Origin: an uncultured bacterium
GTDB taxonomy: Bacteria > Verrucomicrobiota > Lentisphaeria > Victivallales > UBA1829
DNA: 64,000 nucleotides
Assembly: GCA_900549415.1 (NCBI GenBank)
Contig: URNX01000007.1
Location: 1,249 to 65,248 of the forward strand
Reading direction: 5' to 3'
Shown: piece after piece, positions 1-64,000 of the stretch
How positions within the stretch are numbered: the stretch's first letter is position 1
Layout: each line of letters starts with the position of its first letter
The notes under the pieces: model-generated
The model's database searches: none
Told to the model about the DNA's origin: nothing
The model's input: the letters and a program-made list of their open reading frames with translations, nothing else
Position numbers and translations under genes: made by a program

Positions 1-2888
1 GCGGCGTCGAGAACTGTCATTCCCTCTTCGTGTTTCTCTTTTGCAAATTCCACAATCAGAATTGCGGTTTTGCAGGCAATGCCGAACAGCAGAACGAAAC
101 CGACCTGCGTATAGATATTGTTGGTGATGGAGAGCAGGAGCAGGGAGAAGAGAGCTCCCGCAAGTGCAACCGGAACCGAAAGCAGCACCGACAGCGGAAT
201 CATCCAGCTCTCGTACTGCGAAACCAGGAAGAGATAGATGAACAGCAGGGCAAGACCGAAAATGATTCCGGTCTGTCCGGCGGAGAGACGCTCCTGATAG
301 GACATGTCGGTCCATTCATACGTCATGCCTGTCGGGAGAACGCGGGCGGCGATCGCTTCCATTTCCGCCATGGCCTCGCCGGTGCTGACGCCCGGAGCGG
401 GAGAACCGGTTACGGAGGCGGAAGAATACATGTTGTAGCGCGAGAGGTACTGCGGAACAAAGCGCGTACGCACCTGTGTGAACGTTCCGAGCGGAACCAT
501 CTCGCCGGAATTCGAGCGGACATGGACGGTCGGAATGTTCGAGGCGTCGCGCCGCGCTTCCGGCTTGCCCTGGATTTCAACCTTGAAGTTCTTGCCGTAA
601 AGGTTGAAGTCGTTCAGATACCGATAACCGAAGAGCCCCTGAAGAGCGGAGTTCACTTCGGTGAGCGGAACTCCCAGTTTCAGAACCTTTTCGCGGTCGA
701 TATCCAGATAAAGCTGCGGCAGATTCGCGCGGAAAGTCGTGAACACCCCCGTGAGTTTCGGGCTCTTGTTCGCTTCCACAATAAGCGAGTTTAGGACGGA
801 CTGCAGTTTCTGCGCATCGGTTCCCGTGCGGTCCTGAAGGACAAACGAGAATCCGCCCGTCGTACCGACGCCCGGAACCGGAGGAAGCGCAAACGGAAGA
901 ATCGAGCCGTCCGGAATCCGCGCGAGTTTCGCATATGCTCTGCGCAGAACCGAGAATTGATCCTCGCCCTTGCCCTGACGCTCCGCCCAGGGTTTCAGCA
1001 TGACGACTGCGAAGCCGCAGTTCGAAGCCTGAACTCCGGTGATGATATTGTACCCCGCAATGGAGAAAATGTCGCGCACCTCTTTTTCTTCCGCAAGGAG
1101 CTTGCGCACTTTTTCACCCGCATCAATCGTGCGGTCAAGCGAGGCGCCGTCCGGCAGCTGAATGTTGACGAAGAACGCGCCCTGGTCTTCATCCGGCACG
1201 AATCCGGTCGGCACGAGTCCGTAGAACCAGCCGAGCGAACAGGTGAAGAGAAGATAGAGTCCGCCGATCAGAATTGCTTTGCGGAGCAGGGAGCGGACGA
1301 TTGCAAGATAGCCTGAGGTGAGCTTGTCAAATGCAGCGTCAAACCAGCGGAAGAGAATGAATTTTTTGCGCGTCCCGTTCATCGGCTTCAGCAGGAGCGC
1401 GCTCAGTGCGGGACTCAGCGTCAGCGCATTGATCATGGAGATGAATACACTGATGGAGATTGTAATTCCGAACTGGCGGTACATCACGCCTGTAATTCCG
1501 CTCATGAAGCAGATCGGGATGAACATTGCAAGCAGAACGGAGGTGGTCGCGATAATCGGCGAGGTCACCTGCTGCATGGATTTGATTGCGGCGTCGCGCG
1601 GGGAGAGTCCCTCTTCCTCCATCAGACGGTTTACGTTCTCAATCACCACAATTGCATCGTCCACCACGATACCGATTGCGAGAATCAGACCGAAGAGGGT
1701 GATGAGGTTGATGGAATAACCGAGAACGGACATCGCGGCGAAAGTTCCGACGAGAGAGACCGGAATCGCAATGGTCGGAACGAGGGTCGAGCGCCAGTCC
1801 TGAAGGAAGATATAGGTGACGAGCACAACGAGCAGAACCGCGATAATCAGCGTTTCCACAACTTCGTCGATGGATGCTTCGATGAACTCGGTTGTGTCAT
1901 ACTGAATGCCGTACTCCAGATCATCCGGGAAGACGGTCTGCTTGAGCTGGGCGAGTTTGGCTTTGCACGCTTCCGCAATGGCGAGTCCGTTCGCATCGTT
2001 GAGCTGGTAGACTGCAAGCATGGCGCCGGGTTTGCCGTTGACCTGTGCGGAACTGGCATAGTTCTCCGCACCGAGTTCCACTTCGGCAACGTTTTTGATT
2101 TTGATCTGCGAGCCGTCCTTCTCCGCACGGATGACAATTTCGCCGAATTCCGCCGGCGTGGCAAGACGTCCCTGTGTGCTGATGGAAAGACGGATCGGAA
2201 CGCGTCCTTTCATCGGAGCGTCGCCGACGGATCCGGCGGAGACCTGGACGTTCTGCGCTTTGATGGCGTTCGCCACATCGTCGACGGTCAGTTTGAGTGA
2301 AGCGAGCCGGTCAGGATCGAGCCAGACGCGCATGGAATACTTGTGCTCGCCGAACTGCGAAACGTCGCCGACTCCGGGAATACGGGCGATTTCATCTTTG
2401 ATGTACAGCGACATGAAGTTGCTGAGATAGAGTTCATCATGCGTTCCCTTCGGTGAGGTGAGGGAGATGATCAGCAGCATGTTTGCTGATTTTTCTTTTA
2501 CAATCACGCCCTGCTGCTGCACTTCGGCGGGAAGAGAGGCGTTCGCCCAGTTCACGCGGTTCTGAACATTGACGGTGTTGGAATCGCCGTCAGTTCCGAT
2601 ATCGAAGGTGACGTTGATGACGGCCGCCCCGTTGTCGGTTGCCGTCGAGCTCATATAAAGCATCCGCTTGACGCCGTTGACCTGCGCTTCGATCGGCTGA
2701 ATGACAGTGTCGCGCACGGTTGCCGCATCCGCACCGGGATAAGTTGCGGTAATCTGAATCTGCGGCGGCGAGATGTTCGGATACTGGGCGACGGGCAGAG
2801 TTTTGATCGCAATCGCGCCGGTCAGCAGAAAAAGAATTGCTATGACGAGCGCAAAGCGCGGATGATCAATGAAAAAACGGCTGATCAT
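1..2888 (-). CDS. RND (HAE1/AcrB-type) efflux permease, C-terminal end runs off the window
   Basis: Absent from the ORF track because its stop lies left of position 1. My own minus-strand translation from ATG at 2886-2888 reads MISRFFIDHPRFALVIAILFLLTGAIAIKTLPVAQYPNISPPQIQITATYPGADA..., later ...GIVVDDAIVVIENV... ATGA start/stop overlap with the adaptor gene. Confidence 0.9.
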   Translation of the reverse strand, partial: MISRFFIDHPRFALVIAILFLLTGAIAIKTLPVAQYPNISPPQIQITATYPGADAATVRDTVIQPIEAQVNGVKRMLYMSSTATDNGAAVINVTFDIGTDGDSNTVNVQNRVNWANASLPAEVQQQGVIVKEKSANMLLIISLTSPKGTHDELYLSNFMSLYIKDEIARIPGVGDVSQFGEHKYSMRVWLDPDRLASLKLTVDDVANAIKAQNVQVSAGSVGDAPMKGRVPIRLSISTQGRLATPAEFGEIVIRAEKDGSQIKIKNVAEVELGAENYASSAQVNGKPGAMLAVYQLNDANGLAIAEACKAKLAQLKQTVFPDDLEYGIQYDTTEFIEASIDEVVETLIIAVLLVVLVTYIFLQDWRSTLVPTIAIPVSLVGTFAAMSVLGYSINLITLFGLILAIGIVVDDAIVVIENVNRLMEEEGLSPRDAAIKSMQQVTSPIIATTSVLLAMFIPICFMSGITGVMYRQFGITISISVFISMINALTLSPALSALLLKPMNGTRKKFILFRWFDAAFDKLTSGYLAIVRSLLRKAILIGGLYLLFTCSLGWFYGLVPTGFVPDEDQGAFFVNIQLPDGASLDRTIDAGEKVRKLLAEEKEVRDIFSIAGYNIITGVQASNCGFAVVMLKPWAERQGKGEDQFSVLRRAYAKLARIPDGSILPFALPPVPGVGTTGGFSFVLQDRTGTDAQKLQSVLNSLIVEANKSPKLTGVFTTFRANLPQLYLDIDREKVLKLGVPLTEVNSALQGLFGYRYLNDFNLYGKNFKVEIQGKPEARRDASNIPTVHVRSNSGEMVPLGTFTQVRTRFVPQYLSRYNMYSSASVTGSPAPGVSTGEAMAEMEAIAARVLPTGMTYEWTDMSYQERLSAGQTGIIFGLALLFIYLFLVSQYESWMIPLSVLLSVPVALAGALFSLLLLSITNNIYTQVGFVLLFGIACKTAILIVEFAKEKHEEGMTVLDA

Positions 2889-4009
2889 TTTACCGTCTCC
2901 GCGGTCTTCTGGAGCTGCGGGGCAACTTTTCCGCCGGGACGCGTCTTGGAGATTCCTTCAACAATCACAAGTTCTCCGGGTTTCACTCCCTCGGATATGT
3001 AGATCGTTCCATCGAGCTCCGCCGCTTTGATGTTGCGGCGTTCAACGGTGTTCTCCTTGCCGACGACATAGACGTAGTCGCCGCTCATGTCGGTCTGCAT
3101 TGCCGCGCGCGGAACTGCGGCGGTCGTTTTCGCTTCACCGGAGCGGATGCGGATCTTGACATACATGCCCGGAATCAGGCGTTCGCGGGGATTGTCGAAA
3201 ACTGCACGGATTTTAAAGGTTCCCGTCGCCTGGCTGACCTGATTATCAAAGGAATCAAGACGGCCTGTGAGCGGATACTTTTCTCCGTTCTGAAAACGGA
3301 GTTCCACGGGGACGGAGGAGAATTTTTTGTTTTTGACCGGTTCCGACTTCATGAGACGGAGAAGGTCGAGTTCGTTCAATTGAAAATCAACCTTGACCGG
3401 ACCGGAGCGGTGAAGGGTCGCAAGCGTTCCGCTGGCGGGGGAGACGAGGTTGCCTTCGCTGTAACGGTTGAAGCTCATGCGTCCATCAAAAGGCGCGGTG
3501 ATTTTCGTATAGCCGAGATCGAGTTTCGCCTGTTTGAGTTTCGCTTCCGCGGCGAGAACGGCGGCGTCGCTCTGCATTTTCTGGGATTCCGCTTCGTCGT
3601 ATTTACGGCGGGACACGGCGTCTTTGGCAAGCAGGGTTTTCTGGCGTTCGTAATCGCTGGTAGAGTTTTTCTGATCCGCACGGGCTTTCAGCAGATCCGC
3701 TTCCGCGGCGGCAACGGCGGCTTCATACTTCTCCGGTTCAATCTGAAAGAGAAGCTGTCCTTTTTTGACCAGCTCGCCGTCTTTAAAGTTGCGTTTCAGC
3801 AAAAAGCCCTCCACACGGGCGACAAGGTCGACGGAGTCGAACGCCATGATGTTGCTGATGGAGGGCATGTATTCCGCATAGTCTGCTTCCGCCGCCGGAA
3901 CGGCGACAACGCCGGGGAGGACGGGTGCAGGAGCGGGTTTTTCTTTGCAGGAGGAGGTGAAAAAAAGCACCCCCGCAGTCAAAATTGAAAACAACAGAGA
4001 TGCTTTCAT
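2885..4009 (-). CDS. efflux RND periplasmic adaptor (membrane fusion protein), lipoprotein
   Basis: ORF 2885..4153 trimmed to the internal ATG at 4009, preceded by GAGGAG. N-terminus MKASLLFSILTAGVLFFTSSC (lipobox), HlyD/AcrA-like coiled-coil and barrel regions. Coupled to the RND permease. Confidence 0.88.
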   Translation of the reverse strand: MKASLLFSILTAGVLFFTSSCKEKPAPAPVLPGVVAVPAAEADYAEYMPSISNIMAFDSVDLVARVEGFLLKRNFKDGELVKKGQLLFQIEPEKYEAAVAAAEADLLKARADQKNSTSDYERQKTLLAKDAVSRRKYDEAESQKMQSDAAVLAAEAKLKQAKLDLGYTKITAPFDGRMSFNRYSEGNLVSPASGTLATLHRSGPVKVDFQLNELDLLRLMKSEPVKNKKFSSVPVELRFQNGEKYPLTGRLDSFDNQVSQATGTFKIRAVFDNPRERLIPGMYVKIRIRSGEAKTTAAVPRAAMQTDMSGDYVYVVGKENTVERRNIKAAELDGTIYISEGVKPGELVIVEGISKTRPGGKVAPQLQKTAETVK

Positions 4010-4022
4010 CGAGGTTCTCCTC

Positions 4023-5255
4023 TTAGAAGTTGTGAACGACGAGACCGTCGCGAAGTTTCGGTTCGAACCAGGTGGACTTCGGCGGCATGATTGCGCCGGC
4101 GTCCGCAATATCCATGAGCTGATCAAGCGTGGTCGGGTACATGGAGAAGGCAACGGCGGCTTTGCCGGAGTCTACGAGCTTGACGAGTTCTTTTGTTCCG
4201 CGGATTCCGCCGACGAAGTCGATGCGCTTGCTGGTTCGCGGATCGTCAATGCCGAGGATCGGGGCGAGAAGATTGTCCTGAAGAATGCTGACGTCGAGCT
4301 TTTCGATGACGCCGAGCTTGGATGTATCGAATTTCGGAGTGAGCTTGTACCATTCCTTGTCGAGATACATGCAGACTTCTTCGCTCTTTGACGGTTCCTG
4401 GGCGGATGTTTTTTCAACATTGAACTTTTCGCCGACCTTTGCGAGGAACGCGGCTTTGTCAAGTCCGTTCAGGTCTTTCACCACGCGGTTGTATGCGAGG
4501 ATGCGGAGCTGATCGGCGGGGAATGCAACGGCAAGGAAGAAATTGTAGTCCTCTTTGCCAGTGTGGTGCGGATTTGCCGCTTTGCAGGTCACGCCCGAGC
4601 GGGATGCGGAAGCTGCGCGGTGGTGTCCGTCGGCAATGTAGAAGCAGGGAACCTCATCCTTGAAGATTTTGGAGAGTTTCTCCGTGCGTTCGGCTCCGGC
4701 TTTCCAGAGCTTGTGCTCAATGCCGTCGGGAGCGACGAAGGAGTAGTACGGCGTTTCGGCGGTGATTTCCGCAACGATGGCGTCGACGTCCTTGTTGTCG
4801 CGGTAGGTGAGGAACACAGGTCCCGTATGGGAGCGGAGCTCCATCACATGACGCGCACGGTCGTCCTCTTTGTCCTTGCGTGTTTTTTCGTGTTTCTTGA
4901 TGACATTTGTATTGTAGTCTTCAACGGAAGCCGCTCCGGCGATGCCGATCTGGGTGCGTCCGTTCATTTTAAGGGAGTAGACATACAGGTTTGCAACGGG
5001 GTCTTCCGTGAGCGGGGCTTCTGCGATGAGACGTTTGAAGTTTGCGACGGCCTTCGCGTAAACCGGATCGCTGTGGAGGTCGATGCCGGGTTCCATTTCG
5101 ATTTCGGGACGCGACACGCGGAGGAAGGAGAGGGGGTTGCCTTTGGCGAGCTCCGCCGCCTCTTCGCTGTTTACGACATCGTAAGGAACCGCCGCGACCT
5201 GCGCGACTTTATCCTGCGGGGGCATCATTCCGTGAAATCCGTTGAAAATAGCCAT
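4023..5255 (-). CDS. DUF1015 family protein
   Basis: C-terminal 410 aa of the 883-aa ORF, starting MAIFNGFHGMMPPQ; contains the YIADGHHR motif typical of DUF1015. The upstream 470 aa of the ORF are antisense to purO and are not credible. Confidence 0.85.
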   Translation of the reverse strand: MAIFNGFHGMMPPQDKVAQVAAVPYDVVNSEEAAELAKGNPLSFLRVSRPEIEMEPGIDLHSDPVYAKAVANFKRLIAEAPLTEDPVANLYVYSLKMNGRTQIGIAGAASVEDYNTNVIKKHEKTRKDKEDDRARHVMELRSHTGPVFLTYRDNKDVDAIVAEITAETPYYSFVAPDGIEHKLWKAGAERTEKLSKIFKDEVPCFYIADGHHRAASASRSGVTCKAANPHHTGKEDYNFFLAVAFPADQLRILAYNRVVKDLNGLDKAAFLAKVGEKFNVEKTSAQEPSKSEEVCMYLDKEWYKLTPKFDTSKLGVIEKLDVSILQDNLLAPILGIDDPRTSKRIDFVGGIRGTKELVKLVDSGKAAVAFSMYPTTLDQLMDIADAGAIMPPKSTWFEPKLRDGLVVHNF

Positions 5256-5399
5256 GATGTTTGTCTGCTCCTCAATTTTTATTGCAGTATCCCGTATTAT
5301 ATCATTTAAATGCGATTTATTCAAGAGAAAGAGATTGAAAATTTTAAAATCTGCTTTATATTGTCGTTCTAATATTTTTTTAATTTCAAGGAGGCTATT

Positions 5400-6035
5400 A
5401 TGTATCTCGGCAGAATCGTCGCGGCCGGCATGACCGCGAAAGGCAATCCGGTCGCGGCTTACCGCGTCTCTTCCCGTTCGTTCCCGAACCGTACCGCGAA
5501 CCTGGTCGGCGAGACGATTTCCATCATTCCGCGCAAGGGCTTTGAGTCGGATCTTTCCAAGAACCCCTACATCGCCTACAACTGCGTCCGTCTGAGCGGA
5601 AAGACCGCCGTTGCAACCAACGGCTCCCATACGGATCCGATTATCGAGAAGATCATGGCCGGCATGAACCTGCGCGATGCTTTCACGCTTTCTCTTCTTG
5701 CTATGGACTATGAGCATGACACGCTCGATACCCCGCGTATCGCCGCCGCCGTCAATGCGGAAACGAATCAGGGCGCACTCGGCATCGTCCGCAAGGACGC
5801 CGTTCTCGTCCAGGTGTTTGATCTCGTTCCCGGAAAGCTCTTCTACCTTTCCACTTACGGCAAAAACGCTCCCTCGATGGATCAGTTCGACGGCGAATTT
5901 GACGCCATGTGCGGCGACTGCGCCTGCAACTATGTGATCGGCCAGGGCGTGTTTGCCGACTTCGAAAATCCTGTCTGCTCCGCCGCTGCGGTCTGGACGG
6001 GTGAAGGATATCATCTCGCAGTCAAGGACGCGTAA
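5400..6035 (+). CDS. purO: IMP cyclohydrolase, archaeal PurO type
   Basis: 211 aa, MYLGRIVAAGMTAKGNPVAAYRVSSRSFPNR... resembles the PurO family; AAGGAGG SD upstream. Confidence 0.75.
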   Translation: MYLGRIVAAGMTAKGNPVAAYRVSSRSFPNRTANLVGETISIIPRKGFESDLSKNPYIAYNCVRLSGKTAVATNGSHTDPIIEKIMAGMNLRDAFTLSLLAMDYEHDTLDTPRIAAAVNAETNQGALGIVRKDAVLVQVFDLVPGKLFYLSTYGKNAPSMDQFDGEFDAMCGDCACNYVIGQGVFADFENPVCSAAAVWTGEGYHLAVKDA

Positions 6036-6041
6036 TACAGA

Positions 6042-8114
6042 ATGGGATCGCCGCTGGACAGACTGAATCCTCCCCAGCGCGAGGCAGCGACCACGATTGA
6101 CGGTCCGCTTCTCGTGCTTGCCGGAGCCGGAACGGGAAAAACAAGTGTCATCACTAGCCGCATCGCTTACATGATTGAAAGCGGTGTTGCCCCGTCGTCT
6201 ATTCTCGGCGTGACCTTCACCAACAAGGCGGCGCGCGAAATGAGGGAACGTCTGAACAAGATTGTTCCTGTTGCCGCCGCCCGCAAAGTCACACTCGGAA
6301 CCTTTCATTCGTTCTGTTCCCGTGTGCTCCGGCGCGACATTCACCTTGCCGGAAACTTCAATTCCAACTTCAGCATTGCCGACGACAGCGACCAGAAGAG
6401 CATTCTGCGCCAGGCCGCTGCCGAACTCGGCTATTCGAAGGACGACGCGCCTACTGACGCGGCCGCAATGTTCATCTCCCATGCAAAAAACCGGATGCTC
6501 GATCCGGAAGAGGCGTTTCAGGATGCCAAGCTCAACCGCCCTTCCGATATTCCGCTTGCGGAGATTTACGAGCGTTATCAGAAACTGCTCGAACTCCAGA
6601 ACGTCGTTGATTTCGACGACATGCTTCTGCTGACGCTCCGCATCTTTGAAAACCATCCGGATACACTCGATCACTACCGCGATGTCTACCGCTATCTGCT
6701 CGTGGATGAGTATCAGGATACCAATGCCGCGCAGTTCCGCATTCTTCAGCTTCTTGCGGGCGACCGCATGAACATCTGCGTCGTCGGTGACGATGACCAG
6801 AGCATTTATGCGTGGCGCGGAGCGGATGTTTCCAACATTCTCGATTTTCCGAAGCTCTTTCCGGGAGCGAAGAAAATCAAACTGGAGCAGAACTACCGCT
6901 CCACAAATAAAATTCTCGACGCCGCAAACGCCGTTATCGCGAAAAACGACAGCCGCTACGAAAAGAACCTCTGGTCTGCAAAAGGCGACGGGGAAAACAT
7001 CCGCGTCGTCCGGGCAAAAGACGGGGAGGCAGAGGCGCTGTTCGTTGTCAACACCATCCGGAACCTCGTGGCGCGCGGCGACTACAATTATCGCGACTGT
7101 GCGATTCTTTACCGTTCAAACCACCTTTCGCGCACCTTTGAACAGCAGTTCCGCAAGTATGGAATCCGTCCGCACATCGTCGGCGGGCAGGAGTTCTTCC
7201 AGCGGAAAGAGGTGAAAGACGCCGCGGCATATCTGAAACTTCTGGTGAATCACCGGGACGACCAGAGTCTGCTGCGGATCATCGGCATTCCACCGCGCGG
7301 AATCGGCGACAAGGCGGTGATCCGTCTGCGCGATCTTCAGAAAGTCGCCCCGACTATGTCGTTGTGTGAAGTTCTTGCGGATCCGTCGTATCTGACTTCC
7401 GTTTCCAAGCCGGCCGCTGCGGGAGCGAAAAATCTGGCGGAAGCGATGTCAGCATTCCAGCATAATTTTGAAACGGCCGGTTCTCTCGCCGGATGTGTGA
7501 AGGAATACCTTGACGAGGTCGGTTATCTGCATGGACTTCAGCGGATTTACAAAGACCGCGCGGAAGCGGAGAAGCGTCTGGAAAACGTCATGGAGTTCAT
7601 TAACTACATCGGTCAGTTCGAATACTCCTTCCAGGCGGAGCATCAGCGCCGAGCGACTTTGCTGGACTTCATCGAAAACTATTCGCTGATGGATGAAAAC
7701 GACCGGACAGAAGAGGAAGAGGAGACGGACGCTCCCGTCATGTCCACAGTCCATGCATCGAAGGGGCTGGAATGGCCCTGCGTGTTCATCGTCGGCATGG
7801 AACACAATCTTTTCCCGCATGAGCGCGCACTTAAGGAGAACAGTCTCGACGAGGAGCGCCGTCTGTTTTATGTCGCGATTACGCGTGCGCGGGAACGTCT
7901 TTTCATCACTTACGCGGGCGAACGCTTCAAATACCGCGAATTCGAACGTCAGTTTCCCTCGGTTTTTCTCCAGGATCTGCCGCCGGAAATCGTGGATCGC
8001 GACGTTCCGGAGAACTTCAATTACGAAGCGAGCGACGAGACGAAAATCAAGGCTTACGAAAAAATCTTCGAGCTTCTGGATGAAGAACCCGAAGATGAAT
8101 ACGATACATGGTAA
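6042..8114 (+). CDS. uvrD: ATP-dependent DNA helicase, UvrD/PcrA/Rep family
   Basis: 690 aa; Walker A AGAGTGKTS, LVDEYQDTN, QNYRST, VHASKGLEW helicase motifs. Confidence 0.9.
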   Translation: MGSPLDRLNPPQREAATTIDGPLLVLAGAGTGKTSVITSRIAYMIESGVAPSSILGVTFTNKAAREMRERLNKIVPVAAARKVTLGTFHSFCSRVLRRDIHLAGNFNSNFSIADDSDQKSILRQAAAELGYSKDDAPTDAAAMFISHAKNRMLDPEEAFQDAKLNRPSDIPLAEIYERYQKLLELQNVVDFDDMLLLTLRIFENHPDTLDHYRDVYRYLLVDEYQDTNAAQFRILQLLAGDRMNICVVGDDDQSIYAWRGADVSNILDFPKLFPGAKKIKLEQNYRSTNKILDAANAVIAKNDSRYEKNLWSAKGDGENIRVVRAKDGEAEALFVVNTIRNLVARGDYNYRDCAILYRSNHLSRTFEQQFRKYGIRPHIVGGQEFFQRKEVKDAAAYLKLLVNHRDDQSLLRIIGIPPRGIGDKAVIRLRDLQKVAPTMSLCEVLADPSYLTSVSKPAAAGAKNLAEAMSAFQHNFETAGSLAGCVKEYLDEVGYLHGLQRIYKDRAEAEKRLENVMEFINYIGQFEYSFQAEHQRRATLLDFIENYSLMDENDRTEEEEETDAPVMSTVHASKGLEWPCVFIVGMEHNLFPHERALKENSLDEERRLFYVAITRARERLFITYAGERFKYREFERQFPSVFLQDLPPEIVDRDVPENFNYEASDETKIKAYEKIFELLDEEPEDEYDTW

Positions 8115-8146
8115 AAACAACAAACCAACATAAAGGAAAACAAACC

Positions 8147-8923
8147 ATGAACTTCAAATCCATTTTTGCAGGCGCCGCCGCTGTTGCAGGCGCTCTCGCC
8201 CTCTTTACCGGATGCGGTGAAAGTGCGGACAACAACACTCTCGTTCTCGCGACCGAGGCGACGTTCCCTCCGTATGAATTCCGTTCCGCCGGCCAGATCG
8301 TCGGTGTTGACATCGACATCTGCCAGGCTGTCGCGGACAAGCTCGGCAAGAAACTCGACATTCAGGACACGGCGTTCGACTCCGTCATCACCCATGTGAT
8401 CACCGGCAAAGCGGATGTTGCGGCGTCCGGCATCACCATCACCGAGGATCGCAAGAAAAACGTTCTCTTCTCCGATCCCTATGTCTCCGCCGCCCAGCTC
8501 ATCATGGTTCTGAAAGATTCGAAGATCAAGGGCGTTGACGACCTGAAAGGCAAACGCCTCGGAGCTCAGGCCGGAACAACAGGCCTTGCCTACATCCGCG
8601 AACACATCATCACCGAAAAGAATTCTCCGCTTGTCGCAGAGTTCCCGAACGGCGGACTTGCTGTTGAGGCGATGAAGGCTGGCAAACTCGACGCTGTTGT
8701 CCTTGATGCGGGTCCGGCGAAGGCTCTTGCCGCAATGAGCAAAGGCTCTGTGATCGTCCTCGACAAGCCGCTGACCACCGAGGAATATGCGGTTGCGTTC
8801 AACAAGAAGAACGTTGAACTCTGCAAGGCTTTCAACGAAGTGATCGCGGAAATGAAGAAATCCGGTGCCCTCCAGAAGAGCATCGACAAGAACGAAGCGC
8901 TTGCGCGTCAGCTGAAAAAGTAA
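8147..8923 (+). CDS. amino-acid ABC transporter substrate-binding lipoprotein
   Basis: ORF trimmed to MNFKSIFAGAAAVAGALALFTGC (lipobox); family-3 SBP-like sequence (ATEATFPPYEF, GITITEDRK). Confidence 0.85.
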   Translation: MNFKSIFAGAAAVAGALALFTGCGESADNNTLVLATEATFPPYEFRSAGQIVGVDIDICQAVADKLGKKLDIQDTAFDSVITHVITGKADVAASGITITEDRKKNVLFSDPYVSAAQLIMVLKDSKIKGVDDLKGKRLGAQAGTTGLAYIREHIITEKNSPLVAEFPNGGLAVEAMKAGKLDAVVLDAGPAKALAAMSKGSVIVLDKPLTTEEYAVAFNKKNVELCKAFNEVIAEMKKSGALQKSIDKNEALARQLKK

Positions 8924-8942
8924 GACCGGGAGCGGCGGTTTC

Positions 8943-9659
8943 ATGAATTCCATAACAGCCGGACTTCAGTCGCTCTGGACGAACTTTGCGGAAGCGTTTC
9001 AACTGAATTTCATTCAGGACAACCGCTGGGAGTATCTGAGCGGCGGTTTCATCAAGACGCTTGAGATTTCGTTCTTCGCGGTTCTGCTGGGACTGTTTCT
9101 CGGATTCACGGTTGCCGTGATCCGGGCGACCCACGACCGGACGAACCGTCTGAAGTTCCTTAACTTCCTCTGCAAAGTCTATCTGACCGTGATCCGCGGA
9201 ACCCCTGCGGTCGTTCAGCTTCTCATCATCTACTTTGTGATTCTGAAGTCGTGCGACAACAAGGTTCTTGTGGCGATCATCGCATTCGGCGTGAACTCCG
9301 GCGCATACGTCGCGGAGATCATCCGCGGCGGCATCATGTCCATCGACAAAGGCCAGTTCGAGGCCGGACACTCCCTCGGACTGACCTACTTCCAGACGAT
9401 GGTTTATGTGATTCTGCCGCAGGTATTCAAAAACGTGCTTCCGGCGCTCGGCAACGAGTTCATCGTGCTGATCAAGGAAACCTCGGTTTCCGGTTACATC
9501 GCGCTTCAGGATCTCACAAAGGGCGGCGATATCATCCGCGGACAGACCTACGATGCGTTCATGCCTCTGATGGCTGTTGCGCTGATCTATCTCGCCTGTG
9601 TGATGTTCCTCACCTGGCTGCTCGGAATTCTGGAAAGGAGATTGAAGAAAAATGAGTGA
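8943..9659 (+). CDS. amino-acid ABC transporter permease (His/Glu/Gln/Arg/opine type)
   Basis: 238 aa polytopic protein; EAA-like loop region ...[23 protein letters not shown]... Confidence 0.88.
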
Positions 9660-10389
9660 TACGCCACTCTTCCATATCACCAATCTGGTGAAACAGTACC
9701 CCGCCGTCCGTGCGGTCGACAACGTCTCGCTGGATGTGAACAAGGGCGACATCGTGTTCATTCTCGGCCCATCGGGGTCCGGCAAGAGCACGCTTCTCCG
9801 TTCGCTCAATCTGCTGGAAGTTCCCACCTCCGGAGAGATTTTCTTCGAGGGAAAACAGATCAACAAGCGCGGTGTCAAGGTCAACAAGCACTGCTGTAAC
9901 GTCGGAATGGTTTTCCAGCACTTCAACCTTTTCCCGCACCTGACGATTCTTCAGAACATCACGCTTGCACCGGTCAAAACCGGGCGCATGACAAAAGCGG
10001 AAGCGGAGGCGAAAGCCGACGAACTTCTGAAGCGAATCGGGCTCTACGACAAGCGTCTCGCTTACCCGCAGCAGCTCTCCGGCGGACAGAAGCAGCGTAT
10101 CGCGATTGTGCGCGCGCTGGTGATGAATCCGGATGTGATCCTGTTCGATGAGCCGACTTCCGCGCTTGACCCGGAAATGGTCGGCGAAGTGCTTTCCCTG
10201 ATGCGCGATCTCGCGCAGGATGGAATGACGATGATTGTCGTCACGCACGAAATCGGGTTCGCAAAAGAGATTGCGTCTCGTGTAATTTTCATGGACCGCG
10301 GACGCATCATCGAAGAAAACAATGCGGAGGAGTTCTTCAATCATCCGAAGGATGAACGCCTGAAGGACTTCCTTTCCAAAGTTCTGTAA
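9652..10389 (+). CDS. amino-acid ABC transporter ATP-binding protein
   Basis: GPSGSGKST Walker [16 protein letters not shown] signature, [11 protein letters not shown] Walker B; 8-nt overlap with the permease gene. Confidence 0.92.
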
Positions 10390-10405
10390 CTGAAAGGAAA
10401 GAAAA

Positions 10406-10960
10406 ATGCTGATTGGCGGTATTGTTCTCGGAGTTGTCATCATCCTTCTGATCGTGATGTTCAACTCGCTGGTTATGAAACGCAATGCGGTTGACAATGC
10501 GTTCGCCGCGATTGATGCACAGCTGAAAAAACGCTGCGATTTGATCCCGAACCTTGTTGCCTCTGCAAAGGCATACATGAAGCATGAATCGGAAACGCTT
10601 ACAAACATCACCGCATTGCGTTCGCAGGCGATGAAGCCGGATCTGACTCCGGAAGAAAAGATTCAGCTTGACAACAAAATTACCGGCGCAATGCGCGGCT
10701 TCATGGTGCAGATGGAAAGTTATCCCGGTCTCAAGGCTTCGGACAACGTTCAGATGCTGATGCGTTCTCTGAACGAAGTCGAGGAGCAGCTTTCCGCCGC
10801 GCGCCGCACCTACAATGCGGCTGTGACGGAGTTCAATAACTCGATTCAGGTTTTCCCCGCCTGTGTTTTTGCCGGAATGATGGGCTTCACGAAGAAAGAG
10901 CTCTTTTCGATTCCGGAAGCGGAGCGTGCAAACCCGAATGTCGGTCAGCTCTTTAACTGA
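10406..10960 (+). CDS. lemA: LemA family membrane protein
   Basis: 184 aa, N-terminal TM then NAVDNAFAAIDAQLKKRCDLIPNLV... and ...RRTYNAAVTEFNNSIQVFP, typical of LemA. Confidence 0.88.
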   Translation: MLIGGIVLGVVIILLIVMFNSLVMKRNAVDNAFAAIDAQLKKRCDLIPNLVASAKAYMKHESETLTNITALRSQAMKPDLTPEEKIQLDNKITGAMRGFMVQMESYPGLKASDNVQMLMRSLNEVEEQLSAARRTYNAAVTEFNNSIQVFPACVFAGMMGFTKKELFSIPEAERANPNVGQLFN

Positions 10961-10971
10961 AGGAGCTGATT

Positions 10972-11952
10972 ATGGCGGATGAAGCGTTCCGGAAATTTTA
11001 CGAAGCGGAACTCGCCGGATCTCTTGACGAAATCCGGCGCATCCGCACTCAACACGCCCGCAGTTCCAAGCGGGCGGCGTTTGTCATTCTGATAATTTTT
11101 CTGATTCTTGGAGTTCTGCTTTTTGCGGCTCCTGAAGATTTTTCCCTGCTGGTTCTGCTTGGACTGGGCGGGTGCGTGGTTGCCTGGATCATCTGTCTGT
11201 TCTGCTATTTCGGCGGCGGAAAGGAAAAACGGGCGTTCAAAGAGATTGTTGTTCCGCAGATTATAAAATTTTTTGATCCTTCGCTGGAATTCCATCCGGA
11301 TCGCATGGTTCCTTCGAAACTTTATGACCTTTCGGGACTTTTTGCCCAGGAGTGGGATGATTACGACGGCGAAGATTTTGTTTCCGGCTTTTACAAAGGC
11401 GTTGAGGTGATGTTCTCTGAGCTCAAAACCGAGTATGAGACCGAATCGACGGACGATGAGGGAAACACGACCCGGACAACGCATACGATTTTTGATGGAG
11501 TGTTCTTCGTTGCGGATTTTCATAAAGATTTCAAATACCGGACCTATGTGCTTCCCGATGTGGCGGAAAAATATTTCGGAAAACTGCTTGGAGGATTCTT
11601 TCAGAAATGCAATGTCTTCCAGTCCGGGAAACTGATCAAACTGGAGAATGTGGAATTCGAAAAGGAATTTGCCGTCTATGCGGATGATCCCGTGGAGGCG
11701 CGTTACATTCTTTCTCCGCTCCTGATGGAGCGTCTGTTGGTCTTGCGCAAGCGTTTTGCCTGTCCGCTCCAGATTGCATTCGTCGATTCGTGCATGTTTA
11801 TCGCCATTTCAACCAAAGAGGATTTTTTCGAGCTGAGCTCTCTGAAGAATTTTGATATTACAGTTGCGGAACACTGCAAGAATGAACTGGAAATGTTTCT
11901 GAAAATTGTCGAGGAATTGAACCTTGACCGGAGAATCTGGTCTAAGCAATAG
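10972..11952 (+). CDS. DUF3137-like membrane protein (LemA-associated)
   Basis: 326 aa, two N-terminal TM segments then a globular domain. Family assignment is from memory of DUF3137 architecture and its usual position after lemA. Confidence 0.6.
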   Translation: MADEAFRKFYEAELAGSLDEIRRIRTQHARSSKRAAFVILIIFLILGVLLFAAPEDFSLLVLLGLGGCVVAWIICLFCYFGGGKEKRAFKEIVVPQIIKFFDPSLEFHPDRMVPSKLYDLSGLFAQEWDDYDGEDFVSGFYKGVEVMFSELKTEYETESTDDEGNTTRTTHTIFDGVFFVADFHKDFKYRTYVLPDVAEKYFGKLLGGFFQKCNVFQSGKLIKLENVEFEKEFAVYADDPVEARYILSPLLMERLLVLRKRFACPLQIAFVDSCMFIAISTKEDFFELSSLKNFDITVAEHCKNELEMFLKIVEELNLDRRIWSKQ

Positions 11953-11967
11953 ACGGAGGTCTTTGCG

Positions 11968-12471
11968 ATGAACATAAATTCGGCTGTTTCGAACTTCTTT
12001 TTCCCGAAGTTGACTCGCGCTTTCGCGGTGCGTCTGCTTTGCATAGTTGTGTTCTGTTTCGTGTTTTTCAAATTTATCTGCAAACCTGTCTGGCTGAACG
12101 GCGGGAGCATGGAGCCGAACTATCATTCGGGCTCGTTCAATTTCTGCTGGACGCCGGTCTACTGGTTCCGCGATCCGCGGGCGGGGGATGTCGTTGCGCT
12201 CCGCTATGAGGGCGACCGCGTAATGCTGCTGAAACGCATCATCGCGGGGGAGGGCGACACCGTGGAGTTCCGGCACGGCATTCTTTATGTCAACGGGAAG
12301 GCGCTGGATGAGCCATATGTGAAATTCAATGAAGGAAAATGGAATCTTCCGCCGCGCAAGGTTGCCGCGGGGAATGTCTATGTGGTCGGCGACAACCGCG
12401 GAATGCCGATCGAACAACATAAATTCGGACAGATCCGCAAGTCCAGAATTCAGGGAACGCTTCTTTTATGA
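11968..12471 (+). CDS. lepB: signal peptidase I (S26 family)
   Basis: 167 aa; TM anchor, GGSMEPN (catalytic Ser), LLKRIIAGEGD (catalytic Lys box), VVGDNRG. Confidence 0.85.
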   Translation: MNINSAVSNFFFPKLTRAFAVRLLCIVVFCFVFFKFICKPVWLNGGSMEPNYHSGSFNFCWTPVYWFRDPRAGDVVALRYEGDRVMLLKRIIAGEGDTVEFRHGILYVNGKALDEPYVKFNEGKWNLPPRKVAAGNVYVVGDNRGMPIEQHKFGQIRKSRIQGTLLL

Positions 12472-12974
12472 AAAAGAAATGGTGTATTCTTTCCGTACTC
12501 CTTCTCATTGCCGCTGGAGCTGCCGCCTGTTTTTTTCTCTTTGCTGAAAAAGAAGAGTCGAAGATCAAACGCTCGTTCGGAGAGCTTTCCGCGACAGTGC
12601 GCAAGAGCGGAAATGAAGGTATGCTGGTGTCGCTGGAAAAGGCGAAGACAGCATCAAAGTTTTTTGATGAGTTCTGTGCGCTCAAGCTCGAAAACATTCC
12701 GCAGGGCGTTGGTCGGATGTCGCGTGACAATATCGCCTCCAACACGGCGATGCTCCGTAAGTATTTTGACCGGATGGATATATCTTTTTATGATATGGAA
12801 GTTTTTGTGGAACCGGACGGTGCGGAAGCGCGGATGAGTTTCACCGCCGTGTTTAAAGGAAGCGGCTCCGGACGCAGTGTCGAGGAGCCGCGGGAGATGG
12901 ATGCGGAACTTGTAAAGAAGAGCGGACGGTGGCTGATCCGCTCTCTCGCGTTCCGCGAAGTGATTCAGAAGTAA
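12468..12974 (+). CDS. hypothetical membrane-anchored/secreted protein (possibly NTF2-like fold)
   Basis: 168 aa, N-terminal MKKKWCILSVLLLIAAGAAACFFLF anchor; ATGA overlap with lepB; no family recognised. Confidence 0.55.
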   Translation: MKKKWCILSVLLLIAAGAAACFFLFAEKEESKIKRSFGELSATVRKSGNEGMLVSLEKAKTASKFFDEFCALKLENIPQGVGRMSRDNIASNTAMLRKYFDRMDISFYDMEVFVEPDGAEARMSFTAVFKGSGSGRSVEEPREMDAELVKKSGRWLIRSLAFREVIQK

Positions 12975-12976
12975 GC

Positions 12977-14386
12977 TCAGAGCTCTTCTTCTGCTGCGCC
13001 GGTCGCATTGACTTTGGCGCATTCCGGGTCGGTTTCGTCAAGACGTCCTTCCCAGAGATAGTATTTCGTTTCGTCGTAAATGACCTTGCTGAGGGCGAAG
13101 AGCGAAATGATGTTCGGAATCGCCATCAGACCATTCGCTATATCGGAAATATTCCAGACAAGCTCAAGGTTCAGTACAGCACCGCCGAAAACGAGCAGGA
13201 TGTACGCCGGGCGGTAGACCTGGAAGAGCTTGTTCCCGCCGAGGTAGTGCACCGCCTGACGGCCGTAGCAGAACCAGCCGATAATCGTGGTATATGCGAA
13301 GATCACCAGCGCAATGCCGAGCACATATTCACCGACATAGGGAATCTGGCTGAAGGCAAGACGCGGCAGCTCAATTGCTTTGAATTTCGTGAAATCAGCA
13401 TCCAGGTTGTGGTGAAGAACCGTCGAGACAATCGCCACGCCGGTGAGAGCGCAGACACAGACCGTATCCCAGAAAGTACCGGAGGAGGAGATCAGCGCCT
13501 GACGCACCGGGTTCGCGCTCTTCGCGCTTGCCGCGATCATCGGAGCGGAACCGAGACCGGATTCGTTGGAGAAGAGACCGCGCGCCACACCGTAGCGAAG
13601 GGCCATCATCAGCATGGTTCCGAAGAAGCCGCCGCCGATAGCCTTCAGGCTGAATGCGCTGGTGATAATCAGCTTGAGCGCGGGAAGGAGGGTCTGATAG
13701 TTGATAATAATGATTGTGAAGCAGCCGAGCACATAGAGAATCGCCATGAACGGAACCAGGGTTCCGCAGACTCGGGAGATGAACTTGAGTCCGCCCCAGA
13801 CGATTGCGGCGATCAGAATCGCTTCGAGGATTCCGGTTGCCATCGGGGGAATGTGGAAGACTTCCGCAGAGTAGCCGGAAACGGCGTTGCTCTGCACCAT
13901 GCTTCCGATACCCGTGCAGGCCATCAGAGTGAAGACGGCAAAACAGATTGCAAGCGGTTTGCAGTGCATTGCGCGCTCCATGACATACATCGGACCGCCG
14001 CGGATGAAACCGTCCTCGCCGACAAACCGGTATTTAACCGAGAGGAGAGTTTCTCCGTATTTTGTTGCGATTCCGAAAATGCCGCAGAGCCAGCACCAGA
14101 ACACCGCGCCGGGACCGCCGAGGACGATCGCGGTTGCCACACCGATGATGTTTCCGGTTCCGATGGTTGCCGCCAGCGCAATGGAGAGTGCGCCGTAGTG
14201 GGAGATCTCGCCGACCGCATTCGGATCTTTCTGAAGACTCAGACGGATCGCCAGAGGAATGTACCGCTGGATGAATTTGAGGCGGAAGGTGAGAAAGAGG
14301 TGACCTCCGACGAGCAGTACCAGGAGCGGAATGCCCCAGAGAAACGAGTCGAAGGCGCTGACAAGGTCAGCGAATGTTTTCATCAT
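12977..14386 (-). CDS. alanine/glycine:cation symporter (AGCS family)
   Basis: 469 aa; ...ALAATIGTGNIIGVATAIVLGGPGAVFWCW... is the AGCS hallmark. Confidence 0.9.
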   Translation of the reverse strand: MMKTFADLVSAFDSFLWGIPLLVLLVGGHLFLTFRLKFIQRYIPLAIRLSLQKDPNAVGEISHYGALSIALAATIGTGNIIGVATAIVLGGPGAVFWCWLCGIFGIATKYGETLLSVKYRFVGEDGFIRGGPMYVMERAMHCKPLAICFAVFTLMACTGIGSMVQSNAVSGYSAEVFHIPPMATGILEAILIAAIVWGGLKFISRVCGTLVPFMAILYVLGCFTIIIINYQTLLPALKLIITSAFSLKAIGGGFFGTMLMMALRYGVARGLFSNESGLGSAPMIAASAKSANPVRQALISSSGTFWDTVCVCALTGVAIVSTVLHHNLDADFTKFKAIELPRLAFSQIPYVGEYVLGIALVIFAYTTIIGWFCYGRQAVHYLGGNKLFQVYRPAYILLVFGGAVLNLELVWNISDIANGLMAIPNIISLFALSKVIYDETKYYLWEGRLDETDPECAKVNATGAAEEEL

Positions 14387-14429
14387 TTTCCTTTGTTGCT
14401 TTCTGTTGTTATTTGTTGTTTTGGAGGGA

Positions 14430-15167
14430 TTACATAGTAAACGCCGGACCGAGATAGAGGCGGCGCGCTTCCGGGTCGTTGATCAGGAAGTCGCTGGCAC
14501 CCTCGCAGAGGATTTCGCCCTTGCACATCAGATATGCGCGGTCGACGCATGCGAGAGTTTCGCGGACGTTGTGGTCGGTGATCAGAATGCCGAGGTTTTT
14601 CTCTTTCAGCTGACGGATGATCTGCTGAACTTCGTACACGGAGATCGGGTCGACGCCGCTGAAGGGCTCGTCGAGCAGAATGAACGAAGGATTGGTGACA
14701 AGCGCGCGGGTGATTTCCAGTCTGCGGCGTTCTCCGCCGGAGAGAGTCATGGCCTTCTGCTTGGCAAGATGCGTCAGCGCGAGCTCATCGAGCAGGGCGG
14801 CGAGACGCTGTTTGCGTTCTTTCCCGGAGATGTCAAGCGTTTCGAGAATCGCCATGATATTGTCTTCCACGGAAAGTTTGCGGAAGATGGAGGGATCCTG
14901 CGCGAGGTATCCCATGCCCATACGCGCACGGATGTACATCGGAACCTGGGAGATGTCCACGCCTTTGAAATGGATCGTTCCGCCATCGGGACGGATCAGC
15001 CCCATGATCATGTAGAAGCTCGTGGTCTTGCCCGCGCCGTTCGGACCGAGCAGACCGACGACTTCGCCGCTGCGGACGTTGATATTGACATTTGAAACAA
15101 CGGTTCTGCCCTTGTAAGTCTTCTTCAGACCGTGGGCATCCATCAGAAGTTCATGTTCTTCCGCCAT
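14430..15167 (-). CDS. lptB: LPS export ABC transporter ATP-binding protein
   Basis: 245 aa; GPNGAGKTT, LSGGERRRLEITRAL, ILLDEPFSGVDP; sits after lptC-lptA. Confidence 0.9.
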   Translation of the reverse strand: MAEEHELLMDAHGLKKTYKGRTVVSNVNINVRSGEVVGLLGPNGAGKTTSFYMIMGLIRPDGGTIHFKGVDISQVPMYIRARMGMGYLAQDPSIFRKLSVEDNIMAILETLDISGKERKQRLAALLDELALTHLAKQKAMTLSGGERRRLEITRALVTNPSFILLDEPFSGVDPISVYEVQQIIRQLKEKNLGILITDHNVRETLACVDRAYLMCKGEILCEGASDFLINDPEARRLYLGPAFTM

Positions 15168-15179
15168 GATTCCGTTCCT

Positions 15180-15755
15180 TTATTTGCTGCCGATTTCAGT
15201 GGACTGGATCGTGGCGTTGACGACTTCGACGCGTTCGGATTCCAGGTGCAGAGTGATGATTTCGCCGCGGACGCGCGATTTGCCTTTGATGACGAGCGGT
15301 TTTTCCAGGAGCGTAATGGAATTTTCCTTCACGTCATAGACCGCTTTCCCGGCAAAAGCTTTCTGTTCTTCACCGTTGGAGAGCGGCGCTTTGCGTGTGA
15401 TGACGACATCTTCGCTGCATTCGATGCGGGAGAGTTCTTTGCTGCCGATGGGATTTTCTTCATCCGTCTTTGCTGTTTTTTCCGGAGCCTTTTCTTTCTT
15501 TTCCGCTTCCTGGAGGAAGATTGTCATTTTGCGGCAGGTGATCAGCATCTCCGGGTTGTCGACAAGGACATTGCCGAGGAAGGTTGCCTTGTTGTTGGCA
15601 ATATCAAGGTCCATGGCGTCGGCATTGATGGTCGTGGGGGCGTCGCTGTTTTTTTTGTTGTCGCGCTTTGCCGCGCTGAAAAGCGAGATCTGGGAATATG
15701 CGGGAATCTGTGCGGCGAGCAGCAGAACGGCGGCGATAAGGAGGGATTTTTTCAT
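15180..15755 (-). CDS. lptA: LptA/OstA-like periplasmic LPS transport protein
   Basis: 191 aa with signal peptide MKKSLLIAAVLLLAAQIPAYSQ; OstA-N-like beta-jellyroll sequence; context lptC-lptA-lptB. Confidence 0.7.
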   Translation of the reverse strand: MKKSLLIAAVLLLAAQIPAYSQISLFSAAKRDNKKNSDAPTTINADAMDLDIANNKATFLGNVLVDNPEMLITCRKMTIFLQEAEKKEKAPEKTAKTDEENPIGSKELSRIECSEDVVITRKAPLSNGEEQKAFAGKAVYDVKENSITLLEKPLVIKGKSRVRGEIITLHLESERVEVVNATIQSTEIGSK

Positions 15756-16324
15756 TTTTTCTCCGTGGATTGAGTGGTGTTCTTGTTCGCGGGCTTCTTT
15801 CCGGCCAGGGAACGGATGATGACTTTTACATTACTGCGGATATGGATGAGACGCTTGTTGACATCGGCGTCAAATCCTTTTCCCTGCAGATCCAGTTCGG
15901 GGGAGAGAAAGAGAATCTCGTCGTCGCCGCGCAGGATCTGTGTATTTTTATCATATTCCGCTCCGGGAGTTGTAACGACGGCCTGCGAGGTTCCGTGTTT
16001 GCTCCAGAAGTCCTGAACAGTTTTTGAATCGGCACCGAAAGGGTAGAGCGGCTGTCCGAGAAGAGGTTTGACTTTGAAAATGTCGGTGTTTCTGCGGACG
16101 ATGTCAAGAACCGGTTCCTCAAGATTGACGATTGCTCCGAGGTTCTGCGCTTTCCGTCCGTAGATGATGCCCAGAAGTTCCGTTCCGCCTTTTTTGTATT
16201 CGGGCAGGGCGAAATTCTGCATGGTCGCAGCCATTCCGAGATTGCTCTGCGCGGCAAGCGAGCAGGTGACGGAAACAAGCGCGGGAATCAGAAATCGAAA
16301 TAGCGAGCCATGAGAGAATCCCAT
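15752..16324 (-). CDS. lptC: LptC-like membrane-anchored protein
   Basis: 190 aa, N-terminal anchor. Call rests mainly on position between kdsC and lptA; the start is uncertain (37-nt overlap with kdsC). Confidence 0.5.
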   Translation of the reverse strand: MGFSHGSLFRFLIPALVSVTCSLAAQSNLGMAATMQNFALPEYKKGGTELLGIIYGRKAQNLGAIVNLEEPVLDIVRRNTDIFKVKPLLGQPLYPFGADSKTVQDFWSKHGTSQAVVTTPGAEYDKNTQILRGDDEILFLSPELDLQGKGFDADVNKRLIHIRSNVKVIIRSLAGKKPANKNTTQSTEKK

Positions 16325-16815
16325 CTGCCTTGCTCCTTCAGTAAGAATTCGACGGCTTCACGGACAGCGCCGTTTCCGCCGTTGTGACGGGTGCGGAGAT
16401 CCGCGACCCGGTCAAGCTCCGGAACTGCGTCGCCGACGGCAACCGCGAGCCCGCAGAGACGCATGGGCTGGGCGTCCACAATGTCATCGCCGATATACAT
16501 GCACTCTTCCGGAAGAAGGTTCTGGTCGGCGAGCAGTTTTTCAATGCCGGCTTTCTTGTCCAGAATTCCAGTATAGAAAAAGTCCATCTTCAGTTCTTTC
16601 GCCCGGTGCTCGTTTGCAAAAGAGGCGCGTCCGGAGAGCACGCCGACTTTGAGTCCTGCGCGGCGGGCGAGAACAACGCCATGCCCATCGCGCACATGGA
16701 AGAACTTGATTTCCTCCATGGAGCCGCAGCCGTAACCGATGCGCCCGTCTGTGAGGACACCATCGATGTCAAGCACGATGGCTTTGATGCGGAGAGCTTT
16801 GTCATGCAATGTCAT
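16288..16815 (-). CDS. kdsC: 3-deoxy-D-manno-octulosonate 8-phosphate phosphatase (HAD)
   Basis: 175 aa; [28 protein letters not shown] motifs typical of KdsC. Confidence 0.88.
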
Positions 16816-17611
16816 GGATCTGCTTCACTTTCGCTAGAAGAGTCTTGACATCATCGAGGCGGATGGAGTTGGGGCCGTCGGAGAGAGCTTTGTCCGGATC
16901 CGGGTGAACTTCCATGAAAATGGCGTCGATTCCAACCGCCGCCGCGGCGCGGCTGAGAGCAGGGATAAACTGACGCTGTCCGCCGGAGCAGGTGCCGAGC
17001 CCGCCGGGAAGCTGAACCGAATGCGTGGCGTCAAAAACGACAGGAACATTGAATTCCCGCATGGTCTGAAGTCCGCGGAAATCAACGGTGAGATTGTGGT
17101 ATCCGAACGTAGTTCCGCGCTCGGTGAGCATGATACCGGAGCAGTTCGCCTGTTCCAGCTTTTTGACGACGCCCGCCATGTCTTCGGGCGCGAGAAACTG
17201 TCCTTTTTTGACGTTGACGGGAAGCCCCGTCTGCGCCGCTGCAACAAGCAGATCGGTCTGACGGCAGAGGAACGCAGGAATCTGGAGGAGATCGACGACT
17301 TCCGCGGCTTTGCGGGCCTGTTCCGGTTCATGAATATCTGTAACGACGGGAACGCCGATCTGTTCTTTCACCGTTTTCAGAATTTCAAGTCCTTTTTCAA
17401 GTCCTGGACCGCGATAGGAGGTTATGGAAGAGCGGTTCGCCTTATCGAATGAAGCTTTGAAGATATATCCGAGCCCCAGTTCACGGCAGATTTCTTTCAT
17501 CTTTCCGGCAACTTCGAGGCAGAGTTCAAGCGATTCCGCAACGCACGGTCCGGCGAGAACAGCGAGCTTTCCGGCTCCGATTTCCACATCAGCAATGTTT
17601 ACTGTCCGCAT
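16802..17611 (-). CDS. kdsA: 2-dehydro-3-deoxyphosphooctonate aldolase (KDO8P synthase)
   Basis: ORF trimmed to [27 protein letters not shown]...; ...[12 protein letters not shown]..., ...[11 protein letters not shown]... Confidence 0.92.
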
Positions 17612-17764
17612 GAAAAATCCTTTGTTGAAAAAATTATAGACAATATCATACGGTAATATAGAACCTTTTTTGCAGAAACGCAAGGAGGTTTTTCAAAAAC
17701 ATGCTTGAATATTGCATAAAATACTGTATTTTAAAAAGAAAAATTTCAAAGAAGGAATGATCTC

Positions 17765-18955
17765 ATGAGTCTTGTTACAGAACAGGTCAACGGCTTCATG
17801 GCAAATTCTTCCTGGATCCGGAAGATGTTTGAAGCGGGAATTGAACTCAAAAAGAAATACGGAAACGATGCAGTCTGCGACTTCAGTCTGGGCAACCCCG
17901 ACCTTCCGCCGCCGGCGACGGTCAAACAGGCGCTTTTCGGAATCGCGGAAAAGGCGGATCAGCCGTTCTCGCTCGGCTACATGCCGAACGCCGGTTTCGC
18001 AGACGTCCGCGAAATTGTCGCGAAGAAGATTACGGAAGAACAGAAGACTCCGATTTCCGGTTCGCATGTCATCATGTCCTGCGGTGCGGCGGGCGGACTC
18101 AATGCGCTGTTCCGCGCGATTCTGACGCCGGGCAGCGAGGTGATCTGTCCCTCTCCGTACTTTGTGGAATACGGTTTTTATGCGGGCAACTTCGGCGGCA
18201 AGCTGGTTCCTGTTCCCTCAAAAGACTTCACATTCGAACTGGATGTCGATGCTCTGATCGCCGCAGTCACACCGCGTACCCGCGCCGTGATTCTGAACTC
18301 GCCGCACAACCCGACGGGACAGATTTACTCACGCCGCGAGTTGGATGTTTTCGGTGCGCGTCTCGCGGAAGCCGCACGTAAAAACAACACGGAAATCTGC
18401 CTGATTGCCGATGAGCCGTACCGTTTCCTGAATTTCGACAATGTCGAAATTCCGTCGCTCTTCTCCGTCTATGCGAACAGCGTGGTGATTGGTTCCTACT
18501 CCAAGAATCTCTCGCTCGCGGGAGAACGTATCGGCTATGTCGCAGTGAACCCCGCGATGCCCTGCGCGGAAGAACTGATCCGTGCGGTGACTCTGACGAC
18601 GCGTATTCTCGGTTATGTGAATGCGCCGACCGTTGCACAGCAGATTCTGAAATCCTGCATTGATTCGCAGGTCGATCTGAACATCTACCGCGAGCGCCGC
18701 GCCGCCATGGCGAAGGTGCTGGACGACGCCGGAATCGAATACACGATGCCGCGCGGTGCCTTCTACTTCTTCCCGCGTTCCCCGCTCGCGGATGAAAGCA
18801 AGTTCATCGAAAAACTGGTTGAAGAACGGATTCTTGCGGTTCCCGGACGCGGCTTCGGCTGTCCCGGTTACATCCGTCTTGCGTTCTGCGTAAGCAAAGA
18901 GATTATCGAGCGCTCCGCAGAGGGATTCAAGCGGGCTGTCAGAAACTGCAAATAA
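17765..18955 (+). CDS. PLP-dependent aminotransferase, class I/II (aspartate aminotransferase-like)
   Basis: 396 aa; ...SLGNPDLPPP..., NSPHNPTG, SYSKNLSLAGERIGY (PLP lysine). Confidence 0.88.
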   Translation: MSLVTEQVNGFMANSSWIRKMFEAGIELKKKYGNDAVCDFSLGNPDLPPPATVKQALFGIAEKADQPFSLGYMPNAGFADVREIVAKKITEEQKTPISGSHVIMSCGAAGGLNALFRAILTPGSEVICPSPYFVEYGFYAGNFGGKLVPVPSKDFTFELDVDALIAAVTPRTRAVILNSPHNPTGQIYSRRELDVFGARLAEAARKNNTEICLIADEPYRFLNFDNVEIPSLFSVYANSVVIGSYSKNLSLAGERIGYVAVNPAMPCAEELIRAVTLTTRILGYVNAPTVAQQILKSCIDSQVDLNIYRERRAAMAKVLDDAGIEYTMPRGAFYFFPRSPLADESKFIEKLVEERILAVPGRGFGCPGYIRLAFCVSKEIIERSAEGFKRAVRNCK

Positions 18956-18977
18956 GCGCTTCTCCGAAAAACATAAA

Positions 18978-19022
18978 CGCCGCCGGAACGGATTTGGATC
19001 CAGTTCCGGCGGCGCTTTTTTT
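18978..19022. terminator. bidirectional rho-independent terminator between convergent genes
   Basis: Perfect 12-bp stem CGCCGCCGGAAC (18978-18989) / GTTCCGGCGGCG (19003-19014) followed by T7 on the plus strand; T-rich on the minus side too. Confidence 0.8.
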
Positions 19023-19038
19023 GACACACAGAATTTTA

Positions 19039-20148
19039 TCAGATCGTCACAAGTTCGTATTCGCGCGTTCCGAGTCCGATTTTGACTGCATGGTCAAGCT
19101 GAAGCTCCCAGTTTGTTTCGGGAGAAACATCCTTGAAGTGGTCGTGGTGATGATCGCCATGTTCCGCAAGGACGCTGTCCGCAAGCGGTTTCTGGCGGTT
19201 CACCGCATCCGCACACGCCTGATCCAGAGCAACAGGGTCGAACGAAGCGAACATTCCGATATTCGGGACAATCGGGACGTCGTTTTCAGGGTGGCAGTCA
19301 CAGTACGGAGAGACGTCCATCACAAGACTGATATGGAACTGCGGACGGCCGTGGACAACCGCGAGCGCGTATTCCGCCATCTTCTTGTCGAGCAGTCCCT
19401 GTTCCTGTCCCCGTGACGGTTCAATGGCGTCTTTCGGACAGACTCCGATGCAGCGTCCGCAGCCGACGCACCTGTTGTGGTCGATCGACGCTTTTCCGCC
19501 GGTGAAGGTCGGGGCGCCATGCGCGCAGATTTTCGCGCAATTGTGACAGCCGACGCAGAGTTCCTGTTTGACAGTCGGTTTGCCGTCGCAGTGCTGTTCC
19601 ATTTTTCCGGCGCGGGAGCCGCAGCCCATGCCGATGTTCTTGAGTGCGCCGCCGAAACCGGTCATTTCGTGTCCCTTGAAATGATTCAGGGAGATGAAAA
19701 TGTCGGCGTCCATGATGGCGCGTCCGATTTTCGCCTCTTTGACGTATTCTCCGTTCGGGACGGGGACGGCGACGTCATCGGTTCCCTTGAGACCGTCGCC
19801 GATGATGATGTGGCATCCGGTCGTGTAGGGCGTGAAACCGTTGCGGTAGGCTGTTTCGATATGTTCCAGCGCATGTTTGCGGGAACCGACGTAAAGGGTG
19901 TTGCAGTCGGTCAGGAACGGATGGCCTCCGAGTTTTTTCACTTCTTCCGCAACGACCCGGGCGAAGTTCGGGCGGACGAATGAGAGATTTCCCGCTTCAC
20001 CGAAGTGGATTTTAATTGCGGCGAAACGGTCTTTGAAATCAATCCGTTCGATTCCGGCCTTGCGCATGAGACACTGGAGCTTGGTGAGCAGATTGTCGCC
20101 GAACGCCTTGACACGCATGCTGGTGAAATAGACTTTCGCTTTTTCCAT
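19039..20148 (-). CDS. DUF362 domain protein with 4Fe-4S ferredoxin-type dicluster insert
   Basis: Start set to the second ATG (MEKAKVYFTSMRV...), 6 nt after GGAGGA; CVGCHNCAKICAHGA and CVGCGRCIGVCPKDA cluster motifs. Confidence 0.8.
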   Translation of the reverse strand: MEKAKVYFTSMRVKAFGDNLLTKLQCLMRKAGIERIDFKDRFAAIKIHFGEAGNLSFVRPNFARVVAEEVKKLGGHPFLTDCNTLYVGSRKHALEHIETAYRNGFTPYTTGCHIIIGDGLKGTDDVAVPVPNGEYVKEAKIGRAIMDADIFISLNHFKGHEMTGFGGALKNIGMGCGSRAGKMEQHCDGKPTVKQELCVGCHNCAKICAHGAPTFTGGKASIDHNRCVGCGRCIGVCPKDAIEPSRGQEQGLLDKKMAEYALAVVHGRPQFHISLVMDVSPYCDCHPENDVPIVPNIGMFASFDPVALDQACADAVNRQKPLADSVLAEHGDHHHDHFKDVSPETNWELQLDHAVKIGLGTREYELVTI

Positions 20149-20168
20149 CTGCATTCCTCCTTGATATG

Positions 20169-20209
20169 AAAAAGCGCCATACCGGAACATTTCTGATCCG
20201 ATATGGCGC
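20169..20209 (-). terminator. rho-independent terminator after groEL
   Basis: GCGCCATA (20174-20181) / TATGGCGC (20202-20209) stem with a long loop, then T5 on the minus strand (20169-20173). Confidence 0.6.
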
Positions 20210-20247
20210 GTGTTACACGAAAGGGTCGACTTCCTGTGCGGGATGAA

Positions 20248-21924
<1,677 letters not shown>

Positions 21925-21941
21925 TTATTGAATGTTCAGGA

Positions 21942-22238
21942 TCAGCCGATGACTGCGAGGATGTCGCTGGAGCTGACGATCTTGTAGGTCTCATCGTCAT
22001 ACTTGACTTCGGTGCCGCCGTACTTGCTGGTAAGAACGGTATCGCCGACCTTGACGTCGAACGGGATCTTGTTACCCTTGTCATCAAGTTTGCCGGTTCC
22101 GAGAGCCACAACTTTGGCTTCCTGCGGTTTTTCCTTAGCGGAATCGGGGATCAGAATTCCGCCTTTGACCTGTTCCTGGACTTCGATTGCCTGGACAAGC
22201 ACTCTGTCGCCGAGGGGCTGAATTTTAACTGTGCTCAT
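21942..22238 (-). CDS. groS: co-chaperonin GroES
   Basis: 98 aa, [47 protein letters not shown]... Confidence 0.97.
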
Positions 22239-22292
22239 TCAAAAACTCCTTCTTTTTGTTTTTGTATGTGTTTTGAGTTTTACAGTTTGCGT

Positions 22293-22328
22293 GAAAAACG
22301 CCGCCCGGAGGTTTCCCGCCGGGCGGCG
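22293..22328 (-). terminator. rho-independent terminator after dnaK
   Basis: Perfect 10-bp stem CGCCGCCCGG (22299-22308) / CCGGGCGGCG (22319-22328), followed by T5 on the minus strand (22294-22298). Confidence 0.8.
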
Positions 22329-22335
22329 GATTGTC

Positions 22336-24249
22336 TTACTTGTCGTCGTCGACGATTTCAGCGTCAACTACGCCGTCGTCATTTTTCTTGGCGCCAGCAT
22401 CAGCGGCTCCGGCGTTCGGAGCACCCTGCGCACCGGCCTGATTTGCGGCCTGAGACTTGTAAATCTCTTCGCCGAACTTCATCAGACGCTCTTCGAGCTC
22501 TTTCATCGTCGCCTTCATGGCTTCGGTGTTGTCGTTCTTGATATCCGCTTTGAGTTTGTCAATGGATTCCTGAACGCTGCTCTTGGCTTCCGGAGAAAGC
22601 TTGTCGCCGAGATCCTTCAGCTGCTTTTCGGTCTGATAGACCATGGAGTCAGCTTTGTTCTTGACTTCGATTTTCTCTTTGGCTGCCTTGTCCTCGTTCT
22701 CGTGAGCCTTGGCGTCGTTGACCATCTTCTGAATCTCCTCTTCGGAGAGTCCGCTGCTGGCGGTGATGGTGATCTTCTGTTCCTTGCCGGTTCCGAGATC
22801 CTTTGCGGTAACACTCAGGATGCCGTTCGCGTCGATATCGAAGGTAACTTCGATCTGCGGAACACCACGCGGAGCCGGGGCGATACCGTCGAGACGGAAT
22901 CTGCCGATGGACTTGTTGTCCGCCGCCATATTGCGCTCGCCCTGGAGAACATGAATGTCAACGGACGGCTGATTGTCTGCAGCGGTCGAGAAGACTTCGC
23001 TCTTCTTGGTCGGGATGGTCGTATTTCTGTCAATGAGCTTCGTCGTGACGCCGCCGAGGGTTTCAATACCGAGGGACAGCGGGGTGACGTCGAGCAGAAC
23101 CACATCGTTGACTTCGCCGCCGAGCACGCCGCCCTGAATGGCTGCGCCTGCCGCAACGACTTCATCGGGGTTGACGCCCTTATGCGGCTCTCTTCCGAAG
23201 ATCGTCTTTGCCATTTCCTGAGCCTTCGGCATTCTTGTCATGCCGCCGACGAGGATGACTTCGTTGATCTTGTCCTTGGAAACTCCCGAGTCGCGGACGC
23301 AGTTTTCGCAGGGACCGACGGTGCTCTGAAGCAGATCGTCGCAGAGTTCTTCAAGTTTTGCTCTCGTAAGAGTGATCTGAAGGTGAAGCGGACCGTTCTG
23401 GTTCATCGTGATGAACGGAAGGTTGATTTCCGAGCTCATGCTGGACGAAAGTTCGCATTTAGCCTTTTCAGCGGCCTCTTTCAGACGCTGGAGCGCCTGC
23501 GGGTCGTTACGGAGATCAACGCCGTTCTCCGCTTTGAAGGTTTCTGCGAGCCAGTTCACAACCTGGGTATCGAAGTCATCACCGCCGAGGTGGGTGTTGC
23601 CGTTTGTGGCTTTCACTTCGAACACGCCGTCGCCGATTTCGAGGATGGAGATATCGAAAGTACCGCCGCCGAGGTCGTACACAGCAATGGTCTCATCGGC
23701 GTTGCCCTTGTCGAGACCGTATGCGAGAGCGGCCGCGGTCGGCTCGTTCACGATACGCTTGACATCAAGTCCGGCGATACGTCCGGCGTCTTTCGTCGCC
23801 TGACGCTGACTGTCGTTGAAGTAAGCCGGAACAGTGATGACCGCTTCGGTGATTTTCTCGCCGAGGAATGCTTCCGCATCGTTTTTCAGTTTCTGAAGAA
23901 TCATAGCGGAGATTTCCGGCGGAGAGTAGTGCTTTCCTCCGGCAACGACTTCGACGTCGCCGTTCTTGGCTTCCGCGAGTTCGTAGGGAACACGCTTTGC
24001 ATCTTCCTGAGCTTCACTGAACTTACGTCCCATGAAACGTTTGATCGAGAAGATTGTGTTTTTCGGGTTCGTCACGGCCTGACGTTTTGCAGTCTGACCG
24101 ACCAGACGTTCACCGGTCTTTGTGAATGCAACGATTGAAGGAGTCGTGTTGGCGCCTTCCGCATTCGGAATAATTTTAAATTTGCCCTGATCCATAACAG
24201 CCATGCAGCTGTTCGTAGTTCCGAGGTCAATTCCAAGTATCTTTCCCAT
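22336..24249 (-). CDS. dnaK: molecular chaperone DnaK (Hsp70)
   Basis: ORF trimmed to [18 protein letters not shown]...; [19 protein letters not shown] motifs. Confidence 0.98.
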
Positions 24250-24307
24250 AGTAGCAAGCCCTTTCCTGTTTTTTATTTTTTTCTGTTTGCTTGACGACTG
24301 GAACTGT

Positions 24308-24323
24308 AGCAATACTGATGCCA
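24308..24323 (-). promoter_or_regulatory. sigma-54 (-24/-12)-type promoter candidate for dnaK
   Basis: Minus strand reads TGGCAT-CAGTA-TTGCT (GG at 24322/24321, GC at 24310/24309, canonical spacing), about 60-75 nt upstream of the dnaK ATG. A match of this length is expected by chance roughly once per window of this size. Confidence 0.35.
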
Positions 24324-24425
24324 ACTTTTTTGAAAAAGCTGTTTTACACTCGAAAAATATTTTACCCGGCATGTTTCAGGCGTGTCTCAGCCGGGCATCT
24401 GTGCGGGCATGTGTGACATAATGTG

Positions 24426-25214
24426 TCAATGTGTCACACTTTCAAACAGTTCAAAGTAGCGGCGTCCCAGTTCGCGGGCGGAGCGGGCGTTGAAATGAAG
24501 TCTGTCGCCGCGGTGAACCAGACCTGCGGAAGAGGCGACACGGACAAGCTCCAGCTCTTCAGAAAGCTCATGCATGATTCCGTTGATGCCGGGAACGTTT
24601 TTCTGGATATTCTCTTCGTAGAAATCACCAAGTTCGCCGAGGAGGAAGGGGACTCCGTTCAGATTCAGATCACGGCGGAAGTTCGCGATGACCGTGCGCA
24701 AATCCTCTTTGTAGCTCCGTGTGCCGCGGTGCGCATCTGTCTCTCCCTGATGCCAGAGAACGCAGACGATTTCCCCGTATTTCATTGCTTCGCGGGCGGC
24801 GCGAACGGCATCATCATACGGATGATTTCCAGCATCCCACGGGTCGACGCCGCCGGGGAGCCATGCGACGACTGGAGTTCCGCCGATTGCAGTCGGAATG
24901 AGACCGATCGGACGGTTCGGAAAGCGCTCATGGAAGAGTTTTGCAAACGTGCGGCCGGGACCGACGCCGCGCACTGTCATGCCCTCTCCGGGAATGGGAT
25001 TGTCCCACGGATCGGGCGAACTCATACGTTCGTCTGCGGCGGAGAAACAGCCGACCATGCTGCGGTCGCGCGTGACCGGCTCAATCGCCGGATACCACTT
25101 TCCATGGCGGAAAACTTCTACATTTTCAATGGGCTCAAGATCCTCAGGCGAGGCGACATCGCGCCCCGCCATGTTGGATTGTCCGGCAAGAAGAATCAGC
25201 TGTTTTTTCTCCAT
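24426..25214 (-). CDS. SASA-family carbohydrate esterase (sialate O-acetylesterase-like, DUF303)
   Basis: 262 aa; N-terminal ILLAGQSNMAGR block and VLWHQGETD block typical of the SASA/SGNH-like family. Confidence 0.8.
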   Translation of the reverse strand: MEKKQLILLAGQSNMAGRDVASPEDLEPIENVEVFRHGKWYPAIEPVTRDRSMVGCFSAADERMSSPDPWDNPIPGEGMTVRGVGPGRTFAKLFHERFPNRPIGLIPTAIGGTPVVAWLPGGVDPWDAGNHPYDDAVRAAREAMKYGEIVCVLWHQGETDAHRGTRSYKEDLRTVIANFRRDLNLNGVPFLLGELGDFYEENIQKNVPGINGIMHELSEELELVRVASSAGLVHRGDRLHFNARSARELGRRYFELFESVTH

Positions 25215-25218
25215 TTTC

Positions 25219-28200
25219 TTATTCCTGAATCAGTTCGAAGTAGACGCTTGCTTTCTTTAATTTATCCGTATTGACATTGATTTTCAAGCGTCCGTTTTCT
25301 GATTTAAGCGGAATTTCTTCGCGGCGTGTGCCGTCCAGAGCGAGCGCATAGAGTTTGAATCCCGCGGTATCGGAATGTTTCAAACTTGCATTGAATTTGC
25401 CGGTGCGGAGCATCGGAACCGGATCGCCGTTCTGCCAGCCGTGAAGGAAGGCCCCCCGGTATGAGACCGTTCCGTTTTTATTTGCCGTTGCGGTCGTGAA
25501 GATCAGCAGCATTCTGCGGCTTGCGGAAAGCGGGAGCCCATCCACCGAAACAAGCGAGATGCAGCCGTCACTGCTGGTCGATTCGATTGCAAAATCCCCC
25601 AGATCGGCGGAACTGCCGGCTGTGAGACATGCCCCCTGCGTGCGCGGGGTACGGACTTCCAGTTTCTTCTCTGCCGTGAACATAGTTATCTGAGCATTGT
25701 CAGTCTGGTAAATTCCCTGCGCCGGAACGGAGAGGTTGGCCGCGGAAAGAATGCCGCGTTTGCGCAGAAGATCCGCGAACTCAGCCGCGCTGAACATGCG
25801 GTCTTTGCCGCTTCCCGCACCGATTGCGTCATCGAGTTCCGACTTATAGAGTCCGTCCGTGCGGGTTGCCGGAATGGCAAGATCATGCGGAACAGAACTG
25901 CGGACGCCTGCCGGACGCGGCGTGCAGGGAAACTCCATGCTGAATCCGGTCATCAGAGCAAGCTTGGTCTGTTCGGGAGAAACAGGCTGGAAAAACTTTG
26001 TCAGTTCCGGAGAAACCTGAAGTGCGATATTGTGTGTGCTCGGAGCGGCATCGCCGCGCCGGAAGAGCGCGTAAATCAGAGAGAGGGAGCCGCGCGCAAC
26101 CGGATTGCTTCCGATGTTGAACGTACTTAGCCGTTCCGGAGTCAGTGTTACCGGACCCGAATGCGGAAGAACGGCACGGAAGTTCTGGAATGCAGAGTAC
26201 CCGCCCATGACGAGTCCGAATTCATAGGAATAGGGATTCGGGGGACAGTGGTTTGTTTCGGTGACGAAATAGGGGCGGTCGGCAAACTTCGCGGCGACGA
26301 GATTGCGCCAGTAAAGAGCTGCGCTGCTGACGGCGCTCTGCATGGTTGCCGCGCGGGAACCGCGGACGGCATCCCGCTGTGTATTGAGATTGAGTCCGAT
26401 GGCATGGGACCAGTAGCTGTGTCCGAACGCGATCTGCGAATACCGGCTGCGGACCGCATTGTCGCCGAACCAGACTGGAACGTCGAATTGTCCGATCAAT
26501 CCTTTGTATCCGAATTCCCGGATCGTTTTTTCGCAGAACTCCATCATTCTGCTCTGAAGTTCCGTGCAGCACTCGATGAAGTCGCGCGATTTCGGGGAAT
26601 CTTTCGCCGCACCGGAGAGCAGACCGCGCGTGACCGTGATTTTTTCAAAGGAGTCAAAAGAACTCTTCCATGCATTGTTCAACGCTGCAATGTTTTTATA
26701 TTTTGCAGACAGGAACTCACGGAAGCGGCGGTTGAACAGCTGAATTTCGTTTGCCGTAACGCGCGTTCCCTTGAGATTAGTCCAGATCATGCAGCCTTCT
26801 TCCTCGTTGCTGAATTCGACTGTAACAAGCTGGGGATCATCGGCAAGACGCGTTCCGGTATAGGGATTAACGGTGTCGAGAATTGTTTTTGCGTTTTCGC
26901 GGAAACGCGCTTTTGCCTCATCGGTCAGAAGCAGAAGTCCGATCCGGCGCGGGTGGGAACCGGCAAATCCGCTGCCTCTGTGGTCGTAAATGGAAATATT
27001 GAGATAACAGCCCTGTTTCTTGAGTTCGGAGATCATGAACCAGTTGCGGTCGCGTTCCTCTTTTGTGCCGTACCAGCAGCGAGATTCGATATGGAACCGG
27101 ATATGATTCATGCCGAGCGCACGCAGAGAACGTGCGTATTCCTTTGCAAACGCCTCAAACTGTGCGCGGTTCATGGGAGCCCAATCCTTGATCACAAAAC
27201 CGTCGTCGCGGACATTGGTTTCATACGGATACGTTCCGCTGCCAGCGCCGGAAAAGGGCCCGTTTGCTCCGAAGAAGCGCACCGGATTTTTTGCATCCCG
27301 CTCAAAAACGGGTTCGCCTTTGTCATTCAGAATGAGCCGTCCGAATTTCCCTGCGGGGGTGTGGACAGCTCCGGAGAAATCAAGCGCTGTTCCCGGCTGG
27401 ACAACGAGTTTCCCCAGAGCGGCGGTCTTCCAGCCGCTGCCGTTCTTGATGAGAACGGTCGGCAGATACCATTCTGCGAGATTCTGCCACATCTGATGAC
27501 GCGGCAGTTTTGCGGTCGGACCGTACATCAGAAACCAGCCATTGCTTCCCGGGAAGACTTTGATTGCAATGGTATTTTTGCCCTTCTTCAGTTCGAAATC
27601 AACCGGGTGATTGTCCGGAGAGAAACGGGTTGTTTCATTTCCAGCTTTCTCAAGACGGCTGGTTGAATAATATTCTTTTCCGTTGCAATAGAAAGTGAAA
27701 TACCAGTCGGCGGCAAGACCGAGACGCACTGTGCGGTCGCGGTCACTTTCCACTTCCGTCATGAGCATGACACAGCTGCGCGGTTCATGTTTCGGTATGA
27801 GGGGAAGACAGTCGATTTTCCCGTTGACGGCTTTTACTTTGACCGGGAAAATATCCGTCTCTTTCCTTCCGTTTGCCGAATAGGTCCAGCGTTCCGGAAT
27901 GATTGCAGGGGCCTCGCGGTAGACACTGGCGTTGACAAATGCGGTCCATTCGTCATTCAGTTTCGGACACGGGTCAACTTTTTCGAGTTTCACATTGCGG
28001 ATTTCGACTTCCGAATCAATGAAATTTCCAAGATGAAACGAGATGGCTGAAGGAGGGTCCGCAGGGATCTTTTTCCTGCGGTTGAAACGGAATGACCAGT
28101 CGTATTGAAGTTCTCCCGGGTGAATCTGCAGACGTTTTGAACTGAAGAGGGGATAATGCGGCTTTTGCCGGACTCCGGCGCCGACGGTCAGTTCCGCAGA

Positions 28201-28401
28201 ACGACTGGTTTTTACCGTAAAAGTGAGACGGTAGTCCTGTCTGTCTTCCAACGGAACGAAAGTATAGAGCAGAACTGCGCCGTTTTTTGCTTTCTGAAGC
28301 GGGATGTTCAGCTGCAAAGCGTTTTTTGCAAAACACGCCTTGCGCGGAGTTGCGACTTTATAATCCGGAGCGATCCAGCAGCGCCAGGTGTTCCAGTCCA
28401 T
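25219..28401 (-). CDS. large multidomain glycoside-hydrolase-like protein (beta-sandwich modules plus TIM-barrel, clan GH-A-like); N-terminus probably disrupted
   Basis: 1060-aa ORF. Central region has MNHIRFH, VEFSNEEEG (candidate acid/base NE) and FVTETNH (candidate nucleophile), reminiscent of clan GH-A. No signal peptide in frame; a signal-peptide-like start lies out of frame 74 nt upstream (see findings). Confidence 0.6.
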   Translation of the reverse strand: MDWNTWRCWIAPDYKVATPRKACFAKNALQLNIPLQKAKNGAVLLYTFVPLEDRQDYRLTFTVKTSRSAELTVGAGVRQKPHYPLFSSKRLQIHPGELQYDWSFRFNRRKKIPADPPSAISFHLGNFIDSEVEIRNVKLEKVDPCPKLNDEWTAFVNASVYREAPAIIPERWTYSANGRKETDIFPVKVKAVNGKIDCLPLIPKHEPRSCVMLMTEVESDRDRTVRLGLAADWYFTFYCNGKEYYSTSRLEKAGNETTRFSPDNHPVDFELKKGKNTIAIKVFPGSNGWFLMYGPTAKLPRHQMWQNLAEWYLPTVLIKNGSGWKTAALGKLVVQPGTALDFSGAVHTPAGKFGRLILNDKGEPVFERDAKNPVRFFGANGPFSGAGSGTYPYETNVRDDGFVIKDWAPMNRAQFEAFAKEYARSLRALGMNHIRFHIESRCWYGTKEERDRNWFMISELKKQGCYLNISIYDHRGSGFAGSHPRRIGLLLLTDEAKARFRENAKTILDTVNPYTGTRLADDPQLVTVEFSNEEEGCMIWTNLKGTRVTANEIQLFNRRFREFLSAKYKNIAALNNAWKSSFDSFEKITVTRGLLSGAAKDSPKSRDFIECCTELQSRMMEFCEKTIREFGYKGLIGQFDVPVWFGDNAVRSRYSQIAFGHSYWSHAIGLNLNTQRDAVRGSRAATMQSAVSSAALYWRNLVAAKFADRPYFVTETNHCPPNPYSYEFGLVMGGYSAFQNFRAVLPHSGPVTLTPERLSTFNIGSNPVARGSLSLIYALFRRGDAAPSTHNIALQVSPELTKFFQPVSPEQTKLALMTGFSMEFPCTPRPAGVRSSVPHDLAIPATRTDGLYKSELDDAIGAGSGKDRMFSAAEFADLLRKRGILSAANLSVPAQGIYQTDNAQITMFTAEKKLEVRTPRTQGACLTAGSSADLGDFAIESTSSDGCISLVSVDGLPLSASRRMLLIFTTATANKNGTVSYRGAFLHGWQNGDPVPMLRTGKFNASLKHSDTAGFKLYALALDGTRREEIPLKSENGRLKINVNTDKLKKASVYFELIQE

Positions 28402-28487
28402 TTTTGCAGGCAGCAGATTTTCCGCAGAAAGTCCAGCGCGGCTGACGCTAGGAGAGAGAAAAACAGTTTTTTCATGTGCGAAGATCC

Positions 28488-29267
28488 TTATTTGAATTTG
28501 CGGTAAGCTTTGCTTTCGTCAAAGAGTCTGTAGATATTGTAATTGGTATAAAGTGAAGCCGCTTTCTGTGAGCTCGCGCTCATATCCAGATGCATGACAT
28601 TCGCGGCTCCGCCGTGACGGGTTGTGATAAGCCCGTGATAGGAATTTTCCGTGGTATTCGGATCGTTTATTGTGCAGTAGGCGCGCTTGGTTTCCCCTTT
28701 CAGAGAATCTCCGGCGACGATCGTCCGGCTGGAGCCGGGGACGACGTAGCCGATGGTGTTTTTCGCCTTCATGATATCCGTGCGGCGGGTTGCTTTGGTG
28801 ATGGTTCTTGCTCCGCTGAATGCCGCACTGAGTCCGAATGTCTGATGAACAATCATGCCGGAACCGGTTCCGAGAGCGAAATCTTTGGTACAGCGGTAGG
28901 CTTTGGTGAGACGGACATTTTTTTCAACGCTGTAGGCTGCAACAGAGCTGTTGCCGGCGACTTCTTTTTCTTTGAGTCCGGGAGTCATCGTCAGAAGCAG
29001 GTTGCCGACCCAGGGAATCTGATATTCCGGGGGACGCCCGTCGTCGCCGACCTGATAGAGCGGGGCGGGGAAATAATCGTTGAAGCTGTCCGCATACATG
29101 GTCAAAGCGGTTCCGGTCTGCTTCAGATTGCTGAGACAGCCGATCGCGTGCGCCTTGTCTCGGGCTTTGTTCAGGGCGGGAAGGAGCAGACCGGCAAGGA
29201 TGGCAATCACGGCAATTACCACAAGGAGCTCCACAAGGGTAAACATAGATTTCTTCTGTTTCATCAT
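28488..29267 (-). CDS. prepilin-type N-terminal cleavage/methylation domain protein (DUF1559 / H-X9-DG-like pseudopilin)
   Basis: [50 protein letters not shown]..., C-terminal [13 protein letters not shown] (H-X9-D). Confidence 0.88.
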
Positions 29268-29279
29268 TTTCCCTTTCTT

Positions 29280-29648
29280 TCAGTTTGTCTGTCTGCAGAT
29301 TTCATCCACAAGAAAAGTTCCGTTCACGGCGGCGGGGAATCCCGCGTAGACGGCGAGCTGAAGCATGACTTCCATCAGCTCTTCGCGTGAGGCGCCGCAT
29401 TTCATTGCGGCGCGGATGTGACTGCGCAGTTCCGTTTCCAGCCCGCTCTGAGCTGCAAGCGCGGAGACAATCACCAGTTCGCGGGTCTTGAGGTCCAGCC
29501 CCGGGCGGTCGTGAATGTCGCCGAATGCGAATTCCACAATGGCGTCCGCGAGTGCGGGGGAGATCTCTTTGAGGCGCGGGACAATTGTCGAGTGGTCAAA
29601 GAGCTTTGCGCGTCTTGCGACGCCCTTCCGGTAACGTTCTGATTCCAT
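29280..29648 (-). CDS. carboxymuconolactone decarboxylase (CMD/AhpD-like) family protein
   Basis: 122 aa; ...DLKTRELVIVSALAAQSGLETELRSHIRAAMKCGASREELMEVMLQLAVYAGFPAAVNG is classic CMD-family sequence. Confidence 0.85.
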   Translation of the reverse strand: MESERYRKGVARRAKLFDHSTIVPRLKEISPALADAIVEFAFGDIHDRPGLDLKTRELVIVSALAAQSGLETELRSHIRAAMKCGASREELMEVMLQLAVYAGFPAAVNGTFLVDEICRQTN

Positions 29649-29674
29649 ATTTCAATCCTCCTCTGTTGTGTTGG

Positions 29675-31918
29675 TCAGGAAACTTTGGCGCGGTGTTCTG
29701 TCTGGGCTATGAACAGATCCTGTTCCGTGCGGCTGAGATTTACAAAATAGACGTTCCACCCGCAGACGCGCACCTGGAGTGTGCGGTATTTTTCCGGATG
29801 CGCCTGGGCGTCGCGAAGAACGTCCGCATCGAAAATATTGCCCTGAATGGAGTGTCCGCCCATTTTGAAATAGGTCCGGACAAGCGTTGCGAGCGTATCA
29901 AGCCCCTCATCTCCCTCCACGGCTGTCGGGTGCATGACAAAATCATACATGCCGGCATGACTGAAATCCGTCATATCCATTTTGCAGATGGAACGCATTT
30001 CTTCAAGGATTCCCCTGCGGTTCATGCCGATGTTCGGACAAAGGTTCTTGGAGAGTGGTTCTCCGGACTTGTGTCCATCGGGCGTCGCTCCGGTGACTTT
30101 GCACCAGACGACATTGAAATCAATGGTGATCTGTCCATTCTTGTAGATTCCGCCGCGGGCATTAGGACGCCCGTTGATGCGGCTTGCGATAAACTTCTGC
30201 AAATCAAGCATGATGCCGTCGGCAAGTTCGCTTCCGTTGCCGTATTTGTCAGAGTCATCGAGAATGAGCTTGCGGAGCGTTTCATACCCCTTCCAGTCGG
30301 CGGCGAGTGCGGCGGCAAACTCCTTCATGGAAACGAGTTTGCGGTCAAACACGAATTTGCGGACGGCGGTCAGGGAATCGACGGCGGTTGCAAGACAGCC
30401 GATGCAGAGAGCCGTGTTGCAGTATTTTGCTCCGGTCGCATATGCGTCTTCTCCTTTTTCGAGAGCTTCGCGCATGGTGGCGGAATACATGTTTGCCGGA
30501 TTGATGACATCAAGTTTGCGTTCAAAATGCTCAATGATATTCATGCAGTAGAAAAGGATATCGTCAAACTGTTTTTCGAAAGCTTTTCTGAAATCGGCAA
30601 AAGTCTTGAATTCCGCCGGGTCACCGGTGTCGCAGCCGAGCTTGTATCCTGTTTCGGGATCGACGCCGCGGTTGAAGGCGAGTTCCAGCAGTTTCCCCAT
30701 GTTCAGGCGGAAGGGAATGGTTTTCGCCTCGCGCTCCTTGACGGTGTAATCCCAGCAGCCGGACATAAGGAATGTGCGGGCCTCTTCTTCCGTCGCGCCG
30801 CACTTGCGGAGAGTCCTGAATGCGACTTCATCGTTGATGATGGAGATGCTGCTGTTTCCTCCGCGGATCGCCTCCAGAACGCGGCGCAGGAATGAATCCG
30901 GAGTTTTCGGAGAGATGCGCACCTGAAGTTTCGGATCGTAGATGTCCGCTTCATCGTAGGCGTTGAAAATCAGCCAGGAAAAATCGGTGATCTGGTCATT
31001 GCCTTCCTCATCCTGCGAATTGAAATACATCGGCTGCTGATAACGGACATTCATTGCGGAGAAGTGATTCATGAAGAATTTGAAAAGCTCTTTGATCTGC
31101 GCGGCGTCAAAAGTTCCGTTCTGAATGTCGCGGCGGTAGAAATCGCGGTAAAGCGTATCAACTCCGCCGAGCGTGCGCGCCCGCTGGGCTTCGATGTTCT
31201 CCTGAATCTTCCAGTAGATAAGCGAAAGGAGCAGTGCCTCATAGGTGTTCTGCGGAGCGCCCGCCGCAATGGAACGGAGCGCTTTTGCCAGCAGCGGCAT
31301 CTTGGGACCGGCGGATTCATGCGCTTCCACGTATGCTGCAAGACGGTTCATGAAGCGGAGAATTGCACGGTAAGTCAGAACGATTCCTTCAAAGAATGCC
31401 TGTTTCACAGGATCGGAGGGATCGGATTTCGCCTGATATGCGAGAACCCGGTCAAGCAGTCCTTTCAGTCCGAGAGTGAGAATATCGTGCCAGCAGGGGG
31501 TGGAGTGGTCGTAGTCGGGATATATGACAATGAGCTTCGCTTCCCGCGCCTGTCTGCAGCGCAGATCATTGTAACAGGCGAGTTCACCTGCATAAAGTTC
31601 ATCCTGCCAGTGAAACTGTGCGACTTTCGCGATTTTGTCGAAATCGCATCCGGCATCAATTCTGTGCGTGACACGCTGGGCGTCCCAGAGAATGCCGAAC
31701 CAGTCTTCGGGATATAGACCCAGCTGAATGTTGTCGAGGATATGCTCCACAATCTTTGCTTTTGCAACTGGATGCGGAACTCCGTCAAGAGTCTTGAGAA
31801 GCTCCTTCGCCTCTTCTTTCAGAACGGGATATTCCCGTCCGCTTTCACGATCGTAGACGGCATTGGCGTACATGCCGTCAAGAATTTTGCGGTCACGGTC
31901 AAAAGTGTTCCAGATCAT
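29675..31918 (-). CDS. glycyl radical enzyme (PFL-like fold), divergent, substrate unknown
   Basis: 747 aa; C-terminal ...HPEKYRTLQVRVCGWNVYFVNLSRTEQDLFIAQTEH (glycyl radical motif RVxG), GATPDGHKSGEPLS block, Cys loop FLMSGCWDYTV. Confidence 0.88.
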   Translation of the reverse strand: MIWNTFDRDRKILDGMYANAVYDRESGREYPVLKEEAKELLKTLDGVPHPVAKAKIVEHILDNIQLGLYPEDWFGILWDAQRVTHRIDAGCDFDKIAKVAQFHWQDELYAGELACYNDLRCRQAREAKLIVIYPDYDHSTPCWHDILTLGLKGLLDRVLAYQAKSDPSDPVKQAFFEGIVLTYRAILRFMNRLAAYVEAHESAGPKMPLLAKALRSIAAGAPQNTYEALLLSLIYWKIQENIEAQRARTLGGVDTLYRDFYRRDIQNGTFDAAQIKELFKFFMNHFSAMNVRYQQPMYFNSQDEEGNDQITDFSWLIFNAYDEADIYDPKLQVRISPKTPDSFLRRVLEAIRGGNSSISIINDEVAFRTLRKCGATEEEARTFLMSGCWDYTVKEREAKTIPFRLNMGKLLELAFNRGVDPETGYKLGCDTGDPAEFKTFADFRKAFEKQFDDILFYCMNIIEHFERKLDVINPANMYSATMREALEKGEDAYATGAKYCNTALCIGCLATAVDSLTAVRKFVFDRKLVSMKEFAAALAADWKGYETLRKLILDDSDKYGNGSELADGIMLDLQKFIASRINGRPNARGGIYKNGQITIDFNVVWCKVTGATPDGHKSGEPLSKNLCPNIGMNRRGILEEMRSICKMDMTDFSHAGMYDFVMHPTAVEGDEGLDTLATLVRTYFKMGGHSIQGNIFDADVLRDAQAHPEKYRTLQVRVCGWNVYFVNLSRTEQDLFIAQTEHRAKVS

Positions 31919-31935
31919 ATTTGCAAACCTTTCGT

Positions 31936-32400
31936 TTAGTATTTTTCCCCATGAATGATGACTGTTTCCGCTCCGTTCGCCTTCATAAGCGCGGCGGCTT
32001 TCTGAAGTTCAATCCGGCCGGGGGAGGGAACATGCGGCATGGTATCCGGACGCCCGACAGCCTCGTATTTCGAGCGGGCAAGCGCATGATACGGCAGCAG
32101 GCGCACCGGCGGAACAACGGGCAGCGAGGAGAGAAATTTTGCGGTCTCCGCCAGATTCTCCGCGCTGTCATTGTGTCCGGGAACAAGCGGAATGCGGATT
32201 TCTATTGTTTTACCCGCTTCTGCAATGAAACGGATGTTTTCCAGAATCCGTTCGTTCGGCGCACCCGTGAGTTTGCGGTGGAGGTTGCTTGCGAACGCTT
32301 TCAGGTCGAGCAGAAAAAGGTCGGTGAACGGCAGAACGGTTTCGATGGCGCAGCGCGGGACATTAACGCAGGAATCAACTTTCAACCGGACGTGCCGCCA
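31936..32400 (-). pseudogene. glycyl-radical-enzyme activating enzyme, 5'-truncated remnant (radical-SAM cluster region missing)
   Basis: Only about 155 codons remain, aligning by eye to E. coli PflA residues ~97-246 (HVRLKVDSC.../...TDLFLLDLK.../...IRIPLVPGHND.../...LLPYHALARSKY). The ORF-track 'M' is a TTG at 32383-32385. In-frame TGA at 32473-32475; no CxxxCxxC anywhere upstream on this strand. Confidence 0.75.
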
Positions 32401-32474
32401 CGCACAGACGGTCGAATTCCCCTCTGTATCGTCTTCTGCTGATTCCGGAAGCCGCGCCGGACTCGGAATCGTTC

Positions 32475-33107
32475 ATGGGCAATGACCAGTACTCCTTGCC
32501 GCTCAGAAAAGGCGGTGCATATCTGCGTCCGTCCTTCGGAACGTATGAAACGTTTCTTACCCGGGACATCTTCTTCATTGCGGTTCATTTTGAGCTGAAG
32601 CTGTTTGACATGGATCTTCCGGGCGCCGCCAACCGGGTGATTGCGTGCAATGTTCCGGAACTTTGCGAACTCGTGATGAATTCCGGACGGAACGTTCTTC
32701 CCATGACGGTTCATGCCGTTACGGAAATTTTTCTCGCGCGAGTATGGAGCGAACTTTTTCCGGACACATGGTGGGAGGATCGTCTGCATGAGAAAAAATA
32801 CCAGAGCCTTTTCCATTATATAGAAACGCACCGCTCTCCGGCATCACTTACCGTAAACGAACTAGCGGAGTTTGCCGGACTCCGGCGGGAGGTGTTTTCG
32901 CGGAATTTCACGCATGCGCTCGGCATGACTCCGAAGGAGTATCTGGTGCGCCACCTGATGTCCAAAGCGTCATCGCTTCTTCTGAATCCGAATATGCTCA
33001 TTTCAGATATAGCGAAACGTCTCGGATTCAACGATGAATTTTATTTTTCCCGTTTTTTCAAGCACAACAGCGGACTTTCACCCACAGAGTTTCGGAAAAT
33101 CCAGTGA
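32475..33107 (+). CDS. AraC-family transcriptional regulator (short N-terminal domain, possibly truncated)
   Basis: 210 aa; C-terminal dual HTH (...LTVNELAEFAGLRREVFSRNFTHALGMTPKEYLVRHLM...ISDIAKRLGFNDEFYFSRFFKHNSGLSPTEFR). Only about 100 aa precede the HTH and no cupin signature is recognisable. Confidence 0.8.
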   Translation: MGNDQYSLPLRKGGAYLRPSFGTYETFLTRDIFFIAVHFELKLFDMDLPGAANRVIACNVPELCELVMNSGRNVLPMTVHAVTEIFLARVWSELFPDTWWEDRLHEKKYQSLFHYIETHRSPASLTVNELAEFAGLRREVFSRNFTHALGMTPKEYLVRHLMSKASSLLLNPNMLISDIAKRLGFNDEFYFSRFFKHNSGLSPTEFRKIQ

Positions 33108-33176
33108 TTGCGGTTGCTTTTGCCCGCTTTCCGGAGTATATTATGCCTTTACATTTTAATTAAAAACGAGGAATAT

Positions 33177-36928
<3,752 letters not shown>

Positions 36929-36932
<4 letters not shown>

Positions 36933-37573
36933 CTGTTCTTCAGTGCATGATAGACAAACTCAAGAAATGAATTTGCCTTGAAATCCCATGAACCTTCGGC
37001 CGGTTTTCCGAATCCGTAAGCGGCATAGGCAGTCCGGCATCCGGCGGCACGGCCGGAGGTCATATCCGGTTCGGAATCGCCGAACATCCAGCTGTGCGCC
37101 GGATCGGATCCGGTTTCCTTGAGTGCGTAGAGCAGCATATCCGGAGCCGGTTTCATCGCGATGGCGCGTCCGCCGCCGATGATGGCGTCGAAAAGATCAA
37201 GCACGCCGAGCTTTTTCAGAATCGGTACGCAGAGCACATCCGGCTTATTGGAGGCCGTTGCAAGACGGAAGCCCGCCGTTTTCAGAATGCGGAGACCATC
37301 CGCCGCTCCCGGATAGAGCGTGGTATGAACAACCGGATCGTTGCGGTAAGCCCGCAGAACCTCTTTTGTTGCGTCTTCCGGGTTGATGTGCGGAGCATCC
37401 GCAACCGCGAGGGCGGCAAGCCGGGCGATTCCGTGTCCGACATACCCGACAACCGTTTTCTCCGGCAGGGGAACGAGTCCGTAATGTTCCCGCATCCGGT
37501 TTGTCGCAAGCGCGATATCCTCAATGGAGTTGATGAGGGTTCCGTCGAGGTCGAAAATAATACAGCGGTTCAT
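36929..37573 (-). CDS. HAD-IA hydrolase (phosphoglycolate phosphatase-like)
   Basis: 214 aa; IIFDLDGTLINS motif I, ...ATASNK..., ...MFGDSEPD... motif IV. Confidence 0.8.
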
Positions 37574-37585
37574 GCTCGGCTGTCC

Positions 37586-38665
37586 TTATGCCTGAAACGG
37601 AATCTTGAATTCCCGTGGAATGCGGGCATATGCGTCAAGCGACATATCGGCGAATTCACCTGCCCGGTAATAGCGGCAGGCGAGCCCGGCGATCATTGCG
37701 GCGTTGTCCGTGCAGTACTTGCGCGGAGCAAGAAGGACTTTGACGTTTTTCGGCGCTCCGGCTTCGAAATGTTCCCGCAGATAACCGTTGCAGGCGACGC
37801 CTCCGCAGAGAATCAGACTTTTCGCATGGAAGAAACGCGCGGCATCGAATGCCTTTTCGCAAAGCACCCCGACGATGGCATCCTGATAGGATGCGAGCGT
37901 GTCGTAAAGATCCTGACCGTCAAGAGCTTCGGTATTTTCCCCGCAGAGTTTTTTTGCATGGTACAGCAACGCTGTTTTGACTCCGCTGAAGCTGAAGTTG
38001 AAGCGGTTTTCCGGAGCGAGTGCCTTGCCTGCGGTTCCGGTGAGCGAACGGGGAAAGCTGAAGCGGTGTGCATCGCCGTTCCGTGCCGCCTTTTCAATGA
38101 CGGGGCCTCCGGGATAGCCGAGGTTGAGCATTTTGGCTGCCTTGTCAAACGCTTCGCCCGCGGCGTCGTCAAGGGTAGTTCCGATGACATTTGCCGTTCC
38201 GTCCTCTTTGATGAGAACGAGTGAAGTGTGACCGCCGGAAACGACGAGTCCAACCATCGGGAAAAGTTCCTTCTTTGCGAAAATATCCTCTTCCTGATCC
38301 AGAAAAACTCCGTAGATGTGCCCGAGAAAATGGTTGATCCCGATGAGCGGTTTTTTGTATGCGGCGGCAAATCCTTTGGCAAAATTGACGCCGACAAGGA
38401 GCGCGGGGACGAGCCCCGGACCGTTGGTGACGGCCACTGCATCAATCTGATCCATCGTTACGCCGGCCTCTTTTAGAGATTCATCGGTAACCCGGCGGAT
38501 TGCTGTGAGGTGCTCGCGCGCGGCAAGTTCCGGAACCACACCGCCGTAAACGGCGTGTTTGGCAATCTGGGAAGCAATTGCGTTCGAAAGCACTTTGCGT
38601 CCGTCAACAACAACCGCCACGGCGGTTTCGTCGCAGCTGGATTCAAAACCTATGATTGCGGTCAT
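37586..38665 (-). CDS. tsaD: tRNA N6-adenosine threonylcarbamoyltransferase
   Basis: 359 aa; ...GFESSCDETAVAVV..., ...INHFLGHIY..., ...VSGGHTSL..., Kae1/TsaD family. Confidence 0.93.
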   Translation of the reverse strand: MTAIIGFESSCDETAVAVVVDGRKVLSNAIASQIAKHAVYGGVVPELAAREHLTAIRRVTDESLKEAGVTMDQIDAVAVTNGPGLVPALLVGVNFAKGFAAAYKKPLIGINHFLGHIYGVFLDQEEDIFAKKELFPMVGLVVSGGHTSLVLIKEDGTANVIGTTLDDAAGEAFDKAAKMLNLGYPGGPVIEKAARNGDAHRFSFPRSLTGTAGKALAPENRFNFSFSGVKTALLYHAKKLCGENTEALDGQDLYDTLASYQDAIVGVLCEKAFDAARFFHAKSLILCGGVACNGYLREHFEAGAPKNVKVLLAPRKYCTDNAAMIAGLACRYYRAGEFADMSLDAYARIPREFKIPFQA

Positions 38666-38677
38666 TTTTCATCTCCT

Positions 38678-41221
38678 TCAGGAAATTTTGTACTTTGCGG
38701 CGAGCTTCATGAGAGCAGCAGACTGCTTCGGGGAGAGAATACGTCCGGTCGCGCGCTGTTTGGCAAGGGATTCATAGAACTCCTTGTCGTCGTAAACGCG
38801 GCGTCCTTTTTTCTCGGGCTCCGCCCATGTCTTGACTTCGGCAAACGCCTTGAGAATGCGGTCGACTTCCTCCTGTGCGCCGGCGTCCGCCTGAGGAGCC
38901 GCGGCTTCCACGCCGAGCTCTTTTACCAAAGCTTCGTAATCGGCAATCGATTCACGGTAGCGCGCCATGAGCTTGGCAAGCGCGGCAATCTGGCGTTCGG
39001 AAAGGACACGCCCCGATTCGGACTGCTCTTTAAGCGAATCAAAGAATTTCTTGTCGTCGTAAACGCGGGCTCCGCGCTTTTCCGCCGGGTGCCAAGTCAC
39101 GTTTTCCATGGCTTTGAATACAGCTGTGATGTTTTCCTGCGGAGGTGCATTGTTTGCGGCCTCTTCGCGGCGCTGCTGCATTTCTTCGCGCATTTTCCGG
39201 AACTGTTCGACTCGTTCGCGGGCGGCGGCGACATCCTCTTCCAGGTGATATTTCGCCGTGCATGAATCCAGATCTTTCAGCTGGCTTGCATATTTGATGA
39301 CCAGATTCAGCAGAGCTTCCCACTGTTTGGACGAGATCGTTGTGCCTTTTTCGGCTTTGGACTGGACAGATGTATAGAACTTTTTGTCGTCGTAAACCCG
39401 TTTTCCTCCCTTTTCCGGAGCTTCCCAGTCTTTGACTTCGCGAAGCAGATCAAGAACCGCGGCGGCTTTTTCCGCTTCGGGAGCTCCGGCGCTTTTTGCA
39501 GCGGCAAGCCACTGGGAGAACTTCTCGTAGAAATTCTTCAGCATGGCGGTCCACTGGATTTTGCCGTCTTCCACGCCGTCAAGCTGATTTTCCATATCGG
39601 CTGTGAAGCCGACCTGAATCAGATCGGGGAGGGAGGCAACCAGGTAATCATTGATCTTGAAACCAAGTTCCGTCGGGATGAGTTTGCCCTTTTCCTTGTT
39701 CACATAGGAGCGTTCCTGAATGGTGTTGACAATGGTCGCATAGGTGGACGGGCGTCCGATGCCGTTGGATTCGAGTTCCTTGATGAGCGTTGCTTCCGAG
39801 AAGCGCGGCGGCGGTTCGGTGAATTTCTGTTCGCCGAGTGTGTCGACGAGTGCGCACGGCTCATGCACGCGGAGCTTGGCGAGTGCATCGGCGTCGCGGG
39901 TGTCGTCATCATCGGATTTTGCCGCGCCTTCCTCTTCGATGTTGTAGGCTTTGAGGAAGCCGGGGAAAGTCGTGACGGTTGCGGTCGCGCGGAAAGTGTA
40001 GAGCCGTGCATCGGAGCCGGTTCCCTCGACGTCCGCGGTTGTGCGAAGCTGGTCTGCGGGAGCCATCTGCGAGGCGAGGAAGCGGCGCCAGATGAGCTTG
40101 TAGAGTTTGAGCTGCTGAGCATCAAGCGTGTCTTTCAACGATTCTGGCGTGAGTGTGACGTCGGTCGGACGGATCGCTTCATGGGCGCCCTGCGCATTGG
40201 ATTTGGATTTGAAGATGTTCGGCTTTGCGGGAACGAACTTCGGACCGTAGTTAGCAAAGATGAAATCGCGGCAGGCGTTTTGTGCTTCCACGGCAATCGC
40301 GACGGAGTCGGTTCGCATGTAGGTAATGAGTCCGAGATGTCCGGCGGGAGTGTCAACGCCTTCATAGAGCTGCTGGGCGATACGCATGGTCGAGCTCGCG
40401 GAGAATCCGAGCGCTGAACTAGCCGCCTGCTGAAGCGTGCTGGTGATGAACGGAGGAGGCGCATAACGTTTGCGCGGCTGCGTCTCAATGGAAGCGACTT
40501 TCCAGGCTTTTGCACCGCGGACGGCGGCGAGAACCGCATCGGCATCCTGCTTGCTGCCGACTTCAAATTTGCCGTTGTTGATTTTCGCAAGGCGCGTCAG
40601 AAATTCACATCCGGCATCCTGCGAAAACTTCGCAAGGAAGTTCCAGTATTCTTTCGGCACAAACGCCTGAATTTCGCGTTCGCGTTCACAGACCAGACGG
40701 AGCGCGACCGACTGGACGCGTCCCGCGCTGACTCCGCGCTCGATGCGGGACCAGAGCAGGGGGCTGATCATATAGCCGACGATGCGGTCGAGGACGCGTC
40801 GCGCCTGCTGGGCGTCGACGAGGTTCATATTGAGTTCGCCGGGGTGCTGGAACGCCTTTGTAATGGCGCTTTTGGTAATTTCATGGAAGGCGACGCGTTT
40901 GAAATCAGCCTTCTTGTTTGTGTTCTTGAGCACTTCGTGCAGATGCCATGCAATGGCCTCTCCTTCGCGGTCAGGGTCGGGAGCCAGATAAATTTCTTTG
41001 ACCGTCTTTGCAGTCTTCTTGAGATCGGCGAGGTTTTTCCCGCGTGTTTTTGACTCTTCGTACTGCGGAACGAACCCGTGTTCGATATCAACGCCGAACG
41101 CGCGTTCCGGCAGATCTCTGATGTGACCGTACGAGGCCTTGATGATATAGTCTTTCCCGAGGATTTTTCCGATGGTCTTGGCCTTTGCTGGCGACTCAAC
41201 GATCACGAGTTTATCCGGCAT
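38678..41221 (-). CDS. topA: DNA topoisomerase I with non-canonical repeat-containing C-terminal region
   Basis: 847 aa; MPDKLVIVESPAKAKTIGKILG..., Toprim plus type IA core (...LITYMRTDS... active-site Tyr). C-terminal about 260 aa lack Cys4 zinc ribbons and carry three ~60-aa repeats. Confidence 0.95.
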   Translation of the reverse strand: MPDKLVIVESPAKAKTIGKILGKDYIIKASYGHIRDLPERAFGVDIEHGFVPQYEESKTRGKNLADLKKTAKTVKEIYLAPDPDREGEAIAWHLHEVLKNTNKKADFKRVAFHEITKSAITKAFQHPGELNMNLVDAQQARRVLDRIVGYMISPLLWSRIERGVSAGRVQSVALRLVCEREREIQAFVPKEYWNFLAKFSQDAGCEFLTRLAKINNGKFEVGSKQDADAVLAAVRGAKAWKVASIETQPRKRYAPPPFITSTLQQAASSALGFSASSTMRIAQQLYEGVDTPAGHLGLITYMRTDSVAIAVEAQNACRDFIFANYGPKFVPAKPNIFKSKSNAQGAHEAIRPTDVTLTPESLKDTLDAQQLKLYKLIWRRFLASQMAPADQLRTTADVEGTGSDARLYTFRATATVTTFPGFLKAYNIEEEGAAKSDDDDTRDADALAKLRVHEPCALVDTLGEQKFTEPPPRFSEATLIKELESNGIGRPSTYATIVNTIQERSYVNKEKGKLIPTELGFKINDYLVASLPDLIQVGFTADMENQLDGVEDGKIQWTAMLKNFYEKFSQWLAAAKSAGAPEAEKAAAVLDLLREVKDWEAPEKGGKRVYDDKKFYTSVQSKAEKGTTISSKQWEALLNLVIKYASQLKDLDSCTAKYHLEEDVAAARERVEQFRKMREEMQQRREEAANNAPPQENITAVFKAMENVTWHPAEKRGARVYDDKKFFDSLKEQSESGRVLSERQIAALAKLMARYRESIADYEALVKELGVEAAAPQADAGAQEEVDRILKAFAEVKTWAEPEKKGRRVYDDKEFYESLAKQRATGRILSPKQSAALMKLAAKYKIS
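38681..39457 (-). repeat. three in-frame ~62-codon repeats in the topA 3' region
   Basis: R1 39278-39457, R2 38945-39130, R3 38681-38866. Consensus W-x-x-PEK-x-G-x-RVYDDK-x-F-(Y/F)-x-S...G-x-x-(L/I)S-x-(K/R)Q-x-x-AL-x-x-L-x-x-(K/R)Y. Confidence 0.85.
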
Positions 41222-41330
41222 CTTCGCGCTTCTCCATATAGCTTGTTCGCAAAATATACATTCTATTAAGATGAACCGTTTTGCGGAAATGTCAAGTCCG
41301 TTTCTGAAAAAAAGTCAAAGTTCGCAGAAA

Positions 41331-41771
41331 TCAGATGCAGTAATCGACGAAATCTCCGGCGTTTTCGCGGGTTTTGTCGACGATGTCCTGAAGAGTGATT
41401 TTTGCAAGCGACTGGCGGATTTCCTCATTTAGTTTCGCCCACATCTTCCGTGTTGCGCATCCGCTGATCCGGGCGCAGGCATCGGGATCCTGAACACAGT
41501 CCACGATGTTGATCGGACCTTCCATAACTTCAACGATATCCAGCACCGTGAGATATTTCGGGAACCGCGCCAGGCGGTACCCGCCTTTTGCCCCGCGGAT
41601 GGATTTCACCATTCCCGCACGCTTGAGTTCGATGATGAGACGGCTGATGTATTTTTCTGAAATCTGCTGAGATTCCGCAATGTCGCGGATCATGCGGGGA
41701 AAATCTCCCTCGTGAAGGGCAAGATCAAGAAGGATTCGCAGACCGTATCTGCCTTTAGTTGAAATTTTCAT
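41331..41771 (-). CDS. Rrf2-family transcriptional regulator (Fe-S-binding type)
   Basis: 146 aa; MKISTKGRYGLRILLDLAL..., wHTH, Cys triad VDCVQDPDACARISGC (C-x7-C-x5-C). Confidence 0.88.
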   Translation of the reverse strand: MKISTKGRYGLRILLDLALHEGDFPRMIRDIAESQQISEKYISRLIIELKRAGMVKSIRGAKGGYRLARFPKYLTVLDIVEVMEGPINIVDCVQDPDACARISGCATRKMWAKLNEEIRQSLAKITLQDIVDKTRENAGDFVDYCI

Positions 41772-41860
41772 ATTCGTTTCTCTTATTGTTTTGGAGATAA
41801 AGATTCTCCACTGTTTTAGTAGTAATATAGTGCAGAAAAATGAAAATGCAAGTTTTTTTA

Positions 41861-42673
41861 TCAGGAACGAAGGGTGCGCAGCAAAGCATCTGCGGTGTTG
41901 TAGGAAAGTTCCGGCCAGGAGAGGGAAGGCGAGCCGCCGAACCGGGCAAGCAGAACATCGCGGAGCTCAGCTTTCCCCGTTTGCGGATTGTGTTTCAGAA
42001 GCTCTTCCGCTGTCCGCATGTAGTTATCCGCGGTTTCGATGCAAAGATCCAGAAAAGGCAGAAGTTCCGGCTGTTCGATTTCCCCGTCCGAAGGACGTTC
42101 GGGATGTCCGAGTACCATACGGCGGACTTCTCCGGCAGCGCAGAGACGGCGGACGCGCTCCAGTGAAGCGCGGTATGCCGCAGGATCATTGTAGAGTGCA
42201 AGCCCGATGTTGTCCGAGCCGCAGCCTTGAATGGCGTCGCCCGTGAAGAGCGTTCCCGTTTCCGGTTCCAGAATGCAGATGGAATCGGCAGAATGCCCGG
42301 GCGTATGAAAGACGCGGACTGCAACATCGCCGTCGCGGACTTCATCGCCGTCCGCAAGTTCGCGGTCGGGAGTAAAACCGGAGGCGCGGAGAGAATCCGC
42401 GCCGTTGCGGTGAATGGAAAACACGGCGCCGGTGAGTTCCCGGAGCCGTGCGTTGCATTCGACATGGTCGCTGTGCGAATGCGAGTTGAGTACCTGGCGG
42501 ACAGCTGACCACGGAATGCGCCGCTCCCGGAGAAACGGCGCAAGCGTGGCGTCGACAGCCCCCTTGACGGCGGAGTCGATCAGAAAACTGCACGACCGCC
42601 CTTCAATGAGGAGCATCGACACCCAGAATCCGGGGACAAGCCACGGATGTTTGACTGTCCAGACCCGGACCAT
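41861..42673 (-). CDS. MBL-fold metallo-hydrolase
   Basis: 270 aa; NSHSHSDHVE (HxHxDH) and HTPGHS motifs. The start lies 1 nt after the hydrogenase stop. Confidence 0.85.
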   Translation of the reverse strand: MVRVWTVKHPWLVPGFWVSMLLIEGRSCSFLIDSAVKGAVDATLAPFLRERRIPWSAVRQVLNSHSHSDHVECNARLRELTGAVFSIHRNGADSLRASGFTPDRELADGDEVRDGDVAVRVFHTPGHSADSICILEPETGTLFTGDAIQGCGSDNIGLALYNDPAAYRASLERVRRLCAAGEVRRMVLGHPERPSDGEIEQPELLPFLDLCIETADNYMRTAEELLKHNPQTGKAELRDVLLARFGGSPSLSWPELSYNTADALLRTLRS

Positions 42674-42674
42674 G

Positions 42675-44081
42675 TCACTTGATCAGCGAGCAGGGGCCGC
42701 CGATGCAGCCGCCGCCGCAACTCATGACTTCGAGGAAGTTGCCGGGCATTTTGCCCATCGCATAGAGTTTCAGCAGTTTGGCCGTCTTCTTGTCGATGCC
42801 GTTGATGAACTTGTTGTCGAGTTTGAAATTCATCTTGGCAAGATCGGGGTTCTTCTTGCTCATTTCCTGGATGACCGCCTCGGTGACGCCGCAGCTCTTT
42901 GCATAGTTGCGGGAGGCCTGGTCGGCTGGCTTTTCGATGTCCCACGGTTCCTGCTTCATGATGTCGATGCCGAGTCCTGCGAGCATGGCGCCGAGCTCTT
43001 CAAAGGTCATGACGTAATCGACTTCTGGAGCGTTTTCCGCTTCCCAGCGTTTCGCGATGCAGGGACCGATGAAGACAGTGAGCGCATTCGGGCGTTTCTC
43101 GCGGACGAGACGCGCGGCGAATTTCATCGGGCTCGGCGTTGTGGAAACCTTGTCGAAGAATTCGGGAACATGACGCTTGACCAGTTCCACATACGCTGTG
43201 CAGCAGGATGTCGTCATGATCTTCTGTCCCGCAATCATCTTTTCGGCGAATTCGGCGGCCTCGTGTTCCGTGGTGAGTTCCGCGCCGAGAGCGACTTCCA
43301 TCACATCGGTGAATCCCGCCTGGTGAATGGCGCTGAAAAGCTGTTCCACAGTTCCGGGGAACTGCATGAGCGCGGAGGGGGCAACCATCGCAACGATTTC
43401 GCGTCCTTCCTTGATGGACTGGAGAATCGGAATCAGCTGCGAGCGTTCCATAACGGCGCTGAACGGGCACTTGCTGAAGCATTTTCCGCAGAAAATGCAG
43501 TGTTTGAAGTCGATTTCAGCAACGCCGAGTTCATTCTTGCGGATCGCCCCGACCGGGCACGCCTCTTCGCAGGGAACAGTGGTCTTAATGATCGCATTGA
43601 ACGGGCAGACCTGCTGGCATTTGCCGCATTTGATGCACTTCGAATAGTCGATGTGCGACTGCTGGTTGATGACGCTGATCGCGCCCTTCGGGCAGTTGAA
43701 GACGCAGGGACGCGCGAAGCATCCGCGGCAGGTCGGCGTTACATAGTAACGGCTTTCGGGACAGGAGGAGCAGGCGGATCCGCAGACGGAAAGCGGCTGT
43801 TTGACCTCTTTTTTATCCTTGTTGTCGATTGTTTCCTGAAGATAGGATTTCAGGGAGCGCAACTCATCGGTCTCCTCTTCGGAAGAGAAGCCGAGAAGAC
43901 CCATCAGGCGGTACTTCAGTACTGCCCGGTCATGATAGATACAGCAGCGGCTGGATTTTTCGGTCTTCGGTCTGAGGGCGATTGGAATACGGTCAATCGT
44001 GTCTGCAAGCTTGCCGTCCTTGAAATCTCTAACGATTCGGATCATCAGCTCGCGACGCATCCGTTCCGCACCATTGCTCAT
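42675..44081 (-). CDS. hydA: [FeFe] hydrogenase, catalytic-type H-cluster motifs, ~50-kDa form with N-terminal multi-Fe-S region (group-B-like)
   Basis: 468 aa; H-cluster motifs TTSCCTAY (L1), GPCIAKRWE (L2), EVMSCGGGCIGGP (L3). Upstream CIKCGKCQQVCP and CIFCGKCFSKCP clusters. TAATG overlap with the preceding gene. Confidence 0.88.
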   Translation of the reverse strand: MSNGAERMRRELMIRIVRDFKDGKLADTIDRIPIALRPKTEKSSRCCIYHDRAVLKYRLMGLLGFSSEEETDELRSLKSYLQETIDNKDKKEVKQPLSVCGSACSSCPESRYYVTPTCRGCFARPCVFNCPKGAISVINQQSHIDYSKCIKCGKCQQVCPFNAIIKTTVPCEEACPVGAIRKNELGVAEIDFKHCIFCGKCFSKCPFSAVMERSQLIPILQSIKEGREIVAMVAPSALMQFPGTVEQLFSAIHQAGFTDVMEVALGAELTTEHEAAEFAEKMIAGQKIMTTSCCTAYVELVKRHVPEFFDKVSTTPSPMKFAARLVREKRPNALTVFIGPCIAKRWEAENAPEVDYVMTFEELGAMLAGLGIDIMKQEPWDIEKPADQASRNYAKSCGVTEAVIQEMSKKNPDLAKMNFKLDNKFINGIDKKTAKLLKLYAMGKMPGNFLEVMSCGGGCIGGPCSLIK

Positions 44082-44353
44082 TATTTTCCTCCACGGTTTT
44101 TAAGGATGTTGTAAATTTTGTCACAGACGGACTCGACGGTCGCGTTGCTCATCAGTTCGCCGTCGATCCGGACGAAGGGGGCGCCGCCGAGGTTGTCGTC
44201 GGAACACGCTTCGAGACAGGGAATAGCCGAGATGTCAACGATCTCCTTCCAGTCTTCCGGCATGATGGTTTCGAGACGAAGAAGTTCCGCCGCGCCGAGC
44301 ATGTAACATGCGGTTCCGCAGCAGATTTCGATCTTGATTTTGCGATCCTCCAT
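44081..44353 (-). CDS. thioredoxin-like [2Fe-2S] ferredoxin domain protein (NuoE/HydC-like)
   Basis: 90 aa; CCGTACY...PCLEAC Cys pattern. Confidence 0.75.
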   Translation of the reverse strand: MEDRKIKIEICCGTACYMLGAAELLRLETIMPEDWKEIVDISAIPCLEACSDDNLGGAPFVRIDGELMSNATVESVCDKIYNILKNRGGK

Positions 44354-44364
44354 TCTGTACCTCC

Positions 44365-45558
44365 TTAGTAATACTTGATAGAGACCTGCTTCCGGTAGTT
44401 CTGTTTCAGAATATCGTGCAGGCGTTTTATTATGTTTCTTCGGATTTCGAGGTCGACAGGAAGGTTCGGGTCCTGATGCGCCTCGTTGACTTTCGTTCCG
44501 ACGATAAACTCTATGATGTCGCTCTCCATCATGCCGTTGATGATGTCCTTCGCGGCCGGCGGAGAGTCGTCCCAGTTCCCGCTTTCGAGATCCGACGCGA
44601 CACGCGTCAGAGTCAGAATGCCTTCGGTGACGATACCGACTCCGGGAATGATTCCCGGCGGGGGAAGTCCTTTGCTGAAACGCACCATTTTCAGGTCGAT
44701 TTCAACCTTCGTGCGCAGTTCCCTTTCGATAATGTTTGCGGTTGTTCCGCCGCAGATGATCACGCGGTCGGCTCCGGTTTCCGGCTGGGCGAGGGCGGCG
44801 AATTCCTGGTCGCGCTCCTTGCGGAACGGCGGACCGGTGAGGACGCGGCAGACGCGCGGCTTGCGCAGGTAGATCACCAGACAGCTGATATCGTCGATGC
44901 ATTTGCGGTTCGGATTGATCGAAAGCGCCTGATAGGCAACCGCCTGGGCAATGTCCTTTGCAGAGACGTCCGGCTGGCGGGCGATGAGTTCCTGAACGAA
45001 TTTCATGAGTCCGCGCCGGCCCCACCCGAACTTGTAGTTGCGCTGTCCGAGTCCAGCCTGAGTGACGCCGTCGGAACAGGCGATCAGCCGGTCTCCGACT
45101 TCCAGACGCAGTTCGGAAAGCTGCATCTCGCGGTCCGGCCAGCGCTCCGAAATGAGAGTCTTCGCGGAAAACGGCGGAATTTCAACCGTTCCGCGCAGCT
45201 GAATGTACGGCGGATTGCCCATTTCGACGACTTTGGTTTTGCCGCCCATCTGCATATCCAGAATAGTGAAAGTCGCATAGCTGATTTTGCGGATTTCGCA
45301 GACGGGGAGGGTATCCATGATTGTTTCCGCCGACTGGAGAATATCCATGTTCGAGCGGATGAATTTCATCGCCATTGTTGTTGTCAGCGTGGCAAGCAGA
45401 TTCGCCTTGATTCCGCTGCCGAGACCGTCTGAGAGAACCGCGATGTTGCGGTTCTCGTTCTCCAGCCTCTGCCACTGGAAATTGTCGCCGCAGGCAGCCT
45501 GACCGTCTTTGGTAAGCTGGCAGCATTCCATTTCAACAAACGGGGAATCATACTTCAT
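44365..45558 (-). CDS. PP2C/SpoIIE-type serine phosphatase with uncharacterised ~160-aa C-terminal domain
   Basis: 397 aa; metal-binding Asp blocks VLSDGLGSG, ACSDGV, DDISCLV. C-terminal part (from ~RVLTGPPF...) unrecognised. ATGA overlap with hydS. Confidence 0.82.
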   Translation of the reverse strand: MKYDSPFVEMECCQLTKDGQAACGDNFQWQRLENENRNIAVLSDGLGSGIKANLLATLTTTMAMKFIRSNMDILQSAETIMDTLPVCEIRKISYATFTILDMQMGGKTKVVEMGNPPYIQLRGTVEIPPFSAKTLISERWPDREMQLSELRLEVGDRLIACSDGVTQAGLGQRNYKFGWGRRGLMKFVQELIARQPDVSAKDIAQAVAYQALSINPNRKCIDDISCLVIYLRKPRVCRVLTGPPFRKERDQEFAALAQPETGADRVIICGGTTANIIERELRTKVEIDLKMVRFSKGLPPPGIIPGVGIVTEGILTLTRVASDLESGNWDDSPPAAKDIINGMMESDIIEFIVGTKVNEAHQDPNLPVDLEIRRNIIKRLHDILKQNYRKQVSIKYY

Positions 45559-47279
45559 TTGTGTTCGGTCTCCTTGCCGTCCTTGTGGTCGGTGTAGGTG
45601 CCGGCGACTTCTTTCAGCAGGATTTCCGTATCCGCCATATGTTCACCGAGGTAGCGGGCTATTTTCTGAACGGTCATGACGTTTTTGCGGATAACCTCTT
45701 TCGCGCGTTCCGCAATCTGCTCGCGCTTGAGTTCATTCTGGGTAACGTCCTGAATGACCGCGCCGACCGTCTGTCCCTCGTTGATGGTGAAGACGCTGAT
45801 GTTGAGAATTCTTTCCCCGGAGACCTGATTGAATTTTTCGATTTCGCCGCCGTTCGCAAGCACGCTCTCGAAAAGGTCGGTGAAGTCGATCATGGAGTCG
45901 AGATAAGCGCCGTTCAGATTTCCGCAGGAGTCGAATGCCAGCAGAGTATCCTCGCCGCAGAGCTCGGCGAAATGCCGGTTGCATTCGATGACCTGGAGAT
46001 CCTGATCGGCAAGCACGACCGCGACGGGAATGTAGCGGATCAGTGCATTGCTGGTCTTCTGGGAAATCTTGCGGAGATAGGAGAGGCACATGGATGTCTC
46101 CGCCTTGCCGTCGAGCATCGCTTTTGCAAATTCGCGGCAGCTGTTGTAGCCGCATCCGCCGCAGTTGAGTTCATCTTCTGCGGAATATTTGCCGATGCGG
46201 TGAAGCGCCTGGAGAATCGCCGCTTCATCGGGCTGCGGTTCGGAGTGGCGGTCTGGGTAAATCAGCTGCTGAATGTTGACGGGAACTTCGCGACCGACAC
46301 TGCTGTGGTGCGGCGCATGAGCCGCTGTTTCGAGCAGAATGTCAATGCGTGAGGATTCCCGGCGCATGACAGGGCCGTTGACGCATCCGCCGTCGCAGGC
46401 AAGCATTTCAACAAAGATTTTCGATCCGCTTTCTTTAAGGGTCGCAAGATCAACCTTTTCAATCAGGCGGGCGATGTTGGGCAGCCCGGAGACGGCGAGC
46501 AGACGGGCATCCACTTCGGGTGAACGGAGCGTTTCGTTCATTCCGCCTTCAATTGAATAGACGCGTCCTTCTTCCGCCTGAACGGGAACCAGCGGCTCCT
46601 CGTTCATTTTGTCGAGAGAGATTCCTTCGCTCTTCAGCCATGATTCGAGCGCGGCGAACGTAATTGCCAGACTCAGATCGTCCGGGTTGCGGTCCGCCTC
46701 GTTCTTTTTAGCTGCGCAGGGACCGACGAAAATAACCTTGATGTCGTCCCCGTAAACCTGTTTCAGATATTTGCAGTGCGCCATGACCGGCGAAGTGACC
46801 GGAAGAAAGTTGTCGGTCCATGCCGGATAATATTTACGGATAAAATCGACGGAAGCCGGACACGCCGTAGAAAGATAGACGCCCGGTCCGGCCTGTTTGA
46901 GCAGTTCCGCAGTCTGAGCGCTGACAAACTGTGCGCCGATTGCTGTTTCGCTTGCTCCGGCGAAGCCGAGACGCTTGAGAGCCGCGGCGATCCTGCCGAT
47001 GGGAATATTTTTGAAATAGCCAACATAGCTTGGAGCGATGGATGCATAAACCTTTGCGCCGGAATGAAGCAGGTATTGCGCACGGGAGAGATCCGAGCGG
47101 ATTTTCTTGGCTTCCGCGGGACAGACCTTGACGCATTCTCCACATGAAACGCAGAGCTCCGGAATCACCGCCGCGCGAGCGTTGACGATCCGGATGGCCT
47201 TGCAGTGACAGTGCCGGACGCATTTGTAGCAGTCCTGACACTCGTTCGCCGTCGTGTAGATCGGAAAATTCTGATTCAT
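45555..47279 (-). CDS. hydS: sensory [FeFe] hydrogenase HydS (group C type) with C-terminal 4-Cys motif and PAS domain
   Basis: 574 aa; 2x[4Fe-4S] N-terminus. H-domain with L1 STACP (proton-relay Cys replaced by Ala), L2 GPCAAKKNE, L3 EMLACDGGCVNGP. CGGCGYNSC-x16-C (Cx2Cx4Cx16C), then PAS-like ...IPVAVVLADQDLQVIECNRHFAELCG... Confidence 0.88.
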   Translation of the reverse strand: MNQNFPIYTTANECQDCYKCVRHCHCKAIRIVNARAAVIPELCVSCGECVKVCPAEAKKIRSDLSRAQYLLHSGAKVYASIAPSYVGYFKNIPIGRIAAALKRLGFAGASETAIGAQFVSAQTAELLKQAGPGVYLSTACPASVDFIRKYYPAWTDNFLPVTSPVMAHCKYLKQVYGDDIKVIFVGPCAAKKNEADRNPDDLSLAITFAALESWLKSEGISLDKMNEEPLVPVQAEEGRVYSIEGGMNETLRSPEVDARLLAVSGLPNIARLIEKVDLATLKESGSKIFVEMLACDGGCVNGPVMRRESSRIDILLETAAHAPHHSSVGREVPVNIQQLIYPDRHSEPQPDEAAILQALHRIGKYSAEDELNCGGCGYNSCREFAKAMLDGKAETSMCLSYLRKISQKTSNALIRYIPVAVVLADQDLQVIECNRHFAELCGEDTLLAFDSCGNLNGAYLDSMIDFTDLFESVLANGGEIEKFNQVSGERILNISVFTINEGQTVGAVIQDVTQNELKREQIAERAKEVIRKNVMTVQKIARYLGEHMADTEILLKEVAGTYTDHKDGKETEHK

Positions 47280-47341
47280 TGTTGATCCTGTAAATTCGGG
47301 GTTACAGAGTCCGTTACAACCTCTATTCCTTAACTCTCAGC

Positions 47342-47371
47342 AATATATCACACATTTCGTGAAAATTGCAA
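47342..47371 (-). promoter_or_regulatory. sigma-70-like promoter candidate for hydS
   Basis: Minus strand TTGCAA-N18-TATATT (plus 47366-47371 and 47342-47347). The spacer contains TTCAC-N5-GTGTGA. Confidence 0.3.
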
Positions 47372-47383
47372 GCGGAAAATGAA

Positions 47384-47638
47384 TTATTTTTCCGGAAATA
47401 ATTTTTTCATCAGGTCGAGCATGACGCCGCGGTCTACTTTTGTGTAGATCTGATCGTCAACCACAACGATGGGACCGTCGGCGCAGCGTCCCTGGCAGAG
47501 CGCACCCTGAAGTTCCAGATCGACTTCATCTTTCAGATGATGTTCCTCCAGATACTTCTGAATGACTTCGACATTCAGTTCGTTGCCCCGCGCGAAGCAG
47601 GAACTGCCGATGCAGACGGTAATCTTAGGCTTTGCCAT
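47384..47638 (-). CDS. thioredoxin-like [2Fe-2S] ferredoxin domain protein
   Basis: ORF trimmed to MAKPKITVCIGSSCFARG... (GGAGGA SD); Cx4C...Cx3C (CIGSSC...CQGRC). Confidence 0.75.
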   Translation of the reverse strand: MAKPKITVCIGSSCFARGNELNVEVIQKYLEEHHLKDEVDLELQGALCQGRCADGPIVVVDDQIYTKVDRGVMLDLMKKLFPEK

Positions 47639-47663
47639 ATATGTTTCCTCCTGGACGTGTTGA

Positions 47664-47703
47664 CAAAAAATACGGGTTATACCGTAATATAACCCGTATT
47701 TTG
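47664..47703 (-). terminator. adhE terminator / perfect 12-bp hairpin
   Basis: ATACGGGTTATA (47670-47681) / TATAACCCGTAT (47688-47699), 6-nt loop, A6 on the left and T4 on the right (T6 when read on the minus strand). Confidence 0.75.
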
Positions 47704-47716
47704 AAAAAGTCACGCC

Positions 47717-50338
47717 TTATTTTCCATAATATGCGCGGAGGAACATCTCCTTGATTTCGGAAATCAGCGGATAGCGCGGATTTGCGCCGGTGCACTGATC
47801 GTCGAAGGCGTCTTCGCTGAGCTTGTCGAGCTTGGCGAGGAATTCTTTTTCCGGAACTCCGGCTTCCTGAATGGTCTTCGGAATCTGGAGTCTGTCTTTC
47901 AGTTCCTGAACCTTCTGGATGAGGAGCTCGACCTTCTCGTCGTCGTTCTTGCCGCCGAGCTTCAGGAAGTCCGCCAGGCTGGCGTAACGTTCCTTCGCAT
48001 CCGGGCACTTGTACTGCGGGAAGGTTCCCTGCTTGGTCGGCTTGGTCGTCGCATTGAAGCGGATGACCTCATTGATCAGCAGAGCGTTTGCAAGTCCGTG
48101 CGGGACATGGAAGGCCGCGCCGAGCTTGTGAGCCATCGAGTGGCAGACACCGAGGAAGGCGTTTGCGAACGCCATACCGGCGATTGTGGAAGCGTGGTGG
48201 ATCTTCTCACGTGCCTTTTCATCGACAGTTCCGTTCTCGTAAGCTGCGGGCAGGTACTTGAAGACCAGGCGGGCGGCTTCACGGGCAAGACCGTTGGTGT
48301 ATTCGGAAGCGAGAATCGAAACACGGGCTTCGAGAGCGTGAACCAGAGCATCGATACCGGAATAAGCGGTGAGCTTCTTCGGCATGTTCATCACCAGACG
48401 CGTGTCGATGATCGCCATGGTCGGGGTGAGTTCATAGTCCGCCAGCGGGTACTTGTAACCGGTCGTTTCATCGGTGATAACGGCGAACGGTGTAACTTCG
48501 GAACCTGTTCCGGAAGTGGTCGGAATCGCAACGAGGGAAGCCTTCGTGCCAAGTTTCGGGAACTTGTAGACGCGCTTGCGGATATCCATGAAGCGCATTG
48601 CGATATCGTCGAAGTGGATTTCCGGGTGTTCGTAGAGCAGCCACATGATCTTGGCCGCGTCCATCGGGGAGCCGCCGCCGACGGCGATGATGACGTCCGG
48701 CTGGAAGGAGTTCATGCGCTCCAGTCCCTTGCGGGCGGTGCCGAGGGTCGGATCCGGAAGAACATCGGCAAAGACTTCGGACTTGATGCCCATGTCTTCA
48801 AGAACCTTCAGAGCGTCGTTGAGCAGACCGTTCTCATAGAGGAACTTGTCGGTGACGAAGAAGGCGCGCTTCTTGTCGCTGAGGTCGCTCAGACCTTCTC
48901 TCAGGCAGCCGTATTTGAAGTAGATTTTCGGCGGGACACGGAACCACAGCATGTTTTCTCTCCTCTGTGCAACGGTTTTGACGTTCAAAAGATGTTTCGG
49001 CGTGACGTTCTGGCTGACGGAGTTTCCGCCCCAGGATCCGCAACCGAGGGTGAGGGAGGGGTCAAGTTTGAAGTTGAAGACGTCACCGATAGCGCCCTGG
49101 CTGGAAGGCATGTTGATCAGCACGCGGCAGGTTGCCATGCGGTTGCCGAAGTCGGTGATGCGGTCGGTGTTGCGCGGGTTCGTGTAGAGCACGCTTGTGT
49201 GACCCATGCCGCCGAACTCGATCAGAGCTTCCGCATTCTGGACAGCCGCTTCAAAGTCTTTGACCTTGTAGAGTGCGAGAACCGGAGAGAGCTTTTCGCG
49301 GGAGAACGGGTAGTCGGGACCGACGCCGTCGGTTTCCGCGATCAGGACTTTTGCATCCTCGGGAACCTTGACGCCCGCCATCGCGGCGATCTTGAACGCG
49401 CTCTGGCCGACGATCTTGGCGTTGAGTTTGTGGTCGATGATGATGGTCTTGCCGACTTTGTCTGCTTCTTCCTTGGTAAGGATGTAAGCGCCGCGTTTGA
49501 GAAACTCGGCCTTGACTTCGTCGTAGATGCTCTCGACAACGGTGACAGACTGCTCGGATGCGCAGATCATGCCGTTATCGAAGGTTTTACTCTGGAGAAC
49601 GCCGCTGACAGCCATGAGGATGTCGCAGGTTTCATCGAAGACTGCGGGAGTGTTTCCTGCGCCGACGCCGACTGCGGGAACGCCCGAGGAGTAAGCCGCT
49701 TTGACCATGCCCGGACCGCCGGTCGCGAGGATCAGGTTGATCATCGGATGACCCATGAGGTGCTGGCTGAGGGCAACGGTCGGCTCTTCAATCCAGCCGA
49801 TGATGTCTGCGGGAGCACCGGCTGCAACAGCTGCGTCGCGGACAATCTTCGCGGCTTCAATCGTGGATTCCTTCGCTCTCGGATGGGGGCTGAAGATAAT
49901 GCCGTTGCGGGTCTTCAGTGCGAGGAGGGATTTGAAGATAGCGGTGGAGGTCGGGTTTGTGGTCGGAACGATACCGGCGATCAGGCCGACAGGTTCCGCG
50001 AGCTTCATGATACCGAATCCTTCATCGTATTCGATCATGTCGCAGGTTTTTTCGGATTTGTACTTGTTGTAAACGTACTCGGAAGCGAAATGGTTCTTGA
50101 TGACCTTGTCTTCGATTACGCCCATTCCGGTTTCGGCAACCGCCATCTTGGCAAGGGGAATACGAGCTTCGTTTGCAGCGATAGCGGCCGCACGGAAGAT
50201 GTCGTCGACCTGCTGCTGAGTATACGTCGCATATTTAGACTGCGCCGCTTTGACTCGAGCGATAGTTTCGTTGAGTTCCTGAAGCTGCTTTTCCGCTTCA
50301 GCCTTAGTGTCGGTTTCCGGTGTAATTTCTTTTGCCAT
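47717..50338 (-). CDS. adhE: bifunctional acetaldehyde-CoA/alcohol dehydrogenase
   Basis: ORF trimmed to MAKEITPETDTKAEAEKQLQELNETIARVKAAQ... (AGGTGA SD). ALDH domain plus iron-ADH domain (...GGGSPMDAAK...). Confidence 0.95.
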   Translation of the reverse strand: MAKEITPETDTKAEAEKQLQELNETIARVKAAQSKYATYTQQQVDDIFRAAAIAANEARIPLAKMAVAETGMGVIEDKVIKNHFASEYVYNKYKSEKTCDMIEYDEGFGIMKLAEPVGLIAGIVPTTNPTSTAIFKSLLALKTRNGIIFSPHPRAKESTIEAAKIVRDAAVAAGAPADIIGWIEEPTVALSQHLMGHPMINLILATGGPGMVKAAYSSGVPAVGVGAGNTPAVFDETCDILMAVSGVLQSKTFDNGMICASEQSVTVVESIYDEVKAEFLKRGAYILTKEEADKVGKTIIIDHKLNAKIVGQSAFKIAAMAGVKVPEDAKVLIAETDGVGPDYPFSREKLSPVLALYKVKDFEAAVQNAEALIEFGGMGHTSVLYTNPRNTDRITDFGNRMATCRVLINMPSSQGAIGDVFNFKLDPSLTLGCGSWGGNSVSQNVTPKHLLNVKTVAQRRENMLWFRVPPKIYFKYGCLREGLSDLSDKKRAFFVTDKFLYENGLLNDALKVLEDMGIKSEVFADVLPDPTLGTARKGLERMNSFQPDVIIAVGGGSPMDAAKIMWLLYEHPEIHFDDIAMRFMDIRKRVYKFPKLGTKASLVAIPTTSGTGSEVTPFAVITDETTGYKYPLADYELTPTMAIIDTRLVMNMPKKLTAYSGIDALVHALEARVSILASEYTNGLAREAARLVFKYLPAAYENGTVDEKAREKIHHASTIAGMAFANAFLGVCHSMAHKLGAAFHVPHGLANALLINEVIRFNATTKPTKQGTFPQYKCPDAKERYASLADFLKLGGKNDDEKVELLIQKVQELKDRLQIPKTIQEAGVPEKEFLAKLDKLSEDAFDDQCTGANPRYPLISEIKEMFLRAYYGK

Positions 50339-50704
50339 ATTTTCACCTTTTGTTTTCACTGGCTGAACAAAGTCTTTCACATGAAAGCTTGTTTTTCACC
50401 TTGTTGCCTTTTAAAATACATCGTTTCACAGAGAAATCAAGTCCCGTTCGTGATTTTTATTGAAAATATTTTCCCCGAATTCCTTCGTGCTGTGAAAATA
50501 TAAACAGCAAAGATGTTTTTTCAGTGTTTTACGCTCATTTAACGGCATTTTCCGCTCATTTGACACTTGAAAAACTCCCTTAATGAAAATGGTTTATGCG
50601 GCAATCTCCTTTGCAAACAGATTGTTTTTTCAGCTGCTGTGAAAAATGTAACGATTCTGTTCTTTTCTTTTTCAGGAACAATGAACGAATCCTGAATCAA
50701 CACA

Positions 50705-50722
50705 ATGTGAAAACAATCACAA
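50705..50722. promoter_or_regulatory. Rex-like palindromic operator candidate upstream of adhE
   Basis: ATGTGAAAACAATCACAA matches TGTGAA-N4-TTCACA at 11/12 core positions. Weaker copies at ~50491 (TGTGAAAATATAAACA) and ~50638. Confidence 0.35.
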
Positions 50723-50740
50723 CAGTCTTCCGGATACGTA

Positions 50741-50772
50741 AAAGGCGGTTGCTCTGCAGAGCAAACCGCCTG
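50741..50772 (-). terminator. rho-independent terminator after murB-ddl
   Basis: GGCGGTTGCTC / GAGCAAACCGCC stem (one bulge) with TGCA loop, followed by TTTT on the minus strand. Confidence 0.8.
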
Positions 50773-50793
50773 ATGGTTTGAGTGTAAAAAGTG

Positions 50794-52632
50794 TCAGCGT
50801 TCCGCTGCCGCGGCAGCAAGCATGCAGCACATTTCCACGAACGAAATACCGGCTGTTGCTGCGGCTTTCGGCAGAAGACTGCTCGGGGTGCAGCCGGGAA
50901 GGGCATTGCCTTCCAGAACCCAGACGGAATCATCTTTGCGGGAAATGAGAACGTCAACCCGAACCATGTCACGCGCATTGACGGCGCGGCTGTATTTCAC
51001 GGCAAGTTCCTGCGCTTCTTTCTGCGCGACTTCAGAAATTCCGGTCGGCGGACAGATGTACTGCGTTTCACCGTGGGCGTGCGTATACTTGGCGTCATAG
51101 TCATAAAGCTTTCCGGGATAACGGATTTCAACAAGCGGAAGCGCTTTGCCGTTCAGAACTCCGACGGTTGATTCCACTCCATCAATGTACTGTTCAACAA
51201 GCGCCGGATGACCGTATTTGAACGAAAGTTCCAGTGCCGCACGCCACTCCGATTCGGTGCTGACCAGGGAGAGACCGAAGGTCGAGCCTTCCATGGGAGG
51301 TTTGACGATCAGAGGCAGTCCGAGTTCTTCCGGGAAGGGAGCGTCGAGACTGTCGACCACAACACTCTTCGGATTGCGGATGCCGTTCGCATCCATGATG
51401 CGCTTGGAGACAATTTTATCCATGATGTCGCGGCACGCCTGAGAGCCGGAACCCACGAATTTGATTCCGGCGTCCTCCAGCATCTTCTGAATGGTTCCAT
51501 CCTCACCGAACCCGCCGTGCAGAACCGGATAGACCACATCTGCCTTGCGCATGGCGTCGGTGATTTTGAGTTCCGTTATATCGTATTCTTCGACATGGTG
51601 TCCGCCTTTGCGCAGTGCATCGGCAACCGCCGCTCCGGAAATCAGGGAGACTTCGCGTTCCGCGCTCGTTCCGCCCTTCAGTACCAGAATGTTCAGGGGG
51701 CGTGCAGCCTCCGCCGTTTTCTTCGTTTCCATATTCACAAACCTCAGTTCCATATTCAAAACGACTCCGCATCCGGTCCTCACCGCGAGGGCCATCCGGG
51801 ACGCCAGAGCCGCACAGTTCGATTCCGATACCTGTTTTGAATGATTCACGATCCAGTTCGCATGTTCCGGGCTGACCCGCAGTTCACCGCACGCAAAACT
51901 CTTCGCGCCGCAACTTTCCAGAAGACGTCCGGCGGAAAGTCCCGGTGCGGGGTTGCGGAAAACGCTTCCCGCGGAACGTCCGCGAGGTGTCACGAGAGCG
52001 CGTCTGCGCCGTTCTCCGGCAAGCAACCCGCGCTCTGCTTCCGGTTCACAAGGGGAAAAGCGGAAAAATGCCTTTGTCACAATGCCGCCTTCCGGAAGCG
52101 GAGAGGTGCGGTAACGCCATTCGCCGCGTCTGACGGGAATTTTGTGCAGAGCTCCGCTGGAAACATATTCAACTCCAGATAGAAAATCCGCAATTTCGCA
52201 TCCGCAGGCTCCGGCGTTCATGCGGATTGCTCCGCCAACCGTGCCAGGGATTCCGCCGAGTCCGGCGGCGCCGCCGAAACCGTGTTCCGCGGCAAAATCC
52301 AGCAGAGCGGAAAGTTTTGTCCCCGCACCCGCAACGATTTGATTTTCAACGATTTCCATTTTCCGGAAATCGTTTCCGAGTTTCAGAAAACAGATTTCCA
52401 GGGGAGAATCCGAACCGATCAGATTGGTTCCCGCCCCCAATGGGAAAACCGGAATGTTGCGTTTGCGGCAGACCGCAATCACTGAAAACAGATCATCCAT
52501 GGAATCCGGTTCGGCAAGGAAGAATCCCGCGAGCCCGGCGCCCATGGATGTGTAATCCGCCCAGCGGGCGGAAGTGTGAAAACGCACTCCCGGCAAACTT
52601 TCAGAGAAAATGCGCGGGAGTTCCGTCATCAC
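50794..52632 (-). CDS. fusion protein: UDP-N-acetylenolpyruvoylglucosamine reductase (MurB, aa 1-300) + D-alanine--D-alanine ligase (Ddl, aa ~301-612)
   Basis: Single uninterrupted 612-aa ORF. N-terminal half has [15 protein letters not shown] and [15 protein letters not shown] (MurB). C-terminal half has [19 protein letters not shown]... and ...[24 protein letters not shown] (Ddl). Junction ...[20 protein letters not shown] at ~51732. Confidence 0.88.
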
Positions 52633-53006
52633 TTCTTGTAAACCTTCGCAGGATCGAAGACGCGCTCGCCGACTACAACGAGTTCGCCGTTTTCATATTT
52701 GCGGAAGAAGCAGGAGTGATAACCTTCGTGGCAGGCGGCTCCGCCAATCTGTTCGACCTTGAAAATGACCGTGTCGAGGTCACAGTCTACATAGATTTCC
52801 TTGACTTTCTGAACGTTTCCGGACTCCTCGCCCTTTCTCCAGAGTTTCTGGCGGGAACGGGTCCAGTAGGTGGCATTGCCGGTCTTCAGGGTTTCGTTCC
52901 AGGCTTCTTCGTTGATGTACGCGAGCATGAGAACATCACCGGTTTTCCAGTCCTGGGCAATCGCCGGGAGCAGACCGCCGCCCTTCGCAAAATCGAGTTT
53001 TACCAT
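52629..53006 (-). CDS. hisI: phosphoribosyl-AMP cyclohydrolase (monofunctional)
   Basis: 125 aa; ...[43 protein letters not shown]...[27 protein letters not shown]. 4-nt overlap with murB-ddl. Confidence 0.92.
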
Positions 53007-53041
53007 TTTTCTTCCTTACTTTATGTTAATGGGTTGCTGTT

Positions 53042-53668
53042 TCATTTCTTTTCCGGTTTTGCCTGACGCGCAGATGCGGCGTCGGCTTCCGCCTCTTCCG
53101 CCGAAGCGCTTTTTGCAATCGGAGTGACGGATGTCGGTTTGGTCTTGATGTCCGCGCTGACTTTTCCGGCCTTTGCAGGCGCTGTTTCCTCAGCCTTTAC
53201 GGGAGTCTCCGCCGGTTCCGCAGGAGCTGTCTCTTCTGCATTTTGCGGACGGATGAAGAGTTTGTATCCGGCGACTTCCGCATTCGGGGACATGGAGGTG
53301 AAACCGACCTCTTCGCCGTAGTCGACCGTGACATGGTTCCATGCGGACTGGCCGACTTCCTTGCCGTCTTTGTCATACCAGGCAAAACGGTAGGAGAGGG
53401 GGATATCCTGGTACGAGCAGAAAATCCAGTTCCAGGTGGAATAGGTCTTGACGCGGGCGCGGATGGAAACGTTTGTGAATTTGTTCTCCGTCTTCCAGGT
53501 GCGGACATACTCAAAATTGAGCTTGTCCTGGATGGAGCTGTCAAGCTCAATGTTTTTCTGCTGCTCTTCCGTGATGGCGGTCGGGTTGTCGACTGCGGTA
53601 CAGCATGCGGTGAAGAGCAGGGGGGCGGCGGCAACGCCGACGATCAGAAGATGTTTGCGGATATTCAT
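53042..53668 (-). CDS. YcfL/DUF1425-like lipoprotein with low-complexity Ala/Glu/Pro tail
   Basis: ORF trimmed to MNIRKHLLIVGVAAAPLLFTAC (lipobox; AAGGAG SD). SYRFAWYDKDGKEV resembles the YRFxWYDxxGxE signature of YcfL. Confidence 0.6.
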   Translation of the reverse strand: MNIRKHLLIVGVAAAPLLFTACCTAVDNPTAITEEQQKNIELDSSIQDKLNFEYVRTWKTENKFTNVSIRARVKTYSTWNWIFCSYQDIPLSYRFAWYDKDGKEVGQSAWNHVTVDYGEEVGFTSMSPNAEVAGYKLFIRPQNAEETAPAEPAETPVKAEETAPAKAGKVSADIKTKPTSVTPIAKSASAEEAEADAASARQAKPEKK

Positions 53669-53679
53669 TTCATTTCTCC

Positions 53680-54117
53680 TTATTTGAGCGAGAAGAAGCG
53701 GGTGGAGCCGACGATCTGCAGTTCGGGGCATTCCGCGAGTTTCTCCAGTGCGGATTCGGTGTCGTCAAAACGGAAAACAAGAACCGCGCGGTTGTTGCTT
53801 CCGTAAACGGATGCGTACATGTATTCAACGTTCAGCCCGTGCGCTTCGAGCTTTTCGAGGACGTCGGAGAGCCCGCCGGGAGAGTCATCCACTTCAAGCG
53901 CGATTACATCGTTGACGCTGACCGCGAATTTCTTCTCCTTGAGTGTATCGTACGCCTTCTGCCAGTCTTCGATGATGAAGCGCAGAATTCCGAAATCTTT
54001 GGTATCGGCAAGGGTGAGAGTCGTGATATTGAGTCCGGCGTCGGCGAGCGCTTTGCAGGGGCGGCTCACGGAGCCGGGCTTGTTTTCCACAAAAACGGAG
54101 ATTTGTTTCAATTTCAT
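53680..54117 (-). CDS. tandem ACT-domain protein
   Basis: 145 aa; MKLKQISVFVENKPGSVSRPCKALADAGLNITTL... and a second ACT repeat. Typical partner of PaaK-like ligases. Confidence 0.8.
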   Translation of the reverse strand: MKLKQISVFVENKPGSVSRPCKALADAGLNITTLTLADTKDFGILRFIIEDWQKAYDTLKEKKFAVSVNDVIALEVDDSPGGLSDVLEKLEAHGLNVEYMYASVYGSNNRAVLVFRFDDTESALEKLAECPELQIVGSTRFFSLK

Positions 54118-54131
54118 ATTGCACGCTCCTT

Positions 54132-55457
54132 TCAGGATTTCTTTTCGTTGCGGAGGTCGAGCACGCGTTTCGCTTTGCCTTCGCTGCGCGGAATGGTGTT
54201 CGGCGGTACAATTTTAACCGGAGTGCGGATTCCGAGAATCCGTTCCACGGAATGAACGAATTTGTGCTGGAGATCTTCCATCGCACGGACTTTGTCGCTG
54301 AAGTTTTCGGGGTTGATCTCAACTTCAACAAGCATGTCGTCCAGCCCGTCGTCGCGGCGGGTGAGGATGATGCGGTAGTGGGGCAGGGAGCCGTCAACCG
54401 CAAGAAGCCCGGTCTCAATCTGCGACGGGAAGACGTTTACTCCGCGGATGATGAACATATCGTCGCTGCGGCGCGAAATGCGTGCAATCCGGCGGATGGT
54501 CCGCCCGCATTCGCACGGTTCGGAGATGATGCGCGTCAAGTCGCGGGTGCGGTAGCGGATCATCGGCATTGCGAACTTCGAAAGGGTCGTGAAGACCAGT
54601 TCGCCCTCTTCGCCGTCCGGAAGAACCTCGCAGGTTTCCGGGTCGATGATTTCGGGGTAGAAATGATCTTCAAAAATGTGAATTCCCTTGTGGCAGCCGC
54701 ATTCGATGCCAACGCCGGGACCGCTCATTTCGGAGAGACCGTAGATGTCGAACGCCTCAATGCCGGACTGTTCTTCAATACGCTTTCTCATCTCTTCGGT
54801 CCACGGTTCGGCACCGAAAACACCCACGCGAACCGGAAGATCATGCAGATCGATTCCCATTTGTCCCGCCTTTTCGCAAAGGTGAATAAAATAGGTCGGC
54901 GTGCAGCAGATACCGGTTACACCGAAGTCGCGCATCAGCATGATCTGGCGCTCCGTGTTGCCTCCGGATGCGGGAACAACGGTCGCGCCGAGCGCTTCCA
55001 CGCCGTAGTGCGCACCGAGACCTCCGGTGAACAGGCCGTAGCCGTAGGAGTTCTGAATGATGTCGCCGCGGTCGATTCCCGCCATGGAGAGCGCACGTTT
55101 CATGCAGCTCACCCAGACGTCGATATCGTCTTTGGTATAGCCGACAACAATAGGTTTCCCAGTGGTTCCGCTGGAAGCGTGGAGACGTACTACCTGCTTC
55201 ATGTCAAGCGCGAAAAGACCGAACGGATAGGTGTCGCGCAGATCTTTTTTCATCATGAACGGGAGCTTGGAAATATCGGCGAGCGAGTGGATATCGGAAG
55301 GCTTGACGCCTTTTTCATCCATGCGTTTGCGATAGAACTCCACATTGTTGTATTCATGCGCGACAATGCGCTGAAGACGCTGGAGCTGAATCTGTTTGAG
55401 CAGCGGACGCGGGATATAATCCTGCGCGCTGACCGGATTGTAATGAGTGGAAAGCAT
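54132..55457 (-). CDS. phenylacetate--CoA ligase family protein (PaaK-like)
   Basis: 441 aa; ...LHASSGTTGKPIVVGYT..., ...YGLSEMSGPGV..., ...IIRGVNVFPSQIE... Confidence 0.9.
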   Translation of the reverse strand: MLSTHYNPVSAQDYIPRPLLKQIQLQRLQRIVAHEYNNVEFYRKRMDEKGVKPSDIHSLADISKLPFMMKKDLRDTYPFGLFALDMKQVVRLHASSGTTGKPIVVGYTKDDIDVWVSCMKRALSMAGIDRGDIIQNSYGYGLFTGGLGAHYGVEALGATVVPASGGNTERQIMLMRDFGVTGICCTPTYFIHLCEKAGQMGIDLHDLPVRVGVFGAEPWTEEMRKRIEEQSGIEAFDIYGLSEMSGPGVGIECGCHKGIHIFEDHFYPEIIDPETCEVLPDGEEGELVFTTLSKFAMPMIRYRTRDLTRIISEPCECGRTIRRIARISRRSDDMFIIRGVNVFPSQIETGLLAVDGSLPHYRIILTRRDDGLDDMLVEVEINPENFSDKVRAMEDLQHKFVHSVERILGIRTPVKIVPPNTIPRSEGKAKRVLDLRNEKKS

Positions 55458-55470
55458 CGGGGACCTCCGT

Positions 55471-55944
55471 TTACTTTACAAACTCCGCACCTTTGCGGAA
55501 CGCCTCCTGGTTGACGGGCAGAAGTTCGCCGGAGAAGGTTTCCGCGAGGAGCTGATTCCAGATTTCATCCGAAAGTTTGAGATGGGCATTCAGCGCACCG
55601 AGCATTGCGATGTTCATGCTGCGCCCCGGATCGTAGTCTCCAAGCATGGAGGGAGAAAGAACGATTCCGCCGGGTTTCAGCAGATGCCGGCACACTTCGA
55701 CCTGGTCTTCCGCAAGGGAGACGAGAAAATCCGCCTGACCTTCGGGGATCATCGGGCTCCAGACTTTCGTGCCGAAGCGTACGTCGCTGGAAACGGAACC
55801 GCCGCGCTGGCTCATGCCGTGAAGTTCGCTCTTCTTGACGTCGAATCCGCTGCGGAAAGCTGCGGCTGTCAGAAGATCGCTGGCGAGAATCACGCCCTGT
55901 CCGCCGATTCCGGCGAAGACTACGTTAACGGTATCAAGTGTCAT
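55471..55944 (-). CDS. iorB: indolepyruvate:ferredoxin oxidoreductase subunit beta
   Basis: 157 aa; VVFAGIGGQGVILASDLL...HGMSQRGGSVSSDVRFG; 4-nt overlap with iorA. Confidence 0.85.
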   Translation of the reverse strand: MTLDTVNVVFAGIGGQGVILASDLLTAAAFRSGFDVKKSELHGMSQRGGSVSSDVRFGTKVWSPMIPEGQADFLVSLAEDQVEVCRHLLKPGGIVLSPSMLGDYDPGRSMNIAMLGALNAHLKLSDEIWNQLLAETFSGELLPVNQEAFRKGAEFVK

Positions 55945-57533
55945 TTTACGCCTCCGTTCTTTTTCGCGAATTTAGCCATTTTTTTCATCTGCAGAACACA
56001 GGGACGTTTCGCGATGATGACGCTGATGTCATTGGAGGCGAGATGCTCCTGAACAAGATTTTTGAACCGTTCTGTCTCTTTTGTGGTATCCACAATATCA
56101 ACGTTGTTCACACCGCAGGCGCGGCAGACGGCTTCCAGATTGACGGGAATCGCAGGATCCATGTTGAGAAGATGGCCGGTGGCAGGGTTCTCCTGAAGTC
56201 CGGTCATTGCGGTCGTGGAGTTGTCGAGAATGATGACGACGTGTCCGGTTTTCGGACGGTTGTACGCCATTTCAACGATTCCGGTGAGACCGCTGTGAAG
56301 GAACGTGCTGTCGCCGATAACGCTGACGACTTTGCGCGCCTGCTCTTCGGGGAGCGAGCGGCGCAGACCGAGTCCGACGCCGATGCTGGCGCCCATGCAG
56401 ACGCACATGTCGATTGCGCTGAACGGCGGAAGCGTGCCGAGCGTGTAACAGCCGATGTCGCCTGCGACAATGCAGCCGAGGTCGCGCAGTGTCTCGAAGG
56501 ACTTGCGGTGCGGGCAGCCCGGGCAGAGCTGCGGGGGACGACCCGGAACCGATGCCGGATCGGGCGTGAAGTTGCGGTCAAGCTGTTTCTTGACGCGGTT
56601 CACATTGAGTTCGCCGAACAGGAGAGAATCATCCTTCGGTTCAACCTTGATTCCGGCTGCGGAAATGGTGTCGGCCAGGAAGCGGTCGCCTTCTTCTATC
56701 ACAACGCAGCGTTTAACGGAATTCGCGAATTCCGCAATTTTCTTCATCGGAAGCGGCCAGGTGAGTCCGAGTTTGAGCACGGAAGCTTCCGGAGCGGCTT
56801 CGCAGACGTGCTGGTAGGAGATTCCGGAACAGATCACTCCGAGTTCCTTTGATCCGGCTTTCGCCTGCTCGAAGTCGGAGGTTTCCGCATAGGCGGCGAG
56901 TTCCTTCATAGTGTTTTCCAGACGGACATGCGCCTTCTTTGCGAATGCGGGAACCATGACATTTTTCTGAATATTCTTCACATAAGGCTTCTGCTCAAAC
57001 GGATTGGCTTCACCGTGCAGGTGAACGATGGTCTGCGAGTGACAGACGCGTGTTGTCATGCGGAGCAGAACGGGCGTGTTGAACTTTTCGGAAAGTTCAA
57101 ACGCCTTGATGGTGAAGTCGTAAGCCTCCTGGGAATCAGAAGGTTCGAGCATCAGCATCTTTGCAGCTTTTGCGTAGTTGCGGTTATCCTGCTCGTTCTG
57201 GCTGGAGGCGAGTCCCGGATCATCGGCGGAAACAATGACAAGACCGCCGTTGACACCCGTATAGGTGAGAGTGAACAGCGGGTCAGCGGCGACATTCAGT
57301 CCGACGTGTTTCATTGTGACGATGCTTCTTGCACCGCCGAAAGAGACGCCGATACCAACTTCGAGCGCGACTTTTTCATTCGGGGCCCATTCCGCGGATC
57401 CGCCGATTTTCGAGAATGTTTCGAGAATTTCAGTAGACGGCGTTCCGGGATATCCGGCGCCGAGCCGGACGGAAGCGGCGAGCGCCGCGTATGCGACAGC
57501 CTCATCTCCGCTGAGGATTCGTTTTTGGGACAT
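55941..57533 (-). CDS. iorA: indolepyruvate:ferredoxin oxidoreductase subunit alpha
   Basis: Start moved to ATG (MSQKRILSGDEAVAYAALA...), 5 nt after GGAGGT; the track start is a GTG inside the SD. GYPGTPSTEI, TPP-binding region, CPGCPH. Confidence 0.88.
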   Translation of the reverse strand: MSQKRILSGDEAVAYAALAASVRLGAGYPGTPSTEILETFSKIGGSAEWAPNEKVALEVGIGVSFGGARSIVTMKHVGLNVAADPLFTLTYTGVNGGLVIVSADDPGLASSQNEQDNRNYAKAAKMLMLEPSDSQEAYDFTIKAFELSEKFNTPVLLRMTTRVCHSQTIVHLHGEANPFEQKPYVKNIQKNVMVPAFAKKAHVRLENTMKELAAYAETSDFEQAKAGSKELGVICSGISYQHVCEAAPEASVLKLGLTWPLPMKKIAEFANSVKRCVVIEEGDRFLADTISAAGIKVEPKDDSLLFGELNVNRVKKQLDRNFTPDPASVPGRPPQLCPGCPHRKSFETLRDLGCIVAGDIGCYTLGTLPPFSAIDMCVCMGASIGVGLGLRRSLPEEQARKVVSVIGDSTFLHSGLTGIVEMAYNRPKTGHVVIILDNSTTAMTGLQENPATGHLLNMDPAIPVNLEAVCRACGVNNVDIVDTTKETERFKNLVQEHLASNDISVIIAKRPCVLQMKKMAKFAKKNGGVK

Positions 57534-57676
57534 TGTAACCTCCTGCACAAATACGAATTATTTGCTTTTATTAATCTTCAAAACTTACCACAATTCCGCC
57601 GTTTTTCAAGCGCGTTCGGACAAAAAAAACGTTTTTTCGTGCAGATTCAAAACTCCGCACGGAAAAACGTTCAGGG

Positions 57677-57712
57677 AAAATCTCCCGTTCTCGAAATCCG
57701 GAAACGGGAGAT
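57677..57712 (-). terminator. rho-independent terminator after carB
   Basis: 10-bp stem ATCTCCCGTT (57680-57689) / AACGGGAGAT (57703-57712), followed by TTTT on the minus strand. Confidence 0.7.
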
Positions 57713-57730
57713 GAACGGCGGAAACCGCGG

Positions 57731-60700
57731 TTATTTGCCGGACTGGTACTCCTGAAGTGATTTCGGGAGTATGGCGTTGCTGCGGGCTGCGGCAATACCG
57801 GCAACCGTTGCAACTGCGGCGGCGATTGTGGTCATGTAGGCAATATGCTGCTGGATCGCCATCATGCGGATGTAGCTGTCGTCGAGCTTTTCGCTGCGGT
57901 CCTTCGGTGTGTTGATGATCAGCTGAAGATCATGATTTTTGATCATGTCGCTGATATCCGGACGCCCCTCGCCAAGCTTGTTGACCACGGTGTTCGGAAT
58001 GGAATGTCCGTCCAGGAACTTGGAAGTCCCCTCCGTTGCATAAAGTTTGAATCCGAGTTCATGCAGTTTCTGGACAATCGGCAGAAGGTACTCGCGGTCG
58101 CGGCGGTTCACCGTGACCAGCGCAGAGCCCTCCAGCGGAAGCGGGGCATTCGCGGCTTTCTGACTCTTGAAGTAGGCAAGATCAAAACTGTCCGCAATGC
58201 CGAGAACTTCTCCGGTGGAGCGCATTTCCGGTCCGAGAACCGGGTCGACTTCCGGGAACATGTTGAACGGGAAGACCGCCTCTTTTACTCCGTAGTAATT
58301 CTTGCACTTGCGTTCAAGAAGCGGAGCAAAATCGGAAAGTTTCTTGCCGAGCATGAGTCCTGTCGCGATGCGGGCGAGCGGAACGCCCGTGATCTTCGCC
58401 ACCAGAGGAACCGTGCGCGACGCGCGCGGATTGGCTTCAATGATGTAGACTTTGTCGTGGCAGACTGCGAACTGGACGTTCAGAATGCCGTCGACTTTGA
58501 AGTCTTTTGCAATCGCGGCGGCGTAGCGCTCAATCGTCTCAAGATGCTTCTTCGGAATTGTGACCGGGGGCAGCACGCAGGCGGAATCGCCGGAGTGAAT
58601 GCCCGCAAGTTCCACGTGTTCCATAATTGTGGCGACAAAAGTTTCATTGCCGTCGGAAAGCGCGTCGACTTCCGTTTCCGTTGCGTTGTCGAGGAAGCGG
58701 TCGATGAGCATCGGGTATTCCGGGCTGACCTGGATGGCTTCGACGGCGTAACGCTTCAGGGTCTCTTCATCATGAATGACTGCCATGCCGCGTCCGCCCA
58801 GAACGAACGAGGGACGAACCATGACCGGATAACCGATCTTGCGTCCGAGTTCAACCGCCTGTTCGAGCGAGTGGGAAATGCCGCTTTCCGGCTGCGGAAT
58901 GCCGAGTGCAATCATGCGTTCGCGGAAATATTCGCGGTCTTCCGCCAGACGGATTCCCTCCGGCTGAGTGCCGAGAATATTCACGCCGGCGTCCTTGAGC
59001 TGCTGGGCGATATTGAGCGGAGTCTGTCCGCCGAACTGAACAATGACGCCCTGCGGTTTTTCCTTTTCGTAGATCGCGAGAACGTCTTCCACGGTCAGCG
59101 GCTCAAAGTAAAGTTTGTTGCTGGTATCGTAGTCGGTGGAGACTGTTTCCGGGTTGCAGTTGACCATGATCGACTCATAACCTGCATCGCGGAGAGCAAA
59201 CGCCGCGTGAACGCAGGTGTAGTCGAACTCGATGCCCTGTCCGATACGGTTCGGACCGCCGCCGAGAATCATAATCTTTTTGTTCGGCGTGACGGCAACT
59301 TCGTCCTTCGCATCTTTTGCGTAGGTGGAGTAGTAATAAGCCGCGTTTTCGACTCCGGAGACCGGAACCGCGCAGAAGACGGCTTTCACACCGAGCGCAA
59401 GACGGCGGTCGCGGATCTGTTTTTCGGAAACGCTGAAGAGAGCCGCAAGATATTTGTCGGAGAACCCGTCGCGCTTTGCCTGAATCAGCAGCTCGTCGGA
59501 AAGCGTATCGAAATCGTGTTTCTGAAGCTCAATTTCGAGCGCGGCAAGTTCCGCCATCTGTTCAATGAAATAGCGGGTGATTTTCGTCAGCTTCACAATA
59601 TCATCGACGGCGACGCCTTTTTTCAGAGCTTCATAGATCTGAAAATAGCGTTCGCTGTTCGGTGTAATGATGCGGGTGCGGAGCTCTTCGGCGGTGAGCT
59701 TTTCGAATTTCTTGACGCAACCGAGTCCGGAGCGTCCGATTTCGAGTGAACGGATCGCTTTCTGGAATGCTTCCTTGAAGTTCTTGCCGATGCTCATGAC
59801 TTCACCGACAGCCTTCATCTGTGTACCGAGACGATCCTTTGCCTGCGCGAATTTTTCAAACGCCCAGCGGGCGAACTTTACAACGACATAGTCGCCGGAG
59901 GGCGTGTAACGGTCAAGAGAACCGTCGCGCCAGTAGGGAATGTCCTTGAGGTCGAGTCCTGCGGCAAGACGTGTGGAAACGCTGGCGATCGGGAAGCCGG
60001 TGGCTTTCGAGGCGAGTGCGCTGGAACGGGAGGTGCGGGGGTTGATTTCAATCACAATAATCCGGTCGTCAACCGGGTTGTGTGCAAACTGGACATTGCC
60101 TCCGCCGATGATGCCGACGCCGTCGACGATGCGGTAGGCGTAATCCTGAAGGCGTTTCTGAACCGATTCGGGAACGGTAAGCATCGGGGCTACGCAGAAG
60201 CTGTCGCCGGTGTGAACACCCATCGGATCAACGTTTTCGATGAAGCAGACCGTGATTTTCTTTCCGGTGGCATCACGGACGACTTCGAGTTCAAGTTCTT
60301 CCCAGCCGATAACACACTCTTCCACGAGCACCTGGTGAATCATGCTGGCATCGAGTCCGCGGGAGCAGACTTCACGGAGTTCTTCGACATTGTAGACGAT
60401 GCCGCCGCCGGTTCCGCCCATGGTGTAAGCGGGACGGAGGACGACCGGGTAGCCGAACTCCTTCGCAATCTTTTCGGCTTCTTCGAGTGAGTAGCAGGGT
60501 TCGGATTTCGCCATGGGAATGCCGAGCTGCTTCATCGTCTCCTTGAAGGTGATGCGGTCTTCGCCGCGCTTGATGGCGTTCAGGTCGACGCCGATGACTT
60601 TGACGTTGTTTCTGGAGAGAATGCCGGCTTCATCGAGTTCGATGGAGAGGTTGAGCGCGGTCTGTCCGCCGAGATTCGGCAGAAGAGCGTCGGGTTTCTC

Positions 60701-60940
60701 TTTCTGAATGATTTTTTCGATGCTGTCGACTGTGAGCGGTTCAATGTAGGTGTGATCCGCCATGCCCGGGTCGGTCATGATGGTTGCGGGGTTGGAGTTT
60801 ACAAGGACAATTTCATAACCTTCCTTGCGAAGGGCCTTGCAAGCCTGGGTTCCCGAATAATCGAATTCGCAGGCCTGACCGATAATGATCGGACCGGAAC
60901 CGATAATCAATACTTTGTGAATGTCCGTGCGCTTGGGCAT
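57731..60940 (-). CDS. carB: carbamoyl-phosphate synthase large subunit
   Basis: 1069 aa; MPKRTDIHKVLIIGSGPIIIGQACEFDYSGTQACKALRKEGYEIVLVNSNPATIMTD...; duplicated ATP-grasp halves. Confidence 0.97.
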   Translation of the reverse strand: MPKRTDIHKVLIIGSGPIIIGQACEFDYSGTQACKALRKEGYEIVLVNSNPATIMTDPGMADHTYIEPLTVDSIEKIIQKEKPDALLPNLGGQTALNLSIELDEAGILSRNNVKVIGVDLNAIKRGEDRITFKETMKQLGIPMAKSEPCYSLEEAEKIAKEFGYPVVLRPAYTMGGTGGGIVYNVEELREVCSRGLDASMIHQVLVEECVIGWEELELEVVRDATGKKITVCFIENVDPMGVHTGDSFCVAPMLTVPESVQKRLQDYAYRIVDGVGIIGGGNVQFAHNPVDDRIIVIEINPRTSRSSALASKATGFPIASVSTRLAAGLDLKDIPYWRDGSLDRYTPSGDYVVVKFARWAFEKFAQAKDRLGTQMKAVGEVMSIGKNFKEAFQKAIRSLEIGRSGLGCVKKFEKLTAEELRTRIITPNSERYFQIYEALKKGVAVDDIVKLTKITRYFIEQMAELAALEIELQKHDFDTLSDELLIQAKRDGFSDKYLAALFSVSEKQIRDRRLALGVKAVFCAVPVSGVENAAYYYSTYAKDAKDEVAVTPNKKIMILGGGPNRIGQGIEFDYTCVHAAFALRDAGYESIMVNCNPETVSTDYDTSNKLYFEPLTVEDVLAIYEKEKPQGVIVQFGGQTPLNIAQQLKDAGVNILGTQPEGIRLAEDREYFRERMIALGIPQPESGISHSLEQAVELGRKIGYPVMVRPSFVLGGRGMAVIHDEETLKRYAVEAIQVSPEYPMLIDRFLDNATETEVDALSDGNETFVATIMEHVELAGIHSGDSACVLPPVTIPKKHLETIERYAAAIAKDFKVDGILNVQFAVCHDKVYIIEANPRASRTVPLVAKITGVPLARIATGLMLGKKLSDFAPLLERKCKNYYGVKEAVFPFNMFPEVDPVLGPEMRSTGEVLGIADSFDLAYFKSQKAANAPLPLEGSALVTVNRRDREYLLPIVQKLHELGFKLYATEGTSKFLDGHSIPNTVVNKLGEGRPDISDMIKNHDLQLIINTPKDRSEKLDDSYIRMMAIQQHIAYMTTIAAAVATVAGIAAARSNAILPKSLQEYQSGK

Positions 60941-61020
60941 GTGTTCCTCCTCTGTTTTTTAATTGCAGTAGTCGGAACCTAACTATACACCCGAAACGGC
61001 GTTTTTCAAACATGCAAGAG

Positions 61021-61524
61021 CTATTTTCTTACGATTTCAGCGACTTTCGTCCAGAAATCCAGTTTCTGCCGGTATGTCAGCATCGCTGCTGCAGGGCTGG
61101 TCGAGGGAAGACGTTCGATCTGGAGACCGCGCTGAAACAGCGGAGCGTGGTAGCGTTTCAGAAAATTGAATGACGCCGTGCCGTTGCAGAAAATATGTGT
61201 AATGGTCGGCGTCCGTTCGATCAGTCCGGCAATATCGTTCGGAACCGGATCGGTGATTTTTGTATCCAGGCTTCCCGTCCGGCGACAGAACGCAAGCGTA
61301 TCCCACAGAGCAATCCGGTTCTCGCCGAGTTTGCGCAGGCGCTCCGGATAGGGAAGATCGCGGGAGAAGCCGAACAGTTCTCCCATAATTTTCCAGAACG
61401 CATTCTGCGGGAAAGCGTAATACTGCTGTTGGCGCAGTGATTCCTCTCCGGGCATGGATCCGAGAATCAGGACTTTCGCCCCCGGGTAAACACTCGGGGG
61501 AAAGGATTGCTTCCGCTCTGTCAT
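61021..61524 (-). CDS. hypoxanthine/deoxyinosine DNA glycosylase (UDG superfamily, family-6-like)
   Basis: 167 aa; ...LILGSMPGEESLRQQQYYAFPQNAFWKIMGELFG...; ...LPSTSPAAA... Confidence 0.65.
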   Translation of the reverse strand: MTERKQSFPPSVYPGAKVLILGSMPGEESLRQQQYYAFPQNAFWKIMGELFGFSRDLPYPERLRKLGENRIALWDTLAFCRRTGSLDTKITDPVPNDIAGLIERTPTITHIFCNGTASFNFLKRYHAPLFQRGLQIERLPSTSPAAAMLTYRQKLDFWTKVAEIVRK

Positions 61525-63269
61525 TTTCTGCGATCCCGCTTGTCCTTCCAGTCGGGCTGACGGTAGCGGGAAGCGCGTTTCTTTTTCAGCATCTGAATCT
61601 GCGTCCGGCGGTCGCGGAGACCGCGATGGACTTCGATTTCCTCGCCTGTGTAGGGATTCTTTCCGCTGTAATACATTGCGGCGCCCATGGTCATCGGAAG
61701 CGGGATGTAGTCCTGCACCTGCTGCGGACTCCAGTGATGCGCTTCCAGGAAGTCGTCAACCACTTTCATTTCCTCTTCGGTGCAGCCGGGGAAGTTGGAG
61801 ATGAAAAGCGGAATCAGATACTGTTCCTTGCCGATCTGTTTGTTGCATTTATCGAACATTTTCATAAACGCTTCGAGCTCGCCCGGCTGTCCTTTGCGCA
61901 TGAGATTCAGAACGCGCGGATGCAGATGTTCCGGGGCGACTTTAAGATGTCCGGATACATGGTTCCGGATGATCTCAAGCGTCAGTTCCGGTTGGCGGAG
62001 CGCAAGATCCAGGCGCATTCCCGAATTCAGGAATACTTTCCGGATCCCCGGCGATTTCATCGCCGTCTTGAGAAGCTTCAGCAGAGTGGAGCCGTCCGGA
62101 ATGTAATTCTTGCACGGTTTCGGCCACATGCAGGAAATGCGGCGGCATTTTTCACACATTGAATGATCTGCGACCCTGTTGCCGAAGATATTGGAGGCGG
62201 CGCCGCCGATGTCGCTGATGATTCCATTGAATCCGGGCAGTTTTTTGATCCGCTCAATGCTGCGCATCACCGATTCCGGCGAGCGCGAGACTAGATGACG
62301 GGTCTGGTGCGAAACAAGACCGCAGAACGCGCATCCGCCCGGGCAGCCGCGGACGGCGGGGACGGAGAACTTGACGCATTCATACGCGGGAATCGGCTCT
62401 TTGTAACTCGGATGCGGAGCCATGCCGTAGGGAAGCTCGCAAACGTGGTCGAGCTCCGCCTGCGAGAGCGGCGGATTCGGGCGTTCAAGAACAAGAAGGC
62501 GGTCGTTGTAACGTTGAATCATGCGGCGTCCGCACCACGGATTCATCTCCGCTTCCACCCTGCGCGTCTGTTCGAGAAGCGCGTCTTTATCCGAGCAGAT
62601 CCGTTCATAGGAGGGGAGTTCCACGCAGCCGGACGCGTCGAATTCCTTCGAAGCGTTTCCGCCGAGAAACCGCGCGGTTCCGGGAATGCCGTCGAGCGGC
62701 TTGCCGTCGCGGATGCGGGTGTAGACTTCCAGCGAAGCCGTTTCGCCCATTCCGAAAATCAGGATGTCGGCTTTGGATTCGACGAGTTCGGAGGGATGCA
62801 TCTTGTCCTGCCAGTAATCATAATGTGCGACGCGGCGCAGGCTCGCTTCAACACCGCCGAGAACGGTTTTGATTCCGGGAAATGCGCGTTTGGCAAGCTG
62901 AGTGTAGACAACCGCCGCCATCGGAGGCCGGTTTCCGGTTTTGCCGCCGGGGGAGTACATGTCGTCTTTGCGGAAACGGCGGCCGACAGTGTAGATGCAG
63001 ACCATGGAGTCCATGTTTCCGGAAGAGACTCCGACTGCGATATTGGGGCGCCCCATGACTTTGAGAGACTCGGGATCCTTCCAGTCCGGCTGGGCGACCA
63101 CGCCGACGCGGAACCCTTTATCGAGCAGGTAACGCCCGATTACGGCGGTTCCGAACGACGGGTGTTCCACATAGGCGTCACCTGTCAGAAGCAGAATGTC
63201 GATGGAATCCCAGCCGAGAGCTTCCATCTCGCGGCGGGACATCGGCAGAAATTTCACATTTTCGTACAT
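61521..63269 (-). CDS. ygiQ: YgiQ-family radical SAM protein (UPF0313)
   Basis: 582 aa; FLPMSRREMEALGWDSIDILLLTGDAYVEHPSFGTAVIGRYLLDKGFRVGVVAQPDW...; RGCPGGCAFC cluster motif. Confidence 0.9.
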   Translation of the reverse strand: MYENVKFLPMSRREMEALGWDSIDILLLTGDAYVEHPSFGTAVIGRYLLDKGFRVGVVAQPDWKDPESLKVMGRPNIAVGVSSGNMDSMVCIYTVGRRFRKDDMYSPGGKTGNRPPMAAVVYTQLAKRAFPGIKTVLGGVEASLRRVAHYDYWQDKMHPSELVESKADILIFGMGETASLEVYTRIRDGKPLDGIPGTARFLGGNASKEFDASGCVELPSYERICSDKDALLEQTRRVEAEMNPWCGRRMIQRYNDRLLVLERPNPPLSQAELDHVCELPYGMAPHPSYKEPIPAYECVKFSVPAVRGCPGGCAFCGLVSHQTRHLVSRSPESVMRSIERIKKLPGFNGIISDIGGAASNIFGNRVADHSMCEKCRRISCMWPKPCKNYIPDGSTLLKLLKTAMKSPGIRKVFLNSGMRLDLALRQPELTLEIIRNHVSGHLKVAPEHLHPRVLNLMRKGQPGELEAFMKMFDKCNKQIGKEQYLIPLFISNFPGCTEEEMKVVDDFLEAHHWSPQQVQDYIPLPMTMGAAMYYSGKNPYTGEEIEVHRGLRDRRTQIQMLKKKRASRYRQPDWKDKRDRRK

Positions 63270-63275
63270 AAGAGA

Positions 63276-64000
63276 TCAATCCTCGCTGTTTAAGTTCCGT
63301 CTCGCATAAACCGACTGCACGATGCCGAGACAGGACAGCGTTGCAAGCATAAAAGTTCCGCCGTAACTGACGAGCGGGAGGGGAAGCCCCGTAACCGGCA
63401 TGAGGCGGATGCTCATTCCGATATTCACAATCGTGTGCAGAGCCAGAACTGCGCCCAGTCCCGCGCACAGACATCGTCCGAATCCGTCCGGTGCAATCAG
63501 CGCGGTGCGGAAAATGGAAATCATCAGCAGGGTATACGCCAGCATCAGCAAAGCCGAACCGAGAAAACCGGTCTCTTCCGCTATCACCGAAAAAATAAAG
63601 TCGGAATTAGAAACCGTCTGCGGCAGATATCCGAGCTGGTTCTGCGTCCCCTGCATAAAACCTTTTCCGGAAAAGCCGCCGCTTCCGACGGCAAGTTCCG
63701 ACTGGCGCTGGTTCCAGCCTTTGTTCAGCGGATCGGCTTCCGGATTCAGAAACACATGAATACGCGCCTTGTGGTATGGACGCAGCATTGAGTAGCCGAT
63801 CGGCGCGGCGACCGCGATCGCGATGATTCCGATCAACAGCACCCGCAGCCTGAGTCCGGCGGCAAACGCAACCACGAAGACGCCGAAGACCAGAGTCAGT
63901 GCCGTGCTCAGATTCGGCTCCCGGAAAATGAGAAATCCGGGAATGCCCATCAGCAGAAGCATCAGCCCGACCGAGCGCCAGCGTGTAATCCGGAAACGCT
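63276..64000 (-). CDS. SEDS-family protein (RodA/FtsW type), N-terminus beyond the window
   Basis: ...SDFIFSVIAEETGFLG..., ...MPVTGLPLPLVSYGGTFML... The reading frame stays open to the window edge. Confidence 0.88.
   Translation of the reverse strand, partial: RFRITRWRSVGLMLLLMGIPGFLIFREPNLSTALTLVFGVFVVAFAAGLRLRVLLIGIIAIAVAAPIGYSMLRPYHKARIHVFLNPEADPLNKGWNQRQSELAVGSGGFSGKGFMQGTQNQLGYLPQTVSNSDFIFSVIAEETGFLGSALLMLAYTLLMISIFRTALIAPDGFGRCLCAGLGAVLALHTIVNIGMSIRLMPVTGLPLPLVSYGGTFMLATLSCLGIVQSVYARRNLNSED

Follow-up and report, generated by a model that had tools for sequence, protein, structure and literature searches.

The window, the whole 64-kb stretch of DNA that was analyzed, carries a gene for a full-length PFL-like glycyl radical enzyme (GRE), followed on the same strand by four further genes and preceded by the remnants of two others (Table 1). 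The original prediction of a 747-residue GRE was confirmed: we recovered the ORF, all three of the motif strings that had been quoted, SGCWDY (Cys388), GATPDGHKSGEPLS, and HPEKYRTLQVRVCGWNVYFVNLSRTEQD (Gly720), and the Pfam domains PF02901 (PFL-like, E = 2.4e-93) and PF01228 (Gly_radical, E = 1.6e-22), E-values that place the identity of the protein far beyond chance. Both the PFL-like barrel and the C-terminal glycyl radical domain are present according to Pfam and to an AlphaFold model (pLDDT 94.7, pTM 0.93), which among solved structures resembles propanediol dehydratase, glycerol dehydratase, and HypD most closely (TM 0.88-0.90, 23-25% identity).

Table 1. Features of the GRE locus, in window coordinates
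Feature	Position	Strand	Basis or remark
SASA-family carbohydrate esterase, 262 aa, no signal peptide	24426..25214	minus	
GH-like secreted protein, 1085 aa in relatives	25219..28475	minus	weak GH42-type TIM-barrel match
Prepilin-type N-terminal methylation-motif protein, DUF1559 kind	28488..29267	minus	domain search
CMD-family protein (carboxymuconolactone decarboxylase / AhpD-like), 122 aa, no CxxC	29280..29648	minus	Pfam
GRE, 747 aa, intact ORF from ATG to stop	29675..31918	minus	ORF and translation, Pfam/NCBIfam, alignments
GRE codon Gly720	29761-29759		
GRE codon Asp390	30751-30749		
GRE codon Cys388	30757-30755		
Remnant of GRE-activating enzyme, C-terminal ~150 aa	31936..32391	minus	model positions 157-292 of 293
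Junction of ~0.7-kb deletion relative to L082	32376..32391		comparison with L082
Remnant of AraC-family regulator, divergent	32376..33107	plus	homology from residue 22 of the 265-aa ortholog

The four genes after the GRE were all as first described, namely a CMD-family protein, a pseudopilin, a GH-like protein of ~1060 residues, and a SASA esterase. The CMD neighbor is not assignable to 4-carboxymuconolactone decarboxylase (PcaC), as it scores 72.9 against TIGR02425 (cut-off 155.7), compared with 75 for the general Pfam CMD domain (cut-off 23). Prepilin-type proteins of the DUF1559 kind are typical of PVC bacteria. In the GH-like gene, a 1-nt deletion at about position 28435 frameshifts the signal peptide, leaving a residual ORF of 1060 residues (25219-28401) without one; six other strains have the base. 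The GH-like family is small (21 matches), and a PDB sequence search with it returned only GH42-like β-1,2-glucosyltransferases at E ~1e-3. The measured gaps from the GRE through the CMD, pilin, and GH-like genes to the SASA gene are 26, 12, 86, and 4 nt. The 86-nt gap shrinks to 12 nt when counted from the start that the GH-like gene had before its frameshift, so the earlier figure of 5-27 nt is roughly right.

An HMMER alignment of the GRE to HypD and glycerol dehydratase is ungapped around Cys388, Asp390, and Gly720. Cys388 corresponds to the catalytic cysteine (HypD Cys434, glycerol dehydratase Cys433) and is invariant in 119 aligned sequences, as is His138 (119/119), which aligns to His164 of glycerol dehydratase; Gly720 corresponds to the radical glycine. 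Asp390 sits on the position of the CXE glutamate, and Arg246 occupies that of HypD Asp278 and of glycerol dehydratase His281. In the HypD structure paper, Asp278 is reportedly the residue for the substrate amine. The roles given to Cys388, Asp390, Gly720, and His138 follow those described in the literature for the residues they align to (PMC13450708). The Cys loop contains a single cysteine, without the Cys-Cys pair of PFL. Because the alignments are ungapped at these positions, the odd loops are not an alignment artifact, and the possibility, put forward with the original prediction, that they would turn canonical under correct gap placement was rejected.

The C-W-D sequence of the Cys loop is a true deviation, since it is conserved across the sub-clade described below and all characterized GRE eliminases and isomerases keep the CXE motif (PMC13450708). 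The claim about the Gly loop was overstated. RVCGW had been set against a usual sequence, but it agrees with the start of the published GRE fingerprint RVxG[FWY]x6-8[FL]x4Qx2[IV]x2R, which is matched through RVCGW-x6-L-x4-Q, and a cysteine before the radical glycine is the state found in the class III ribonucleotide reductase loop, RVCGYLG (PMC13450708). A deviation does exist, but the family-wide one sits in the tail of the fingerprint, which reads Q-D-L-F-I-A-Q in the window GRE, with F for [IV] and Q for R. The RVCG shared with class III ribonucleotide reductase NrdD is a likeness of one residue; NrdD lies on a different branch of the superfamily, whereas the window GRE is clearly PFL-like.

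The window GRE belongs to a large, biochemically uncharacterized clade, here called the RVCGWN clade. In a sequence search with the window GRE, 88 full-length relatives (31-100% identity) outranked the first HypD-like match, and the Gly loop reads RV/I-C/S-G-W-N in all of them. Their Cys loops are GCWD in sub-clade A, to which the window GRE belongs, GCNN in sub-clade B, and GCYE in sub-clade C. Of 37 sub-clade A sequences, 36 have Asp at position 390, and the pair W389/D390 is conserved in 36-37 of 37. A full match to the fingerprint was found in none of 86 clade members, compared with 29 of 34 other GREs. Among the basic residues, R248, K330, R588, and K624 show little or no variation throughout the clade; R246, K399, R404, and K593 are confined to sub-clade A. 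Among GTDB species representatives, the clade accounts for at least 574 loci, often with several paralogs per genome, in Lentisphaeria, Clostridia, Planctomycetota, Verrucomicrobiota, and Armatimonadota. Clustering at 50% identity divides it into about 130 clusters, which make up ~5% of GRE sequence diversity at that level. One homolog (L005) comes from the cultured Oligosphaera ethanolica DSM 24202. Full-text literature searches combining "glycyl radical" with host, neighbor, or substrate terms found no paper on the clade, nor does anything comparable appear in a 2026 review of GREs (PMC13450708).

A sugar-linked context had been proposed from the window genes, and it extends far wider than the window, as carbohydrate neighbors and fusions are found across the clade. 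Greedy ORF calling picked antisense ORFs in high-GC loci, so the neighbor counts for activase, SASA, and AraC are lower bounds; in the window and in strain L001, for instance, it overlooked both the SASA and the CMD gene, and in L001 also the AraC remnant. AraC regulators were found at no fewer than 56 of 81 clade loci, and activase-type ORF clusters at no fewer than 39 and 17 loci. SASA genes are enriched beside sub-clade A GREs, adjoining at least 5 of 11 loci there as against at least 2 of 63 others (p = 5e-4). Further neighbors are GH10, GH51, GH2, SGL lactonase, EamA, and tandem GREs, and some family GREs are fused to SASA, AXE1 (acetyl-xylan-esterase), rhamnosidase-like, GH2-like, or 3-keto-disaccharide-hydrolase domains. 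Signal-peptide-like N-termini occur on fusions to glycosidase and esterase domains; several N-termini in the clade are Sec- or lipoprotein-like, and two are Tat-like. CMD adjoins the GRE in only 4 clustered loci besides the window and L001, so the suggested follow-up decarboxylation by the CMD partner is not a family feature. Conservation of the proposed GRE, CMD, GH, and SASA neighborhood is likewise partial: GRE, CMD, pilin, and GH-like genes are kept together only in the 88% identical ortholog (L082, L006), where no SASA gene follows the block.

Upstream of the GRE, the locus is truncated. The 149-residue activase fragment, 17 nt away, shares 75% identity with residues 156-305 of the 306-residue activase that L082 retains intact, the radical-SAM half with its CX3CX2C motif and the ferredoxin-like half having been deleted. 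In the AraC remnant, the first start codon, at 32475, opens an ORF of 210 residues. Compared with L082, which has an 88% identical GRE, a complete cognate radical-SAM activase (intact also in L006), and a 265-residue AraC, the deletion took away activase residues 1-155, the N-terminal part of AraC, and the promoter region between these two divergent genes. The intact, ancestral arrangement survives in a sister species, with a divergent AraC gene and an operon running from the activase through the GRE, CMD, and pilin-like genes to the secreted GH-like protein. The junction is common to strains L001, L089, and L090, and the strains that share it have nucleotide identities of 99.4% and 98.1%. An assembly error was rejected as the source of the truncated activase, because the same junction recurs in independent assemblies of strains that are 0.6% and 1.9% divergent. 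No second activase was found within the 64-kb window. A consensus scan detected no sigma-70-like promoter upstream of the GRE on the minus strand, which is a weak test. As a whole the scan was uninformative, its promoter-like sites being no more frequent than chance predicts (5 against 4.6 expected) and its terminator-like sites somewhat more frequent (24 against 13.4 expected).

Degeneration of the locus had been overlooked at first; the activase and AraC genes are truncated and the GH-like gene frameshifted in the window, and sister strains have either a broken GRE or a broken CMD gene, through lesions independent of each other. The GRE of L089 and L090 carries 4-nt and 1-nt deletions that cause two frameshifts, the second beside the Cys388 codon, and in L093 the CMD gene has lost 88 nt. 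A comparison of the window with L001 gives 23 non-synonymous and 30 synonymous differences in the operon genes, compared with 2 and 30 in flanking housekeeping genes (p = 2e-4), although accessory genes, too, are expected to have raised non-synonymous counts within a species. These data suggest that, in the sequenced species, the GRE system is a decaying remnant whose GRE function has been lost, and that the ORF in the window, while intact, is probably no longer maintained by selection.

A GRE that still functions is a somewhat unlikely alternative to such decay. Its transcription would depend on a different promoter, perhaps through read-through that begins within the remnant region, and an activase belonging to a paralogous RVCGWN locus in the same genome would activate it in trans, the deletion having only rewired its regulation. 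The GRE ORF is intact in both the window and L001, which differ there by 5 synonymous and 2 non-synonymous changes, and the long-term dN/dS between the window GRE and L082 is 0.06; both observations speak against loss of function. Most sub-clade A loci, among them L005, L003, L084, and L087, have no adjacent activase (at least 2 of 11 do), so activation by an enzyme encoded elsewhere may be normal for the sub-clade. Related Lentisphaeria genomes hold several paralogs, the RVCGWN Gly loop is common to all paralogs, and activase specificity depends in part on the sequence of the Gly loop (PMC13450708). Set against these points are the double frameshift of the GRE in strains with the same deletion, the damage to the CMD and GH-like genes, the absence of a recognizable promoter in the scan, and the lack of another activase in the window.

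For an intact member of the clade, we consider it fairly probable that the ancestral activity is a radical 1,2-elimination or isomerization on a sugar-derived and probably anionic substrate, the copy studied here being in decay. The data show the identity of the protein as a GRE, its place in the clade, the conserved loops, the genomic contexts and fusions, the deletion, and the lesions of individual strains. From them we infer which type of reaction is catalyzed, that the substrate is charged, and that function has been lost; the reaction type rests on homology and conserved residues, because no clade member has been characterized. The radical-SAM activase would place a radical on Gly720, from where it would move to Cys388, and the resulting thiyl radical would take a hydrogen from a hydroxyl-bearing carbon of the substrate. 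Asp390, in the role of the CXE glutamate, would deprotonate the substrate hydroxyl, and the ketyl radical would then drive out the neighboring C-O substituent with the assistance of His138. The outcome would be a 1,2-elimination or a ring-opening isomerization, comparable with those of glycerol, propanediol, and hydroxyproline dehydratases or of YbiW/PflD. In place of the CXE motif stands C-W-D in the window GRE and C-N-N in sub-clade B, while the sequence is C-Y-E in sub-clade C. Because a carboxylate is kept at Asp390, this residue may retain the function of the CXE glutamate; because CXD differs from CXE and C-N-N lacks an acidic residue, the chemistry may vary across the clade. The invariant basic residues, predicted to lie in pocket-forming segments and to line the pocket, suggest an anionic substrate such as a sugar phosphate, a sugar sulfate, or a uronic or aldonic acid. 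The presence of esterases and glycosidases next to clade GREs, or fused to them, suggests that this substrate is a released, de-esterified sugar unit.

To our knowledge, YbiW and PflD are the sole characterized GREs that work on sugar derivatives, and they offer the closest functional analogy to the window GRE. These isomerases (8ID7, 8ID0) open the rings of 1,5-anhydroglucitol- and anhydromannitol-6-phosphate; their substrates are anionic, and the C-O bond beside a hydroxyl carbon is cleaved via the Cys and CXE-Glu pair (PMC13450708). In sequence and fold, however, they are no nearer to the window GRE than other eliminases are, and the window GRE scores 218 against NF007437 (PflD-type, cut-off 1109). 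Their loops are of the CXE and RVAGY type instead of C-W-D and RVCGWN, and their operons contain PTS or aldolase genes where RVCGWN loci have AraC, esterases, and glycosidases.

Chemistry outside the eliminases and isomerases seems improbable to us. Such chemistry could be a radical cleavage of glycosidic or ester C-O bonds on an oligosaccharide, or a decarboxylation coupled to CMD, with the esterase and glycosidase partners acting on the same polymer and not upstream. The variation of the Cys loop (CWD, CYE, CNN), the altered fingerprint tail in every member examined, the glycosidase and esterase fusions with signal-peptide-like N-termini and the two Tat-like members, and the few loci in which CMD adjoins the GRE are consistent with it. 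Nevertheless, the nearest folds are all 1,2-eliminases, both residues of the eliminase dyad, the His and the acidic one, persist in sub-clades A and C, CMD does not count among the core neighbors, and solved GREs have buried pockets, which is unfavorable to polymeric substrates (PMC13450708).

Returning to the elimination or isomerization that we favor, the window GRE shares the ten-stranded barrel fold with glycerol dehydratase (1R8W), propanediol dehydratase (5I2G), and HypD (6VXC), which are also its best sequence matches. The catalytic Cys, the Gly, and the His164 equivalent align, an acidic residue stands two positions past the Cys in all of them, and the activase of L082 likewise has extra ferredoxin-like clusters. 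In contrast, the window GRE is only 23-25% identical to these eliminases and shorter (747 residues versus ~790-850), it has C-W-D where they have C-V/I-E, Arg246 replaces HypD Asp278 or glycerol dehydratase His281, and its Gly loop is RVCGWN with an altered fingerprint tail. Carbohydrate genes surround RVCGWN GREs, not proline, glycerol, or microcompartment genes.

Every NCBIfam equivalog score of the window GRE falls 3- to 7-fold under its cut-off: 324.8 bits against 1100 for trans-4-hydroxy-L-proline dehydratase (NF043068), 290 against 678 for the PFL2/glycerol dehydratase subfamily (TIGR01774), 244 against 1050 for CutC (TIGR04394), 251 against 1000 for sulfopropanediol dehydratases, and 101 against 994 for PFL (TIGR01255), besides the PflD-type score given above. 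With the nearest solved structure ~25% identical, the view that no functionally assigned GRE subfamily fits is borne out, and the cut-offs together with the residue mapping rule out assignment to a known GRE. HypD is the top sequence match and the locus is decaying, but a diverged ortholog of HypD, glycerol/propanediol dehydratase, CutC, IslA, or PflD/YbiW, with loops that drifted in a dying gene, is refuted with near certainty by the conservation of W389 and D390 in sub-clade A and of the Gly loop in 85 clade members, by purifying selection, by the equivalog scores, and by the Arg at the HypD Asp278 position.

With GREs, anaerobes carry out reactions for which oxygen or B12 would otherwise be needed, and whenever a function has been assigned to a further GRE clade, a new gut or sediment pathway has come to light, as for choline, hydroxyproline, isethionate, and anhydro-sugars. 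We tentatively propose, as a possibility rather than an expectation, that RVCGWN GREs constitute a new functional class devoted to carbohydrate breakdown in anaerobic glycan specialists, acting with esterases and glycosidases and using radical chemistry to cleave C-O bonds in sugar units beyond the reach of hydrolases; some of these GREs may leave the cytoplasm. Exported members, if confirmed, would be the first extracytoplasmic GREs. The copy in the window is an orphan in a decaying operon, which calls for caution in the choice of a protein for study. Polysaccharide degraders carry an expanded set of RVCGWN GREs, which are encoded next to CAZymes or fused with them, and assigning a function to the clade could reveal a radical step in anaerobic glycan catabolism.

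Pfam placed the 747-aa protein among the glycyl radical enzymes (GREs), with matches to the PFL-like (E 2.4e-93) and Gly_radical (E 1.6e-22) domains. The three motif strings quoted in the original prediction are all present in the reading frame: SGCWDY (Cys388), GATPDGHKSGEPLS, and ...LQVRVCGWNVYFVNLSRTEQD (Gly720). HMMER alignments with solved structures contained no gaps around the Cys loop or the Gly loop; Cys388 fell on HypD Cys434 and glycerol dehydratase Cys433, and Asp390 and Gly720 on the CXE glutamate and the radical glycine of the same two enzymes. An AlphaFold model computed from a 54-sequence alignment was confident over the full length (pLDDT 94.7, pTM 0.93), and its top structural matches were propanediol dehydratase, glycerol dehydratase, and HypD (TM 0.88-0.90, 23-25% identity). 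Together, the ungapped catalytic alignment, the model, and the structural matches indicate that the protein is a complete GRE with an eliminase-like architecture.

A word-indexed search returned 88 full-length relatives (705-790 aa, 31-100% identity) ahead of the first HypD-like proteins, which covered only about 75-80% of the query. In every member of this clade, hereafter RVCGWN, the Gly loop reads R-V/I-C/S-G-W-N, and the Cys loop separates sub-clades A (GCWD[YF], holding the window GRE), B (GCNNF), and C (GCYE). When 1.84 billion 50%-identity representatives were searched exhaustively with HMMER, 2309 GRE-like proteins passed E <= 1e-30; the clade accounts for about 130 of these (400-720 bits, 700-750 aa), and sub-clade A for two. 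The nearest relative beyond the window's species is 88% identical and occurs in 'Lentisphaeria bacterium HGM23471' and on Logan contig L082, which marks the source of the window as a gut-type Lentisphaeria. A pattern and tblastn scan of one genome per GTDB species revealed at least 574 clade loci, and the hosts among those listed are Lentisphaeria (Victivallales, Oligosphaera), Clostridia (Oscillospiraceae and others), Planctomycetota, Verrucomicrobiota, and Armatimonadota. Multiple paralogs within one genome are common, with at least two in Oligosphaera ethanolica DSM 24202. A contig of GCA_045605765.1 (L083, 1-14047) carries a tandem paralog expansion of three clade GREs in about 12 kb, accompanied by two activases and genes for a GH51 arabinofuranosidase, an SGL lactonase, an EamA transporter, a Zn-ADH, an SDR, and an AraC regulator.

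As originally predicted, the window GRE fits no assigned subfamily. Every NCBIfam equivalog scored far under its curated cut-off: HypD (325 versus 1100), the PFL2/glycerol dehydratase subfamily (290 versus 678), CutC (244 versus 1050), the sulfopropanediol dehydratases (251 and 233 versus 1000), PflD-type (218 versus 1109), and PFL (101 versus 994). The June 2026 superfamily review (PMC13450708) describes class III RNR, formate lyases, decarboxylases, X-succinate synthases, C-O/C-N/C-S eliminases, three isomerases, and aminoacyl radical enzymes as characterized, none of which matches the window GRE, and it reports whole GRE clades still without validation. Our literature searches found no paper on the RVCGWN clade.

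Both loops had been called atypical. For the Gly loop this was overstated, because the published fingerprint, RVxG[FWY]x6-8[FL]x4Qx2[IV]x2R, and the class III RNR loop, RVCGYLG (PMC13450708), place RVCGW within the accepted motif start. The family-wide deviation lies instead in the fingerprint tail, Q-D-x-F-I-x-Q/R, which has neither [IV] at +3 nor R at +6; the full fingerprint occurs in 0/86 clade members versus 29/34 other GREs. The Cys-loop deviation is real and, with the alignments ungapped at both loops, is not an artifact of gap placement. All eliminases and isomerases keep CXE, the Glu being hydrogen-bonded to a substrate hydroxyl (PMC13450708), whereas 36 of the 37 sub-clade A sequences have CXD, with Trp as X.

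Residues D135, P141, R248, P296, K330, R588, K624-N625, D659, C719, W721, and N722 are signatures of the whole clade, and R246, Q294, K399, R404, K593, and H654 of sub-clade A only. In the alignments, His138 corresponds to glycerol dehydratase His164, and R246 stands where HypD has Asp278 and glycerol dehydratase has His281. The strand that follows the Cys loop, with glycerol dehydratase Asp447 and HypD Tyr450 on it, carries K399 and R404. K593, I597, and I599 fall on the strand of glycerol dehydratase Tyr640 and HypD Thr645, also the strand of IslA Arg678 as placed by numbering offset. Basic residues thus seem to cluster in pocket-forming segments, and this points to an anionic substrate.

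Gene context was counted at 81 loci (79 of L002-L081 from the GTDB scan, L001 from a sister strain, and the window). AraC-type regulators occur at 56 and activase-type ORF clusters at 39 + 17, the latter 17 being antisense ORF calls over activase genes. The remaining neighbors vary and are carbohydrate-related throughout: GH10, GH51, GH2, GH43, GH94, GH130, and GH39 genes, SASA and GDSL esterases, SGL/SMP-30 lactonases, EamA transporters, and Gfo/Idh/MocA, SDR/ADH, and FAD oxidoreductases. The proposed GRE-CMD-GH-SASA neighborhood held in part. A SASA esterase adjoins the GRE at 5/11 sub-clade A GTDB loci versus 2/63 in other sub-clades (Fisher p = 5e-4), as well as in the window, L001, and L087 (order GRE-GDSL-SASA-EamA), and this link is general for sub-clade A. 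The carboxymuconolactone decarboxylase-family (CMD) gene is occasional: outside the window and L001, it adjoins the GRE at only four loci. The four-gene set is lineage-specific, since the GRE-CMD-pilin-GH-like block recurs only in the 88% ortholog, with no SASA gene after it.

The 50%-identity set also contains fusion proteins in which a clade GRE domain follows a SASA esterase (P0256, L095 624-3701), an AXE1 acetyl-xylan esterase (P0233; P0253, L097), an alpha-L-rhamnosidase-like domain (P0257), a GH2 beta-mannosidase-like module (P0244), and a 3-keto-disaccharide-hydrolase domain (P0247); P0263 was grouped with them. RV[CT]GWN and GCYE are retained in all fusions checked, and a pattern search did not find the Gly loop of P0244. 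The SASA-GRE gene was confirmed on its own contig, followed by GH2 and GH127 genes. These fusions independently support a probable functional link between the clade and steps of de-esterification and exo-glycosidase action. The N-termini of the fusion proteins resemble signal peptides of the Sec or lipoprotein type, a feature hard to square with cytoplasmic radical installation. Two unfused members, P0249 and P0255 (L096 8001-10313), have Tat-like starts (TRRHFLE, TRRRFLE; TIGR01409 scores of 16.7 bits, exactly at cut-off, and 13.9 bits) and may be exported. P0255 lies after GH127-like, Laminin_G_3, and GH16 genes and ahead of one for a bona fide GRE activase that carries a fused metallophosphoesterase domain.

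Features of the window and lesions in sister strains (window-equivalent positions)
Feature	Position	Strand	Basis or remark
GRE, 747 aa	29675..31918	minus	ORF call, ATG to stop
Activase remnant, C-terminal 150 aa	31936-32391	minus	L082 homology from residue 156 at 32391
AraC remnant without N-terminus	32376-33107	plus	L082 homology from residue 22 at 32376
Deletion junction	32376-32391		nucleotide and protein alignments with L082
Missing base, GH-like gene	about 28435 (28401-28475)	minus	window only; present in six other strains
88-nt deletion within CMD	~29379-29466		L093
1-nt deletion in GRE, beside Cys388 codon	about 30758		L089/L090
4-nt deletion in GRE	about 31860		L089/L090
[FeFe]-hydrogenase-like gene	42675-44081	minus
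[FeFe]-hydrogenase-like gene	45555-47279	minus	PAS domain; may be sensory-type
AdhE	47717-50380
Apparent MurB-Ddl fusion, 612 aa	50794-52632	minus	MurB (FAD_binding_4 + MurB_C) and D-Ala-D-Ala ligase domains

In the intact ortholog on L082, a 265-aa AraC gene diverges from a 306-aa activase (CX3CX2C and ferredoxin-like clusters), followed by the GRE, CMD, a pilin-like protein, and a 1085-aa protein. The roughly 0.7 kb that separates the AraC and activase homology in L082 is missing from the window. This stretch covers the N-terminus of AraC, the 175 nt between the divergent genes, and all of the activase's radical-SAM half. Judged from these alignments, one deletion truncated both genes and took out the promoter region. 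Because independent assemblies of L001 (99.4% identical to the window), L089, and L090 (98.1%) have the identical junction, the deletion is real and probably fixed in the species. The 64-kb window contains no other GRE activase. Past its divergent AraC gene, L082 (1-7886) carries on the opposite strand a sugar-catabolic set (PfkB kinase, fucose-isomerase-like protein, KduI, FGGY kinase, FAD-linked oxidase, class II aldolase). The window lacks this set; past its AraC remnant come genes for lactate permease and enolase. The operon is flanked by DnaK/GroES/GroEL genes on one side and enolase/TsaD/topoisomerase genes on the other; elsewhere in the window, AdhE and other strict-anaerobe housekeeping genes lie close to the [FeFe]-hydrogenase-like genes.

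Further, independent lesions in the same operon differ between strains. The L089/L090 GRE is split into 31 + 348 + 341 aa pieces, and the base missing in the window shifts the frame within the signal peptide of the GH-like gene, leaving a 1060-aa ORF that restarts at an internal Met; this loss may be genuine pseudogenization or a sequencing error within a run of G. The operon genes of the window and L001, whose divergence is younger than the 0.7-kb deletion, differ at 23 non-synonymous and 30 synonymous codons; for the flanking housekeeping genes the counts are 2 and 30 (p = 2e-4). Against L082, the GRE dN/dS of 0.06 reflects strong purifying selection over the longer term.

The best-supported reading is that the window contains the eroding remains of a once-functional, AraC-controlled, carbohydrate-linked GRE operon, which has lost both activase and promoter. 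Its main rival holds that a paralogous activase acts on the window GRE in trans, consistent with a Gly loop common to all paralogs and with an adjacent activase at only 2/11 sub-clade A loci versus 43/63 others. The frameshifted GREs of the sister strains speak against trans-activation and argue that selection on the window copy, whose ORF is still intact, has lapsed.

For the ancestral enzyme, we tentatively propose, with slightly less than even confidence, that a thiyl radical would abstract hydrogen from a small sugar-derived, probably anionic, substrate, and that base-assisted 1,2-elimination or ring-opening of a C-O bond would follow. The nearest chemical analogies are glycerol, propanediol, or hydroxyproline dehydratase and YbiW/PflD. 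Being an orphan, the window copy is a poor experimental entry point. As an unassigned GRE clade, RVCGWN has loop signatures, a carbohydrate context, and domain fusions of its own. That unassigned GRE clades exist will not surprise a specialist; more unexpected are its CAZyme link, its CXD loop, and its apparently exported or fused forms.
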